Assembly: GCA_030390025.1 (NCBI GenBank)
Contig: CM059432.1
Location: 81,346,001-81,410,000 of the forward strand
From: Squalus acanthias
Lineage: Eukaryota
Direction of reading: 5' to 3'
Length of the DNA stretch: 64,000 nucleotides
In this document: positions 1 to 64,000 of the stretch, piece after piece
Layout: each line of letters begins with the position of its first letter
Position numbering within the stretch: the first letter of the stretch is position 1
Position numbers and translations under genes: made by a program
Notes under the pieces: model-generated
Told to the model about the DNA's origin: nothing
The model's input: the letters and a program-made list of their open reading frames with translations, nothing else
The model's database searches: none

Positions 1-740
1 GAGAGTCTAACCACCGCCCCATGACATTCAACAGCATTACCATCGCCGAATCCCCCACCATTAACATCCTGGGGGTCACCATTGACCAGAAACTTAACTG
101 GACCAGCCACATAAATACTGTGGCAACAAGAGCAGGTCAGAGGCTAGGTATTCTGCGGCGAGTGTCTCACCTCCTGACTCCCCAAAGCCTTTCCACCATC
201 TACAAGGCACAAGTCAGGAGTGTGATGGAATACTCTCCACTTGCCTGGATAAGTGCAGTTCCAACAACACTCAAGATGCTCGACACCATCCAGGACAAAG
301 CAGCCTGCTTGTTTGGCATCCCACCCACCACCTTAAACATTCACTCCCTCCACCACCGGCGTATCTTGGCTGCAGTGCGTACCATCTACAAGATGCACTG
401 CAGCAACTCACCAAGGCTTCTTCGACAGCACCTCCCAAACCCGCAACCTCTTCTACCTAGAAGGATAAGGGCAGCTGGTGCATGGGAACACCACCACCTC
501 CAAGTTCCCCTCCAAGTCACACACCATCCTGACTTGGAAATATATTGCCGTTCCTTCATCATCGCTGGGTCACAATCCTGGAACTCCCTATCCAACAACA
601 CTGTGGGAGTACCTTCACCACACGGACTGCAGCGGTTCAAGAAGGCGGCTCACCACCACCTTCTCAAGGACAACTAGGGATGGGCAATAAATGCTGGCCT
701 TGCCAGCGACACCCACATCCCATGAACGAATAAAAAAAAA
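1..740 (+). mobile_element. 3' end of non-LTR retrotransposon (CR1 group, Zenon-like family), runs off window start
   Basis: ORF 21-677 is an RT C-terminal region (LGVTIDQKLNW..HI, YKAQVRSVMEYSPLAW). It ends in ...CCCACATCCCATGAACGAAT plus poly(A) at ~732-740. Same family at 24343-27583, 51973-53535 and 54826-56258. Confidence 0.9.
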
Positions 741-1311
741 TAATGCCTGCAGATAACATGTACGGCCGGAATTTTCCCATTGCCGTGTGTGCGGGTTTAA
801 AGGTGGGTCGGCTGTAAAAATAGCAAAAACAGGCGGTGTGTTGGGAACCCGCCGTCATCCCACCTCCTCATGCCTTTAACTCGGGCACGTTTGCCAGCGC
901 GCCACGGACCCGATCGGGAGAAGCGGGCGACATAATTAAAGTCATTAAATCCTTGTTAACAGACCCTTAACAGGCTTTTTAACTGATGCTTCTGAATTTA
1001 ACAGTATGAGCATGAGAAGCACGCAGCTCTGGAATCTCACCTGTGAAGGGGAGGCAGAAGTTCAGTGGTCATTGTTCGAGGGCAATAATTGACAGCTGGG
1101 AATACCAGATAAATACACACACTTTACACCTCAGTAGTTGCCTAAGGGAAAGGCTGTTGATGACTCCATTTTGTGCACAGATTTAGTTTCTGGAGTTTGC
1201 AGGTTATTTCTGCAACCTCGGAAACCACTATCACCACATTGCTACTCAGTATTAGAACATTGAGGGATTGTCCCTCTGATCGCTACTTCACCTGCCATCC
1301 ACTACATCAGC

Positions 1312-2518
1312 ATGAGTGCCACTTATGCTCTCTCACCTTGGTCCTCAGAATCAGACCAAGATGAGCACCACCACTAACAACATCAGCCACACTAGCAGCA
1401 ACAGTAGCAACCACAACAGCAGCCTTCTCCTCAATGACCTGATGCTCCACAGGAGAGAGGGGGGCACCACAGGGCTGCAGCGCGCCGGAGGCAATAACCC
1501 CCAACACAGGGTATACAGGCAGAGGATGAGCTTCCTCAACATGACTGAGCAGCAATGCTTCAGGAGGCTCAGGCTATCGCGAGAGGTAGTCGCAGACATT
1601 TGTAGCTTGCTGGAACAAGACCTGCTGCCCAGAGGTCCTGGTGGACGCTTCTTGCCAGTGGCTGTCAAAGTCACCACCACCCTCAACTTCTTCGCCTCAG
1701 GCTTCTTCCAGGGATCTGCAGCAGACATTTGCGGGATCTCGCAGTCGGCCACCCACAAATGCATCACCCAGGTGACTGATGCCATGTTTCACAAGTCAGC
1801 CAATTATGTAAACTTTGCCACTGATGAAGCCAGTGTTACTGAGCAGACGCTCAGCTTTGCGGCTCTGGCTGAATTCCCACAGGTGCAGGGCGTCATCGAC
1901 TGCACACACGTGGCCATGAAGGCACCCTATCATCACAGAGTGTTTGTGAACCGCAAAGGCTTCCACTCCCTCAATGTGCAGCTCGTCTGCAGCCATAAAA
2001 AGATGATTATGCAAGTGTGCACCAGATTCCCTGGCAGCTGTCATGACTCTTTTGTGCTGCACCAGTCCACCCTCCCTCAACTCTTCGCACCTTCAAACAG
2101 ACTTACCGGCTGGCTGCTTAGAGACAAGGGCTATCCACTGAAGACGTGGCTCATGACACCCCTGAGGAGGCCAAGTACTGAGGCCGAGGAGCATTATAAT
2201 GAGAGCCACCTGTCCACTAGATGTGTCATATAGCAAGTAATAGGCATGCTGAAGATGCGCTTCAGATGCCTTGACAGATCTGGAGGATCCCTTCAGTATG
2301 CACCAGCCAGGGCCTCCAGAATCATCGTCGTCTGCTGCGCATTACACAACACAGTGCAGCAGCGAGGATTGGAGCTGCAGGAGGAGCATGGCGCACAGCA
2401 CATAGCTTCTTCTTCTTATTCTTCGGAGGAGGAGCAAGTGGAAGACGAGGAGGAGGAGGAGGGGGAAGCTGAGATGCAGATGCCACCACCTCCCGGGATG
2501 GCCTCATCATTTACTTAG
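1312..2518 (+). pseudogene. Harbinger (HARBI1-like) DDE transposase pseudogene
   Basis: Motifs [20 protein letters not shown] (HTH), [65 protein letters not shown] and an acidic tail. In-frame TAG at 2231-2233. N-terminus frameshifted. Confidence 0.92.
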
Positions 2519-4061
2519 CTTGCTCGAATGCAGCCACATGCCTGCCACATGCTGCTCCATGCAGGCTGCCATCCTTTCCTTGAAAGAGCACATCATCGCC
2601 ATCGCCTGTGACATGGTGGTGCTCATGTTGGAGATAGACTCCTTCATTCTCTGAACATTTGCAGACATTGCAGCTGCAAAAGATGCCAGAGCCTCATGCA
2701 ATTGGTGCTGCCCCTCCAAGATCACCCTCTTTCTCGGTGGTCCCCGAGGCTCAGCGTCTGCATGCAGCTCAGCAGAGCTTGGAGCGTCCTGCGCCCTCCG
2801 GCGAGGAGTCGCCACTGCTGACCCTGCTAACACCATCTGCTCTTGCTCACTTGTGAATTGTGAGACACCAGGTGACAACTCTACACTATGGTGCACAGGA
2901 CCCACCGAGCTGTGCATATCTGTGCTGGTGCTGGGTGCGCTTGGGTCTACATAAGAACATAAGAACATAAGAAATAGGAGCAGGAGTAGGCCAATCGGCC
3001 CCTCGAGCCTGCTCCGCCATTCAATAAGATCATGGCTGATCTGATCCTAACCGCCAATCTACTATCTGGTGACGCTGCACCCTCAGAGGCTGGAGGTTCC
3101 TCTGAGGAGTCGTCTTCCTCCTCCAGCTGGACAGTTGAGGGGGCAATTGTTGGGCCTGTGGGAGAGTAAAGAGAGGAATTAGAAGTGTTATATTAACAAT
3201 GGTAACGTTACCATTATGCACATGATGACATTTCACTGGCTGTTGACATGAGTCAGCATATGGGTGACTGTTGTATGCCATGTGGCTTTATGAGATGTGA
3301 TTCTGTCACCAGGTTGCTGGGATGTGCCCCTCTCTCTGTCTCCCACTGCCAGCGAGTCTCGAGCTCCTGAAATTTCCAGAGCCGCCTCCTCTGCTGCTGT
3401 GAGGTGTGCAATGACTGGAGGGCCACCTCTCCCTCTCCCTGTTCTCTCCCTCTCCCTGTTGTTCTGGGCTCTCTTCTCCTGCAAAGAGGGAAAGAAGAGA
3501 AGTTTGAGTGAGTGTGATGGAATGAGTGTAAGGAATAGATGGGTTACATCTGTAGAGGGTGACTATGAGGGAGTGGGGTGCCAATGCCATATGGCCTCCT
3601 TCTGTGGTGTTACTTGCTATGATTGCATTAGGATGAGGGTGAGTGTGAGGGATGGTTAGTCAGATGGGGATGTAAGTATGCACATACAGAGAGAGGGATA
3701 GGTGGACGTACAATGTATGTTGGTGTAAGGAATGATGTACAGGAGTAGGCTTGGGAAGGTAGAGTAATGGAGATGTGTTGACAGGCACTTCAGGATGAGG
3801 GTGAGTGTGACATTGTACTCACCTTCCTGACCTCATGAGATCATTGAAGTGCTTCCTGCACTAGATCCAGGTCCTCATGACCACATCGCTGCCGCTGACT
3901 TCCTCAGCAATATCCAGCCAGGCTTTCTTTGTTGCTTGTGGAGATCTCCTTTGCCTGTCAGCGGGGAAGAGGACCTCCCTGCGTGCTCTGATAGCCTCCA
4001 CAAGAGTATGCAAGGAAGAATCTGAGAACTGGAGTGCAGCCCTCTGCCTTTGGCTATCCAT
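2510..4061 (-). pseudogene. Harbinger Myb/SANT-like (trihelix) DNA-binding protein pseudogene, 3 exons (~4061-3823, 3478-3310, 3155-~2510)
   Basis: MDSQRQRAALQFSDSSLHTLVEAI..KKAWLDIAEEV..RTWI*CRKHFNDL, then GTGAGT donor. Exon 2 (EKRAQNNRERERTGRGRGGPP..LTAAEEAAL) is flanked by TTTGCAG and GT. Exon 3 is interrupted by a CR1 tail. Confidence 0.85.
2951..3057 (-). mobile_element. Short CR1 3'-tail fragment inserted into Myb exon 3
   Basis: rc of the CR1 3' UTR with (TTCTTATG)n tail. TCTAC duplicated at 2946-2950 and 3058-3062. Confidence 0.85.
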
Positions 4062-4865
4062 GTTTCAAAAGTTTTATCTGTCCTGTGGCCTTTCTTTCAC
4101 ACCTTCCACCCTCCCCTGGAAACCTTCAAGTGAGTTTAGTGCAAGGCTACTTTAAATATTGGTGCTGGACATGTGTCATCGATGACGTTATCAGACCCAC
4201 ACCATTTAATAGGGCCGGGAAACGCGCATGACTCTTTCAGTTGGGGCCATTAAGTGAAAGTCGCTCCGCGTTGGTGAAAATATCGCGTTTCGGACCCGCT
4301 ACGCTGCCCGCCCACCCGCCCGCACCCAACCCGATGCAAAGGTGAAAATTCTGGCTGTCCAAAGAGTTGACAAGTACATAATTACAACCCAATGCAAGCC
4401 ATAATTTCTAAGACTATGTTGCCTGCATAGTTTCTGTCAGAAATGTTACCCATGAATGGGAGTATAGTGCCACAATTTATTCTTATTGTTGCCTTCATGA
4501 CATCCCAACTGATTGCAGCAAAATCTTCTATTATGCAGTTCTGATGTATGTAAATCACTATTACATGCAAATTTTCCCCAAGTTTAGATTACCGTACAGT
4601 AATGATTAGCTAGCCCACTTGTATATGAGTTTGTTTTCATACAACATTTTTGCCTGATTTGTCAATTTATTGTGAAAATAATTTGGAAAGTTTAATATTT
4701 TTTCACTGTTCAAAACCTATTTTTATTCACTCTGCACGATCTGTTCTGGTAAGTCAACTGGTTTAAGGTACAATGTCACTTTCAAATTCTATCTCCTATG
4801 ATTTACTAAAAGATGGTGAAACTCAGCATTAAATTAATAATACATTATTATATTGTTTTGCCTAG

Positions 4866-4957
4866 ATTCCAGGGAGATAGTTTAATGGAAGAATCTGATG
4901 ATGGAACACAGATGTCGCACTCCCCTGAACAAGCTGTCCCTGAGCCCCAAGCAGTGT
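4866..4957 (+). CDS. Putative internal coding exon of unidentified host gene (FQGDSLMEESDDGTQMSHSPEQAVPEPQAV)
   Basis: Non-repeat DNA. Acceptor TTGTTTTGCCTAG, donor GTGAGT at 4958, open frame. Ends in phase 1, matching exon 41640. Confidence 0.65.
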
Positions 4958-5033
4958 GTGAGTAAGAACGTCTCTATGTAAAAGAAAAGATTTGGAATAA
5001 ACTATAAAGTGTGGTACAGGTCAGAGAACCAAG

Positions 5034-5531
5034 TGCGCGATTTTAACTCTACCTGCCTGACAGAAACCATCAGAACCCGATTGCAATTTTAACTCGGCGA
5101 GCTGAGTGGGAAGTCACGGCGAGCTTCCCGCCAGGTAGTTGGGAAGGGGCCAGAAGAGACCCAGAGAGGTAATTAAAAAAAAAATTGTAGGACCAGGAGG
5201 AGTAGGTGCCCCACAAAGGAGATCTTAGGCCTCCCCCGCCGCGGACTCATCCCACCCCCCGCCACCCTTCCCATTCACAAGACTCCCATGGGACAGCCCT
5301 GGCAGCCGATCATTCCACCTATCTGGTCTCGGTGGGTGGCCTCTGGGCTGTGCGATTTTCTGACGCTTGCCGCCAACTTCCCGGCCCGAACAGGTGGGAA
5401 GTCGGCCGGTGGTATTTAAATCAGCCCTGAGTGTTAAAATACGCCAAGCCTAATTTTTTGAGCAGCGGGTGAGTTACTAGCTCACACGGCTACTCACCCA
5501 GCAGAAATTGTTCTGGAGTTAAAATCGGGCC
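5034..5531. mobile_element. Non-autonomous Harbinger-type MITE
   Basis: TIRs TGCGCGATTTTAACTCT and rc GGCCCGATTTTAACTCC, similar to other GGGC..ATTTT TIRs in the window. Confidence 0.65.
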
Positions 5532-5706
5532 TTGACGATTATTTTATCTGAGTAAATAGAATGATGGATCCCACAAATCCAAGGGTGGGGACAGTGGGCA
5601 TGAATGTATGCTAGAAATCTGTATCCCTAAAATCAACTCAACACCAGCGCATGAATTACTTCCTCACTGTCTGTTCATCTAGTATAGAGATGTCAACTTT
5701 TAAATA

Positions 5707-6062
5707 CAGGTTGAGCGTCCTGAATCCGGCAACCTTGGGACCGAGGCCGAGCCGGTTTTCATGTTTTTCCGGACTTCAGAACGTGTTTCTGATGTCCGAA
5801 GTCCGGAAATATCGCAACCAGGGCCCGGGCGTTTCCGGACTTCGGACATCAGAAACACGTTCCAAGTCCGGAAATGCCTGGGCCCAGGTTGCGATATTTC
5901 CGGTTTTTGGATGTCATCCAGCTGGCGGCGGAAACGGTTTGACAGGGTGTCCGGATTCCGGAACATTTTATGGATTCCGGACGACCTGCCACCAATCGTC
6001 CCAGAGTCCGGATTCCGGAACATTCCGGATTCCGGAACTCCGGATTTTGGATGCACAACCTG
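5707..6062. mobile_element. Tc1/mariner-pogo (Tigger-like) MITE
   Basis: TIRs CAGGTTGAGCGTCC and rc CAGGTTGTGCATCC, TA on both sides (5705-5706, 6063-6064). Interior built of TCCGGA-containing inverted repeats. Confidence 0.85.
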
Positions 6063-6299
6063 TATTCAAATCAGTGAGATAGCCCTTCCAAAAGTTACGG
6101 GGAGTTTGGGGATTTGCCCAAGCGCCCCAGTGGTGTCCAGGACAAAAGCCCCCCACCCACCCCCCCCCGGCCACTCTTCGATTTTAAGCAATTTTGGAGG
6201 CAAAAAAATGGCTTTCCTTTCAAAATAATGCTGTTTATTTGAACGTGCAGCCCTGACAATAAAAATAAAGATCGGATGCAATTAAGGTGGTGTTCCACA

Positions 6300-6703
6300 A
6301 GGAGGCAGAGTATATAAATCGAGCGGGAGGCCCAGAGAGTGTGTAGACTGGAGCAGTGGCGGCAGTGAGGAGGCGTGTATAAATCGAGCGGGAGGCTCAG
6401 AGAGAGCGCAGACTGGAGCAGTGGTGTCAGCGAGGAGGCAGAGTATATAAATCGAGCGGGAGGCCCAGAGAGAGTGTAGACTGGAGCAGTGGCGGCAGCG
6501 AGGAGGCAGAGTATAAATCGAGCGGGAGGCCCAGAGAGAGTGTAGACTGGAGCAGTGGCGGCAGCGAGGAGGCATGTATAAATCGAGCGGGAAGCCCAGA
6601 GAGAGTGTAGACTGGAGCAGTGGTGTCAGTGAGGAGGCAGAGTATAAATCGAGCGGGAGGCTCAGAGAGAGTGTAGACTGCGCAGTGGTGTCAGCGAGGA
6701 GGC
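6300..6703 (+). repeat. Six tandem 64-68-bp monomers in CR1 5' UTR
   Basis: Unit AGGAGGCAGAGTATAAATCGAGCGGGAGGCCCAGAGAGAGTGTAGACTGGAGCAGTGGYGKCAGCG starts at ~6300, 6368, 6433, 6501, 6567 and 6632. Confidence 0.92.
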
Positions 6704-6838
6704 GGAGAACCTCCAGCAAACACAACAACAACAAAAGCAACAACTGCAAAACAGCTAAAGTGACGTCACACCCAGGGAAGGAGCTGATTGGTGAGTAGCT
6801 GGTAAGTGTTTCTAGTTAATAGTCTATTAAGTAAAGGC

Positions 6839-7790
6839 ATGGCAGGGCAGCTCAGTCCCGTGGAATGCACATCCTGTGCCATGTGGGGACTCCAGGATGC
6901 TTCCCATGACCTGGACAACCACGTGTGCAGGAGGTGTTATCAGCTGGAGGAGCTCAAGCTCTGGGTTTTGAAGCTTGAGCAGCAGCTGGTGTCACTGTGG
7001 TGTATCCATGAGGCTGAGCGCTTCGTGGATAGCACGTTTCAGGAGGTGGTCACCCCGCAGATAAAGAGTGTGCAGGCAGAGAGGGAATGGGTGATCACCA
7101 GAAAGAAGAGGAGGACCAGGCAGGTACTGCAGGAGTCCCCTGAGTGCATCTCACTCCCCAACCAGTATTCGGTTCTGAGTACTGGTGAGGGCGATGGTTC
7201 CTCTGGGGAGTATAGCCAGAGCCAAGTCTGCAGCACCACGGATGTCTCAACTGTACAGGGGGGAGAGGAAGAACAGTGGGAAAGCAATAGATGTAGGGGA
7301 TTCGATAGTTAGGGGAGCAGACAGGCGTTTCTGCGGCCGCAGACCTGACTCCAGGATGGTATGTTGCCTCCCTGGTGCCAGGGTCAAGGAGGTCACTGAG
7401 CAGCTGCAGGACATTCTGAGGCGGGAGGGTGAACAGCCAGAGGTCGTGGTCCATATCGGTACCAATGACATAGGTAGAAAAAGGGATGAGGTCCTGCAGG
7501 CAGATTTCAGGGAGCTAGGAAAGAGATTAAAAAGCAGGACCTCAAAGGTAGTAATCTGCCAATTACTCCCAGTGCCACGCGCTAGTGAGTATAGAAATAG
7601 GAGGATAGCACAGATGAATGCGTGGCTGGAAAGATGGTACAGGAGGGAGAGCTTTACATTTCTGGGGCATTGGGACCGGTTCTGGGGGAGGTGGGACCTG
7701 TACAGGCCAGACAGGCTGCACCTCAACTGAGCCGGGACCAATATCCTCGCGGGGAGGTTTGCTAGTGCTGTTGGGGAGGGTTTAAACTAA
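6839..7790 (+). pseudogene. CR1 ORF1 (Cys-rich N-terminus, coiled coil, SGNH/GDSL esterase domain), frameshifted
   Basis: MAGQLSPVECTSCAMW..HVCRRC..LEELKL, then GDSIVRG, CCLPGARV, VVVHIGTND and DRLHLN in a second frame. Confidence 0.88.
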
Positions 7791-8619
7791 TTTGGCAGGG
7801 GGATGGGCACCAGGATGTAACATTAGAAAGGGGAAATAAAGTGCTCAAAGGATTGGGCGAGGCAGAGAGCACTAAAGTAAGAAATAGTAAGGTATTGGGG
7901 GGGTCAAACTAAGAGAGAATACAGGATGGTCTAAGATGGGTTTACTGTGTATGTATGTGAACGCTCGAAGCGTAGTAAACAAGATAAGTGAGCTGCAGGC
8001 ACAAATAGTCAGATGGGAATATGATGTGGCAATAACTGAGACCTGGCTCAAAAAAGGGCAGGATTGGGTATTAAATATTCATGGTTATAGAGTGTTCAGG
8101 AAAGAAAAGAAAGGAAAGATAAGAGGTGGTGTGGCATTATTGGTCAAGGAGAATGTTACAGTGCTGGAGAGGGAGGATGTCCTGGAGGGGTCAAGGACAG
8201 CATCTATATGGCTAGAGTTAAGAAATAATAAAGGTACCATTACACTACTAGGTGTATTCTATAGACCACCAAATAGTGGGAAAGATATGGAGGAGCAAAT
8301 TTGCAGAGAAATTACAGAGAGGTGCAAGAACTATAGAGTAGTAATAATGGGGGACTTCAACTATCCTAATATAGACTGGGATCGTAATAGTGTTAAGGGC
8401 AGAGAAGGGGAAGAATTTCTGAAGTGTGTTCAGGAGAACTTTCTTGATCAGTATGTTTCCGGCCCGATGAGGGAGGAGGCATTGTTGGATCTGATTCTAG
8501 GGAATGAGGTAGGTCAAGTGGAGCAAGTGTCAGTAGGGGAACATTTAGGGAACAGTGATCATAGTATCATAAGGTTTAGAGTAACTATGGAAAAGGACAG
8601 GGAGCAATCTAGAGTAAAA

Positions 8620-9463
8620 GGGCAGAATTTTAATTGACCCGTGGAGGCGGGTTTGGAGGCGTGTGGGGTGGGAAAATAGCAGATTCGGGGGTCCCGAACC
8701 CATCCCGCCCCCAACCCGCCTCCATGCCAGTTTCGCTGGAGGCGGGTACCCGACCTGTGCTGGGAGCTGCCTCCCCGAGGCGGGAAGGGGATTAGTGACA
8801 ATTAACTGCCTGTTAACAGGTAGTTAACAGGTAGTTTGTTGCCTAATCCCTATTTTTAGCCCTGAAGTGTGGGCTACCCGACGGCTCCAAACCACGCCAT
8901 TTTAGCGAGGTGGACCGTGGGTCTGCAGGGGTTGGAGGGGTCGATATGTCCGGTGGGCAGGTGAGTGATGGGTGCATGAGTGCAGAGGTAAGTGTGTAAG
9001 GTAAGTGTAAAGTGTGGAAAAAAGTTTTACTTACCTTAACTTCCTCCTGCAGGTGTCAGCCCTTCAGGTCTCAGAAGTCAGAAATCTCACCGGCACAGAA
9101 AGCAGAATGGCCGTGGAGCTGTCAAAAGCTGCAGTCTCTGCTTTCTGTGCTGGATTGATTTCTAACTGAGTCTAAGTACAGGGACTCACGTTAGTAATCA
9201 TATTGTCAGTGTTTGACAGCTTCACAGAGCTGTCAAACGCTGAAATTTCATCTGTCAAAAGCTCTTGACAGATGAAATTTCAATGGCTGACGTCACCTGT
9301 ATCCAAGGGACCCTTGATTGGCCTGCTAAGCCCGCTGGGCAGGCTTAACAAGGTCAATCAAGGGAAAATCGAGTGGGTTGGCCACAAGTCGATGGAGGCG
9401 GGACTACAACCCAAAAAGTGGGAGTCCCGTCTCCATCACGTCCCCATTGACAAAATCCAGCCC
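8620..9463. mobile_element. Harbinger-type MITE inserted in CR1 ORF2
   Basis: TIRs GGGCAGAATTTT and rc GGGCTGGATTTT. 3-bp TSD AAA (8617-8619, 9464-9466). Removal restores ORF2 RVK|MFNWG. Confidence 0.9.
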
Positions 9464-9674
9464 AAAATGTTTAACTGGGGAAGGCCAATTTCAGTGGGAT
9501 GAGAACGGATCTGGCCTGGGTAAACTGGAATCAAAGATTGGCAGGCAAAACTGTAATGGAATAATGGCCTGCCTTTAAAGAGGAAATAGTTTAGGTACAG
9601 TTGAGGTACATTCCCACTAGGGGGAAAGGCAGGGCAACTAAAGTCAGGGCTCTCTGGATGACGAAAGAAATAGA

Positions 9675-10486
9675 GGGCTGGATTTTGCCAATGGGGAGCT
9701 TTTGGAGGCGGGACTCACACTTGTCGGGTTTTAGTCCCGCCTCCATCGACTTCTGGCCAACCCACGCTATTTTCCCCTGATTGACCTTGTTAAGAAAGCC
9801 GGTGACAGAGAACGTTAGCGTATGACGTTTCATCTGTCAACAATTTTTGACAGATGAATTGTCATCGTTTGACAGCTCTGTGAAGCTGTCAAACACTGAC
9901 ATTCTCTATTGTTTGATGAGTCCTTGTATTCAAGACTCATCCAACCTATCTGCTGAGCAGAAATCAGATGGCTGTTGCATCGGAGAATGCAGCAGCCATC
10001 TGTCATCTCTGCCGGTGAGATGCGAGAGTCTCCGGTTCCCTAACTGTTGAAGCTGGCAGGAAGAAACAAAGGTAAGTAAACATTTTCTATCACTTTTCAC
10101 TCACCTCACACACTTACCTCTCCACACTTACACCCATCACTCACCTTCACAGCACACCTTTCGACCCCTCCGACCCCCGCAGACCCACTGCTCCCCTCGG
10201 TGACCCTGGCGGGGTTTCCCGACGTCAGGAAGCCCACAATTGCAGGGGTAAAATGGGGATAATCCTCTTAACTGCCTGTTTACTACCTGTTAACAGGCAG
10301 TTAAGTGGCTGTAATCCCCTTCCCGCCTCTGGGAGGCGGCTCCCAGCACGGGTCGGGTACCCGCCGTCTGGGAAGATGGCACGGAGGCGGGTTGGGGGCG
10401 GGATGGGCACCCGCCCCCAGATTCTGCCATTTTTCCGGCAGTCCCGCCTCCAAACCCGCCTCCCCAGGGCTGGAAAAATTCCCCCC
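9675..10486. mobile_element. Harbinger-type MITE, same family as 8620-9463, opposite orientation
   Basis: TIRs GGGCTGGATTTT and rc GGGGGGAATTTT. TSD AGA (9672-9674, 10487-10489). Removal restores WMTKEIE|NMMKQKK. Confidence 0.9.
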
Positions 10487-12675
10487 AGAGAATATGATGA
10501 AGCAGAAAAAGAGCGCGTGTGACAGATGTCAGGTTGCAAATACATCTGAGAATCAGTCTATATATAGAAAGGTCATAGGAGAAGTGAAAAAGGAAATAAG
10601 AGGGGCAAAGAGAGGGGATGAGAATAGAATAGCAGCCAACATAAAAGGTAATCCGAAAGTCTTCTATAGGCATATAAATAGTAAACGGGTAGTAAGAGGA
10701 GGGGTGGGGCCGATTAGGGGCCAAAAATGAGTCCTATACATGGAGGCAGAGGGCATGGCTGAGGTACTAAACAAGTACTTTGCATCTGTCTTCACCAAGG
10801 AAGAGGATGCTGCCATAGACATTAAAGGAGAAGGTAGTGGAGATACTTGATAGGATAAAAATTGAAAAAGAGGAGGTATTAGAAAGGCTGGCTGTACTTA
10901 AAGTAGATAAGTCACCAGGAGCGGATGGGATGCATCCTAGGATGCTGAGGGAATTGAGGGCGGAAATCGCGGAGGTACTGGCCATAATATTCCAATCCTC
11001 CTTAGATATGGGGGTGGTAGCAGAGGACTGGAGAATTGCAAATGTTACACCATTGTTCAAAAAAGGGTGTAAAGATAAACGCAGCAACTACAGGCCAGTA
11101 GTAGGGAAGCTTTTAGAAACTGTAATCAGGGACAAAATTAACAGTCACTTGGACAAGTGTGGATTAATTAAGGAAAGCCAGCACGGATTTGTTAAAGGCA
11201 AATCGTGTTTAACTAACTTGATTGGGTTCTTTGATGAGGTAACATAGAGGGTTGATGAGGGTAAAGCGTGGATTTCCAAAAGGCGTTCAAAAAAGTGCAG
11301 ATAATAGGTTTGCCAGCAAAGTTGAAGCCCATGGAATAAAAGGGACAATGGCAGAATTGGCTCAGTGATAGGAAACAGAGAGTAATCGTGAATGATTGTT
11401 TTTCGGATGGAGGAAGGTATACAGTGGTGTTCCCCAGGGGTCGGTACTAGGACCACTGCTTTTCTTGATATATATTAATGACTTGGATGTGGGTGTAAAG
11501 GGCACAATTTCAAAATTTGCAGATGACACAAAACTTGGAAGTATAGTGAACAGTGAGGAGGAGAGTGATAGACGTCAGGAAGACATAGACAGGCTGGTGA
11601 AATGGGCGGACACGTGGCAGATGAAATTTAACGTAGAAACGTGTGAAGTGAAACATTTTGGTAGAAAGAATGAGAAGAGGACATATAAACTAAATGGTAC
11701 AATCCTGAAGGGGATGCACGAACAGAGAGACCTGGGGGTATGTGTTCACAAATCATTGAAGGTGGCAGGGCAGGCTGAGGAAGCAGTTAAAAAGGCTTAC
11801 GGGATCCTGGGCTTCATGAATAGAAGTACAGTATAGAGTACAAAAGTGTGGAGATTATGATGAACCTGTATAAAACACTGGTTCAGCCCCAACTGGAGTA
11901 CTGTGTCCAATTCTGGGCACCACACTTTAGGAAGGATGTGAAGGCCTTAGAGAAGGTGCAGAAAAGATTTACGAGAATGATTCCAGGAATGAGGGACTTT
12001 AGTTACGATGATAGACTAGAGAAGCTGGGGTTGTTCCCCTTGGAGCAGAGAAGATTGAGAGGAGATTTGATAGAGGTGTTCAAAATCATGAGGGGTCTGG
12101 ACAGAGTAGATAGAGAGAAACTGTTCTCATTGGCAGAAGGGTCAAGAACCAGAGGACACAGATTTAAGGTGATTGGCAAAAGAACCAAAGGCGACGTAAG
12201 AAAAACCTTTATTACGCTGTGAGTGGTTAAGATCTGGAATGCACTGCCTGAAAGGGTGGTGGAGGCAGACTCAATCATGGCTTTCAAAAGGGAGTTGGAT
12301 AAGTATCTGAAGGAAAGAAATTTGCAGGGCTACGGGGAAAGGGCAGGGGAGTGGGACTAGCTGAAGTGCTCTTGCAGAGAGCTGGCACGGGCTCGATGGG
12401 CTGAATGGCCTTCTTCTGTGCTGTAACCATTCTATGATTCCAATGGTGCTGGGACTGCTGTTGTTCATTATTTACAGAAACGATTTCGACTCGCGAATCA
12501 GAAGTACAATTCTAAAATTTGCAGGCGACACCAAATTGGGAGGTACAGTCAATACTGAAGAAGACTGCAACAAATTACAAGAAGACATTAATAAACTTGT
12601 AGAATGGGCATGTAATTGTGAGGTGGTGCATTTTGGTAGGAAGAATAAGGAGGCCACATACTCCTTCGAAAATAA

Positions 12676-14390
12676 GGGCTGGATTTTACCAACCTCGGCG
12701 GGTCCGTGGCAGGCGACGTCAGTGACGGGTCCCGGCCTCGCTGCCGGCTCCAGCCCGCTGTCCAAAATGATTTTCCCCTGATTGGGCTTGTTAAGCTCGT
12801 CCAGCGCGTTTGCCGGCCAATTGATGGATGTGGGTATGATGACATCATTTGATGACACGTCATCAGCTGGTTTCCTTAAAGGGAATTGATTTTGACAGTT
12901 GTGCTGTCAGTGTTCTACAGCATTGAGTTGCTGTAAACACTGACAATCACAGTACAGAGGTGCAGGGCTGCACCCAGGCTCTCCCATGACTTCCTCCATA
13001 TGCTTATGGAGGGAATCACAGCATGCTGGGAGGTTTTCTTCCCTTCCAATGGGCGGAAGAGACCTCCCCAGGACACCAACGCAGCTTGATTGTACATTGC
13101 ACAGGAGGACACAAGCAGGGATGTCGTCAGGAGGACCAGGCTGCAGTGACGCAAGTCTTTTAATGATCTTAGTAGATCACAAAACGTTACTGCAAAGCCA
13201 CACTCAACCTCATCACATCCCATTCACTCTGCTTTCCCTACCCTACTCGTGCACATCCTTACTCACAGCAACTTACCTTGCACCTCCACCCATCCTCTCT
13301 ATCTATATTATCACTTCTCCATCTCTAGCCACCCCTCACACTCACCCTCATCCTACTGCAAGCATACCAACTAACAAGGGTAGGCACTTGGGTGTTTTAT
13401 GCAATGTTCATGTAAAGTTTCTGTTAATGTGCTGTCAAACATTGAAACCTTTATTTTCAACACTTTGTCTTCTTGGACAGATTTGTGTGCACCTTTGGAA
13501 GTGGCTTAGTGAGTTGCAGTGAATGGTGAGACATAATGGGACACCCGCCCTCCCCCCCGCAATGGTGATGAGTGTGAAAGGAATTGGATATTGTAGGGGT
13601 GCTTTATGGTGTTGGTGTGGGGTGGTGCCAACCTGGCGCATCATGTGGCAGCCAGGGTATACAGTGTTTAGTGAAGTAAATCTGGCCATGGTGAGGCCAT
13701 CCCTGGCCTCCCGGGCAGCAATGTGGTCGAGTACTGTTGCCCTGTGTCCTGTGCAGCATCGGTTGATTGCGGAGAATGTTGGTGTTGTTGTTGGTGCAGC
13801 TGGTGTGCCTGGTGCTGCTGGTGTTGGGGCTGATCGTGGTGGGATTCTGAGAACCAAGGTGAGATAGTTTCAAGGGCACCCATGCTGCAGGTGAACTTGA
13901 GATGACAGAAGCGATCTGTCAATGGTGAGAGAGGTTGTTCCAATGAGGTGACACTGGATAGAGAGTTTGCTACAAACACTTGCAACCTGCATAAAGCTCA
14001 ATCTGTCTTCCAAATGCAGGAAGTAACAACTTCTGAGCTTGGAAAGTGAACAGCTGTGAGATGGGAGCTTTTCTGTCAAGTAATGAGATGATTCCATGGC
14101 CATTCAACTCCCAACCTGCTTACCTGACGTGATCCCTGAGCAGCGTGGACCCCGTGGGCGACCTGGTGAGCTGAAAATAGTTCTTAATGCTCTGTTAACA
14201 AGGCCATAATGACCTTAATTGCCTGCCCCACCACTGTGTGGCAGGTCTGCTCAGCGCCGACAGACCTGATATTTGGGAAAGGCGCGTGGTGGCGGGTTGA
14301 CCGTGGGGTCCCGACCTGCTGTCAAAAAATGTTTTTTCCCACCCGACCCGCCACAAATCGTGCCCGCTGAACCCCCGGAAAATTCCTCCC
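12676..14390. mobile_element. Internally deleted Harbinger (Myb exon 1 remnant on +, transposase N-terminus on -)
   Basis: TIRs GGGCTGGATTTT and rc GGGAGGAATTTT. TSD TAA (12673-12675, 14391-14393). Myb remnant AAPRLSHDFL..EVFFPSNGRKRPP..RKSFNDL at ~12955-13177. Confidence 0.9.
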
Positions 14391-15208
14391 TAAGAGTCCA
14401 AATGGGGTGAAGAGCTGAGGGATCTGGGGGTGCAAATACACAAATTACTAAAAGTAGCGACACAGGTTAGTAAGGCCATAAATAAAGCAAACTAAGCACT
14501 GGGGTTCATTTCTAGAGGGATAGAATTAAAAAGCAGTGAGATTATGTTAAACTTGTATAGAACCTTGGTTAGACCACACTTGGAGTACTGTGTACAGTTC
14601 TCGTCTACATATTATATAAATGCAATAGAGACACTGGAGAAGATGCAAAAAAGATTCACAAGGATGATACCAGAACTGAGAGGTTATACCTAAAGATTGA
14701 ACAGGCAGGGGCATTTTTCTCTAAAAAAGAGAAGGCTGAGGGGTGACCTGATAGATGTCTTCAAGGTTATGAAAGGGATTGATAGGGTAGACGTAGAGAA
14801 AATGCTTCCACTTGTGGGAGAGACCAAAACTAAGGGCCATAAATATAAAGTAGTCACTAATAAATCCAATAGGTTATTCAGAAGAAACTTCTTTATCCAG
14901 AGAGTGGTTAGAATATGGCGAATAGCACAGATGCATTAATAAAGAAACTAGTTAAACACATGAGGGAGAAAGGAATAGAAGGATATGTTGATTGGGTTAG
15001 ATGGAAAGGGGTAGGAGGACACTCGTGGGGAGCATAAACACCGGCATGGACCAGTTGGGCCGAATGGCCTGTTTCTGTGCTAAAAATTCTATGCAAAGTA
15101 TTTCTCTAGATCTAGGAGCATAAAGATAAATCAGTTTACTCATTCAACATACAAAATATGAATCCAAGAATATGCTCAATGCAGAGTTTTTTCACTTCAA
15201 GATACAAT

Positions 15209-18200
15209 GGCCTTGATATTTACAGGGAGGCAGAGAGGCTGCAGGGGAGCTAGGATAAAACCCAGCAAGGCCGGGAACATGGAAGTTCTGCCGAATTTAA
15301 CAGCAGGACCCCATTCTAATTTTCCTCTTCCGTTTCCCAAACAGCAGCCGGACAAATTGACAGACTGGTCGGTTGTCGGGTGGGAAAACCAGCGGCAGGA
15401 GGCCGCAGCTGGGGAATCTTGGCAATGGGCCCCGGTAATCGGAAGCAGGGAGGGAGTGAGAGATCTGGGCTTGGGGTGGGGGTAGGGAAATTGCGGGAGG
15501 GAGGAAGTGAGATTGGGGCTAGGGGTGGTGGGAGGGGCCATTGCGGGAGGGGATACAATTCAGCTAATTAAATGGCTTGTTAAGAGCCAATTTAATACTA
15601 TTTGAGGCTTCCTTCCAATTTTATGTTCGCCCCCACGGGTTACCTGCTGCTCGGGGAACACGCCAGCTCACCCTGCCGTGAGTTGAGTCTGCTCTGATGT
15701 TTCTGATAAGCTGACAGCTGTAGAAGTGGTGTAAAGGATGCCATGTTGCAGATGGTCAGTTTCAGAGCGCAGAAACATTTGGTAACTTCATTTGTAATAC
15801 ATATAGAGATTTCATTAGCTTGCAAGTGTTTAGAGGCAACTGTATGTCCAGTGCCACCTCAGTGGAACAACCTCTCTCACCATTGACAGATCGCTTCTGT
15901 CATCTCACCTGCAGCTGCCATCTATTGCAGCAACATCGGTGCCCTTGAAAAAATCAGACCTTGGTCCTCTGAATCCTTCCACGATCAGCCCCAACCAGGC
16001 ACACCAACATCACTGACAACATCACCAACCTTCTCTGCCATCACCTGATGCTGCACAGGACACAGGGCATCAGCCCCTGACAACATTGCTGCCTGGGTGG
16101 CCAGCGATGGCATCACCATGGCCAGATTTACTTCACTTGACGCTGTTAACCCTGGCTGCCACATGATGCGCCAGGTTGACACCATCCCACACCAGCACCG
16201 TGAAGCATCCCTTTAATGTCCAAACCATTCCATGCACACACATCACTATAGCAGGCGGGGGGCGGGGGGCGGGGGGCGGGGGGGATGGTGGGAAGTTATG
16301 TCTGAACATTCTCTGGAACTCAGTAAGACACTTCTCAAGGTGCGCTCAGATCTGTCCAATAGAGGGCCATGTTGAAAAATAGATTTCACTGTATGACAAC
16401 ACGTTACCAGAAACTTCACATGGAAATTGGCTAAACCTCTCAAGTGCCTACCCTTGTGTGTTGTGAGTTGGTATGCTTGCAGTAGGATGAAGGTGAGTGT
16501 GAGGGGTGGCTAGTGAGATGGGGAAGTGATAAAGTAGATAGAGAGGGTTGGGTGGAGGTGCAAGGTAAGTTGGTGTGAGTAAGGATGTGCAGGGAGAAGG
16601 GTATGGAAGGCAGAGTGATGGGGATGTGTTGAGTGGCATAGCAGGGTGAGTTTGAGTGTGGCTTTGCAGTAATGTTTCGTGATCCACTGAGATCATTGAA
16701 AGGTTGTGCCACTGCAGCCAGGGACCCCTGACGACATCCCTGCTTTTGCCCTCCTGTGCAATGTGCAACCAGGCTGCGTTGGTGTCCTGGGGAGGTCTCT
16801 TCCACCCTTGGAAGGGAAGAGAACCTCCCTGCATGCTGTGACTCCCTCCATAAGCATTCTGGAATGGTTCCCATGGATTGGAAGGTAGCAAATGTAACCC
16901 CACTATTTAAGAAAGGAGGGAGAGAGAAAACGGGGAACCACAGACCAGTTAGCCTGACATCAGTCATAGGGAAAATGCTAGTATCTATTATTAAGGACGT
17001 GGTAACAGGGCACTTAGAAAATAATAATAGGATTGGGCAGAGTCAACACGGATTTATGAAAGGGAAATTGTGTTTGACAAATCTGTTAGCGTTTTTTGAG
17101 GTTGTAACTAGCAGAATAGATAAGGGGGAACCAGTGGATGTGGTGTATTTGGATTTTCAGAATGCATTCGATAAGGTGCCACACAAGAGGTTATTAAACA
17201 AAATTAGGGCTCATGGGATTGGGGGTAATATACTAGCATGGATTGAGGATTGGTTAATGGACAGAAAACAGAGAGTAGGAATAATTGGGTCATTTTCGGG
17301 TTGGCAGGCTGGGGTACCGAAAGGATCAGTGCTTGGGCCTCAGCTATTCACAATCTATATTAATGATTTGGATGAGGGGACCAAATGTAATATATCCAAG
17401 TTTGCTGATGATACAAAGCTGGGTGGGAATGTAAGTTGTGAGGAGGATGCAAGGAGGCTTCAAGGGGATATAGACAGGCTAAGTGAGTGGGCAAGAACAT
17501 GGCAAATGGAATATAATATGGACAAATGTGAAGTTATCCACTTTGGTAGGAAAAATAGAAAAGCAGAGTATTTTTCAAATGGCGAGAGATTGGGAAATGT
17601 TGGTGTTCAGAGGGACCTGGGTGTCCTTCTACACGAATCACTGAAAGTTAACATGCAGGTACCGCAAGCAAATGGTATGTTGGCCTTTATTACAAGAGGA
17701 TTTGAGTATAAGAGTAAAGATGTCCTACTGTAATTATATAGGGCCCTGGTGAGACCACATCTGGCGTATTGTGTACAGTTTTGGTCTCCTTACCTAAGGA
17801 AAGATATACTTGCCATAGAGGGAGTGCAATGAAGGTTCACTAGACTGGTTCCTGGGATGGGGGGATTGTCCTATGAGGAGAGATTGAGTAGACTAGGCCT
17901 ATATTCTCTAAAGTTTAGAAAAATGAGAGGTGATCTCATTGAAACATGCAAAATTCTTACAGGGCTTGACAGGGTAGATGCAGGGAGGATGTTTCCCCTG
18001 GCTGGGGAGTCTAGAACCAGGGGTCACAGTCTCAGAATAAGGGGTCGGCCATTTAGGACTGAGATGAGGAGAAATTTCTTTACTCAGAGGGTGGTGAATC
18101 TTTGGAATTCTCTACCCCAGAGGGCTGTGGAGGCTCAGTCGTTGAGTATATTCAAGACAGAGATCGATAGATTATTGAATATTAAGGGAATCAAGAGATA

Positions 18201-18448
18201 TGGGGATAGTGCAGGAAAGTGGAGATGAGTTAGAAGATCAGCCATGATCTTATTGAATGGGGGAGCAGGCTCAAAGGGCCAAATGGCCTACTCCTGCTCC
18301 TATTTCTTATGTTATGTCCTTCCGGCGTATAAACGGCAATGGGCGCATCCACAGGGGGTTGGGGACGCGTACCCCGTATTTTTATTTTGAAACCCCCCCT
18401 CCCCCCGACACACTCTCATGTGTCGTGGGGGGGTTTAATATTGAGGTC
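15209..18448. mobile_element. Composite Harbinger-type element enclosing Harbinger coding remnants and a CR1 fragment
   Basis: Ends GGCCTTGATATT and rc GACCTCAATATT with AAT on both sides (15206-15208, 18449-18451). Region ~15840-16855 is homologous, inverted, to the interior of 12676-14390. Confidence 0.6.
16856..18317 (+). mobile_element. 5'-truncated CR1 LINE
   Basis: RT WKVANVTPLFKKG..QHGFMKG..FADDTKLGG, 3' tail CCTATTTCTTATGTTATGT. Confidence 0.92.
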
Positions 18449-18700
18449 AATACAACTCGAAAAATCAATCTTTAGCTATTATTTTTAAGGAGGAAACTTT
18501 AAAGTTAGAAAGGGGGGCTGTATTTTGCAAAAGTTTTACACTTCATTTCAAAATTTAATCCATATATAACGTTATTGATAGTGATTCAAAATCTTTGTAC
18601 TTAAATTCAGCTGAGACAAATTGGAGTCTAAAATTATACCATTTACCTAAACTCATTCATCAAGCAAAAAATCCTGCACAAAATCGATTTCTATTGGATA

Positions 18701-19171
18701 GAAAGAAAGAAAGGTTTGCATTTATATAGCGTCTTTCACGACCACTGGATGTCTCAAAGCACTTTACAGCCAATGAAGTACTTTTGAAGTGGAGTCACTG
18801 TTGTAATGTGGGAAACACAGCATCCAATTTGCACTCAGCAAGCTCCCACAAACAGCAATGTGCTAATGACCAGATATTCTGTTTTTATTATGTTGGTTGA
18901 GGGATAAATATTGCTCAGGACACCAGGGATAACTCCCCTGCTCTTCCTCGAAATAGTGCCATGGGATCTTTTTTGTCCACCTGAGAGAGCAGACGGGGCC
19001 TTGTTTAACATCTCATCCGAAAGACGGCACCTCTGACAGTGCAGCACTCCTTCAGCACTGCATTGGAGTGTCAACCTAGCTTTATGTGCTCAAGTTCCTG
19101 GCGTGGTGACTTGAACCCACAATCTTCTGACTCAGAGGCAAGTGTCCTACCAACTGAGCCACAGCTGACAC
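18701..19171 (-). mobile_element. tRNA-derived DeuSINE (SacSINE1/AmnSINE-like)
   Basis: rc head GTGTCAGCTGTGGCTCAGTTGGTAG (A box) ..GGTTCAAGTC (B box), Deu-like core CACATTGCTGTTTGTGGGAGCTTGCTG, tail GCTATATAAATGCAA plus (CTTT)n. Confidence 0.85.
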
Positions 19172-19687
19172 TTACAGCGAATATACCCAAGTTCAAACAC
19201 CTACAGAATATTAGTTCAGAAAAAACAAATGGTACACACTGAATCACTAAAACACGCCACCAATGTCATTCGATTCCTTAGGAACCACCTGTGTAATCCT
19301 TGTAAAGAAAAATATTTTCCCTATTGTGCGGATTCAACCCAACTTGCTAATGGAAACACCACCCTTCTTTAAATGTGATTGGTGGAAAGTTTGGCGATCG
19401 TTGTTTTAGGATCATAGTTGGTTCGGCTTTGCTGCCAATCATTTGGTGTGCATAATTGCTCAGAAAGAGTTTAATTGACCTGAGCTGAGGCAAAGAGGTA
19501 GAGAAGGATGTGGTGCTCAGGAACTCAGTGTAGCAAAGTTTATTTTTCATGAGTTTAAAGCACATTTAAGTGAGGCCGTGAGATAGACATCAAATCTGTG
19601 AGACTCATGGAAAATCCGTGGGAGTTGACATTACTGCTACTAATGGTCATCATGAACTTTCCAGTGGTGTTTTACACAACGATAGAG

Positions 19688-20118
19688 GAAAGAAAGAAAG
19701 AACTTGCATTTATATTGCGTTTTTCACAACCTCAGGATGTCCCAAAGTGCTTTACAGCCAATGAGATACTTTTTAACGTGTAGTCACTGTTGTAATGGAG
19801 AAAACGCGGCAGCCAATTTGTGCACAGCAAGGTCCCACAAACAGCAATGTGGTAATAGTGATGTTGGTTGAGGGATAAATATTGGCCAGGTCACTGGGGA
19901 GAACGCCCATGCTCTTCTTTGAACAATGCCATGCGATCTTTTGTGTCCACCTGAGAGAGCAGACAGGGCCTTGGTTTAACGTCTCATTCAAAAGACAGTG
20001 CAGCACTCCCTTAGTACTAGATTACTAGATTATGTGCTCAGGTCTCTGGAGTGGGGATTAAACCCACGACCTTCTGACTCAGAGGCGAGAATGCTACCAA
20101 CTGAGCCACAGCTGACAC
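19688..20118 (-). mobile_element. DeuSINE copy
   Basis: Colinear with 18701-19171. Confidence 0.85.
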
Positions 20119-20930
20119 AACAGGAACTCAAACTAATTGAAGAACTTAGCTGCCACTAGTACTCTAATGAGTTCTCTGTTCCATACTTCGGCATAAAACA
20201 TGCTGAAACATTCACTACAACCATATAATTGCTATCCCGCATGCCCAAAGAAAAACATACTGGTACAATTGCTAGAAAAACACTGTTGATCTTGATATAC
20301 AGTCACGCTAAACTGAAAATCCAACTGGATAGTCTGCAGAGTAAATCAGAGACTTGTGTTAATTACCTAGAGGGCAAAATTCCTGCATTCAGTAATTGTA
20401 GCAAAAAAGTAGACCTGAGTAAAAAGTGACAGAATTAACATAGAAAGTGCAAATGGACTGCTTTGACCATTCTTGCCCCACTAAAAATAAATGAATGAAA
20501 CACCAGTGAAAAATGACAAAATGTTTCCTTGTTGAGATCATGCAGCATTCTGCAACTGTACAGTTCAATCAAAAAAGAAAGATTATTTTACTACAGTTCA
20601 GACTTATTGTTGATCAATTTTAATGACCGCTGGTTAGGTCACATGTAGACCTGTTTTTTTTTTCTGAACGCAGTCAGCTCAGCACCGGCTGCATCAATCA
20701 GGTGTTAGGCTCCTTATCTGCATATGTTTCAGTTGCGGGCCCTGGACGCCTCTTTTGATGCCGATATCAATATAGCGGGTGGTGCACTTTCAGCTCAGAA
20801 TGAGCATGCGTGCACGTTGCTCACAATATTGGATGCTTTAGTGGTCATTTTATGTCTACATTTTGGAGGCAGTGTCATCGAATTGCTATGCTGTGTTCTT
20901 TTTGACAATACAAAATGATAGAAAGATATG

Positions 20931-23059
20931 AGGCCGGATTTTACTCTCAGCAGCGAATGAACAGCGCCGTTCATTACACTTGCACCTGCCCACAGACTTT
21001 CTATGAGATTTTGCACTGGAGCTTACTGTAAATTAGAGAGCCAAAAGAGCGTGATGCCCTCTACAGGGGATCTGGGAGCTGTATGAACAAGGCAAGCAAC
21101 TGCGTGAATCCTTAACCAATCAGATTGAAGAATCGTTAATGAGCATCACAGAGTCTAAACCAAGAAGTGTATGTTAGAATATTTAATTCATTGTCAAATC
21201 AGGTACAGAGAAAATTCTGAAGGACAGGATAAATCTTCATTAGAAAGACACGGATTAATCAGGAACAGTCAGCATGGATTTGTTAAGGGAAGGTCGTGTC
21301 TGACTAACTTGCTTGAATTTTTTGAGGAGGTAACAAGGAGGGTCGATGAGGGTAATGCGCTTGATGTAGTCTATTTGCATTTTAGCAAGGCTTTTAATAA
21401 GGTCCCGCATGGCAGACTGGTCACGAAAGTAAAAGCCCATGGGACCCAAGGCAAAGTGGCAAGTTGGATCTGAAATTGGCTCAGAGGCAGGAAACAAAGG
21501 GTAATGGTCGAAGGGTGTTTTTGTGACTGGAAGGCTGTTTCCAGTGGGGTTCCACAGGGCTCAGTACTGGGTCCTTTGCTTTTTGTGGTATATATCAATG
21601 ATTTGGACTTGAATGTAGGAAGTATGATTAAGAAGTTTGCAGATGATACAAAAATTGGTTAATAATTAAGAAGAAAGCTGTAGACTGCAGGAAGATATCA
21701 ATGGACTGGTTAGGTGGGCAGAACAGTGGCAAATGGAATTCAATCCGGAGAAGTGTGAGGTAATGCATTTGGTGAGAGCTAACAAGGCAAGGGAATACAC
21801 AATAAATGGTAGGACACTGAGAAGTGCAGAGGATCAGAGGGACCTTGGAGTGCATGTCCACAGATCCCTGAAGGTAGCAGGACAGGTCGATAAGGTGGTT
21901 AAGAAGGCATACAGGATACTTGCCTTTATTAGCCGAGGCATAGAATATAAGAGCAGGGAGGTTATGCTTGAACTGTATAAAACACTAGTTAGGCTGCAGC
22001 TAGAATACTGCGTACAGTTCTGGTCACCACATTACAGGAAGGATGTGATTGCACTGGAGAGGGTGCAGAGGAGATTTACGAGGATGTTGCCTGGGCTGGG
22101 GAATTTTAGCTATGAGGAAAGATTGGATAGGCTGGGTTTGTTTTCTTTGGAATAGAGGAGGCTGAGGGGAGACCTAATTGAGGTGTATAAAATTATGAGG
22201 GGCCTAGATCGAGTGGATAGGAAGGACCTATTTCCCTTAGCAGAGGGGTCGATAACCAGGAGGCATAGATTTAAAGTAATTGGTAGGAGGTTTAAAGGGA
22301 ATTTGAGGAGAAATTTTTTCACCCAGTCTGGAACTCACTGCCTGAAAGGGTGGTAGAGGCAGAAACCCTCATCACATTTAAAAAGTACTTGGATATGCAC
22401 TTGAAGTGCCGTAACCTACAAAGATATGGACTAAGTGCTGGAAAGTGGGATTCGGGTGGATAGGCTCTTTGTCGGCCGGCACAGTCAAGTTGAGCTGAAT
22501 GGCCTCCATCTGTGCTGTAAATTTCTATGGTTCTATGATTCTATGATACAGAAAGCAAAATAAAGAAAGGGAAGGAAAGATGGGATTCAGAGAGTGAGAT
22601 AAAGGAGACAAAAATAAATAGTAAAAAAATGTTTTATTTAATTTTCTTTTGTATTTTTAAATCTCCAACAGTAATTAAAATCTAAAGGAATGAGACTCCA
22701 CAATTGTAAAAGTTAATTTTCAGTGCTAGAGAGGTTGTTTGGCAGTAATTAAGACTTATCACTCCGCTAAAAATTTACTTAAACTGGAATGGACAAGCCC
22801 TAACGTTTTCTGGTGAGTTTAGTGGGTACCTATCACATAAGTACAGCAACTTCATGCCGTTCGATGTATTTCAGTGCCGAGTCTCTCAGCGAGATACCGG
22901 TTTAGCGCAGCTTCTTGGACAGGTCAACTCGGACAGCAACTTCCTGCTTTCCACGTTTAACTGCGCATGTGCGGTCACCGGAAGTTGCTGTCCAATTAAC
23001 ACTTTAATAACGGTGAGCGCTGTTAGCTTCACCGTTATTTCTACAGCAAAATGCGACCC
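20931..23059. mobile_element. Harbinger-type MITE interrupted by a CR1 fragment
   Basis: Ends AGGCCGGATTTTACT and rc GGGTCGCATTTTGCT. Flanks ATG/ATA. Confidence 0.55.
21210..22546 (+). mobile_element. 5'-truncated CR1 LINE
   Basis: [28 protein letters not shown], tail (TTCTATGA)n. TACAGA on both sides. Confidence 0.9.
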
Positions 23060-24342
23060 ATAGTGAGAGTGTAGGAATTTTATTGCATTTTGTTGTGATA
23101 GTGGTGTATATGGCTGACATTTCTTTCTGGTGTATTTGTCTTGTAAATTTCTTCATGCTCATTGTCTATGATGTCTCAGTACCCCTCCACCATGGCTGCC
23201 TGTAACTGAGTAACTGAAGCCAACCTGTAAGAAAGCTGGGTTTCGGTAGCCTGACATATGCCAAGGAACCAGATGAATCCTTAATTCCCTCCTTTAACTC
23301 CTTACTAATGAACCGTCTGAGGTTTTAGCTCTCAGTATAGGTCTAGGGATGAATGATGTCTATCTCGACTCCTGGACCATCTTACACTAACCAGTTTGGA
23401 TCAAAATTAATTAAATTTACTAACCCTTGATTAGATTAACCCCCAAGCTGCTGAGTGAGTGAATTAACTCTTTCTTGCCAAATCACCAAAAAAGAAACCA
23501 GACCACAAGTCATTCACTAAGCACTATTTATTGGTTACAAATCACATCTAAAAATAAAAGCTGGGTACACAAATCCTTAATAGACATGCCTAAATGTAAT
23601 CAGAGTCACCAAGCAATTGAGAAGCAAATCATTAATGGGCAGAGTTACTTAACAAAACAAGTAGCAGAACTTACACAGGCAATTCAGTGGTTCACTGTAA
23701 ATCAGCACTAATGGATGCGGAACATTAACTGTAGCAGGGTCTGAGGCTATAAATTGGTGAGATTACTTTAAGAGTAATTCCTTAGATAGCTGACAAGTTA
23801 ACAGCTGTGAATAGCAAGTCTATGAAATAGCTCAAGCCTACGTGTGTGATTCAGAAGGTTCAGAGCTTGCACGATAATCCTCACGTGTGACGTGGTTGAG
23901 TCAATCTCCAACAGGTATGAGGTTCTTGCTGCCTGTGTGGATGAGGGCAAAGTCTGCAGGGTGGATGAGCAAACTGACCACAGCACTGTGGTACAGCAGG
24001 TCATTCAAGTGGGGGGAGTGAAAAGGAATGTTGTAGTGGTAGGGGATAGTATAGGCAGGGGGATAGATACTGTTCTCTGCAGCCGCAACTGGGAGTTCCA
24101 AAGATTGTGTTGCCTGCCAGGGTTAAGGATATCTCCTCGCAGCTGGAGAAGAACTTGGAGTGGGATGGGGAGGATCCAGTTGCCATAGTCCACGTAGGAA
24201 CCAACGACGTAGGTAGAACTAGGAATGAGATTCTGCTGAGAGAGTTTGAGGAGCTAGGGTCCAAATTAAAATGCAGAACCTCAAAAGTAATAATCTTGGA
24301 TTGTTACCTGAGTCACGCGTAAATTGGAATAGGGACAGCGGA

Positions 24343-27300
24343 TTTTTGTTTTTATTCGTTCCTGGGTGTCGCTGGCAAGGCCAGCATTTATTGCCCATCC
24401 CTAATTGGCTTTGAGAAGGTGGTGCTGAGCCGCCTTCTTGAACCACTGCAGTCTGTGTGGTACTCCCACAGTGCTGTTAGGGAGGGTGTACCAGGATTTT
24501 GACAGCGATGATGAAAGAACGGCGATATATTTCCAAGTCAGGATGGTTTGTAACTTGGAGGGTAACTTGCAGGTGATGGTGTTCCCATGCGCCTGCTGTC
24601 CTTGTCCTTCTAGGTGGTAGAAGTCGTGGGTTTGGGAGGTGCTGTCAAAGAAGCCTTGGCGAGTTGCTGCACTGCATCCTGTAGATGGTACACACTGTAG
24701 CCACGGTGCACCGATGGTGGAGGGAGTGAATGTTTAAGGTGGTAGATGGGGTGCCGATCAAGCAGGCTGCTTTGTCCTGGATGGTGTCGAGCTTCTTGAG
24801 TGTTGTTGGAGCTGCACTCATCCAGGCAAGTGGAGAGTATTGAATCACACTGCTGACTTGTGCCTTGTAGATGGTGGAAAGCCTTTGGGGAGTCAGGATG
24901 TGAAACGCTCGCCGCAGAATACCCAGCCTCTGACCTGCTCTTGTAGCCACAGTATTTATGTGGCTGGTCCAGTTAAGTTTCTGGTCAATGGTGACCCCCA
25001 GGATGTTGATGGTGGTAGATTCAGTGATGGAAATGCCGTTGAATGTCAAGGGGCGGTGGTTAGACTCTCGCTTGTTGGAGATAGTCATTGCCTGGCACTT
25101 GTGTGGCGCGAATGTTACTTGCCACTTATCAGCCCAAGCCTGAATGTTGTCTAGGACTTGCTGCATGCAATCATGGACTGCTTCATTATCTGGGGAGTTG
25201 CGAATGGAACTGAACACTGCAATCATCAGCGTACATTTCCACTTCTGACCTTATGATGGAGGGAAGATCATTGATGAAGCAGCTGAAGATGGTTGGGCCT
25301 AGGACACTGCCCTGAGAAAATCCTGCAGTGATGTCCAGGGGCTGAGATGATTGGCCTCCATTAACCACAACCATCTTCCTTTGTGCTAGGTATGACTATA
25401 GCCAGAGGAGAGTTTTCCCCCGATTCCCACTGACTACAATTTTACTAGGGCTCCTTGATGCCACACTTGATATCAAGGGCAGTCACTCTCACCTCACCGC
25501 TGGAATTCAGCTCTTTTGTCCATGTTTGGACCAAGGCTGTAATGAGGTCTGGAGCTGAGTGGTCCTGGCAGAACCCAAACTGAGCATCAGGTGAGCAGGT
25601 TATTGGTGAGTAAGTGCCGCTTTATAGCACTGTTGACGACACCTTCCATCACTTTGCTGATGATTGAGAGTAGACTGATGGGACGGTTTTTGGCCGGATT
25701 GGATTTGTCCTGCTTTTTGTGGACATGACATACCTAGGCAGTTTTCCACATTATCGGGTAGATTCCAGTGTTGTAGCTGTAATGGAACAGCTTGGCTAGA
25801 GGCGCAGCTAGTTTCTGGAGCGCAACTCTTCAGCACGACAGCTGGGATGTTGTTGGGGCCCATAGCCTTTGCTGTATCCAGTGCGCTCTTCTATTTCTTC
25901 ATATATCGTGGAGTAAATCGAATTGGCTGAAGACTGGCTTCTGTGACGTTGGGGACGTCAGGAGTAGGCCGATATGGATCATCTACTCGGCACTTCTGGC
26001 TGAAGATGGTTGCAAACTCTTCAGCCTTGTCTTTTGCACTCGCATGCTGGGCTCCGCCATCATTGAGGATGGGGATATTCATGAAGCCTCCTCCTCCTGT
26101 TAGCTGTTTAATTGTCCACCACCATTCACGACTGGATGTGGCAGGAATGCAGATCTTTGATCTGATCCATTGATTGTGGTATCGCTTAGCTCTGTTTGTA
26201 CCATGCTGCTTTCACTGTTTAGCATGCATGTAGCCCTGTGTTGCAGCTTCCCCAGGTTGGCACCTCATTTTTCAGGTATGCCTATTGCTGCTCCTGGCAT
26301 ACTCTTCTGCACTCCTCCTTGAACCAGGGTTGGTCACTTGGCTTGATGGTATGGTAGAGTGAGAGATATGCCGGGCCATGAGGTTACAGATTGTGGTGGA
26401 GTACAAGTCTGCTGCTGCTGATTGCCCACAGCGCCTCATGGATGCCCAGTTTTGAGCTGCTAGATGTGTTCTGAATCTATCCTATTTAGCACAGTGGTAG
26501 AGCCACACAACACGATGGAGGGCGTCCTCAGTGTGAAGACAGGTCTTGGTCTCCACAAGAATTGTGCGGTGGTCACTGCTACCAATGCTGTCATGGACAG
26601 AGGCATCTGCGACAGGTAGATTGGTGAAGACGAGTTCAAGCAGGTTTTTCCCTCGTGTTGGTTCTCTCACCACCTCCCGCAGGCCCAGTCTACCAGCTCG
26701 GTCAGTAGTGGTGCTACCGAGCCACTCTTGGTGATGGACATTGAAGTCCCCCACCCAGAGTACATTCTGTGCCCTTGCTACCCTCAGTGCTCTTCCAAGT
26801 GCTGTTCAACATGGCGGAGTACTGCTTCATCAGCTGAGGGAGGGTGGTAGGTGGTAATCAGCAGGAGGTTTCCTTGCCCATGAGACTTCATTGGATCTGG
26901 AATCAAAGTTGAGGACTCCCAGCGCCACTCCCTCCCGACTGTATACCACTGTACCGCCACCTCTGGTGGGTCTATCCTGCCGGTGGGACAGGACATACCC
27001 AGGGATGGTGATGGAGGAGTCTAGGACATTGGCTGAAAGATATGATTCTGTGAGTATGACTATGTCAGGCTGTTGCTGGACTAGTCTGTGGGACAGCTCT
27101 CCCAATTTTGACACAAGTCCCCAGATGTTAGTGAGGAGGACTTTGCAGGGTCGACTGGCCTGGGTGTGCCGTTGTCCTGTCTGAAGTCAGTGCTGAGGTC
27201 GATGCTGGGTGGTCCGTCGGGTTTTATTCATATTATTGTTTTCTGTAGCTGGTTTTTACAACTGAGTGGCTTGTTAGGCCATTTCAGAGGGCAGTTAAGA

Positions 27301-27583
27301 GTCAACCAAAGTGCTCTGGGTCTGGAGTCACATATAGGCCAGACCAGGTAAAGGAGGCAGATTTCCTTCCCTAAAGGACATTAGTGAACCAGATGGGTTT
27401 TTACGACAATCCGTTAGTTTCATGGTCATCATTACTGATACTAGCTTTTTATTCCAGATTTATTTAATTAACTGAATTTAAAGTCCCCAGCTGCCGTGGT
27501 GGGATTTGAATTCATGTCTCTGGATCATGAGTCCAGGCCTCTGGATTACTAGTCCAGTAACATAACCATTATGCTACCGTTTC
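24343..27583 (-). mobile_element. Apparently full-length ~3.2-kb Zenon-like LINE: tRNA-derived 5' head + single EN-RT ORF, no ORF1
   Basis: APE (TNIWGL, ILTESYL, GDFNVH, SDH) from ~27140, RT ([17 protein letters not shown]). Family tail and A-rich end at ~24343-24420. Confidence 0.88.
27501..27580 (-). promoter_or_regulatory. Type-2 Pol III internal promoter-like head (A box, B box)
   Basis: A box TAGCATAATGG (rc 27566-27576), B box-like GAATTCAAATCCC (rc 27501-27513). Confidence 0.65.
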
Positions 27584-30419
27584 TATATCAGAGTGTTAAA
27601 TGCGTGGCTCAAGGAGTGGTGTGGGAGGAAGGGGTTTCGATTCATCGGGCACTGCCAGCAGAACTGGGGAAAGTGGGAGCTGTTCCGTTGGGATGGGCTC
27701 CACTTGAACTGGGCTGGGACCAATGTCCTGGCAAAATCGAATAACTAGGGCTGTAGATCAGGCTTTAAACTAAAAAGGTGGGGGGGGGCAGGGGGGAGGG
27801 GTTAGGTGAGGGGAAATTTAGAAAGCTAAAGAGAAAAGTCAAGGCAATGGAGAAGTGTAGCGATTTGGGTAAAGATAAGCAGAGTGTGACAGGAAGGGAC
27901 AGAGAGTTTAATGGTAATAGTGCATCAATGTTAACAAGTTAAAAATAAAGGCTCTATCTGAATGCATGAAGCATTCTTAACAAGATAGATGAACTAGTGG
28001 CACAAATAGGGATAAATGGCTTTGATCTAATAGCAATTACAGAGACGTGATTGCAAGCTGACCAAGGTTGGGAACTAAATATTCCAGGGTACTTGATGTT
28101 ACGAAAAGAGAGGCAGCATGGAAAAGGAGGTGGCGGGGAAGGGGGGCGGGGGCGGGGATGGGGGGTACGGCTAGCCCTAATAATAAAGGATGACATAAGG
28201 ACAGTAGTGAGAAAGATCTTGGCTGGGAAGATCAGGAAGTAGAATCAGTATGGGTGGAGATAAGAAATAACAAGGGGCAGAAATCACTGGTGGGAGTAGT
28301 TTATAGGTCCCCAAGCAGTAGTTATACCGTTGGACAGAGTATTAATCAACAAATAATAGGAGATTGTAACAAAGGTAATACAATAATCATGGGGGACATT
28401 AATCTTCATATAGAATGGGCAAATCAAATTGGCAAAGATAGTCTGGAGGACGAGTTCATGGAATGCATTCGAGACAGTTTCCTGGAACAATACATCATGG
28501 AAACAACCAGGGAAGGGGTTATTTTAGATCTTGTATTGTGTAACGAGACAGGGTTAATTAGTAATCGCATAGTAAATGATCCTCTGGGGAAGAGTGATCA
28601 TAATATCATAGAATTTCACATTGAGTTTGCGAGTGAAATACTTCAGTCCTAAACTAGTGGCTTAAACTTAAATAAAGCCAATTACATAGGTATGAGTGGC
28701 ATGTTGGCTAAGGTAGATTGGGAAATTAGATTAAAAGGTATGATGGTAGATAAGCAGTGGCAAACATTTAAAGAAATATGCCAAAATTCTCAATGAGTAT
28801 ACATTCAATTGAGAAATAAAAATTCCACAGGAAAAGTGATCTCTCCGTGGCTAACGAAAGAAGTTAAGCAATGTATTAGATTAAAACAAGAGGCTTATAA
28901 TATTGCGAAGATTGTAAGCCTAATAATTGGGAGAGCTTTAGAAACCAGCAAAGGATGACCAGAAATTTGATAAAAAGGGAGAAAAAAGAATATGAGAGTA
29001 AACTAGCAAGAAATATAAAAACAGCTTCTACAAGTATGTAAAAAGGAAGAGAGTAGCAAAAGTAAGCGTTGGTCCCTTAGAGGCTGAGACAAGTGAAATT
29101 ATAATGGGAAATAAGGAAATAGCAGACTTTAAACAAATATTTTATATCTGTCTTCACAGTAGAAGATACAAAAAGCTTATCAAAAATAGTGTGGAACCAA
29201 GGGGCTAATAAGAGTGAGGAACTTAAAGTAATTAATATCAGTAGAAAAAAAGTACTTGGAAAACTAAAGGGACTAAACGCCGACAAATTCCCTGGACCTG
29301 ATGGCCTACATCCTAGGGTTCTAAAGAGGTGGCTGCAGAAATAGTGGAAGCATTGGTTGTGATCTTCCAAAATTCCCTAGATATAGACAGGTTAATGAGT
29401 GGGCAATAAGGTGGCAGATGGAGTATAATGTGGGGAAATGTGAGGTTATCACTTTGGTAGGAAAACAGAATATTTTTTAAATGGTGAGACACTATTAATT
29501 GTTGGTGTTCAGAGAGATTTAGGTGTCCTTTTACAGGAAACACAGAAAGTTAGCATGCAGGTACAGCAAGCAATTAGGAAGGCAAATGGCATGTTGGCCT
29601 TTATTGCAAGGGCGTTGGAGTACAAGAGTTAGGAAGTCTTACTACAATTGTACAGGGCTTTTGTGAAACCACACCTGGAGTACTGTGCACAGTTTTGGTC
29701 TCCTTATCTGAGGAAGGACATACTTGCCTTAGAGGCGCTCAATGAAGGTTCACTAGATTGATCCCTAGGATAAGAGGGTTGTCCTATGAGAAGAGATTGA
29801 GTAGATTGGGCCTATACTATTTGGAGTTTAGAAGAATGAGAGGTAATCTCATTAAAACATATAAGAATCTGAAGGGGATTGACAGGGTAGATGCTGAGAG
29901 GTTGTTTCCCCTGGCTGGAGAGTCTAGAACTAGGGGGCATCGTCTCAGGATAAGGGATCGGCAATTTAAGACTGAGATGTGGAGGAATTTCTTCATTCAG
30001 AGGGTTGTGAATCTTTGGAATTCTCTACCCCAAAGGGGTGTGGATGCTGAGTCCTTGAGTATATTCAATGCTGAGATAGATATATTTTTGGACTCTAGGG
30101 GAATCAAGGGATATGGGGATCGGGCGGGAAAGTGGAGTTGAGGTCGAAGATCAGCCATGATCTTATTGAATGGCGGAGCAGGCTCGAGGGGCTGTATGAC
30201 CTACTCCTGCTCCTAATTGTTATGTTCTTAGATTCTTTCTTTCTTGGGACGCAAGCGCTGGCTTCTGGTGAACAGAACTGTGCACAGTACTCCAAGTGTG
30301 GTCTAACCAAGGTTCTATGTAAGTTTAACACAACTTCTCTGTTTTTGAATTCTATTCCTCTAGAAATGAACCCCAGTGCCTTGCTTGCACTTTTTATGAC
30401 TTTGTTAACCCGATTTCAA

Positions 30420-31880
30420 CCACACCCTCACCACCACCTTTGATGCGCTAGTCCCTATGAAAACAATTACTCTCACTCACCCTGGCCATTCCCCCTGGTA
30501 CGTCCCTCATCTTCGCTCCCTTAAGTCCAAGGGATGCAGACTTGAACAGATATGGCGGACAACTGGTTTAGCCATTCACCGCCAGATCTGGCTGGACCAC
30601 ATAAAGCATTATTGGGTCCTGCTCTTGTCTGCCAAAATTGCTCACTATTCCAGAATCATTCTGGAATGCAAAGATAGACCCCGGCTCCTATTCTCTACTG
30701 CTAACCGTCTTCTTAAACCCCTCTCCCCTGTCTCCTCTACTCTCACCTCCGATAACAAGTGTGAGGAGTTCATGGACTGCTTTGTCTCTAAGATTGAGAC
30801 CATCCATTCAGCTGCCTCTGCCACTTCCCTTCCTTCCCCTAGCCCACGGGGCCAAACTTCCTCTAAGGTTCCCTCCTGCCCTAGCCCTGAACTCACATCT
30901 TTCTCTAGTTTCTCTCCGATTTCCCCTCATGACCTCTCCGCGCTCATCTTGTCCATTCGACCCACTTCCTGCTCCCTCGACCCTATTCCCACCAAACTGC
31001 TGACCACCCAACTTCCTTTTCTGGCTCCCATGTTAACTGACATTGTTAACGGTTCTCTCTCCTCAGGTACTGTCCCCCTCTCCCTCAAATGTGCCATCAT
31101 CACCCCCTCCTCAAAAAACCAACCCTTGACCCCCTCCGTCCTTGTAAACTACCGCCCCATCTTCAACCTCCCTTTCATCTCCAAAGTCCTTCAACGTGTT
31201 GTCACCTCCCAAATCCGTGCCCATCTTGCTCGCAATTCCATGTTTGAATCCCTCCAATCAGGTTTCCGCCCTTGCCACAGTACCGAAGTGGCTCTCATCA
31301 AAGGCACAAATGACATCCTTTGTGACTGTGACAAAGGCAAACTATCCCTCCTCGTCCTTCTTGACTTGTCTGCAGCCTTTGACACGGTTGACCACTCCGT
31401 CCTTCTCCAACACCTCTCCACCATCGTCCAGCTGGTTGGGACTGTACTCGCCTGGTTCCATTCTTATCTATTTAATCGTAGCCAGAGAATCACCTGCAAC
31501 GGCTTCTCTTCCCGCTCCCACATCATTACCTCTGGTGTCCCCCATGGATCTATCCTTGGCCCCCTCCTATTTCTCATCGCCCTTCCCTGTAATCTCTGTA
31601 ATCTCCTTCAGCCCCACAATCCCCCGAGATATCTGCGCTCCTCTGATTCTGCCCTCTTGAGCATCCCTGATTATAATCACTCAACCATTGGTGGCCATGC
31701 CTTATGTTGCCTAGGCCCAAAGCTCTGGAATTCCCGGCCTAAACCTCTCTGCCTCGCTACATCTCTTTCCTCCTTTAAGACGCTCCTTAAAACCTACCTC
31801 TTTGACCAAGCTTTTGGTCACCTGCCCTAATTTCTCCTTATGTGGCTCAGTGTCAAATGTTTTGTCTTTTAATATTCCTG
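30420..31880 (+). mobile_element. L2 LINE fragment with internal deletion
   Basis: ORF 30457-31830: PWY, SCSLDPIPT, NYRPIFNLPFISK, QSGFRPCHSTE, LLDLSAAFDTVDH, GVPHGSILGP, joined directly to the C-terminus (LRSS..KLWNS..FKTLLKTYLF). YADD absent. Confidence 0.9.
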
Positions 31881-32029
31881 GAGGGGGAGCGCTTCCAGTA
31901 GCGCCCCGCCTCCTGCTTGGGATGCTACCGCTGAATTTACGGCACAGGGGCGCTAACTTTTATGGGGCGCTAAAAGTAGCGCCCCGGTGAAGTTAGCGCC
32001 CCAAAAGGGTGGCACCAAATTTCTGTCCC
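31881..32029. mobile_element. One end of a Harbinger-type MITE
   Basis: Terminal rc GGGACAGAAATT followed by TTA (32030-32032). Repeated AGCGCCCC/GGGGCGCT subterminal motifs. Confidence 0.65.
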
Positions 32030-33084
32030 TTACTTTTCAAGGAGTAGGCTGCCTCCTTATTCTTCCTACCAAATTGGACCACCTCACACTTGTCTATATT
32101 GAACTTCATTTGCTCATTCTGCAAGTTTATTAATATCTTCTTGTCATTTGTCACTGTCTTCCTTAGTATATACTACACCTCTCAATTTGGAGTCATCTGC
32201 AAATTTTGAATTTGTACTTCCGATTCCCAATTCCAAATCGTTTATGTAAATGGTGAACAATAGTGGTCCCAGCACTGATCCCTGGGCAACACCGCTTCCC
32301 ACCTTTCACCAGTCTGAATAACTACCTTTAACCCCTACTCTCTGTTTTCTGTTTTGTAGCCAGGTTGCTATCCATTCTACTATGAGTCTACTATGCGGTA
32401 CCTTATCGAAGGCCTTTTGAAAGTCCATTTATATTACATCCACTTCATTACCCTTGTCTACTGTTTCCATTACTTCTCCAAAGAGTTTCATAAGGTTGGT
32501 CAAACATGACCTTCCCTTTTGAAATCCATGCTGACTATTATTTATTATATTTTCGGTATCTAGGTGTTTTTCTGTTACATCTTTGCGTAAAGATTCCAAT
32601 CCGACTTAATTTCTAATACGACTTTATGACTTAGTTCCTTAAAAGCCTGTATTAACTATTTATTTCCTATAACTCAGTTCAACAGCTGAACTCCGTATTG
32701 TATAGGCATACTCGGGCAGTTTACAGAATATTGCTTTTATGAATCTCAAAGGCAACCCTTTGGCCAATTTTATGGGGCACTGTTCCTACAAACTATAACT
32801 GTATCTTGGAGTTTGGACCTTTAAGACAGTATAGCAGCAGTGGAAGTGTGCCCATGGCTTGCCTGAGGTCTACACTGCAGATGCCACTGGTGTTGCCATG
32901 TACTCGATAACTGCAGTGCAGACAACTTTTTCTTCACGGCATTATTTGTAGCAGGCGCAGAGCATATTGGGTGTTGATCTGCCCTCCTCCACTTAGACTA
33001 TGCAAGCAAGCAAGTGCCGCCACACTATAGCTTGGATTTCCTTGGAAAAACTGCCAGTATTTGGGTGATTTCACAGTGATTTTT

Positions 33085-33158
33085 TTTTAAAATTCGTTTA
33101 TGGGATCTGGGCGTCACTGGCAATGCCAGTCTTTATTGCCCATCCCAAGTTGCCCTTG
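33085..33158 (-). mobile_element. Zenon-like LINE/SINE 3' tail fragment
   Basis: rc of TCAAGGGCAACT..GGATGGGCAATAAA..CCCAGATCCCATAAACGAAT plus A-tract. Confidence 0.7.
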
Positions 33159-34622
33159 ATGAGGCGTTCTGCCATAACTTCACCCCGCCCAAAAACAGAT
33201 TGTCAGTATTTTACTGTTGTAAACCTGCCAGTGACTTAAGCTGCCTACTCCGAGACTACCCCACCACATATAAGTGGCTGCAGAGTTTCCTGCCTCTATA
33301 GACCACTGCTGTACAGAAGCAGTCTACTAGGGATTTCCTGTCCTAGGCCAATAATATGGGCGATGGGCACTCCCGGTGCAGTCCTGCCCCTAGCAGGGCC
33401 TAGCATCAACAGAAGGGGCAGGATATTTCAACACAGTTGCAGGCCTCTCAGGCCACTGAGTTCAGGGCCTTCTGGCTGTTGATGCAGATCAGCCTCAATT
33501 GCCTCTAAAAATCCTGGAACGGATCTATCTACCTTACCTTCCCGTCTTCAGTCATTGGACGGTCTGGTTGTAAGTGTCCAGGAACAGGCCATTTTTCAAT
33601 GGGCATCCTTGCTCTGGGGCGCCCAGCTAGTGATGTTCCAGGACAATGAGGTGGGAAACCAGGAACTCCCTTCCCATCTCATTCACAAATCTGCGGCGGG
33701 CCAACTCTGTGCCCCCCACCCCCCCAACCTCAGTCAAGACCATGAAATCCTGGGGCAACATAAAACCTGACAAATTAGGTCTCCATATTTTTTTCATATC
33801 TTTTGCACCTGGGGAAATGGCCGTTTCCTGGGGCAAGGAACAAGAAAATCTACCCTGCTATTTCTAACACTATTCCTTATAATTACATCTGATGAGCTCA
33901 TTCTTTCCACGTTCCTCACCCCAAGTCTCCTCCCAGCTGCCGATTTGTATTTCAGAACTGCACGAGTTGTCACCTATCAGAGGCTTTAAATTTTGGGCCT
34001 CTTGCCCAACAGAAGTTCCCACTGCTTTTCCCTGCTACAGACCTACCGTCGACACCACAAATGCCATTTCATCCTTCTCACTTGCTGCCCTGTTTACTCC
34101 TGTTAATTGTTACTTCTCCGGTGATGCAATGTATTGCTACCAATTTGTCTAGTAGCAGCTAAGAAACTTGTGACTGATTGATTTGAATGTCAGGTAAGCA
34201 TAGGATGGCAGGTAATAATATGATATAAATCTATTACCAGAGGACTATGAAATGTGTATCTTATCTGATATCCGATCAGGCTACAATTACACCAGGTTAT
34301 TACAGCAGCAGGATGTGTGTAAAGTAGGAGTCTGTATGAATGTATAACTGATGCAAGCTTAATCCTGATCCAGGAGTAGAATTACAATGGTCTGTACCCA
34401 TTCATCTCATTTATAAACATTGAAGTCCTGATCCAGGCACAACATTCATCCAAGCAAGTTATAGATTTCTCAATGTTCAAATATATAAATAATGTAAACT
34501 TTAAATATATCACTTAAAATATATTTTATATTTCCCTTTTATACTGGACTCCATAAAATGCTGTTCCAATATTCTGCAACTGTGGTTTCAGGGTTTATTT
34601 TTGCTAGAAAAACAGATTAATA

Positions 34623-36403
34623 TTAGAGTAAGAGGAGGGGTGGGCCGATTAGGGACCAAAATGGAGACCTACACATGGAGGCAGAGAACATGGCTGAGGT
34701 ACTAAATGAGTGCTTTACATCTGTCTTTACCAAGGAAGAAGATGCTGCCAAAGTCACAGTCAAAGAGGAGGTAGTTGAGATACTAGATGGGATAAAAATT
34801 GATAAAGAGGAGGTACTAGAAAGGCTGTCTGTACTTAAAGTAGATAAGTCACCAGGACCGGATGGGATGCATTGTAGGATGCTGAGGGAAGTAACGGTGG
34901 AAATTGTGGAGGTACTGACCATAATCTTTCAATCCTCCTTAGATTTGGGGGTGGTGCCAGAGGACTGGAGAATTGCAAATGTTACACCCTTGTACAAAAA
35001 AGGGTGTAAGGATAAACGCAGCAACTACAGGCCAGTCAGTTTAACCTCGGTAGTGGGGAAGCTTTTAGAAACTGTAATCAGGAACAAAATTAACAGTCAC
35101 TTAGACAAGTGTGGATTAATTAAGGAAAGCCAGCACGGATTTGTTAAAGGCAAATCGTGTTTAACTAACTTGATCGAGTTTTTTGATGAGGTAACTGAGA
35201 GGGTTGATGAGGGCAATGCAGTTGATGTGGTGTACATGGACTTCCAAAAGGCGTTTGATAAAGTGCCACATAATAGGCTTGCCAGCAGAGTTGAAGCCCG
35301 TGGAATAAAAGGGACAGTGGCAGCATGGATACGAAATTGACTAAGTGACAGGAAACAGAGAGTAGTGGTGAACGCTTGTTTTTCGGACTGGAGGAAGGTA
35401 TACACTGGTGTTCCCAAGGGGTCGGTATTAGAACCATTACTTTTCTTGATATATATTAATGATTTAGACTTGGGTATACAGAGCACAATTTCAAAATTTG
35501 CAGATGACACAAAGCTTGGAAGTATAGTTAACAGTGTGGAGGATAGTGATAGACTTCAAGAAGACATAGACAGGCTAGTAAAATGGGCAGACACATGGCA
35601 GATGAAATTTAACACAGAAAAGTGTGAAGTGATACATTTTGGTAGGAAGAACTAGGAGAGGCAATATAAACTAAAGGGTACAATTCTAAAGGGGGTGCAT
35701 GAACAGAGAGACCTGGGGGTATATGTGCACAAATCGTTGAAGGTGGCAGGGCAGGTTGAGAAAGCAGTTAAAAAAACATACAGGATACTGGGCTTCATAA
35801 ATAGAGGCATAGCGTACAAAAGCAAGGAAGTTATGATGAACCTTTATAAAACACTAGCTCGGCCTCAACTGGAGTATTGTGTCCAACTCTGGGCACCACA
35901 CTTTAGGAAGGATGTGAAGGCCTTAGAGAGAGTGCAGAAAATATTTACAAGAATGGTTCGAGGGATGAGGGACTTCAATTACGTGGATAGGCTAGAGAAG
36001 CTGGGGTTGTTCTCCTTAGAGCAGAGAAGGTTGAGAGGAGATTTGTTGGGTGTTCAAAATCATGAGGGGTTTGGACAGAGTAGATAGAGAGATACTGTTC
36101 CCATTGGTGGAAGGGTCGAGAACCAGAGGACACAGATTTAAGGTGATTGACAGAAGAACCAAAGGCAACGTGAGGAAAAACTTTTTTACGCAGTGAGTGG
36201 TTAGGATCTGGAATGCACTGCCTGAAAGGATGGTGGTGGCAGATTCAATTGTGGCTTTCAAAAGGGAATTGGATAAGTACCTGAGGGAAGAAGATTTGCA
36301 GGGCTACAGGGAAAGGACGGGGGAGTGGGACTAGCTGAAGTGCCCTTGCTCGACGGGCCGAATAGCTTCCTTCTGTGCTGTAATCATTCTATGATTCTAT
36401 GAT
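34623..36403 (+). mobile_element. 5'-truncated CR1 LINE, closely related to 6304-12442
   Basis: RT ORFs 34675-35340, 35365-35655 and 35695-36087. Tail (ATTCTATG)n. Confidence 0.92.
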
Positions 36404-36534
36404 TATATAGCTTACCAAAGTAATGTGTAAATATAACCTATATACTGTTGCTGATGTTATTTAAAATAAACAGGTTAGCAGAGAGAGGAATTTGGTACAA
36501 GTATGTTACATATGAGGTAACATAAACTTGAGCT

Positions 36535-37037
36535 CATCCAAAACTCTGCTATCCATATCATAACTCACACCAGGTTCCGTTCACCCATCATGCCAATGCT
36601 CGCTGACCTACATTGGCTGCCGGTCAGGCAACGCCTCAAGTTTAAAATTCTTATCCTTGTTTTCAAATCCCTCTATGGCCACATTCCTCCCTATCTTCAT
36701 AACCTCCTCCAGCCCTAAACCCCTCCAAGATCTCTGCACTCCTCCAATTCTGGTCTCTTGTGCATCCCCGATTTTAATCGCTCCACCATTGGTAGCCATG
36801 CCTTCAGCTGCCTATGCCCTAAGCTCTGAAATTCCCCTCTAAACCTCTCTGCCTTTTTGCCTCTCCTCCTATCAGACGCTCCTTAAAATCTACCTCTTTG
36901 GCCAAGCTTTTGGTCATCTGTCTTAATATCTCCTTATGTGGCTCAACATCAAATTTTGTTTGATAAGACTCCTGTGAAGCGCCTTGGGACGTTTTACTAC
37001 GTTAAAGGTGCTATATAAATGCAAGTTGCTATTGTTG
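36535..37037 (+). mobile_element. L2 3' fragment
   Basis: Encodes ITP/M..LADLHWLP..FKIL-like C-terminus. Tail GGTGCTATATAAATGCAAGTTG. Confidence 0.8.
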
Positions 37038-37517
37038 TATAATAACCTCACCAATAGTAATTTCTACCCTATCATTCTGTAAAAATATCAAGCTTTGTGA
37101 AAGGAAAAGGTAACCCTATTACTTGTAGATCACTTTCATATATTTTAATTTTTAATCTGTTTTGTTTGGTATATATAGATCTGGGGCTCCTCTGTAATGC
37201 CCTGTTCATCCTTAATGCTGCACTGTAATTGGCCGCCAAGGAGTATCTCTCTCATTTTCATCTCTATCTTGCTCTATCTAATGCACCAGAACAGCACAGC
37301 TCGTATCAGGGAATCACCATGAGGGAGAGTTTCTTCTGTTCATTATTATTTTTAAAATTGTTTATACTTTCTTTGTATTTACATTTACAATTTCCTTATA
37401 AGTAGGGAACGGAGAAAATCTTCCTCCAATACGAGGAATTGAAGGCAGGAGCTTGTATATTACTATTCTTTGCTACATTGTATTACAGCCCCTTCCCAGG
37501 TACTGTTCTAAACAGTA

Positions 37518-37633
37518 TTACAAAAGGCAAAATACTGCGGATGCTGGAAATCTGAAATATAAATAGAAAATGCAGGAAATACTCAGCAGGAGGCATGACC
37601 TGCTTAGTATTTCCAGCATTTTCTGTTTATATA
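37518..37633. repeat. Inverted pair of Penelope-like terminal-repeat fragments
   Basis: AGAAAATGCAGGAAATACTCAGCAGG pairs with CCTGCTTAGTATTTCCAGCATTTTCT. Homologous to 43210-43250. Confidence 0.6.
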
Positions 37634-37646
37634 TGTTATAAACAGT

Positions 37647-37988
37647 TGCCAGGAAATTCGATAAAGCCCGAAAACAGGCGCAGGCACCGCGAGGCGAAAT
37701 TTGCTCGCGCCCGTTTAGTAAGCGCAGGCAGCACATCAATTTGGTCCTCAGCAGACGGCCCAAGATCACATGGTTTGGAGAGGGCAATGTGCAGAGCGGC
37801 AATGTCCAAAATCGCAGTCGTGCATCAATTCAGGCATTGCACGCCAAATGACGTCAGGATCTGCATATTTACATGTGAGAGGCGAGCACAGGCAATGGCA
37901 GTGCTAACGACCTCCCCAAAATGGCGGCCGCCATGTTTCAACAAAACCAACCTTAACGACCGGCGCTACACCCCCGAATTTCACGGCC
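37647..37988. mobile_element. 342-bp Harbinger MITE, deletion derivative of the 57244-59366 family
   Basis: Ends TGCCAGGAAATTCG and rc GGCCGTGAAATTCG. TSD AGT (37644-37646, 37989-37991). Confidence 0.8.
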
Positions 37989-38052
37989 AGTATGTTCTAC
38001 ACTAAAGTAGACAAGTTCTTTGCTTTATGGTATTGTTTAGTTATCTACAGTT

Positions 38053-38243
38053 GGGGATGAAAATGGTCAACACTAGTAGCTCAAAACGGGCTGATAGCAA
38101 ATCGGCAGCTGGTTTTACGCTGTGATTTTTTGTTTTTATCCCACTGGAAGTCAATGTAAAAACAGAATCAGGTGTGGTGTAAAGCTGGCTGTCGATGCGC
38201 TATCAGCACACTTTGTGTTACTGGCGTTGACCAGTATATGCCC
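38053..38243. mobile_element. ~190-bp fold-back MITE
   Basis: Arms GCTGATAGC..ATCG..TTTAC..TGATT..TGTTTTTA pair with 38156-38207. AGTT on both sides. Confidence 0.65.
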
Positions 38244-38868
38244 AGTTATTCTTAAGTCCTAAAATGGAAGCAGCAAGTACACTATTGGAGATAGTACTGA
38301 GATTATTCCACACTAGAGTGATTCCTTTTTAATTGAAGGCACAAAGTTCATTTTTTTATTGAAAATTAAAATGTGTTGATGTTGTAGACAAAACAAATTA
38401 AAAGCATTGGATGATGTTGATACATGGAAGCTTACCTCAGATAAGTTAGATCTGATGGAGCTGATTTTCAGGTTCTGGAATAAGTCAGTTCTAAATAGTT
38501 AATGCAAATCTCACCAGAATAGCAATGCACTAATGGAACTCAGTTCTCCCAGGTCAGCCCATTTGGTTAATTATTTACAGGTGCAGATATGGATATGCTT
38601 GCAAATATGGTTGTTGGCATCTTGATGGGCTTTGCTGGCTGACGATTACCCTGGTATACCGTGATTGAAGTGGTTCCAAAGAACCATCCAACATATTAAT
38701 CAGGCCTTCACATATCACATCTGTGCCATCAGGTCTGCTTTCACAAATTTCCTTGGGAATAGGAAGCTATGAGGCACTTAACATTTGCTAGAGAAAAAGT
38801 GAGGAACCTCCATCGGATAGTTGATAGGTGGCACCAGTGGAGCTCGAAAAAAAGCAGTAGAGTGGTCT

Positions 38869-41086
38869 GCACAGAGTGATCTTAAATGGAGTGCTTCTAA
38901 CCAGAGTGTTAAACTTGGGAATTTGGAGAGAGTGGGAGTCTCTGGTAAGTACTGGGTGAGTCTGGGTGACTATTAGCTGTAAAAAGTGAAATTTAATTTA
39001 ACATTTTGAATTTAACTTAGAACTTTAAAAACTGTAGTTAACAGAAACAGTCTGTCAGTGGCAGGTAACTGTCAGTCAGTTGTAAGTGTTTGTCTTGAAT
39101 AGGTGCTAATTACTGTGAGCAGGGAGCTGAGTCAGCACTTGTAACTTGGGTGTGGCTCCACGGGTATAAAAGTAAACACTATCTGCTGATGCACAGAGTG
39201 ATCTTAAACAGAGTGCTTCTAATCAGAGTGTTAAACTTGGGAATTTGGAGAGAGTGGGTTTTCAGAGCAGAGGGGGAATGAGGTGCTGGTTTTTGCCTCC
39301 AATACTTGTAATGCTTTGTGTTACAGGTAAATATTTAATTTCATCTACCTAGTACTTAAACTAGATTGAGCAATTAGTTAACAACTAAACTATAAGCTAA
39401 GTTAATTAACTGCATACATTTTAATTAACTAAATAAATAAAACAAGGTTATAAAGGGATGGCAGTGCAGGTGATTTGCTGCAACTGCAGCACGTGGGAGT
39501 TTGTGAAAAGCATTGCAATCCTGGACGACCACGTCTGCAGTAAGTGTCTACATCTCGAGGAATTTCAGCTCAGAGTTGGTGAGCTGGAGTCCGAGGTGCA
39601 GATATTGTGGGGCATCAAGGAGGGGGAGAATTATCTGGACACTTTGATCCAGGAGGCAATCACACCCTTTAGGTTAGGTAGTGGATTGGAAGGTAGCAAA
39701 TGTAACCCCACTATTCAAGAAAGGAGGGAGAGAGCAAATGGGGAACTACAGGCCAGTTAGCCTGACATCAGTCGTCAGGAAAATTCTGGAATGCATTATT
39801 AAGGAAGTAGTAACAGGGTACTTAGAAAATCATAATATGATTAGGCATAGTCAACATGGATTTATGAAAGGGAACTCGTGTTCAACAAATGTATTAGAGT
39901 TGTTTGAGAATGTAACTAGCAGGGTAGATAAAGGGGAACCAGTGGGTGTAGTATATTTGGATTTCCAAAAGGCATTCGATAAGGTGCCACATAAAAAGTT
40001 GCTATGCAAGATAAGTGCTCATGGGGTTGAGGGTAATATATTAGCATGGATAAAGGATTGGTTAATGGACTGAAAACAGAGAGAAGGGATAAATGCGTCA
40101 TTTTCCCGTTGGCAGGCAACTAGTGGGGTTCCGCAAGGATCAGTGCTTGGGCCTCAGCTATTTATAATCTATATTAATGACTTAGATGAATAGACCAAGT
40201 GCAATGTATCCAAGTTTGCTGATGATACAAAGCTAGGTGGGAAAGTAAGCTGTGAGGAGATCACAAAGAGTCTGCAAAGGGATATAGACAGGTTAAGTGA
40301 GTGGGCAGTAAGGCGGCAGATGGAGTATAATATGGGGAAATGTGAGGTTATTCACTTTGGTAGAAAGAATAGAAAAACTGAATATTTTTTAACTGGTGAG
40401 ACACTATTAAATGTTGGTGTTCAGAGAGGTTTAGGAAACACAGAAAGTTAACATGCAGGTACAGCAAGCAATTAGGAAGGCAACTGGCATGTTGGCATTT
40501 ATTGCAAGGGGGTTGGAGTATAAGAGTAAGGAAGTCTTACTACAATTGTACAGGGCTTTAGTGAGACCACATCTGGAGTACTGAGCACAGTTTTGGTCTC
40601 CTTATCTGAGGAAGAACATACTTGAGTAGAGGCGGTGCAACGAAGGTTCACTAGATTAATTCCTGGGATAAGAGGGTTGTCCTATGAGGAGAGATTGAGT
40701 AGATTGGGCCTATACTCTGGAGTTTAGAAGAATGAGAGGTGATCTCATTGAAACATATAAGAATCTGAGGGGGATTGACAGGGTGGATGCTGTGAGGTTG
40801 ACTCCGCTGGCTGGAGAGTCTAAAACTAGGGGCATAGACTCAGGATAAGGGATCGGCTATTTAAGACTGTGATGAGGAGGAAGTTCTTCACTCAATGGGT
40901 TGTGAATCTTTGGAATTCTCTACTCCAAAGCGCTGTGGATGCTGAGATAGATAGATTTTTGGACTCTATAGGGATCGAGCGGGAAAGTGGAGTTGAGGTC
41001 GAAGATCAGCCATGATCTTATTGAATGGCGGAATAGGCTCGAATGGCTGTATGGCCTACTCCTGCTCCTAATTCTTATTCTTATGT
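38869..41086 (+). mobile_element. CR1 with duplicated 5' UTR block and ORF1 N-terminus joined directly to RT (large internal deletion)
   Basis: ~68-bp block at ~38869 and ~39191. ORF1 MAVQVICCNCSTW..HVCSKC at 39458. RT DWKVANVTP starts at ~39681. Tail at ~41086. Confidence 0.85.
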
Positions 41087-41639
41087 AGCAATTACGACAA
41101 GGACTCATGAAAGTCCAGGTGCAAGCAGGGACATGAACACAAAAATTCAGAATATCAGTGCACAAATTACCTTAAACAGCGGAATAAATCTTTTTGCTTA
41201 GCCCTTTTCATTTACCTCCATATAGAGCCCAGCCACCCTGGATCCCCATTATAGATGGTATCTTCTGCTGTAAGGGCCAGAAATTATGTGGAAGTCCTTA
41301 AGACACTACTTTAACATCATATAAATACTAAGATCCTCCTGTGAATTTCTGGTGGGAGCTTCTACCACCTGCCCCAAGTCCCTCTGGAAGCTTGTGGCAC
41401 GCAAAATGGGCATATATCCATCAAGATGGATCTCGGCCCATTTGTACACTCCCTTGCAGCCTTTCTGTGCCCATTTCTGAGACACCAGAGACTAAAGTTG
41501 GCTCTGAAATATCTTCCAATACACACACTTGGGTCTTATTTATTTAACGCACATGTTTATGACTATGCTGTTTGAGTTTAATTATTGCTTAAAGATGATG
41601 TGAGTGTCTCGAACTGAGTTATGTGTTCTTTTGGAACAG

Positions 41640-41713
41640 CTCCATTGCTTGGGGTGGAAAGAGTGATGCAAGATGAAGAAGAATTTGAGAGTGCTTCTCA
41701 AGTGTCAGGGCCT
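41640..41713 (+). CDS. Putative internal coding exon of host gene ((S)PLLGVERVMQDEEEFESASQVSGP)
   Basis: Acceptor TTCTTTTGGAACAG, donor GTAAGT at 41714. 74 nt, phase 1 in, phase 0 out. Unique DNA. Confidence 0.7.
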
Positions 41714-42170
41714 GTAAGTAGATTGAATTACAGATGACTTGTCTATCGCGATGGATGATCTGTCATGATAAACCTGCTTGCAAAATCCATTACCAGTCTG
41801 GAGTTTTGTTTGAATTGAATATTTGGTTAAATTTTATTGCACGTATTATGCAAGCCTAAGGGGGAAAATCTGTATAGATTTTTGCTTGATAAAATCAGTA
41901 ATATCTGCAGACTACTTGCTCAAAACAGCTTGCTTACAGGAAATTGATAAACAAGCTCCAGAATCTTTGAAGGCTAATTATCATTGTCAAACTTCTTTTC
42001 ACAGTCTAAGCAGTTTTTTTGTCTATATGTTTATTTTGTCAACAGAAATGTGTAGGAATTTTCCCGAACACACATTATACCCTTAGTTATTACATTTCTG
42101 TTCAGATATTTTGTGCCAGCATTTTGTGACTTAATTTTGTTTTGGGGCATTTTAAAAAAAACAAAACATT

Positions 42171-42613
42171 AAAGAAAGAACTTCCATTTATAGAACACCT
42201 TTCATATCCTCAGGACATTCTAAAACCCTTCACAGCCAATTAAGTACTTTTGAAGTGTAGTCACTGTTGTAACGTAGGCAAACATGGCAATCAATTTGTG
42301 TACAGCAAGATCCTGCAAATAGCAATGATTATAATTTGACAAGATAATCCGATTTAATGTTGTAGGCTGAGGGATAAATGTTGGCCAGAACAACAGGTGA
42401 ACTCTTCTTCAAATAGATCTTTTACATCCAACTGAGAGAGCAGATGGAACTTCAGTTTAACGTCTCATCTAAAAGACAGCACCTCCAACAGTGCAGCACT
42501 CCCTCAGTATTGTACCGAAATGTCAGACTAGATTATGTGCTCAAGTCTTTGGAGTGGGGTTTGAACCCATGATCTTCTGACTCCAAGCGCTACCACTAAG
42601 CCAAGCCTGACAC
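42171..42613 (-). mobile_element. DeuSINE copy (more diverged)
   Basis: Colinear with 18701-19171. Confidence 0.8.
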
Positions 42614-42869
42614 TTTAAGGTGGGATGCAACTTGTAACACAGCTATGTAAAAGTATAAAGTACAGACTTTTATTAAAAAATAAGATAATAACTTTGATGA
42701 AATCAGATTACTAATGTTTATGTTTCAGATATCACACATACAGAAGCCCTTACATATAGCACCTCATCTTTCGATTAGGCACTCTACAACCCTCTGGACT
42801 CAACATAAAGTTCAACAATTTCAGATCATAACCCCGGTCCCTATCACATATATATATATTTATTTTTTA

Positions 42870-43250
42870 TCCACACTTTTGTTTGGCCTTTTTTCTTCCC
42901 TCCCACATGGCAGCTGTCCTTCATTCTGCCAGCGCAATTCACACTTCATTTAGAGCCATCCTTTGTTTCTTAACCTGTCCCATTTCCACCTCCTCTTGCC
43001 TTGAATATCTCTTAATGTCTCTCAATGTCTCTTAATCTCTCCTGCTTTCCATCCTATCACTGACCTTCCCTTTTGTTCTTTCATCCCCTCCCCCTTTTCC
43101 CAGCCCTAACTTGCTTTAAAATCTATTTCATTTCCTGCTTTTTTCCAGTTCTGACGAAAGGTCTTCGACCTGAAACGTTAACTCTGTTTCTCTCTCCACG
43201 GATGCTGCCTGGCCTGCTGAGTTTTTCCAGCGTTTTCTGTTGTTATTTCC
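42870..43250 (+). mobile_element. Penelope-like element terminal (pseudo-LTR) fragment
   Basis: Pyrimidine-rich tract, then CTGACGAAAGGTC..GACCTGAAACG and GGATGCTGCCTGGCCTGCTGAG. Family assignment rests on recognition of this motif. Confidence 0.6.
43147..43183 (+). ncRNA. Minimal type-I hammerhead ribozyme-like motif
   Basis: Stem I AGUU/AACU, core CUGACGA, stem II AGGUC-UUC-GACCU, GAAA, vestigial palindromic stem III (ACGU), GUU cleavage triplet. Confidence 0.55.
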
Positions 43251-43389
43251 TTACATATAGTGATTGGAGAGAGCTTAAATCACTCTGAATTAGGTCTAAC
43301 TGTACATATGCTTCTCTCATGACCATCTGGTCAACTCGCTCAACAGATTCTCACTACTTTTTTTCTGGCAAACTACAGTTTTCAGGTGT

Positions 43390-44230
43390 AACAGTTGGCT
43401 GCAGTCTGTGGAGTTCCACAGGGATTTGGTCAGAGTTTCCTGCTATTCACACTATTCATAAACAATTTGGAGAATTACACATTACATTATAAAAATTGTT
43501 GATGGTATCACATTTGTAAGGAAAATAAACAGCATTCAGAAGAGATTTATATAAATTAAGCAAATGGGTTAAGGAATGGGAAATAGATTTTAATTTTCAA
43601 ACAGGAACTATGTAAATGTGTAACCAATGAAGGGGTTCTATTTTGCATGGGTCAATGGCACAGCCCAATTCCAGGGCACCACAGAGAATTGGTGTCCTTT
43701 AGTAAAAGTAAGGAAGGAAAATGATTCTTCTATGATTATTGACCAATCACTGAAGGCTTCCACTCAACAGAAAGTTATCAGCAAAACTAATCAAATATGA
43801 GGATTAACCTGCATGGAACTTGTTTACAATTCAAAACAAGCGATTCTAACACTGTAAAGACTACTGATGAGGCCACATTTGGAATATTAGGACAAATTCT
43901 GCGATCCCGCACTGGCAGGCAGCATATGTCAGAAAATTATAGCTCTGCTGCTTTTGAGCTTTGTCACTGGGTGTGTTCGAAAGCAGAGTCAGCCCTATCT
44001 TCTGCAGTTTTGGGCATTCTACCTTCAATAAGCTACTGACATTTTGGCGAGGGTTCAAAGATGAGAAATAGGAATGGTTCCAGGATTTAGTACTCCATAT
44101 TATGCGGGGCGACCCACAGAACTGAACTTATTTTCACTGAAGAAGATTGGGAGAGGAGGGTGACATGCTGAGAAGCTTGGATGATGTGGATGAATGCAGA
44201 CTATTTAGTCAGTAATTTCAGAAGTAGGAC
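43390..44230 (+). mobile_element. Highly decayed CR1-like RT fragment
   Basis: GGAGTTCCACAGGG (GVPQG), ATAAACAATTTGG and AGGCCACATTTGGAATAT (RPHLEY) remnants. Confidence 0.6.
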
Positions 44231-44856
44231 GCATGTAGAATCATAGAATGATACAGCACCGAAGGAGGCCATTCGGCCTATTGTGCCTGTGCTAGCTCTT
44301 TGAAAGAGCTATCCAATTATTCCCATTCTTCTGCTCTTTCCCATAGCCTTGTAAATTTTTCCACTTCAACTATTTATCCAATTCCCTTTTGAAAGTTATT
44401 ATTGAATCCACATAGGACAGGGTTGGACTTAGGCAGTGCATTCCAGATCATAACAAATTGTTGCATAAAAATGTTTTCCTCATGTTGCTTCTGGTTCTTT
44501 TGCCAATTACCTTAAATCTGTGCCCTCTGATTACCGACCCTTCTGCCACTGGAAACAGTTTCTCCTTATTTACCCTATCAAAACCCTTCATGATTTTGAA
44601 CACTTCTATCAAATCTCCCCTTAATCTTCTCTGCTCTAAGGAGAAAACCCCAGTTTCTCTAGTCTCTCCACGTAACTGAAGTCCATAATCCCTGATACCA
44701 TTCTAGTAACTTTCCTCTGCACCCTATCTAAAGCCTTGACATCCTTAAAGTGTGGTGCCCATAATTGGACACAATACTCCAGCTGGGGCCTAACCAGTGT
44801 TTTATAAAGGTTTAGCATAACTTTCTTGATTTTGTACTCAATGCCTCTATTTATAA

Positions 44857-45038
44857 AAGAAAAAATAAAGACTTGCATTTATATAGCGCCTTTCACGACC
44901 ACCAGACATCTCAAAGCGCTTTACAGCCAATGAAGTACTTTTGAAGTGGAGTCACTGTTGTAATGTGGGAAATGCGGCAGCCAATTTGCGCTCAGCAAGG
45001 TCCCACAAACAACAATGTGATAATGACCAGATAATCTG
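44857..45038 (-). mobile_element. DeuSINE 3' half
   Basis: Deu core and tail. TTATAAA on both sides. Confidence 0.8.
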
Positions 45039-46435
45039 TTATAAAGCCAAAGATCCCGCATGCCTTTTTAACAGCCTTCTCAACTTGCCCTGCCATGTTC
45101 AAAGACTTGTGTATGTACACCCTCATGTCGCTCTGTTCCTGCACCCTGCTAAAATTATACCATTTAGTTTATACTGCTTCTCATTCTTCCTACCAAAATG
45201 AATCACTTCACATTTCTCTGTGTTAAATTTCATCTGCCATGTGTCTGCCCATTTCACCAGTCTGTCTATATACTCCTGAAGTCTGTTACTATCCTCCTCA
45301 CTGATTACTACATTTCCAAATTTCGTGTCATCTGCAAACTTTGAAATGATGCCTTGCATACCCAAATCCAGGTCATTAATATATATCAAAAAGAGCCATG
45401 ATCCCAACATTGACCTCTGGGGGACACCACTGCACATTTCCTTCCAGTCTGAAAAATAGCCGTTCACCACTACTCTCTGCTTTCTGTCCCTCAGCCAATG
45501 TTGTATCCACGCAGCCGCTGCCCCTTTAATCCCATGGGCTTCAATTTTGCGAACAAATCTATTATGTGGCACTTTATCAAACGCCTTTTGAAATCCATAT
45601 GCGCAACATCAACCGCACTACCCTCATCCACCCTCTCTGTTACTTCATCAATTAAGTTAGTCAAACATGATTTGCCTTTAACAAATCCATCCTGGCTTTC
45701 ATTTATTAACCCATATTTTTCCAAATGCCAATTAATTTTGTCCCGAGTTAATGTCTCTAAAACTTTCCCCACCAGCAACGTTAAGCTGACTGGCCTGTAG
45801 TTGCCGGGTTTAGCAACCTAGGATGCATCCAATCAGACCGGGTGACTTTTCTACTTTGGCCACTGCCAACCTTTTAAGTACCTCCTCTTTATCTATTTTA
45901 ATCCTATCCAATTTCTCTACTACATCCTCCTTTACTGTGACATTGGTAGCATCCTCTTTAGTGAAGACAGATGCAAAATTCTCATTTAGTACCTCAGCCA
46001 TACCCTCTTCCTCCACAAGAAGAGCTCCTTTTTGTCCCTAATTGGCCCCACCCTCCCTTTTACTATTTATGTCTTTCTAAAAGACTTTGGATTCCCTTTT
46101 ATGTTACCCGCTAATCTATTCTCGTACACTCTCTTTGCCCCTCTTATTTCATTTTTCTGTTCTCCCCTGTACTTTTTGTATTCAGCTTGGTTCTCTACTG
46201 AATTATGAGCCCAACATTTGCCATAAGCCTCCTTTTTCTGTTTCATTTTAATCTCTATTTTTAGTCATCCAGGGAGCTCTAGCTTTGGATGCCCATCTTT
46301 TCCCCCTGGTGGGAATATGTCTAGTCTGTACCCGAACTATCTCCTCTTTGAAGGCCTTCCATTGCTCATTTACTGTTTTACCGGCCAATCTTTGATTCCA
46401 ATCCACCTGGGCCAAATCCCTTTTCAACTGACTAG

Positions 46436-46843
46436 GTGTCAGCTGCGGCTCAGTGGGTAGCACTTTCTCCTCTGAGTCAGAAGGTTGTGGGCACAAAAAT
46501 CTAGACTGACAGTACTGAGGGTGTGCTGCACTGTCAGAGGTGTTGTTTTTAGATGATACATTAAACTGAGGCCTCGTCTGCTCTCTCAGGTGGATATAAA
46601 AGACCCCATGATGCTATTATCCCTGGTGTCCTGGCCAATATTTATCCCTCAATCAACAACACTAAAACAGATTATTTAGTCAATATCACATTGCTATTTG
46701 TGGGAGCTTGCTGTGTGCAAATTGGCTGCTGCGTTTCCTACATTACAACAATGACTGTACTTCATTGGCTGTAAAGCGCTTTGGGACGTCCAGTGGTCGT
46801 GAAAGGAGCTATATAAATGCAAGTCTTTCTTTTTCTTTCTTTT
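46436..46843 (+). mobile_element. DeuSINE copy (B box deleted)
   Basis: Head GTGTCAGCTGCGGCTCAGTGGGTAG, Deu core, tail GCTATATAAATGCAAGTCTTTC. TTTTCA(A)CTGAC on both sides. Confidence 0.85.
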
Positions 46844-48399
46844 CACTGACATTAGCCCTCCTCCAGTATAAAATTAACAATTGACAGTATAGACACAAAT
46901 GATCAACACAACAGTTTCTGTAGTGCTCAGAGCATGGAAATGTCATATATGAAAATGAACTAGTCAGGTCTGAATAAAGGAGGTGTAGGAACAGTTAAAT
47001 ATTCTGGAATTTCACTCAATTACCTCAGGGGAATCAAGAAAACAATTAGCAGAATTTTCCTTCAGGAGATTAAATAAATTGAGTAGGGCCTATGGTAAAT
47101 AATACACCCTGAATACCCACAGTTTTGAATTTAATTAATAGCCGCTCATGTGATACTTTATCAGAAACCTTTTGGAAGTGAGGTACACCACATCATAGAG
47201 TTTACCACTCTACACATGGGTTGCCATATCCTCAAAGAAGTCAAGGAGGTTGGTCAGGCAGGATCTTCCCCTTCTGAATCCAGGCTGACTGCTATTAACT
47301 AGATTATTGTTGTATATTTGATCCTCAGTTTCCCACACTAACCATTATTAGCTGCTGTCTGAATGGAAATTACCAACTAGTAAGCAACTTAATATGCTGA
47401 ATAGAAAACTCCCACCAATCCAAATCTCACTCAATTCAAACTGTGATAGGCCTGTTCCTTTTGAAAATGCGCTTTTGTGAACGCACAATGCATCATCAGG
47501 ACATCTATGATAGGAACCACAGCAATACAGGTGGACTTAATCATTTTATTTCAATAAAATTTTAAAAATCCACTAGCTAATGGAAAGCTGCTTTCTAGTT
47601 TTAAGGCCATCATTCCCTAGATGCATCAACTTTGAAACCGTGGTATGGGTTTAAACAGGGTTGCAGCACTGGTAGAAAATGGTGAATGACTATTTGTTTG
47701 TTTCTGTCACCACACTGTATCTTGCTCCCATCCTATTTTTTTTTCCACCAAATTTTTTCTCTACCTCCTCGCCTGCAGATGTTAACTTTGTAGTGGGTCC
47801 AGTTCCATGGGCACTGACAACTTCAGGCACCTCACCCAAATGGCTGTCCTCCATGTGTTAGCATAGACAGTGAATAGTGTCTGGCTGTTCTACTATCTGA
47901 GGCATCACATCTGAGCTCAATCCTGTGCTTGCTCAATGTTTACATATACACTTCCAGTAGGGGTTACTGAATAGTAAGTAAAAGCAGGAGCCCTGGACAT
48001 TTTTGCCTTTCGCTACTGCTGCCCTGATTGAGATAATCTAACTCACCATGGACTGAAGATCAAACCCGGGACCATGCTGATTTGTATTACTCAGACATTC
48101 ACTAACTCCTAGCTGAGCTATCCGAGGCTAACAGAGAAGACTTAAGCTAAAGAAATGAAAATGTGCTCACCATTCAAGGAGAGCTGGACTTCATGGTAAG
48201 ATTTAACTTTGGAGGTGAGATTCAATATGAAGATTGCACAGTGAGGAAAGGAATTTGATATTATTTCATCAAGGATGGATGATCAATCTGGAAGCTGAAA
48301 TCTTTTTTCAAATTCATTTTTGGAATGTGGGTGGTGCTGGCAAGACTGCCTATGACCTCTACACCACAACTTGGACATGGGGAAGAAGCAATTTATGGC

Positions 48400-49530
48400 A
48401 CTGATTGATTCGCTGCACTTTGCTACTTGGACAGCCTGGCTCTCTATTCTCTCAGAATCAATTTAGCAGCAGAGGAAAGTTGCAAAGTTGAAAAGTGAAT
48501 CTGAGCTGTGATACTTTGAGGAATGGCTGAACATGCGAGAGAGCGAGCACCAAGATTTTCAGACAATGCACTGGAGGTCTTGGTGCAAGACGTGGAGAGA
48601 GGAGAGACATCCTGTATCTGTAGCAAGGCAGGAGACCTTCCAGACATATGCTCAGGAGGAAGTGGGAAGAAGTTGCAGCGGAGTTCAATGCCAGGAGTGT
48701 TGCTCCAAAAGTAAGGATGCAGTGCAGGAAGAAGTTTAACAATCTGACACGAGTTGTCAGGTGAGTGAATTCATCTTCAAATGGCATATACTACCAACAG
48801 CAGCTCCAGCTTCATGAAGGGAAGACATCTCATGCATTGGTTGTCGCTGAAGTTGAGGCAAAAGAATTGCTTCCTAAAGACCCTCAGTGGATATGGCCTT
48901 CTGCTGAGAGCACCTCCTCCTCTTCCCTCTTCCAGTAGCTTGTTCTTCTCTGCATGGCCTTCTTCATTCTCCCAGTCATACTCAATTCCCAGAGGAAGCC
49001 CTACCAGGCCATCCATGTCTGGAAACAACTTGTTTCAGCACAAGCTTTTAAATGAACAGGAAAGTACTTCAGCACCAGCCAGACCACTCCCTGTAGACTA
49101 TTCAAACTTTAACCAAGTACAGGAAAACTGCAAAAACACATAGAATTGCACCAGCAGCCAGAAGAAATAATCCAGCAACTGTCCTGTAAGTAGTTCATGA
49201 TCCCTTTAAATAGCGCTGCTGGTGGTACTTCATTCTGCTTAAAGTCGTGTTCAGCTGTGCGAGGTTAAAACAGGACATTGGCTGGAGTGTGGAGTTTAAA
49301 AATGGCAGCGCTGGCGTCAAATCGGCGGTGCACATTGATTGACGTCATAATCTGCCTGCTCTGCATGCTGCCGGAGACCAATAGTTGCGCGCGCGGAAAC
49401 CCCTTTACCAAGATGGCATCCTGCGCACTTCCCATCGGAAGTTTGCGCACACATCTAGGACTCCATTTTTGAGTGTTAAGTTGCCGCGTAGTGCCTGAAA
49501 AACGGGTGCTACAGAGCCCAATTTAGCCCC
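48400..49530. mobile_element. Deleted Harbinger remnant (Myb exon 1 on +, transposase N-terminus on -)
   Basis: MAEHARERAPRFSDNALEVLV..CRKKFNNLTRVV then GTGAGT. Minus strand RRPYPLRVFRKQF..FSDNQC. Right end rc GGGGCTAAATTGG. Left end not found. Confidence 0.8.
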
Positions 49531-49559
49531 CGTTGCTTTGGAGAGGGGGTAGTCAAAAG

Positions 49560-50097
49560 GACTAATCCCAAGTGAAAAGTGGATGAGCTATGAAGAAAAA
49601 TTAGAGAAGCACAAGGTTTACATTTCAAAAAGGAGGAGATTATGGGAAGGAACCATTTTGAGGAATATTAAATGGTATAGATAATGTTATTACACAATAT
49701 TACTTCAAATTAAGCCAGAAAAATTATTAGAGTATATAAGTTTAAATTGGTGTAAAGTAAATTTAAAATAGGTAATAGGAAGAACTTGTTCACTCAAAAA
49801 GTAATAAATGTTTGGAACAACCTGCTGGACACGGCAATAGAGCAAAAACTTTAGGGACACTCAAAATTCAGCTGGATGCTAAAAAGGGAGAATTTGCATT
49901 CTAGAGGGATGAGTCAGTTAGTCCAAATGGACTTTTCTTGTCCTTGACTTTTTGTATGGTTTTATATTCATTGTTTAGCCTAAAAGAAGGATATGTTGAT
50001 AGGGTGAGATGAAGTAAATAGAGTGGGTGGAGGCTCATGTGGTGCATAATCACCGGTTGGGTCGAATGGCCTCTTATCGTGCTGTAAATTCTATGTA
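49560..50097 (+). mobile_element. Old CR1 3'-end fragments
   Basis: AGCTATGAAGAAAAATTAGAG and AATGTTTGGAAC remnants, tail GCTGTAAATTCTATGT. Confidence 0.6.
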
Positions 50098-50283
50098 AAA
50101 GGAGCAGTGGAATACACCTCATAGATCAGTGGAATTTAGTGTCTCTTGGCAGAATGTGCTTAATCTCTGTCTACAGACCGACAGATCAATGGAAACTGGT
50201 GCCTCCAGGCAGAATACGCATAATCTCTGTCTCTTTACCAACTGATTCTTCTGATTACATTTTTTTTAATGTGTTTATTTCAG

Positions 50284-50328
50284 ATCAGTTACAGGAAACA
50301 GTCGGTCTCAGGATTGCAATCTTTTTAA
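50284..50328 (+). CDS. Putative terminal coding exon of host gene (ISYRKQSVSGLQSF*)
   Basis: Strong acceptor TTTTTTTTAATGTGTTTATTTCAG. Phase 0 gives 14 codons then TAA. AATAAA ~210 nt downstream. Confidence 0.5.
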   Translation: MSYRKQSVSGLQSF

Positions 50329-50539
50329 GAAGCACACAAGCAGTTTCAGCAAGGACTCTGAGCTGAAACTGATTGTTTACTGGGTTAAAAGTTTGCAATC
50401 GCTATACTGTGTGTTTATAACTTCAGAGTAACTCTACATGCACAATCCTTGCACACGTTCAGTTCCCCACTGTTGCCAAATCCTCCTCACAGAAATGGAA
50501 GTAGTTTAGTAATACAGAATCAGTACTAGAAGTAGTCAC

Positions 50540-50545
50540 AATAAA
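50540..50545 (+). promoter_or_regulatory. Candidate polyadenylation signal
   Basis: AATAAA after the putative last exon, in unique DNA. Confidence 0.35.
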
Positions 50546-50618
50546 ATTCTTTAAACTGCCACTTAAATTGATTTTACCATTTCCCCCCAATATTCATCCT
50601 TCCTCTGCTGAAAACAAT

Positions 50619-51382
50619 GGGCCAGAAATCCGGCTCTTGTCGGGTGAGCACACGCTGTGTGCTCACCCGTAAGGCCACCTGAAGTGCCAGTTTCACACAT
50701 GCACTGCACATGCGCGGGAAACCGGAACTTCCGTTCCCCTGAAGGAAGGGGTTCAGAAGTCGAACACGTGCGCGGTAGAGGCAGCGCGCACGCAGCGAAC
50801 TTCGTTTTTTTTTCAGGTTTCTCCGTGAGGGTAAGTATGGAGAAGCTGCACTTTTAAAAAGGAGGCGCAAGGCCTGTTTTTAACAAGGTAAGTGGTTAAT
50901 TAATTACAATTTAAACATTTTTTCAACAGGTTTATCTTTTTTAAATACTTTAAAGAAAGGTAAGTTTATTTTTAGTACCGTTAAAAAGTTTAATTAATTT
51001 TTTCAAAAATTTAAATTTTTGTTTAAAGTAGTTAATTTATGTAACTTATAGCTATTTTAAAAATGTGATGGTTTTTTAAAAATTTATTTGAAGTTTTAGT
51101 GTGGTTTTGGGGCCGATCTGTATTCATAGATTTGACAGGTCTTCCTGTCAAATCTATGAATGAAAATTCCCTGCTAGGATTGGTTCTCCATGGCCCACGT
51201 GATCCCAGGGGACGCTTCGAACTAACTGCGCCCCTGGGATACGCAAGCACTGCGCGCCAGCAGCTGCAGGAGGCCCAGGACTCGAATTCCTTGTGGGCCC
51301 GAAGCACAATGGCAGGCGCGGTAGGTAAGTACGCGCGCGATCCTTGCACCCGCGGGAAGCCGGAGAGCCGAATTTCTGGCCC
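50619..51382. mobile_element. Young Harbinger-type MITE
   Basis: 19-bp TIRs with 1 mismatch (GGGCCAGAAATYCGGCTCT). TSD AAT (50616-50618, 51383-51385). CpG-rich ends, AT-rich centre. Confidence 0.92.
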
Positions 51383-51972
51383 AATGTTACAATTCAGGCT
51401 ACAATTGCATGGGTGCCAGCAGCTCTCTGATATCTTACCCAAGTGACCATTCTTCATGTGTGAACCTAAGCAGTATCAGAAAGCTATTTGACAGTGGGAG
51501 ACATCACAGTAGGCCTAATCCTTATTGTCAACACTTGCACTCTCCAGCAGAGGTCACAGAATAACAACCAGGAACTTTGGCTGAATTTTTTCCCCACCCA
51601 GGTCAAGGAACACCAATGCCAATTAGTGTCCACATCATCACCAGGTCTCAGATCAGATTAGCTCATCAAGTAGTTGATTAAGGTAGAATGCTGCTCAAGC
51701 ACACCAAAGTTGTTTTTCCTCCAGAGGCTGTAAGCCAGGGCACTGGTGAAGAGCAAGACCTTGAAGTCACCTCTACCTCTGGCAACACTGGTGATCACTC
51801 ACTCACTCTCACCCTTGTATACAGCAGCCAGGACATCCACTCAAGGGATTAAAGAGAGTTTAAATGAAAATTTGACACATAGCGCAGAAGAAAGAATGCC
51901 AGAGAGTGCCGATGTGGAAGTGAAGCCTGATGTAATTAAGCAGAGGCATAAGCCACGTCAGCCCTTGGATGA

Positions 51973-53535
51973 TTTTTTAATTTGTTTATGGGATGTGGGC
52001 GTCGCTGACAAGGCCAGCATTTATTGCCCATCCCTAACTGCCCTTGAGAAGTTGGTGGTGAGCCGCCTTCTTGAACTGCTGCAGTCTGTGTGGTGAAGGT
52101 ACTCCCACAGTGCTGTTAGGGAGGGAGTTCCAGGATTTTGACCCAGCGACGATGAAGGATCAGCGATATACTTCTAAGTCAGGATGGTGTGTGACTTGGA
52201 GGGGAACTTGGAGGTGATGGTGTTCCCATGCGCCTGCTGCCCTTGTCCTTCTAGGTGGAAGAGGTCGCGGGTTTGGGAGGTGCCGTCGAAGAAGCCTTGG
52301 CGAGTTGCTGCAGTGCATCTTGTAGATGGTACACACTGCAGCCACGGTGTGCTGCTGGTGGAGGGAGTGAATGTTTAAGGTGGTGGATGGGGTGCCAATC
52401 AAGCGGGCTGCTTTGTCCTAGATGGTGTCGAGTTTCTTGAGTGTTGTTGGAGCTGCACTCATCCAGGCAAGTGGAGAATATTCCATCACACTCCTGACTT
52501 GTGCCTTGTAGATGGGGGAAAGGCTTTGGGGAGTCAGGAGGTGAGATACTCGCCGCAGAATACCTAGCCACTGACCTGCTCTTCTTGCCACAGTATTGAT
52601 GTGGCTGGTCCAGTTAAGTTTCTGGTCAATGGTGACCCCCAGGATGTTGATGGTGGGGAATTCGGCGATGGTAATGCCGTTGAATGTCAAGGGGTGGTGG
52701 TTAGACTCTCTCTTGTTGGAGATAGTCATTGCCTGGCACTTCTGTGGCACGAATGTTACCTGCCACTTATCAGCCCAAGCCTGAACGTCATCCAGGTCTT
52801 GTTGCATGCGGGCATGGACTGCTTCATTATCTGAGGAGTTGTGAATGGCACTGAACACTGTGCAGTCATCAGCGAACATCCCCATTTCTGACCTTATGTT
52901 GGAGGGAAGATCATTGATGAAGCAGCTGAAGATGGTTGGGCCTAGGACACTGCCCTGAGGAACACCTGCAGCGATGTCCTGGGGCTGTGATGATTGACCT
53001 TCAACCACCGCAACCATCTTCCTTTGTGCTAGGTATGACTCCAGCCAGTGGAGAGTTTTCCCCCCGATTCCCATTGACTTCAGTTTAGGCTCCTTGATGC
53101 CACACTCAGTCAAATGCTGCCTTGATGTCAAGGGCAGTCACTCTCACCTCACCTCTGGAATTCAGCTCCTTTGTCCATGTTTGGACCAAGGGAGCCGAGT
53201 GGTCTTTGCAGAAGCCAAACTGGGCATCAGTGAGCAGGTTATTGGTGAGTAAGTGCTGCTTGATAGCACTGTCGACGACACCTTCCATCACTTTGCTGAT
53301 GGTTGAGAGTAGACTGATGGGGCGGTAATTGGCTGGATTGGATTTGTCCTGCTTTTTGTGGACAGGACAAACCTGGGCAGTTTTCCACATTGTTGGATAG
53401 ATGCCAGTTTTGTAGCTGTACTGGAACAGCTTGGCTAGAGGCGCGGCTAGTTCTGGAGCACAAGTCTTCAGCACGATAGCCGGGATGTGGTCGGGGCCCA
53501 TAGCCTTTGCTGTATCCAGTGTGCTCAGCCGTTGC
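51973..53535 (-). mobile_element. 5'-truncated Zenon-like LINE
   Basis: [33 protein letters not shown]. Family tail at ~51973-52050. Confidence 0.9.
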
Positions 53536-54194
53536 ATGATGATCTCACAGGCCCTGCCATGAAGAGTAGGATGCAAGCAGAGCTTCAAACACATAAGGAG
53601 GTTCTCCACAGGTTCTCCTGAGATGTGTGGCAAATGGCTCGGATAGTGGTGAGTCCACAGCTCTGCTGTGCGCCTACATCCAAGAGGGGTTCAACCCATT
53701 GCAGGGCAGCCTGGAGAAAGTGGCACTCCAGGAGATAACTGCAGCAACAAGACATCAGAATGAAATACTAAAGACATTGGTCACTTACAAGTGGCAGCTA
53801 CTACTGCCTCAATAGGTGCCTTGAGATTCACTCTTAAGAGGACACTTTCACAGGCTTCTCACACTGACCAATAGCACCTCTGAACCTGTTCTCAGCACCA
53901 GCGGGCTACAAGGAGTAGCAACAGATGTCACTGTGTCACTACCTCCTTTCAATGACAGCACACAAAGCAGCTTCAGACTTCGGTCTGGCACCTCATGATA
54001 TTGCAAGAGAAAGACTACTGGAAGCAGGACCCTCAAGGACAGCAGCTTTATTGAGATGCGAGTCACATCAGTCCTCAAAGGTCCCAGGGAAATCTTTCCA
54101 GCCGCCCACTTCTCGATCTTGTATCACTTGGGGGAGCACCTCTTTGAAGTAGGAGGCTAGGAGCTAGAGCAGGTAAGTTAGCTGGCACAATGGA

Positions 54195-56770
54195 TAGAAT
54201 ATACAGCACAGAAACAGGCCATTCGGCCCAACCAGTTCATTCCGGCATTTATGTTCCACTCAATCCTCCTCCCATCCTTCCTCATATAACTGTATCAGTA
54301 TAACCTTCTATTCCATTCTCCCTCATATGCTTATCTAGTTTCCCCTTAAATGCATCTATACTATTTGCCTCAACTACATCCTGTGGTAGCGAGTTCCACA
54401 TTCTCACCACTCTCTGGGTAAAGAAGTTTATGGCCTCTCTCTCTACTCTATCAAAACCGTTCAGAATTTTAAAGACCTCTATTAGGTCACCCCTCAGCCT
54501 TCTCTTTTCAAGAGAAAAGAGACCCAGCCTGCTCATCCTTTCCTGACAGGTATAACTTCACAGTTCTGGTATCATCCTTGTAAATCTTTTTTGCACACAC
54601 TCCAGTGCTTCTATATCCTTTTTATAATATGGCGACCAGAACTGTACACAGTACTCCAAGTGTGGTCTAACCAAGGTTCGATACAAGTCTAGCATAAATT
54701 ATCTACTTTTCAATTCTATCCCTCTAGAAATAAACCCTAGTGCTTGGTTTGCTTTTGTTATGGCCTTATTGACCTGCATGATTTGTGTATTTGTACTCTC
54801 AGATCCCTTTGCTCCTCTACCCCATCAACATTGGCACTGGCACTGGAAAACTGCCCAGGTATGTCCTGTCCACAAAAAACAGAACATACCCAATCCGGCC
54901 AATTACAGCCCCATCAGTCTACTCTCAATCATCAGCAAAGTGATGGAAGGTGTCATCGACATTGCTATCAAGCGGCACTTGCTCACCAATAACCTGCTCA
55001 CTGATGTCCAGTTTGGATTCTGCCAGGACCACTCAGCTCCCAACCTCATTACAGCCTTGGTCCAAACGTGGACAAAAGAGCTGAATTCCAGAGGTGAGGT
55101 GAAAGTGACTGCCCTAGACATCAAGGCAGCATTTGACCGAGTGTGGCATCAAGGAGCCCTAGTAAAACTGAAGTCAATGGGAATCGGGGGGAAAACTCTC
55201 CACTGGCTGGAGTCATACCTAGCAAAAGGAAGATGGTTGTGGTGGTTGGAGGTCAATGATCTCAGCCCCAGGACATCGCTGCAGGAGTTCCTCAGGGCAG
55301 TGTCCTAGGCCCACCCATCTTCAGCTGCTTCATCAATGACCTTCCCTCCAACATAAGGTCAGAAATGGGGATGTTCGCTGATGACTGCACAGTGTTCAAT
55401 GCCATTCACAACTCCTCAGATAATGAAGCAGTCTATGCCCGCATGCAACAAGCCCTGGACGACATTCAGGCTTGGGCTGATAAGTGGCAAGTAACATTCG
55501 CACCACAGAAGTGCCAGGCAGTGAATATCTCCAACAAGCGAGAATCTAACCACCGCCCTTTGACATTCAACGGCATTACCATCGCAGAATCCCCCACCAT
55601 CAACATCCTGGGGGTCACCATTGACCAGAAACTTAACTGGACCAACCACATAAATACTGTGGCAAGAAGAGCAGGTCAGAGGCTGGGTATTCTGCAGTGA
55701 GTATCTCACCTCCTGACTCCTCAAAGCCTTTCCACCATCTACAAGGCACAAGTAAGGAGTGTGATGGAATACTCTCCACTTGCCTGGATGAGTGCAGCTC
55801 CAACAACACTCAAGAAGCTCAACAGCATCCAGGACAAAGAAGCCCGCTTGATTGGCACCCCATCCACCACCTTTAAACATTCACTCCCTCCACCACCGGC
55901 ATACCGTAGCTGCAGTGTGTACCATCTATAAGATGCACTGCAGCAACTCGCCAAGGCTTCTTCGGCAGCACCTCCCAAACCTCTACCACCTAGAAGGACA
56001 AGGGCAGCAGATGCCTGGAAACACCACCACCTCCAAGTTCCCCTCCAAGTCACACACCATCCTGGCTTGGAAGTATATCGCCGTTCCTTCATCGTCGCTG
56101 GTTGAAAATCCTGAAACTCCCTCCCTAACAGCACTGTGGGAGTACCTTCACCACATGGACTACAGCGGTTCAAGAAGGTGGCTCAAGGGCAACTAGCGAT
56201 GTGTAATAACTGCTGGCCTTGCCAGCGACGCCCACATCCCATGAATGAATTTAAAAAATTCTTATTTTCCAAGTAATATGTGACCTCCTTATTTTTCTTG
56301 CTCACACTAATCTAAATTCATTTGCCAATTATATGCCTATTCTGCAAGTTTATTAATGTCTTGTAATTTGTTGTAGTCCTCCTCAGTGTTGACTATCCCT
56401 TCCAATTTGGTGTTGTCTGCAAATTTAAAAATTGTGTTTTTGATTCCAAAGTCTAAATTGTTAATATAAATTGTGAACAACAGTGGTCCCAGCACTGATC
56501 CTTGTGGGACCCCACTTCTCACCTTCTGCCGCTCTGAATAGCTACCCTTTACCTCTACTCGCTACTTTCTGGCTTGCAGCCAGCTAGCTGTCCATTCTGC
56601 TACTTGTCCCCTGACTCCGCATGCTCTGACCTTATTCATTAGTCTATTATGTGGTACCTTATCGAAGGTTTTGGAAATCTAGATATATTACATTTGCTAC
56701 ATTACCCCTGTCTCCTTTCTCTGTTACCTCTTCAAAGAATTCAATGAGGTTGGTCAAGCAAGATGTTCCC
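54195..56770 (-). mobile_element. CR1 fragment split by a Zenon-like LINE
   Basis: 3' end at ~54195-54825. RT ([16 protein letters not shown]) at 56259-56770. Confidence 0.85.
54826..56258 (+). mobile_element. 5'-truncated Zenon-like LINE
   Basis: WKTAQVCPVHKK..ALDIKAAFDRVWH..FADD. Tail CCCACATCCCATGAATGAATTTAAAAAA. Confidence 0.9.
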
Positions 56771-57149
56771 TTGCTTGAAGGGTATGAAGCAGATATAGTG
56801 AATTTTTTAAATTACCGAACCACTTGGAGCTTATTATACTGGAAAGTAAAAATGGATTGACCATAGACTTCAGAATTAATTTTTCTGGGTGTATGCAACT
56901 TAGTTAACTGAGTTGATGAAATGTGAGATTTGCATTATTGAGGTATGGTGCAGATGTCTTTGATAATGCCGATTTTAATGAGGTAATTGGGGGTTAGGAG
57001 GAAACTAGCCATGTGGGAAGGATTTTTTATTTGTCTTCTCAATGTTTTAATATTGAAAGCAATTAGCAATAAATTGCTGCCTCCTTTCTCCAGCTGCATA
57101 CTGATTGATCTGTTGCTCTCTCTCCTCTCCCTCCTGTGCTTTGTTTGCA

Positions 57150-59670
57150 TTTTTATGGCATTATTAACCTGTGTTGCTACTTTTAATGATTTGTGAATCT
57201 GTGCACCTAGATCCTTAGCTCCTCTAGCCCATTTAGACTCTCAGGGCATAAAATTAGATAAAGCTGGAAAACCAGCACGGGCACCGTGATGCGAGATATG
57301 CCCACGCCCGTTCAAAAAGTGCAGGCAGCACGTCAATTTTGTGCTGCCTGCTAATTACCATGATAGTAGCGTACAGCCTGGTGTGGAATGCGTTGCTGAC
57401 AAGCTGTGCGCTCAGCAGGGGGCTGAATTTCGCGTCGCTGGCATGAGGCTAGCTTTACTTAAAGCTAGCATGCCCCTCTTCAAGGCAATCTGCAGCTCTT
57501 AAAGCTTAGCTGCCTTCTGCAGATAATGTTTTTTAAATTCCTTCAGCACTAGGCAGTCCGCACCTCTTAAAGGTGAGCTACCTTCTGCTGATTAAAAATG
57601 CTAAAGGTGCTTCAGCACTAACACAAATGGCACCCAGAGTCTCGCATGCAGCACTCCAGCTTTGTGTCAACACTGCAAGAGAGGTCCTTTACCCACAGGG
57701 GCCAGGAGGCCCCCCAGAAAGAACGATGTGGGACTAGATCACCAAAGCCGTCACAGCCAGCAGCGTCACCCTCCAGGACCTGGCTCCAGTGCCCAAAGAA
57801 GTTTCATGACCTCAGACCAGTGGTCAAGGTCAGTGAATGCATCATCAAAAACTGTCTCCTACCAAATGCACCACTAGCCTCACACACTGCGCAATGCATG
57901 ACCCCACCGCCCCCCACCAATCACTCACCTACCAACAATCTCTACCAAACACGAGGCACACCTCACATTCCTAGATTCACCTCACCCCCTTGGAGGAGAC
58001 GGTGCTGGCCATTCTTGGCAGCGGCATGGTTGAGTCCTTGGCCAGCGGCGGAGCTGAAAGAATACAAGATGCCGGTATCCTCATACGTTATCCTCCTTCT
58101 CACATCCCACTTCCCCTTCATCCCACAATCTCTTCTGATTTACAAGCTGCACATGGTGTAAGCATGCACCTCTTACTTTGACCCCCTCCCCTCACTACAA
58201 CCCTACCCTTGTGCCCTCCTCATTTCAGACACTCAAGAAATCTAGCCTGCTCAGCCAGTGGTCGACCAAGAAGAGGGAGAGGACAGTGAAGTAGAAGAAG
58301 AAACACCATCACTCGATCTCACACTCCCAGCCACCAGCTCCCTTGAGGTTGTCCTGCAAGGCCATCCGCAGTGTCCCCCACTGAAAGTCAGCAGCCTTCC
58401 ACCATCCATGCTACAGTCACTGGGGTAGCACTGTGTAACAGCACTAGGATAGGCAAAGCCACACGCCAGACAGGCACTAAGGGAATGCTCAAGGGTCACC
58501 AGTTGATTTTTTGATGTAATACTGGCTGCATATATGGATAAAGTTGGATTGGAAAGTTTGGTTTGTGGTGGCTTTTATTTCAGCATTGTGGCCAAGACGA
58601 CACTGTGATGGTCAGTAACAGAGGGAAGGTAAGGTGTGGGACAAATGTTGAAAGGGGAATTGGGGTTGCGTTCACTGGTACTGCAGGCAGATGATTTGAT
58701 CCCGGATATCGTTGCCAGAAAGGGGCTGTCTGGGTTGCCTCCTTCCTTCTGCTTTTTCCTCTTCTGCTTCCTCCTCTTCTGCTTCTTCCTCCCTCTGCTG
58801 CCTCTGCTCCATCTCCATGTCATGCTGCAGCCCAAGGTTGACTGCAACTAGAGCCCCCAGGACTGGGAGCAAGTGGTGTTCTCAGAGGCCTTCCTTTAAG
58901 AGCAAAAGCCTTGCAAACATCCAGCAGCGCTCCCTGCACTCCCTGCACACATTAACAACTTTTAAATGTATTGCACCAAGCCACTAAAATGTAAAGAAAC
59001 CAGTCCAAAAGCAAAAATCTAAAGTTACCTGAAAGTTGTGTGTATCCCTTTAAGAAGCGCTGGCAGCATCTCCGTTGTATTGCTGCATGCACGTTCTTCC
59101 ATGCGTGGTTTGGCGTGGGCATTATTAAGAGCGGTGACGTCCAAAATCGCAGATCGTGCGTCATTTCAGGCGTTGCACGCCGATTGATGTCACAACCTGG
59201 ATCATTTAAATATGGGAAGTGAGCGCAGACAACGGCAGCGCTGCTGACTTGCCCAAAATGGTGGCCGCCGCGTTCTGCGCCGGAAGTGGGCGATAGCGAG
59301 GCGGCTGCTATATTTTCTTCCAAGCCTGCCTTAACAGCCAGCGCTAAAGACTCCAATATCACGGCTTTATTTTCGAAGGAGTAGGTTGTCTCCTTATTCT
59401 TCCTACCAAATGCACTTATCTATATTGAAATTCATTTGCCATTTACATGCTCATTCTACAAGTTTATTAACGTCTTCCTTTATTTTGTCGCAGTCTTCCT
59501 CAGCATTAACTGTGCTCCCCAATTTGGTTTCATCCACAAATTTTGAAATGTACTTCTGATTCCCGAGTCCAAATCATTTATGGAAATAGTGAACAACAGT
59601 GGCCCCAGCACCAATGCTGTTGAATGCCACTTCCCACCTTCCACCAGTCTGAGTAAATACCTTTAACACT
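57150..59670 (-). mobile_element. CR1 fragment split by a Harbinger
   Basis: Host reads through on - as CTCCTTCGAAAA[TAA]GAGTCTAAATGGG across the 57244-59366 insertion. Confidence 0.75.
57244..59366. mobile_element. Internally deleted Harbinger (Myb remnants on +, fused transposase N- and C-termini on -)
   Basis: Ends GGGCATAAAATT and rc AGCCGTGATATT. Flanks TCA/TTA. Myb RTWLQCPKKFHDL..VVK then GT. Minus GALVAVNLGLQ..EEEAEEEE..IRDQIICLQYQ*. Confidence 0.85.
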
Positions 59671-60015
59671 ATTCTGCTATTCTTACCACCATTTATATAG
59701 TGGTGGTGTTTCCTATAATCGGTTTAGGGGTGCTAATTGCTGGAAATTGCGAGGACAGCTTGGCCATGCCCATTCACATCCATTTACATGTAGCAGGGTG
59801 GACTCGGGATGGATGACAACAGCGACTGGTGGGTTATATGGTCAAAATATAGTGATGATTTGTTTGAGGCAAGATTGTGGCAGTAAGTCCCACCACCCCA
59901 TTGTACTCTCCTTGCCAACTCAAAATTGCCTCCGGAGGATGCAGCCCTTGCATTCTACTGTTCTGGCAATATACCCCAGCATTCTATTTAATGTTTTAAT
60001 TGCTTCACAATTCCA

Positions 60016-60795
60016 GGACCTAGAAATTCGGGGATTTAGCACTGGCCTGTTAAGGCCCATTTTGAAGGAAAAATGGTGGCCTCCTCGCTTCTGCCCACTT
60101 CTGGCAGGTTGTGCGGCGGCCGACATTTTGGGCAGGTCGGCAGCGTGCCAATGCATGCGCTCGCTGCAAATATTTAGATTAGGCAGATCGTGACATCAGT
60201 GAGTGTGCAACGCTCACTTGATGCCCGATCTGCCATTTTCGCAGTCGCCGCTCCACTTACCGGCCTGTGTCAATCATGACCAGCTGACCAAGCATTTAGT
60301 AGCAGGAAGAAGCCTCCAGCAGCGCTATTTAAAGGCATCATCAACAACAACATGCAGCTGACATGATTTTTCAGTTTTACTGGCTCTGTGTAACTTTCCA
60401 CAACTCTTGCAGTTTTCTAATCTTGTTTCAAGTTCCTAAGGTTACAGGGAGTCTTGGTGCAATGTGAGAATGCCTTCATTCTCATTTAAAGGCTCCTGCT
60501 CATAACACTTGCTCACAGTCATGGCGGCTCTAGTTGCAGTCCCCCTCACACTCGAGTATCTTCGGGAGAGGGAGCGGAGGCAGCAAAGAAGAGGAGAAGA
60601 TGCGCGCAGAGGGACGAAGAGGAGGAGGGCCAGGAGGGCTCTCAACTGGAGGCCTTCTCCACCTAGGATCTTCCGAGAGCACTTCTCCTACCTGCACTTA
60701 AGCCAGGAGCAGTGTATTAGGAAGCTCCGCTTCACAAAGGAGGTGGTCACAGAACTCTCCCACCTCCTACAACCAGACCTTCAACGTCATAGCAT
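60016..60795 (+). mobile_element. Harbinger left end with transposase N-terminus, truncated by CR1
   Basis: End GGACCTAGAAATTCG. ORF MAALVAVPL..RPSPPRIFREHFSYLHLSQEQCIRKLRFTKEVVTELSHLLQPDLQ. Confidence 0.82.
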
Positions 60796-60796
60796 A

Positions 60797-63700
60797 GCAT
60801 GAGTGGCTCAAAGACTGGTGTGGGAGAAATGGGTTTTGCTTCCTGGGACACTGGCACCAGTACTGGGGCAGGAGGGAGCTGTTCCGTTGGGACGGGCTTC
60901 ACTTGGCCAATGCTGGGACTAGAGTCCTGGTGGATCATATAACTATGGCTGTAGAGAGGGCTTTAAACTTACTAGTGGGGGGGAGGTTCCTAGAGAGCAA
61001 ATAATAAAAATAACAACAGAGAAGGTCATAGACTTAGGTAGCAGTGGGGAAATTAAAAACCAGAGTGTGTCAGGAAGGGGCAGAAGGTATGGAGTAAAAG
61101 GTAAAGTAATAAAAAGGGCAAAAGCAGGAACTAAGTGTCACAAAACATATTTGAAAGTTCTCTATCTGAATGCACGTAGCATTCGTAACAAAATAGACGA
61201 GTTAATGGCACAAATAACTACATATGGGTATGATCTTGTGGCCATTACATAAACATGGCTGCAGGGTGACAATGCCTGGGAATTAAACATACCAGGTTAT
61301 TTAACGATCATGAAGGACAGGCAGGAAGGAAGGGGAGGTGGGGTGGCTATGTTAATAAAGGAAGGAATCACTGTAATACAGAGAAATGATATTGGGTCAA
61401 AAGATCAGGATAATGAAACAGTTTGGTTGGAGATAAGGAATAATAAGGGGAAAAAAACACTAGTGGGCGTAGTCTATAGGCCTCCGAACAGTTGCAACTC
61501 TGTTGGACGGAATATCAATCAGGAAATAGTTGAGGCTTGTAACAAGGGAACATCTATAATTATGGGGGATTTTAACTATCATATTAATTGGACAAATCAA
61601 ATTGGGCAGGGCTGCCTTGAGGATGAGTTCATTGAGTGTATTAGGGATGGGTTTCTTGAGCAGTATGTAACTGAACCGACCAGGGGGCAAGCAACCTTAG
61701 ATCTGGTCCTGTGTAACGAGACAGGATTAATTAAAAATGTCCTAGTAAAGGATCCGCTTGGAATGAGTGACCATAACATGGTTGAATTCCATATTCAATT
61801 AGAGGGTGAGAAGGTTGGATCTCAAACAAGCGTGCTAAGCTTGAATAAAGGAGACTATGAAGGTATGCAAGCGGAATTGAGTAGAGTGGATTGGGAAAAT
61901 AGATTAAAGGGTAAGACGATACATGAACAGTGGTGTACATTTAAGGAGTTATTTTACAACTTCCAAAAAATATATATTTCACTTAGAAGAAAAGGGTGTA
62001 AAAGAAAAGACAGTCATCCGTGGCTAAGTAAAGAAATTAAGGATAGTATTCGACTAAAAACAAGGGCTTATAAGGTAGCCAAATCTAGTGGGAGGATAGA
62101 GGATTGGGAAAACTTTAAAAGACAGCAAAAAATAACAAAAAGATTGATTAAGAAAGGGAAGATAGATTATGAAAGTAAATTAGCAAAAAATATAAAAACA
62201 GATAGTAAGAGTTTTTATAGTTATATAAAAAGAAAAAGGGTGGCTAAAGTAAATGTTGGTCCCTTAGAGGATGAGACCGGGAAATTAATGGTGGGAAATA
62301 TGGAGATGGCAAATACACTGAATGCATATTTTGTATCAGTCTTTACAGTAGAGGACACTATAATATCCCAACACTGAAACAAACAGGGGGCTATAGGGGG
62401 GAGGAGCTAAACACAATCAAAATCACTAAGCAAGTGGTACTCGGTAAAATAATGGGACTCAAGGCGGATAAATCACCTGGACCTGATGGCTTACATCCTA
62501 GGGTCTTGAGGGAAGTGGCGGTAGGGATTGTGGATGCATTGGTAATAATTTTCCAAAACTCCCTGGACTCAGCAAAGATCTCGGCAGACTGGGAAACTGC
62601 TAATGTAACACCCTTATTTAAAAAGGGCAGTAGACAGAAGGCTGGAAACTATAGACTGGTTAGCCTAACATCTGTGGTAGGTAAAATTTTGGAGTCCATT
62701 ATTAAGGAGACAGTAATGGGACATTTGGATAATCATAATTTAATAGGACAAAGTCAGCATGGTTTTATGAAGGGGAAGTCATGTTTGACAAATTTGCTGG
62801 AGTTCTTTGAGGAAGTAACATACAGGGTGGATAAAGGGGAACCAGTGGATGTGGTGTATTTAGACTTCCAAAAGGCATTTGACAAGGTGCCACACAAAAG
62901 ATTATTGCTTAAGATAAAAAATCACGGGATTGGGGGTAATATTCTGGCATGGATAGAGGATTGGCTATCTAACAGAAGGCAGAGAGTTGGGATAAATGGT
63001 TCATTCTCAGACTGGCAATCAGTAACTAGTGGTGTTCCGCAGGGGTCAGTGCTGGGTCCCCAACTCTTTACAATCTATATTAACGATTTGGAGGAGGGGA
63101 CCGAGTGTAACATATCAAAGTTTGCAGATGATACTAAGATGGGAGGGAAAGTAGTGAGTGAGGAGGACATAAAAAATCTGCAAGGGGACATAGACAGGCT
63201 AAGTAAGTGGGCAGAGATTTGGCAGATGGAATACAATACTGGAAAGTGTGAGGTTATGCACTTTGGCAGGAAAAATAGTAGAGCAAGTTATTATCTTAAT
63301 GGCAAGAAACTGGAAAGTACTGAAGTACAAAGGGATCTGGGGGTCCTGGTGCACGAAACTCAAAAGGTTAGTATGCAGGTGCAGCAAGTGATTAAGAAGG
63401 CCAATGGAATGTTGGCTTTCATTGCTAGGGGGATAGAATATAAAAATAGGGAGGTATTGCTTCAGTTGTACAAGGTATTGGTGAGACCGCACCTGGAATA
63501 CTGCATACAGTTTTGGTGTCCATACTTAAGAAAAGACATACTTGCTCTCGAGTCAGTACAAAGAAGGTTCACTCGGTTAATCCCGGGGATGAGGGGATGG
63601 ACATATGAGGAGAGGTTGGGTAGATTGGGACTCTACTCATTGGAGTTCAGAAGAATGAGAGGCGATCTTATTGAAACATATAAGATTGTGAAGGGGTTGG

Positions 63701-64000
63701 ATCGGGTGGATGCGGGGAGGATGTTCCCGATGATGGGTGAAACTAGAACTAGGGGGCATAGTCTTAGAATAAGGGGCTGCTCTTTCAAAACTGAGATGAG
63801 GAGGAACTACTTCACTCAGAGGGTGGTAGGTCCATGGAATATGCTGCCCCAAAAAGCTGTAGAAGCTACATCATTACATAAATTTAAAACAGAAATAGAC
63901 AGTTTCCTAGAAGTAAAGGGAATTAAGGGTTACGGGAAGCGGGCAGGAATTTGGACATGAGTCTAGGTTCGGATCGGTCATGGCCCTGTGGGTAGCGTAG
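60797..64000 (+). mobile_element. CR1 LINE (ORF1 C-terminus + nearly intact ORF2), runs off window end
   Basis: ORF1 DGLHL remnant. APE from ~61150. RT ORF 62434-63960 (508 aa) uninterrupted. Confidence 0.95.
61150..63960 (+). pseudogene. CR1 ORF2 with one nonsense codon and one frameshift
   Basis: LYLNARSIRNK..VAIT*TWL (TAA 61250-61252), GDFNYH, SDH, frameshift near 62360-62380, then complete RT with FADD. Confidence 0.92.

Follow-up and report, generated by a model that had tools for sequence, protein, structure and literature searches.

Zenon LINEs of sharks and rays are the closest described relatives of the element reported here. In the available portions of the study that names them (Stuart et al. 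2026, PMC13343379), SquAca_Zenon-1/2/3 and the CarCar, RhiTyp, ScyCan and HypSab_Zenon-1 elements are about 3.3 kb long, with one APE endonuclease–reverse transcriptase (RT) ORF, no ORF1 and an A tail, and the lack of ORF1 and the poly(A) tail are given for all Zenon elements. Several described SINEs are likewise assembled from parts of a LINE. Bov-B/Bov-A/Bov-tA and the RTE- and Vingi-derived SINEs, as presented in the available part of PMC5786205, are built from the 5′ part of the partner LINE and its 3′ end, as is the short partner described below; the sources of such bipartite derivatives listed there are only RTE, Ingi, Vingi and R2, with the CR1 group absent. In the model set out in that source (Kojima 2018), deletion comes first, a tRNA head is acquired afterwards and the LINE remains a Pol II unit, whereas the Zenon LINE is already headed. 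SacSINE1 and the Deu-SINEs (PMC5499810 and PMC2746220, in the portions available) share with the present case a tRNA-derived head, a shark host and a LINE-derived tail, but the tail of the 463-bp SacSINE1 is L2-related and that of the Zenon element is the LINE's own. Bivalve tRNA SINEs mobilised by CR1-Zenon also place Zenon tails on tRNA-headed SINEs; there, however, only tails of 35–61 bp are shared, 8/9 of the reconstructed LINE partners (from several clades) have an ORF1, and no shared head is reported in the part of the source available (PMC11481361).

LINEs that encode protein are usually assigned to Pol II and non-coding SINEs to Pol III, and a LINE with a conserved tRNA promoter breaks this division. 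Here we analyse a stretch of 64,000 nucleotides from Squalus acanthias (the window; GCA_030390025.1, CM059432.1, 81,346,001–81,410,000) that contains a decayed Zenon LINE with a tRNA-like 5′ end. The family is already known, and the window LINE shows no difference in kind from the named elasmobranch Zenons as they appear in the available portions of PMC13343379; the tRNA-headed architecture appears to be undescribed and, judged from sequence, is well supported. A literature search that left most subscription papers, Repbase and Dfam outside its scope returned no description of a tRNA-headed autonomous LINE, and the main text of PMC13343379, as available, has 0 matches for 'tRNA' and 'polymerase III', leaving the head and the short partner unremarked. 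Three short motifs had no match in paper texts, and exact sequence patterns had none in genome, viral or metagenome contigs. We conclude that the tRNA head is almost certainly a family-wide trait of elasmobranch Zenon. The fuller picture, of a shark and ray LINE with a Pol III-made 3.3-kb RNA from a tRNA-derived promoter, cap-free (perhaps AUG-free) translation and its own SINE arising by deletion, may hold, although we give it slightly less than an even chance.

Insertion into a CR1 ORF1

The LINE occupies 24344..27584 on the minus strand (3,241 nt) and is a full-length but decayed Zenon-type element, as judged from the continuity of its flanks and its likeness to SquAca_Zenon-1 over the first ~330 nt. 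This ~3.24-kb endonuclease–RT element is inserted into the esterase ORF1 of a CR1 LINE, for which the intact CR1 ORF1 paralogue at window 7290–7800, encoding a GDSL esterase (PF13472, E 4.6e-14), served as the empty-site reference; the paralogue at 60799 was unusable for this purpose. On the left, alignment with the reference reaches position 7606 (window 24343); on the right, it picks up again at position 7605 (window 27585). Because the flank alignments meet, the host ORF1 is contiguous across the insertion and any target duplication is at most 2 bp (AT), possibly 24342..24343 and again 27585–27586, although an overlap of two paralogue positions is too short for certainty. The 5′ half of the host ORF1 (23850..24343, plus strand) matches paralogue positions 7326–7556 by tblastn (E 1.9e-20), with no Pfam match of its own, and the 3′ half (27585..27750, plus strand), followed by the host ORF2, matches positions 7605–7751 and PF13472 (E 0.0045). 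There is a single insertion site for the LINE within the host CR1, and the initial annotation, which had described an insertion bracketed by two CR1 ORF1 halves, was correct except for a shift of one base in the ends.

Two other features of the CR1 copies were noted. A different repeat breaks the CR1 ORF1 near 60799 (60300–60800) and has a second copy at 48846–49357, and a tandem repeat of ~67-nt units lies at 6287–6707, upstream of a CR1 ORF1.

Coding region, linker and tail

From its 5′ end, the LINE consists of ~325 nt of head and body, an A-rich linker and then the endonuclease–RT frame. The coding part (24501..27231, minus strand) comprises the remains of a single APE endonuclease–RT ORF, recognised through Pfam (PF14529, E 7.4e-08; PF03372; PF00078) and tblastn with relatives of ~960 amino acids. 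Endonuclease homology starts at 27168–27141 and RT/C-terminal homology stops near 24501, with 13 stops in 850 in-frame codons in addition to frameshifts between them. The body was earlier said to run into an endonuclease ORF; the endonuclease homology lies where this predicts, but its reading frame is broken. The window copy is dead, with mutations in its B box as well. An ORF1 is absent as previously reported, with no space for one before the endonuclease, an arrangement that is ordinary for Zenon rather than special to this copy.

The non-coding body, or 5′ UTR (27260..27489, minus strand), is present in 7/7 elasmobranch consensuses and common to the short partner, with joints at 27257/27260. 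Between body and ORF lies a linker of 36 nt (27222..27257, minus strand) of which 23 are A, and which is A-rich but of variable length among the Zenon consensuses. The absence of an intervening SINE tail or poly(A), stated in the initial annotation, therefore stands in part: no copy of the 3′ tail is found within the LINE, but the A-rich linker does separate body and ORF.

An open frame of 49 codons (27227–27081, minus strand) overlaps the start of the endonuclease out of frame. In the consensuses an AUG stands at the start of this frame, and the endonuclease frame seems to be without an upstream AUG; the frame may be an upstream ORF or a signal for frameshifting or reinitiation, or CpG decay may have created it as an artefact. 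The ATG that the window copy has at 27231, in frame with the endonuclease, is apparently copy-specific: the stingray consensus, the one consensus traced as far as the endonuclease motif, has its conserved AUG in a different frame (by eye).

The 3′ tail (24344..24440, minus strand) forms a stem-loop with a short A-rich end, although the fold is not significant (z −1.45), and is common to three truncated copies and one lone tail. These further copies are the 3′ part of an element cut by the window start (1..740, plus strand, 88.9% identity), two 5′-truncated elements (51973..53526, minus strand, 88.2%; 54844..56258, plus strand, 87.0%) and an isolated tail with extreme 5′ truncation and no body upstream (33079..33159, minus strand, 83–85%), which had been placed at 33085–33158 and proves real but slightly longer. 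Short A-rich ends are seen in the window LINE and four other copies, and T-rich plus-strand loose ends occur at 24363 in 4/4 sequencing runs.

A tRNA-like head

The first 95 nt of the LINE (27490..27584, minus strand) form a tRNA-like head (fold z −2.04). It has an anticodon-like hairpin and a second hairpin, a long one, between its A and B boxes. Against the Rfam tRNA model it reaches 20.7 bits (E 0.22), short of the gathering score, 29. ARAGORN called no tRNA in the window and none in 50 of 160 related loci, a negative that is uninformative because the program misses the head itself. The A box (27566..27576) starts at +9 and has no mismatch to TRGCNNARYGG, and the B box (27502..27512) has two mismatches to GGTTCRANTCC; the SquAca consensuses keep the B-box G that is missing from the window copy (by eye). 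These findings bear out the initial description of a minus-strand head with an A box and a B-box-like motif, and an A/B-box pair of such quality arose in 1.3% of 300 shuffles. In run X6, 616 contigs end heterogeneously at 27578, marking the 5′ end of the LINE.

The head's second hairpin (27555–27520, minus strand) is a near-repeat of the anticodon-like one in the dogfish consensuses, as it is in the window copy. The near-repeat is absent from white shark, whale shark and catshark, and we read it as a local duplication or conversion.

The head across elasmobranch Zenon LINEs

Ten Zenon consensuses from Table S2 of Stuart et al. 2026 (PMC13343379) were compared over their first 400 nt. Seven of seven shark and ray consensuses, from five species, begin with the head, body and linker, and 0/3 hagfish and coelacanth consensuses have the head (by eye); those three contain T runs. 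The window copy differs from SquAca_Zenon-1 at ~21 positions in ~330 nt and is thus ~94% identical to it (by eye), and its endonuclease start matches those of SquAca_Zenon-3 and HypSab_Zenon-1. Searching the supplement, in which 1,003 vertebrate CR1-group consensuses are each given for 400 nt from the start, for six B-box 10-mers gave six occurrences, all in elasmobranch Zenons; in the seventh elasmobranch consensus, from stingray, the 10-mer is one base short (by eye). By eye, white shark and dogfish keep the B box in their consensuses but differ by two double-sided pair changes in the hairpin that lies between the two boxes. In all five species the consensus 5′ ends lie a few bases before the A box, which is the Pol III start position.

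Contigs from 4/23 listed runs, representing four organisms, gave a further view of the same region; runs X19 and X20 (6% of words) were left out. Contig depth over the LINE declines from the 3′ towards the 5′ side, the usual pattern for a LINE, and goes up over the head and body; in the four runs it then drops steeply beyond 27588, by ~3- to 40-fold relative to the neighbouring bin. Contigs that bridge body and endonuclease, at ~80–83% identity, come from two organisms and account for 2 of the 32 pieces listed, a further 668,225 lying outside the listing (X6 record 24, 26999–27308; X9 record 32, 26997–27344). The joining of head and endonuclease at one junction in many copies, proposed in the initial annotation as a check, is therefore seen in 7/7 elasmobranch consensuses and in bridging contigs.

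The window LINE has the features by which Zenon elements are recognised: a single APE endonuclease–RT ORF without ORF1, a poly(A) tail in the form of the short A-rich ends, and DNA identity to the named consensuses. In a quick RT tree of 46 rows that held no labelled Zenon reference, the window row fell in no starred set. Since 0/3 other vertebrate Zenons have the head (by eye) and the related loci considered below have no match to it, the head looks like a gain on the elasmobranch branch, as far as sequence comparison goes.

As a separate observation, the annotated sawshark (Pristiophorus japonicus) protein P0015 includes a piece 72% identical to the RT region of the LINE, probably as an artefact of the gene model.

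A short partner element

The search for SINEs made of head and tail, also suggested initially, led to an element of ~395 nt (325 + 70) consisting of head, body and tail, defined by contig joints in 4/4 runs. Of the 15 joints listed (from 8,127), those with the most contigs run from 27257/27260 to 24403–24439, with counts of 25, 49, 27 and 8 in the four runs; the main 3′ joint is at 24403–24407 and a rarer one at 24439, the letters between the two sides being mostly unread. In the genomic-size runs X1, X6 and X9, the head and body are 1.7–3.0× deeper than the endonuclease bins, and although depth is no copy number, this excess suggests that the short form may be common. An 8-fold head-over-endonuclease depth in run X16 was discounted: that this run is RNA is conjecture, and expression cannot be read from contigs.

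With its tRNA-like head and A and B boxes the window LINE resembles a SINE2, but at 3.24 kb and with endonuclease–RT remains it is neither short nor non-coding; only the ~395-nt derivative fits that class. The short partner also agrees with Kojima's bipartite scheme in joining a LINE 5′ part to its 3′ end, but departs from it in that the tRNA head, which the scheme places outside the autonomous LINE, is carried by 7/7 LINE consensuses.

Origin of the head

The Zenon lineage gained a tRNA-derived 5′ end whichever of two origins applies, the donor being perhaps an older SINE, perhaps a tRNA directly. We favour, as probable, that the short form arose by deletion from an already headed LINE rather than being an older SINE that the LINE captured, because it is colinear with the two ends of the LINE, its joint lies at the end of the 5′ UTR, and there are two 3′ joints, at ~24407 and 24439; an internal deletion suffices to produce it. 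A headed LINE would offer a one-step route from LINE to SINE.

The converse order is somewhat less probable, but a serious contender: a SINE with head, body and Zenon tail would have come first, and the LINE would have taken its 5′ part by template switching, the 'reverse capture' of the initial annotation in its strict sense, and independent of the polymerase used. SINE and LINE RNAs are known to undergo template switching with each other (PMC4824008, in the part available), such a switch could have left the A-rich linker behind, and the restriction of the head agrees with capture, in that other Zenons lack it (0/3, by eye) and no convincing A/B pair stands upstream of 49 related loci (of three candidates, L001 and L126 were inspected). 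Such a SINE was not found outside the Zenon family, however, and the head is unrelated to the other SINE of the window, which leaves deletion from a headed LINE as the preferred reading.

Transcription of the LINE

For the full-length RNA, we consider that Pol III transcription has slightly better than an even chance of being correct. It is favoured by the A box near +9, by consensus 5′ ends that fall just ahead of that box in every species, and by a B box that is kept as the intervening hairpin changes. The active ancestor would have been a one-ORF (endonuclease and RT) Zenon with a tRNA-derived internal promoter at its 5′ end. With TFIIIC and TFIIIB assembled on the A and B boxes, transcription by Pol III would begin at +1, follow the T-run-poor 3.3-kb strand through the templated A tail, and end at a T run of the flanking DNA. 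The LINE protein would then bind the 3′ stem-loop and the RNA would be inserted by target-primed reverse transcription. As the proposed RNA starts at +1 and is reinserted in this way, each full-length copy would bring its own promoter, and the ~395-nt partner would be LINE RNA minus the coding part, moved in trans. Against the proposal, Pol III RNAs are normally short and uncapped, and the tRNA match lies under the Rfam gathering score. A Pol III-made Zenon RNA would be a natural kilobase-long Pol III mRNA needing cap-free translation.

The scarcity of T runs is consistent with this proposal. The sense strand has one TTTT in the 3242 nt of the window copy, absent from both copies that cover its site, and the three other copies have none, compared with 54 TTTT in 15,149 nt of eight CR1 stretches of the window. 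None of 139 related ORFs has fewer TTTT per kb (median 6.9 per kb), although the set is mostly AT-rich and only 3/139 are GC-matched. Against a mononucleotide shuffle the scarcity holds (P 0.03), but it is not significant by dinucleotide shuffle (1 versus 2.4 expected, P 0.27) or synonymous-codon shuffle (1 versus 2.66 expected, P 0.18); there is no specific avoidance of Phe TTT (5/11 versus 57/90, P 0.79), and a GC-rich relative (L089), whose 5′ end lies outside its contig, is equally TTTT-poor (0.35 per kb). Counting sense-strand T runs, as had been recommended, thus yields one in ~3.2 kb, compatible with Pol III yet not significant beyond composition.

A reading to which we assign a lower but substantial likelihood keeps the head as a family-wide trait and assigns the coding RNA to Pol II, driven from the body or from host promoters, with the tRNA-like part retained as RNA structure or for a short Pol III partner with which sequence is exchanged. 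LINEs are regarded as Pol II units (PMC5786205, in the part available), a capped RNA would solve the problem of translation, composition accounts for the T-run scarcity, and the excess depth over head and body leaves room for a common short form. On the other side, the consensuses of all five species begin where Pol III would start, and the LINE retains no upstream region that could serve as a separate promoter. Even under Pol II transcription, such heads are liable to be misannotated as SINE insertions in shark genomes. Between Pol II and the Pol III transcription that we slightly prefer, the question is testable because a few intact ORFs exist: among long Zenon copies numbering hundreds to thousands per species (denominators of 59–2313 in Table S3), PMC13343379, as available, gives 3/612 in stingray, 1/1419 in whale shark and 1/294 for SquAca_Zenon-3.

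A one-off chimera, in which a SINE lies beside or was once fused with a truncated LINE, is extremely improbable and was ruled out, for although the three other window copies are headless, these are 5′-truncated or cut by the window edge, whereas the same junction recurs in 7/7 consensuses of five species and in diverged contigs of two organisms, the host CR1 has one insertion site, and no full-length relative lacking the head or carrying an ORF1, the finding named initially as pointing to such an event, is present among the elasmobranch Zenon consensuses.

The other SINE of the window

A separate tRNA-headed SINE of ~465 nt is present in five copies (18700–19174, 19688–20118, 42171–42615, 44853–45043 and 46433–46840), three of them with an A/B-box pair. 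It is probably SacSINE1, whose length of 463 bp fits. Its alignments with the head, body and tail of the LINE gave shuffle-level scores and no similarity, and an assignment of the LINE body to SacSINE1/Deu was dropped accordingly. The tail of the LINE is its own and not of L2 type, and the LINE has no blastn match to the L2-like stretches of the window or to this SINE. The last ~60 nt of the SINE resemble the 3′ end at ~36970, in an alignment that did not beat shuffles.

Related loci outside sharks

With 11 aligned RT proteins we fetched 160 loci of apparently eukaryotic LINE DNA in metagenome contigs and bins, among which the best RT identity is 50% and no close invertebrate sister element is included. 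None of the 160 matches the head or body, and the body has no homology to 57 upstream regions of related loci (best z 2.35, under the shuffle maximum). No relative was found among viral sequences, and a homology search with the endonuclease start gave no match among longer proteins. An A/B-like pair stands upstream in 3 of the 49 loci with enough DNA, against 0.7 expected; two of these (L001 and L126) were rejected as tRNA heads, owing to a direct repeat and a poor B box, neither having an Rfam tRNA match, and the third (L073) was left out.

One relative, L089, has an intact 953-codon endonuclease–RT ORF (34–2892), a GC content of 56%, one TTTT and a poly(A) tail, on a contig that stops 33 nt upstream; a search for a partner element in its genome returned L089 only. 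Loci L081–L160 come from contigs of apparently eukaryotic LINEs in many GTDB symbiont bins and other metagenome-assembled genomes, most likely through contamination from hosts or co-sampled organisms. Short motifs recur among the 5′ regions of related LINEs, with a blastn match between L081 (upstream region) and L126 (185–365). The direct repeat of L001 (390–485) is ~60 nt long, with a core that recalls a hammerhead ribozyme but no Rfam ribozyme match; by eye, a motif of this kind can also be made out in the consensus of hagfish EptBur_Zenon-2.
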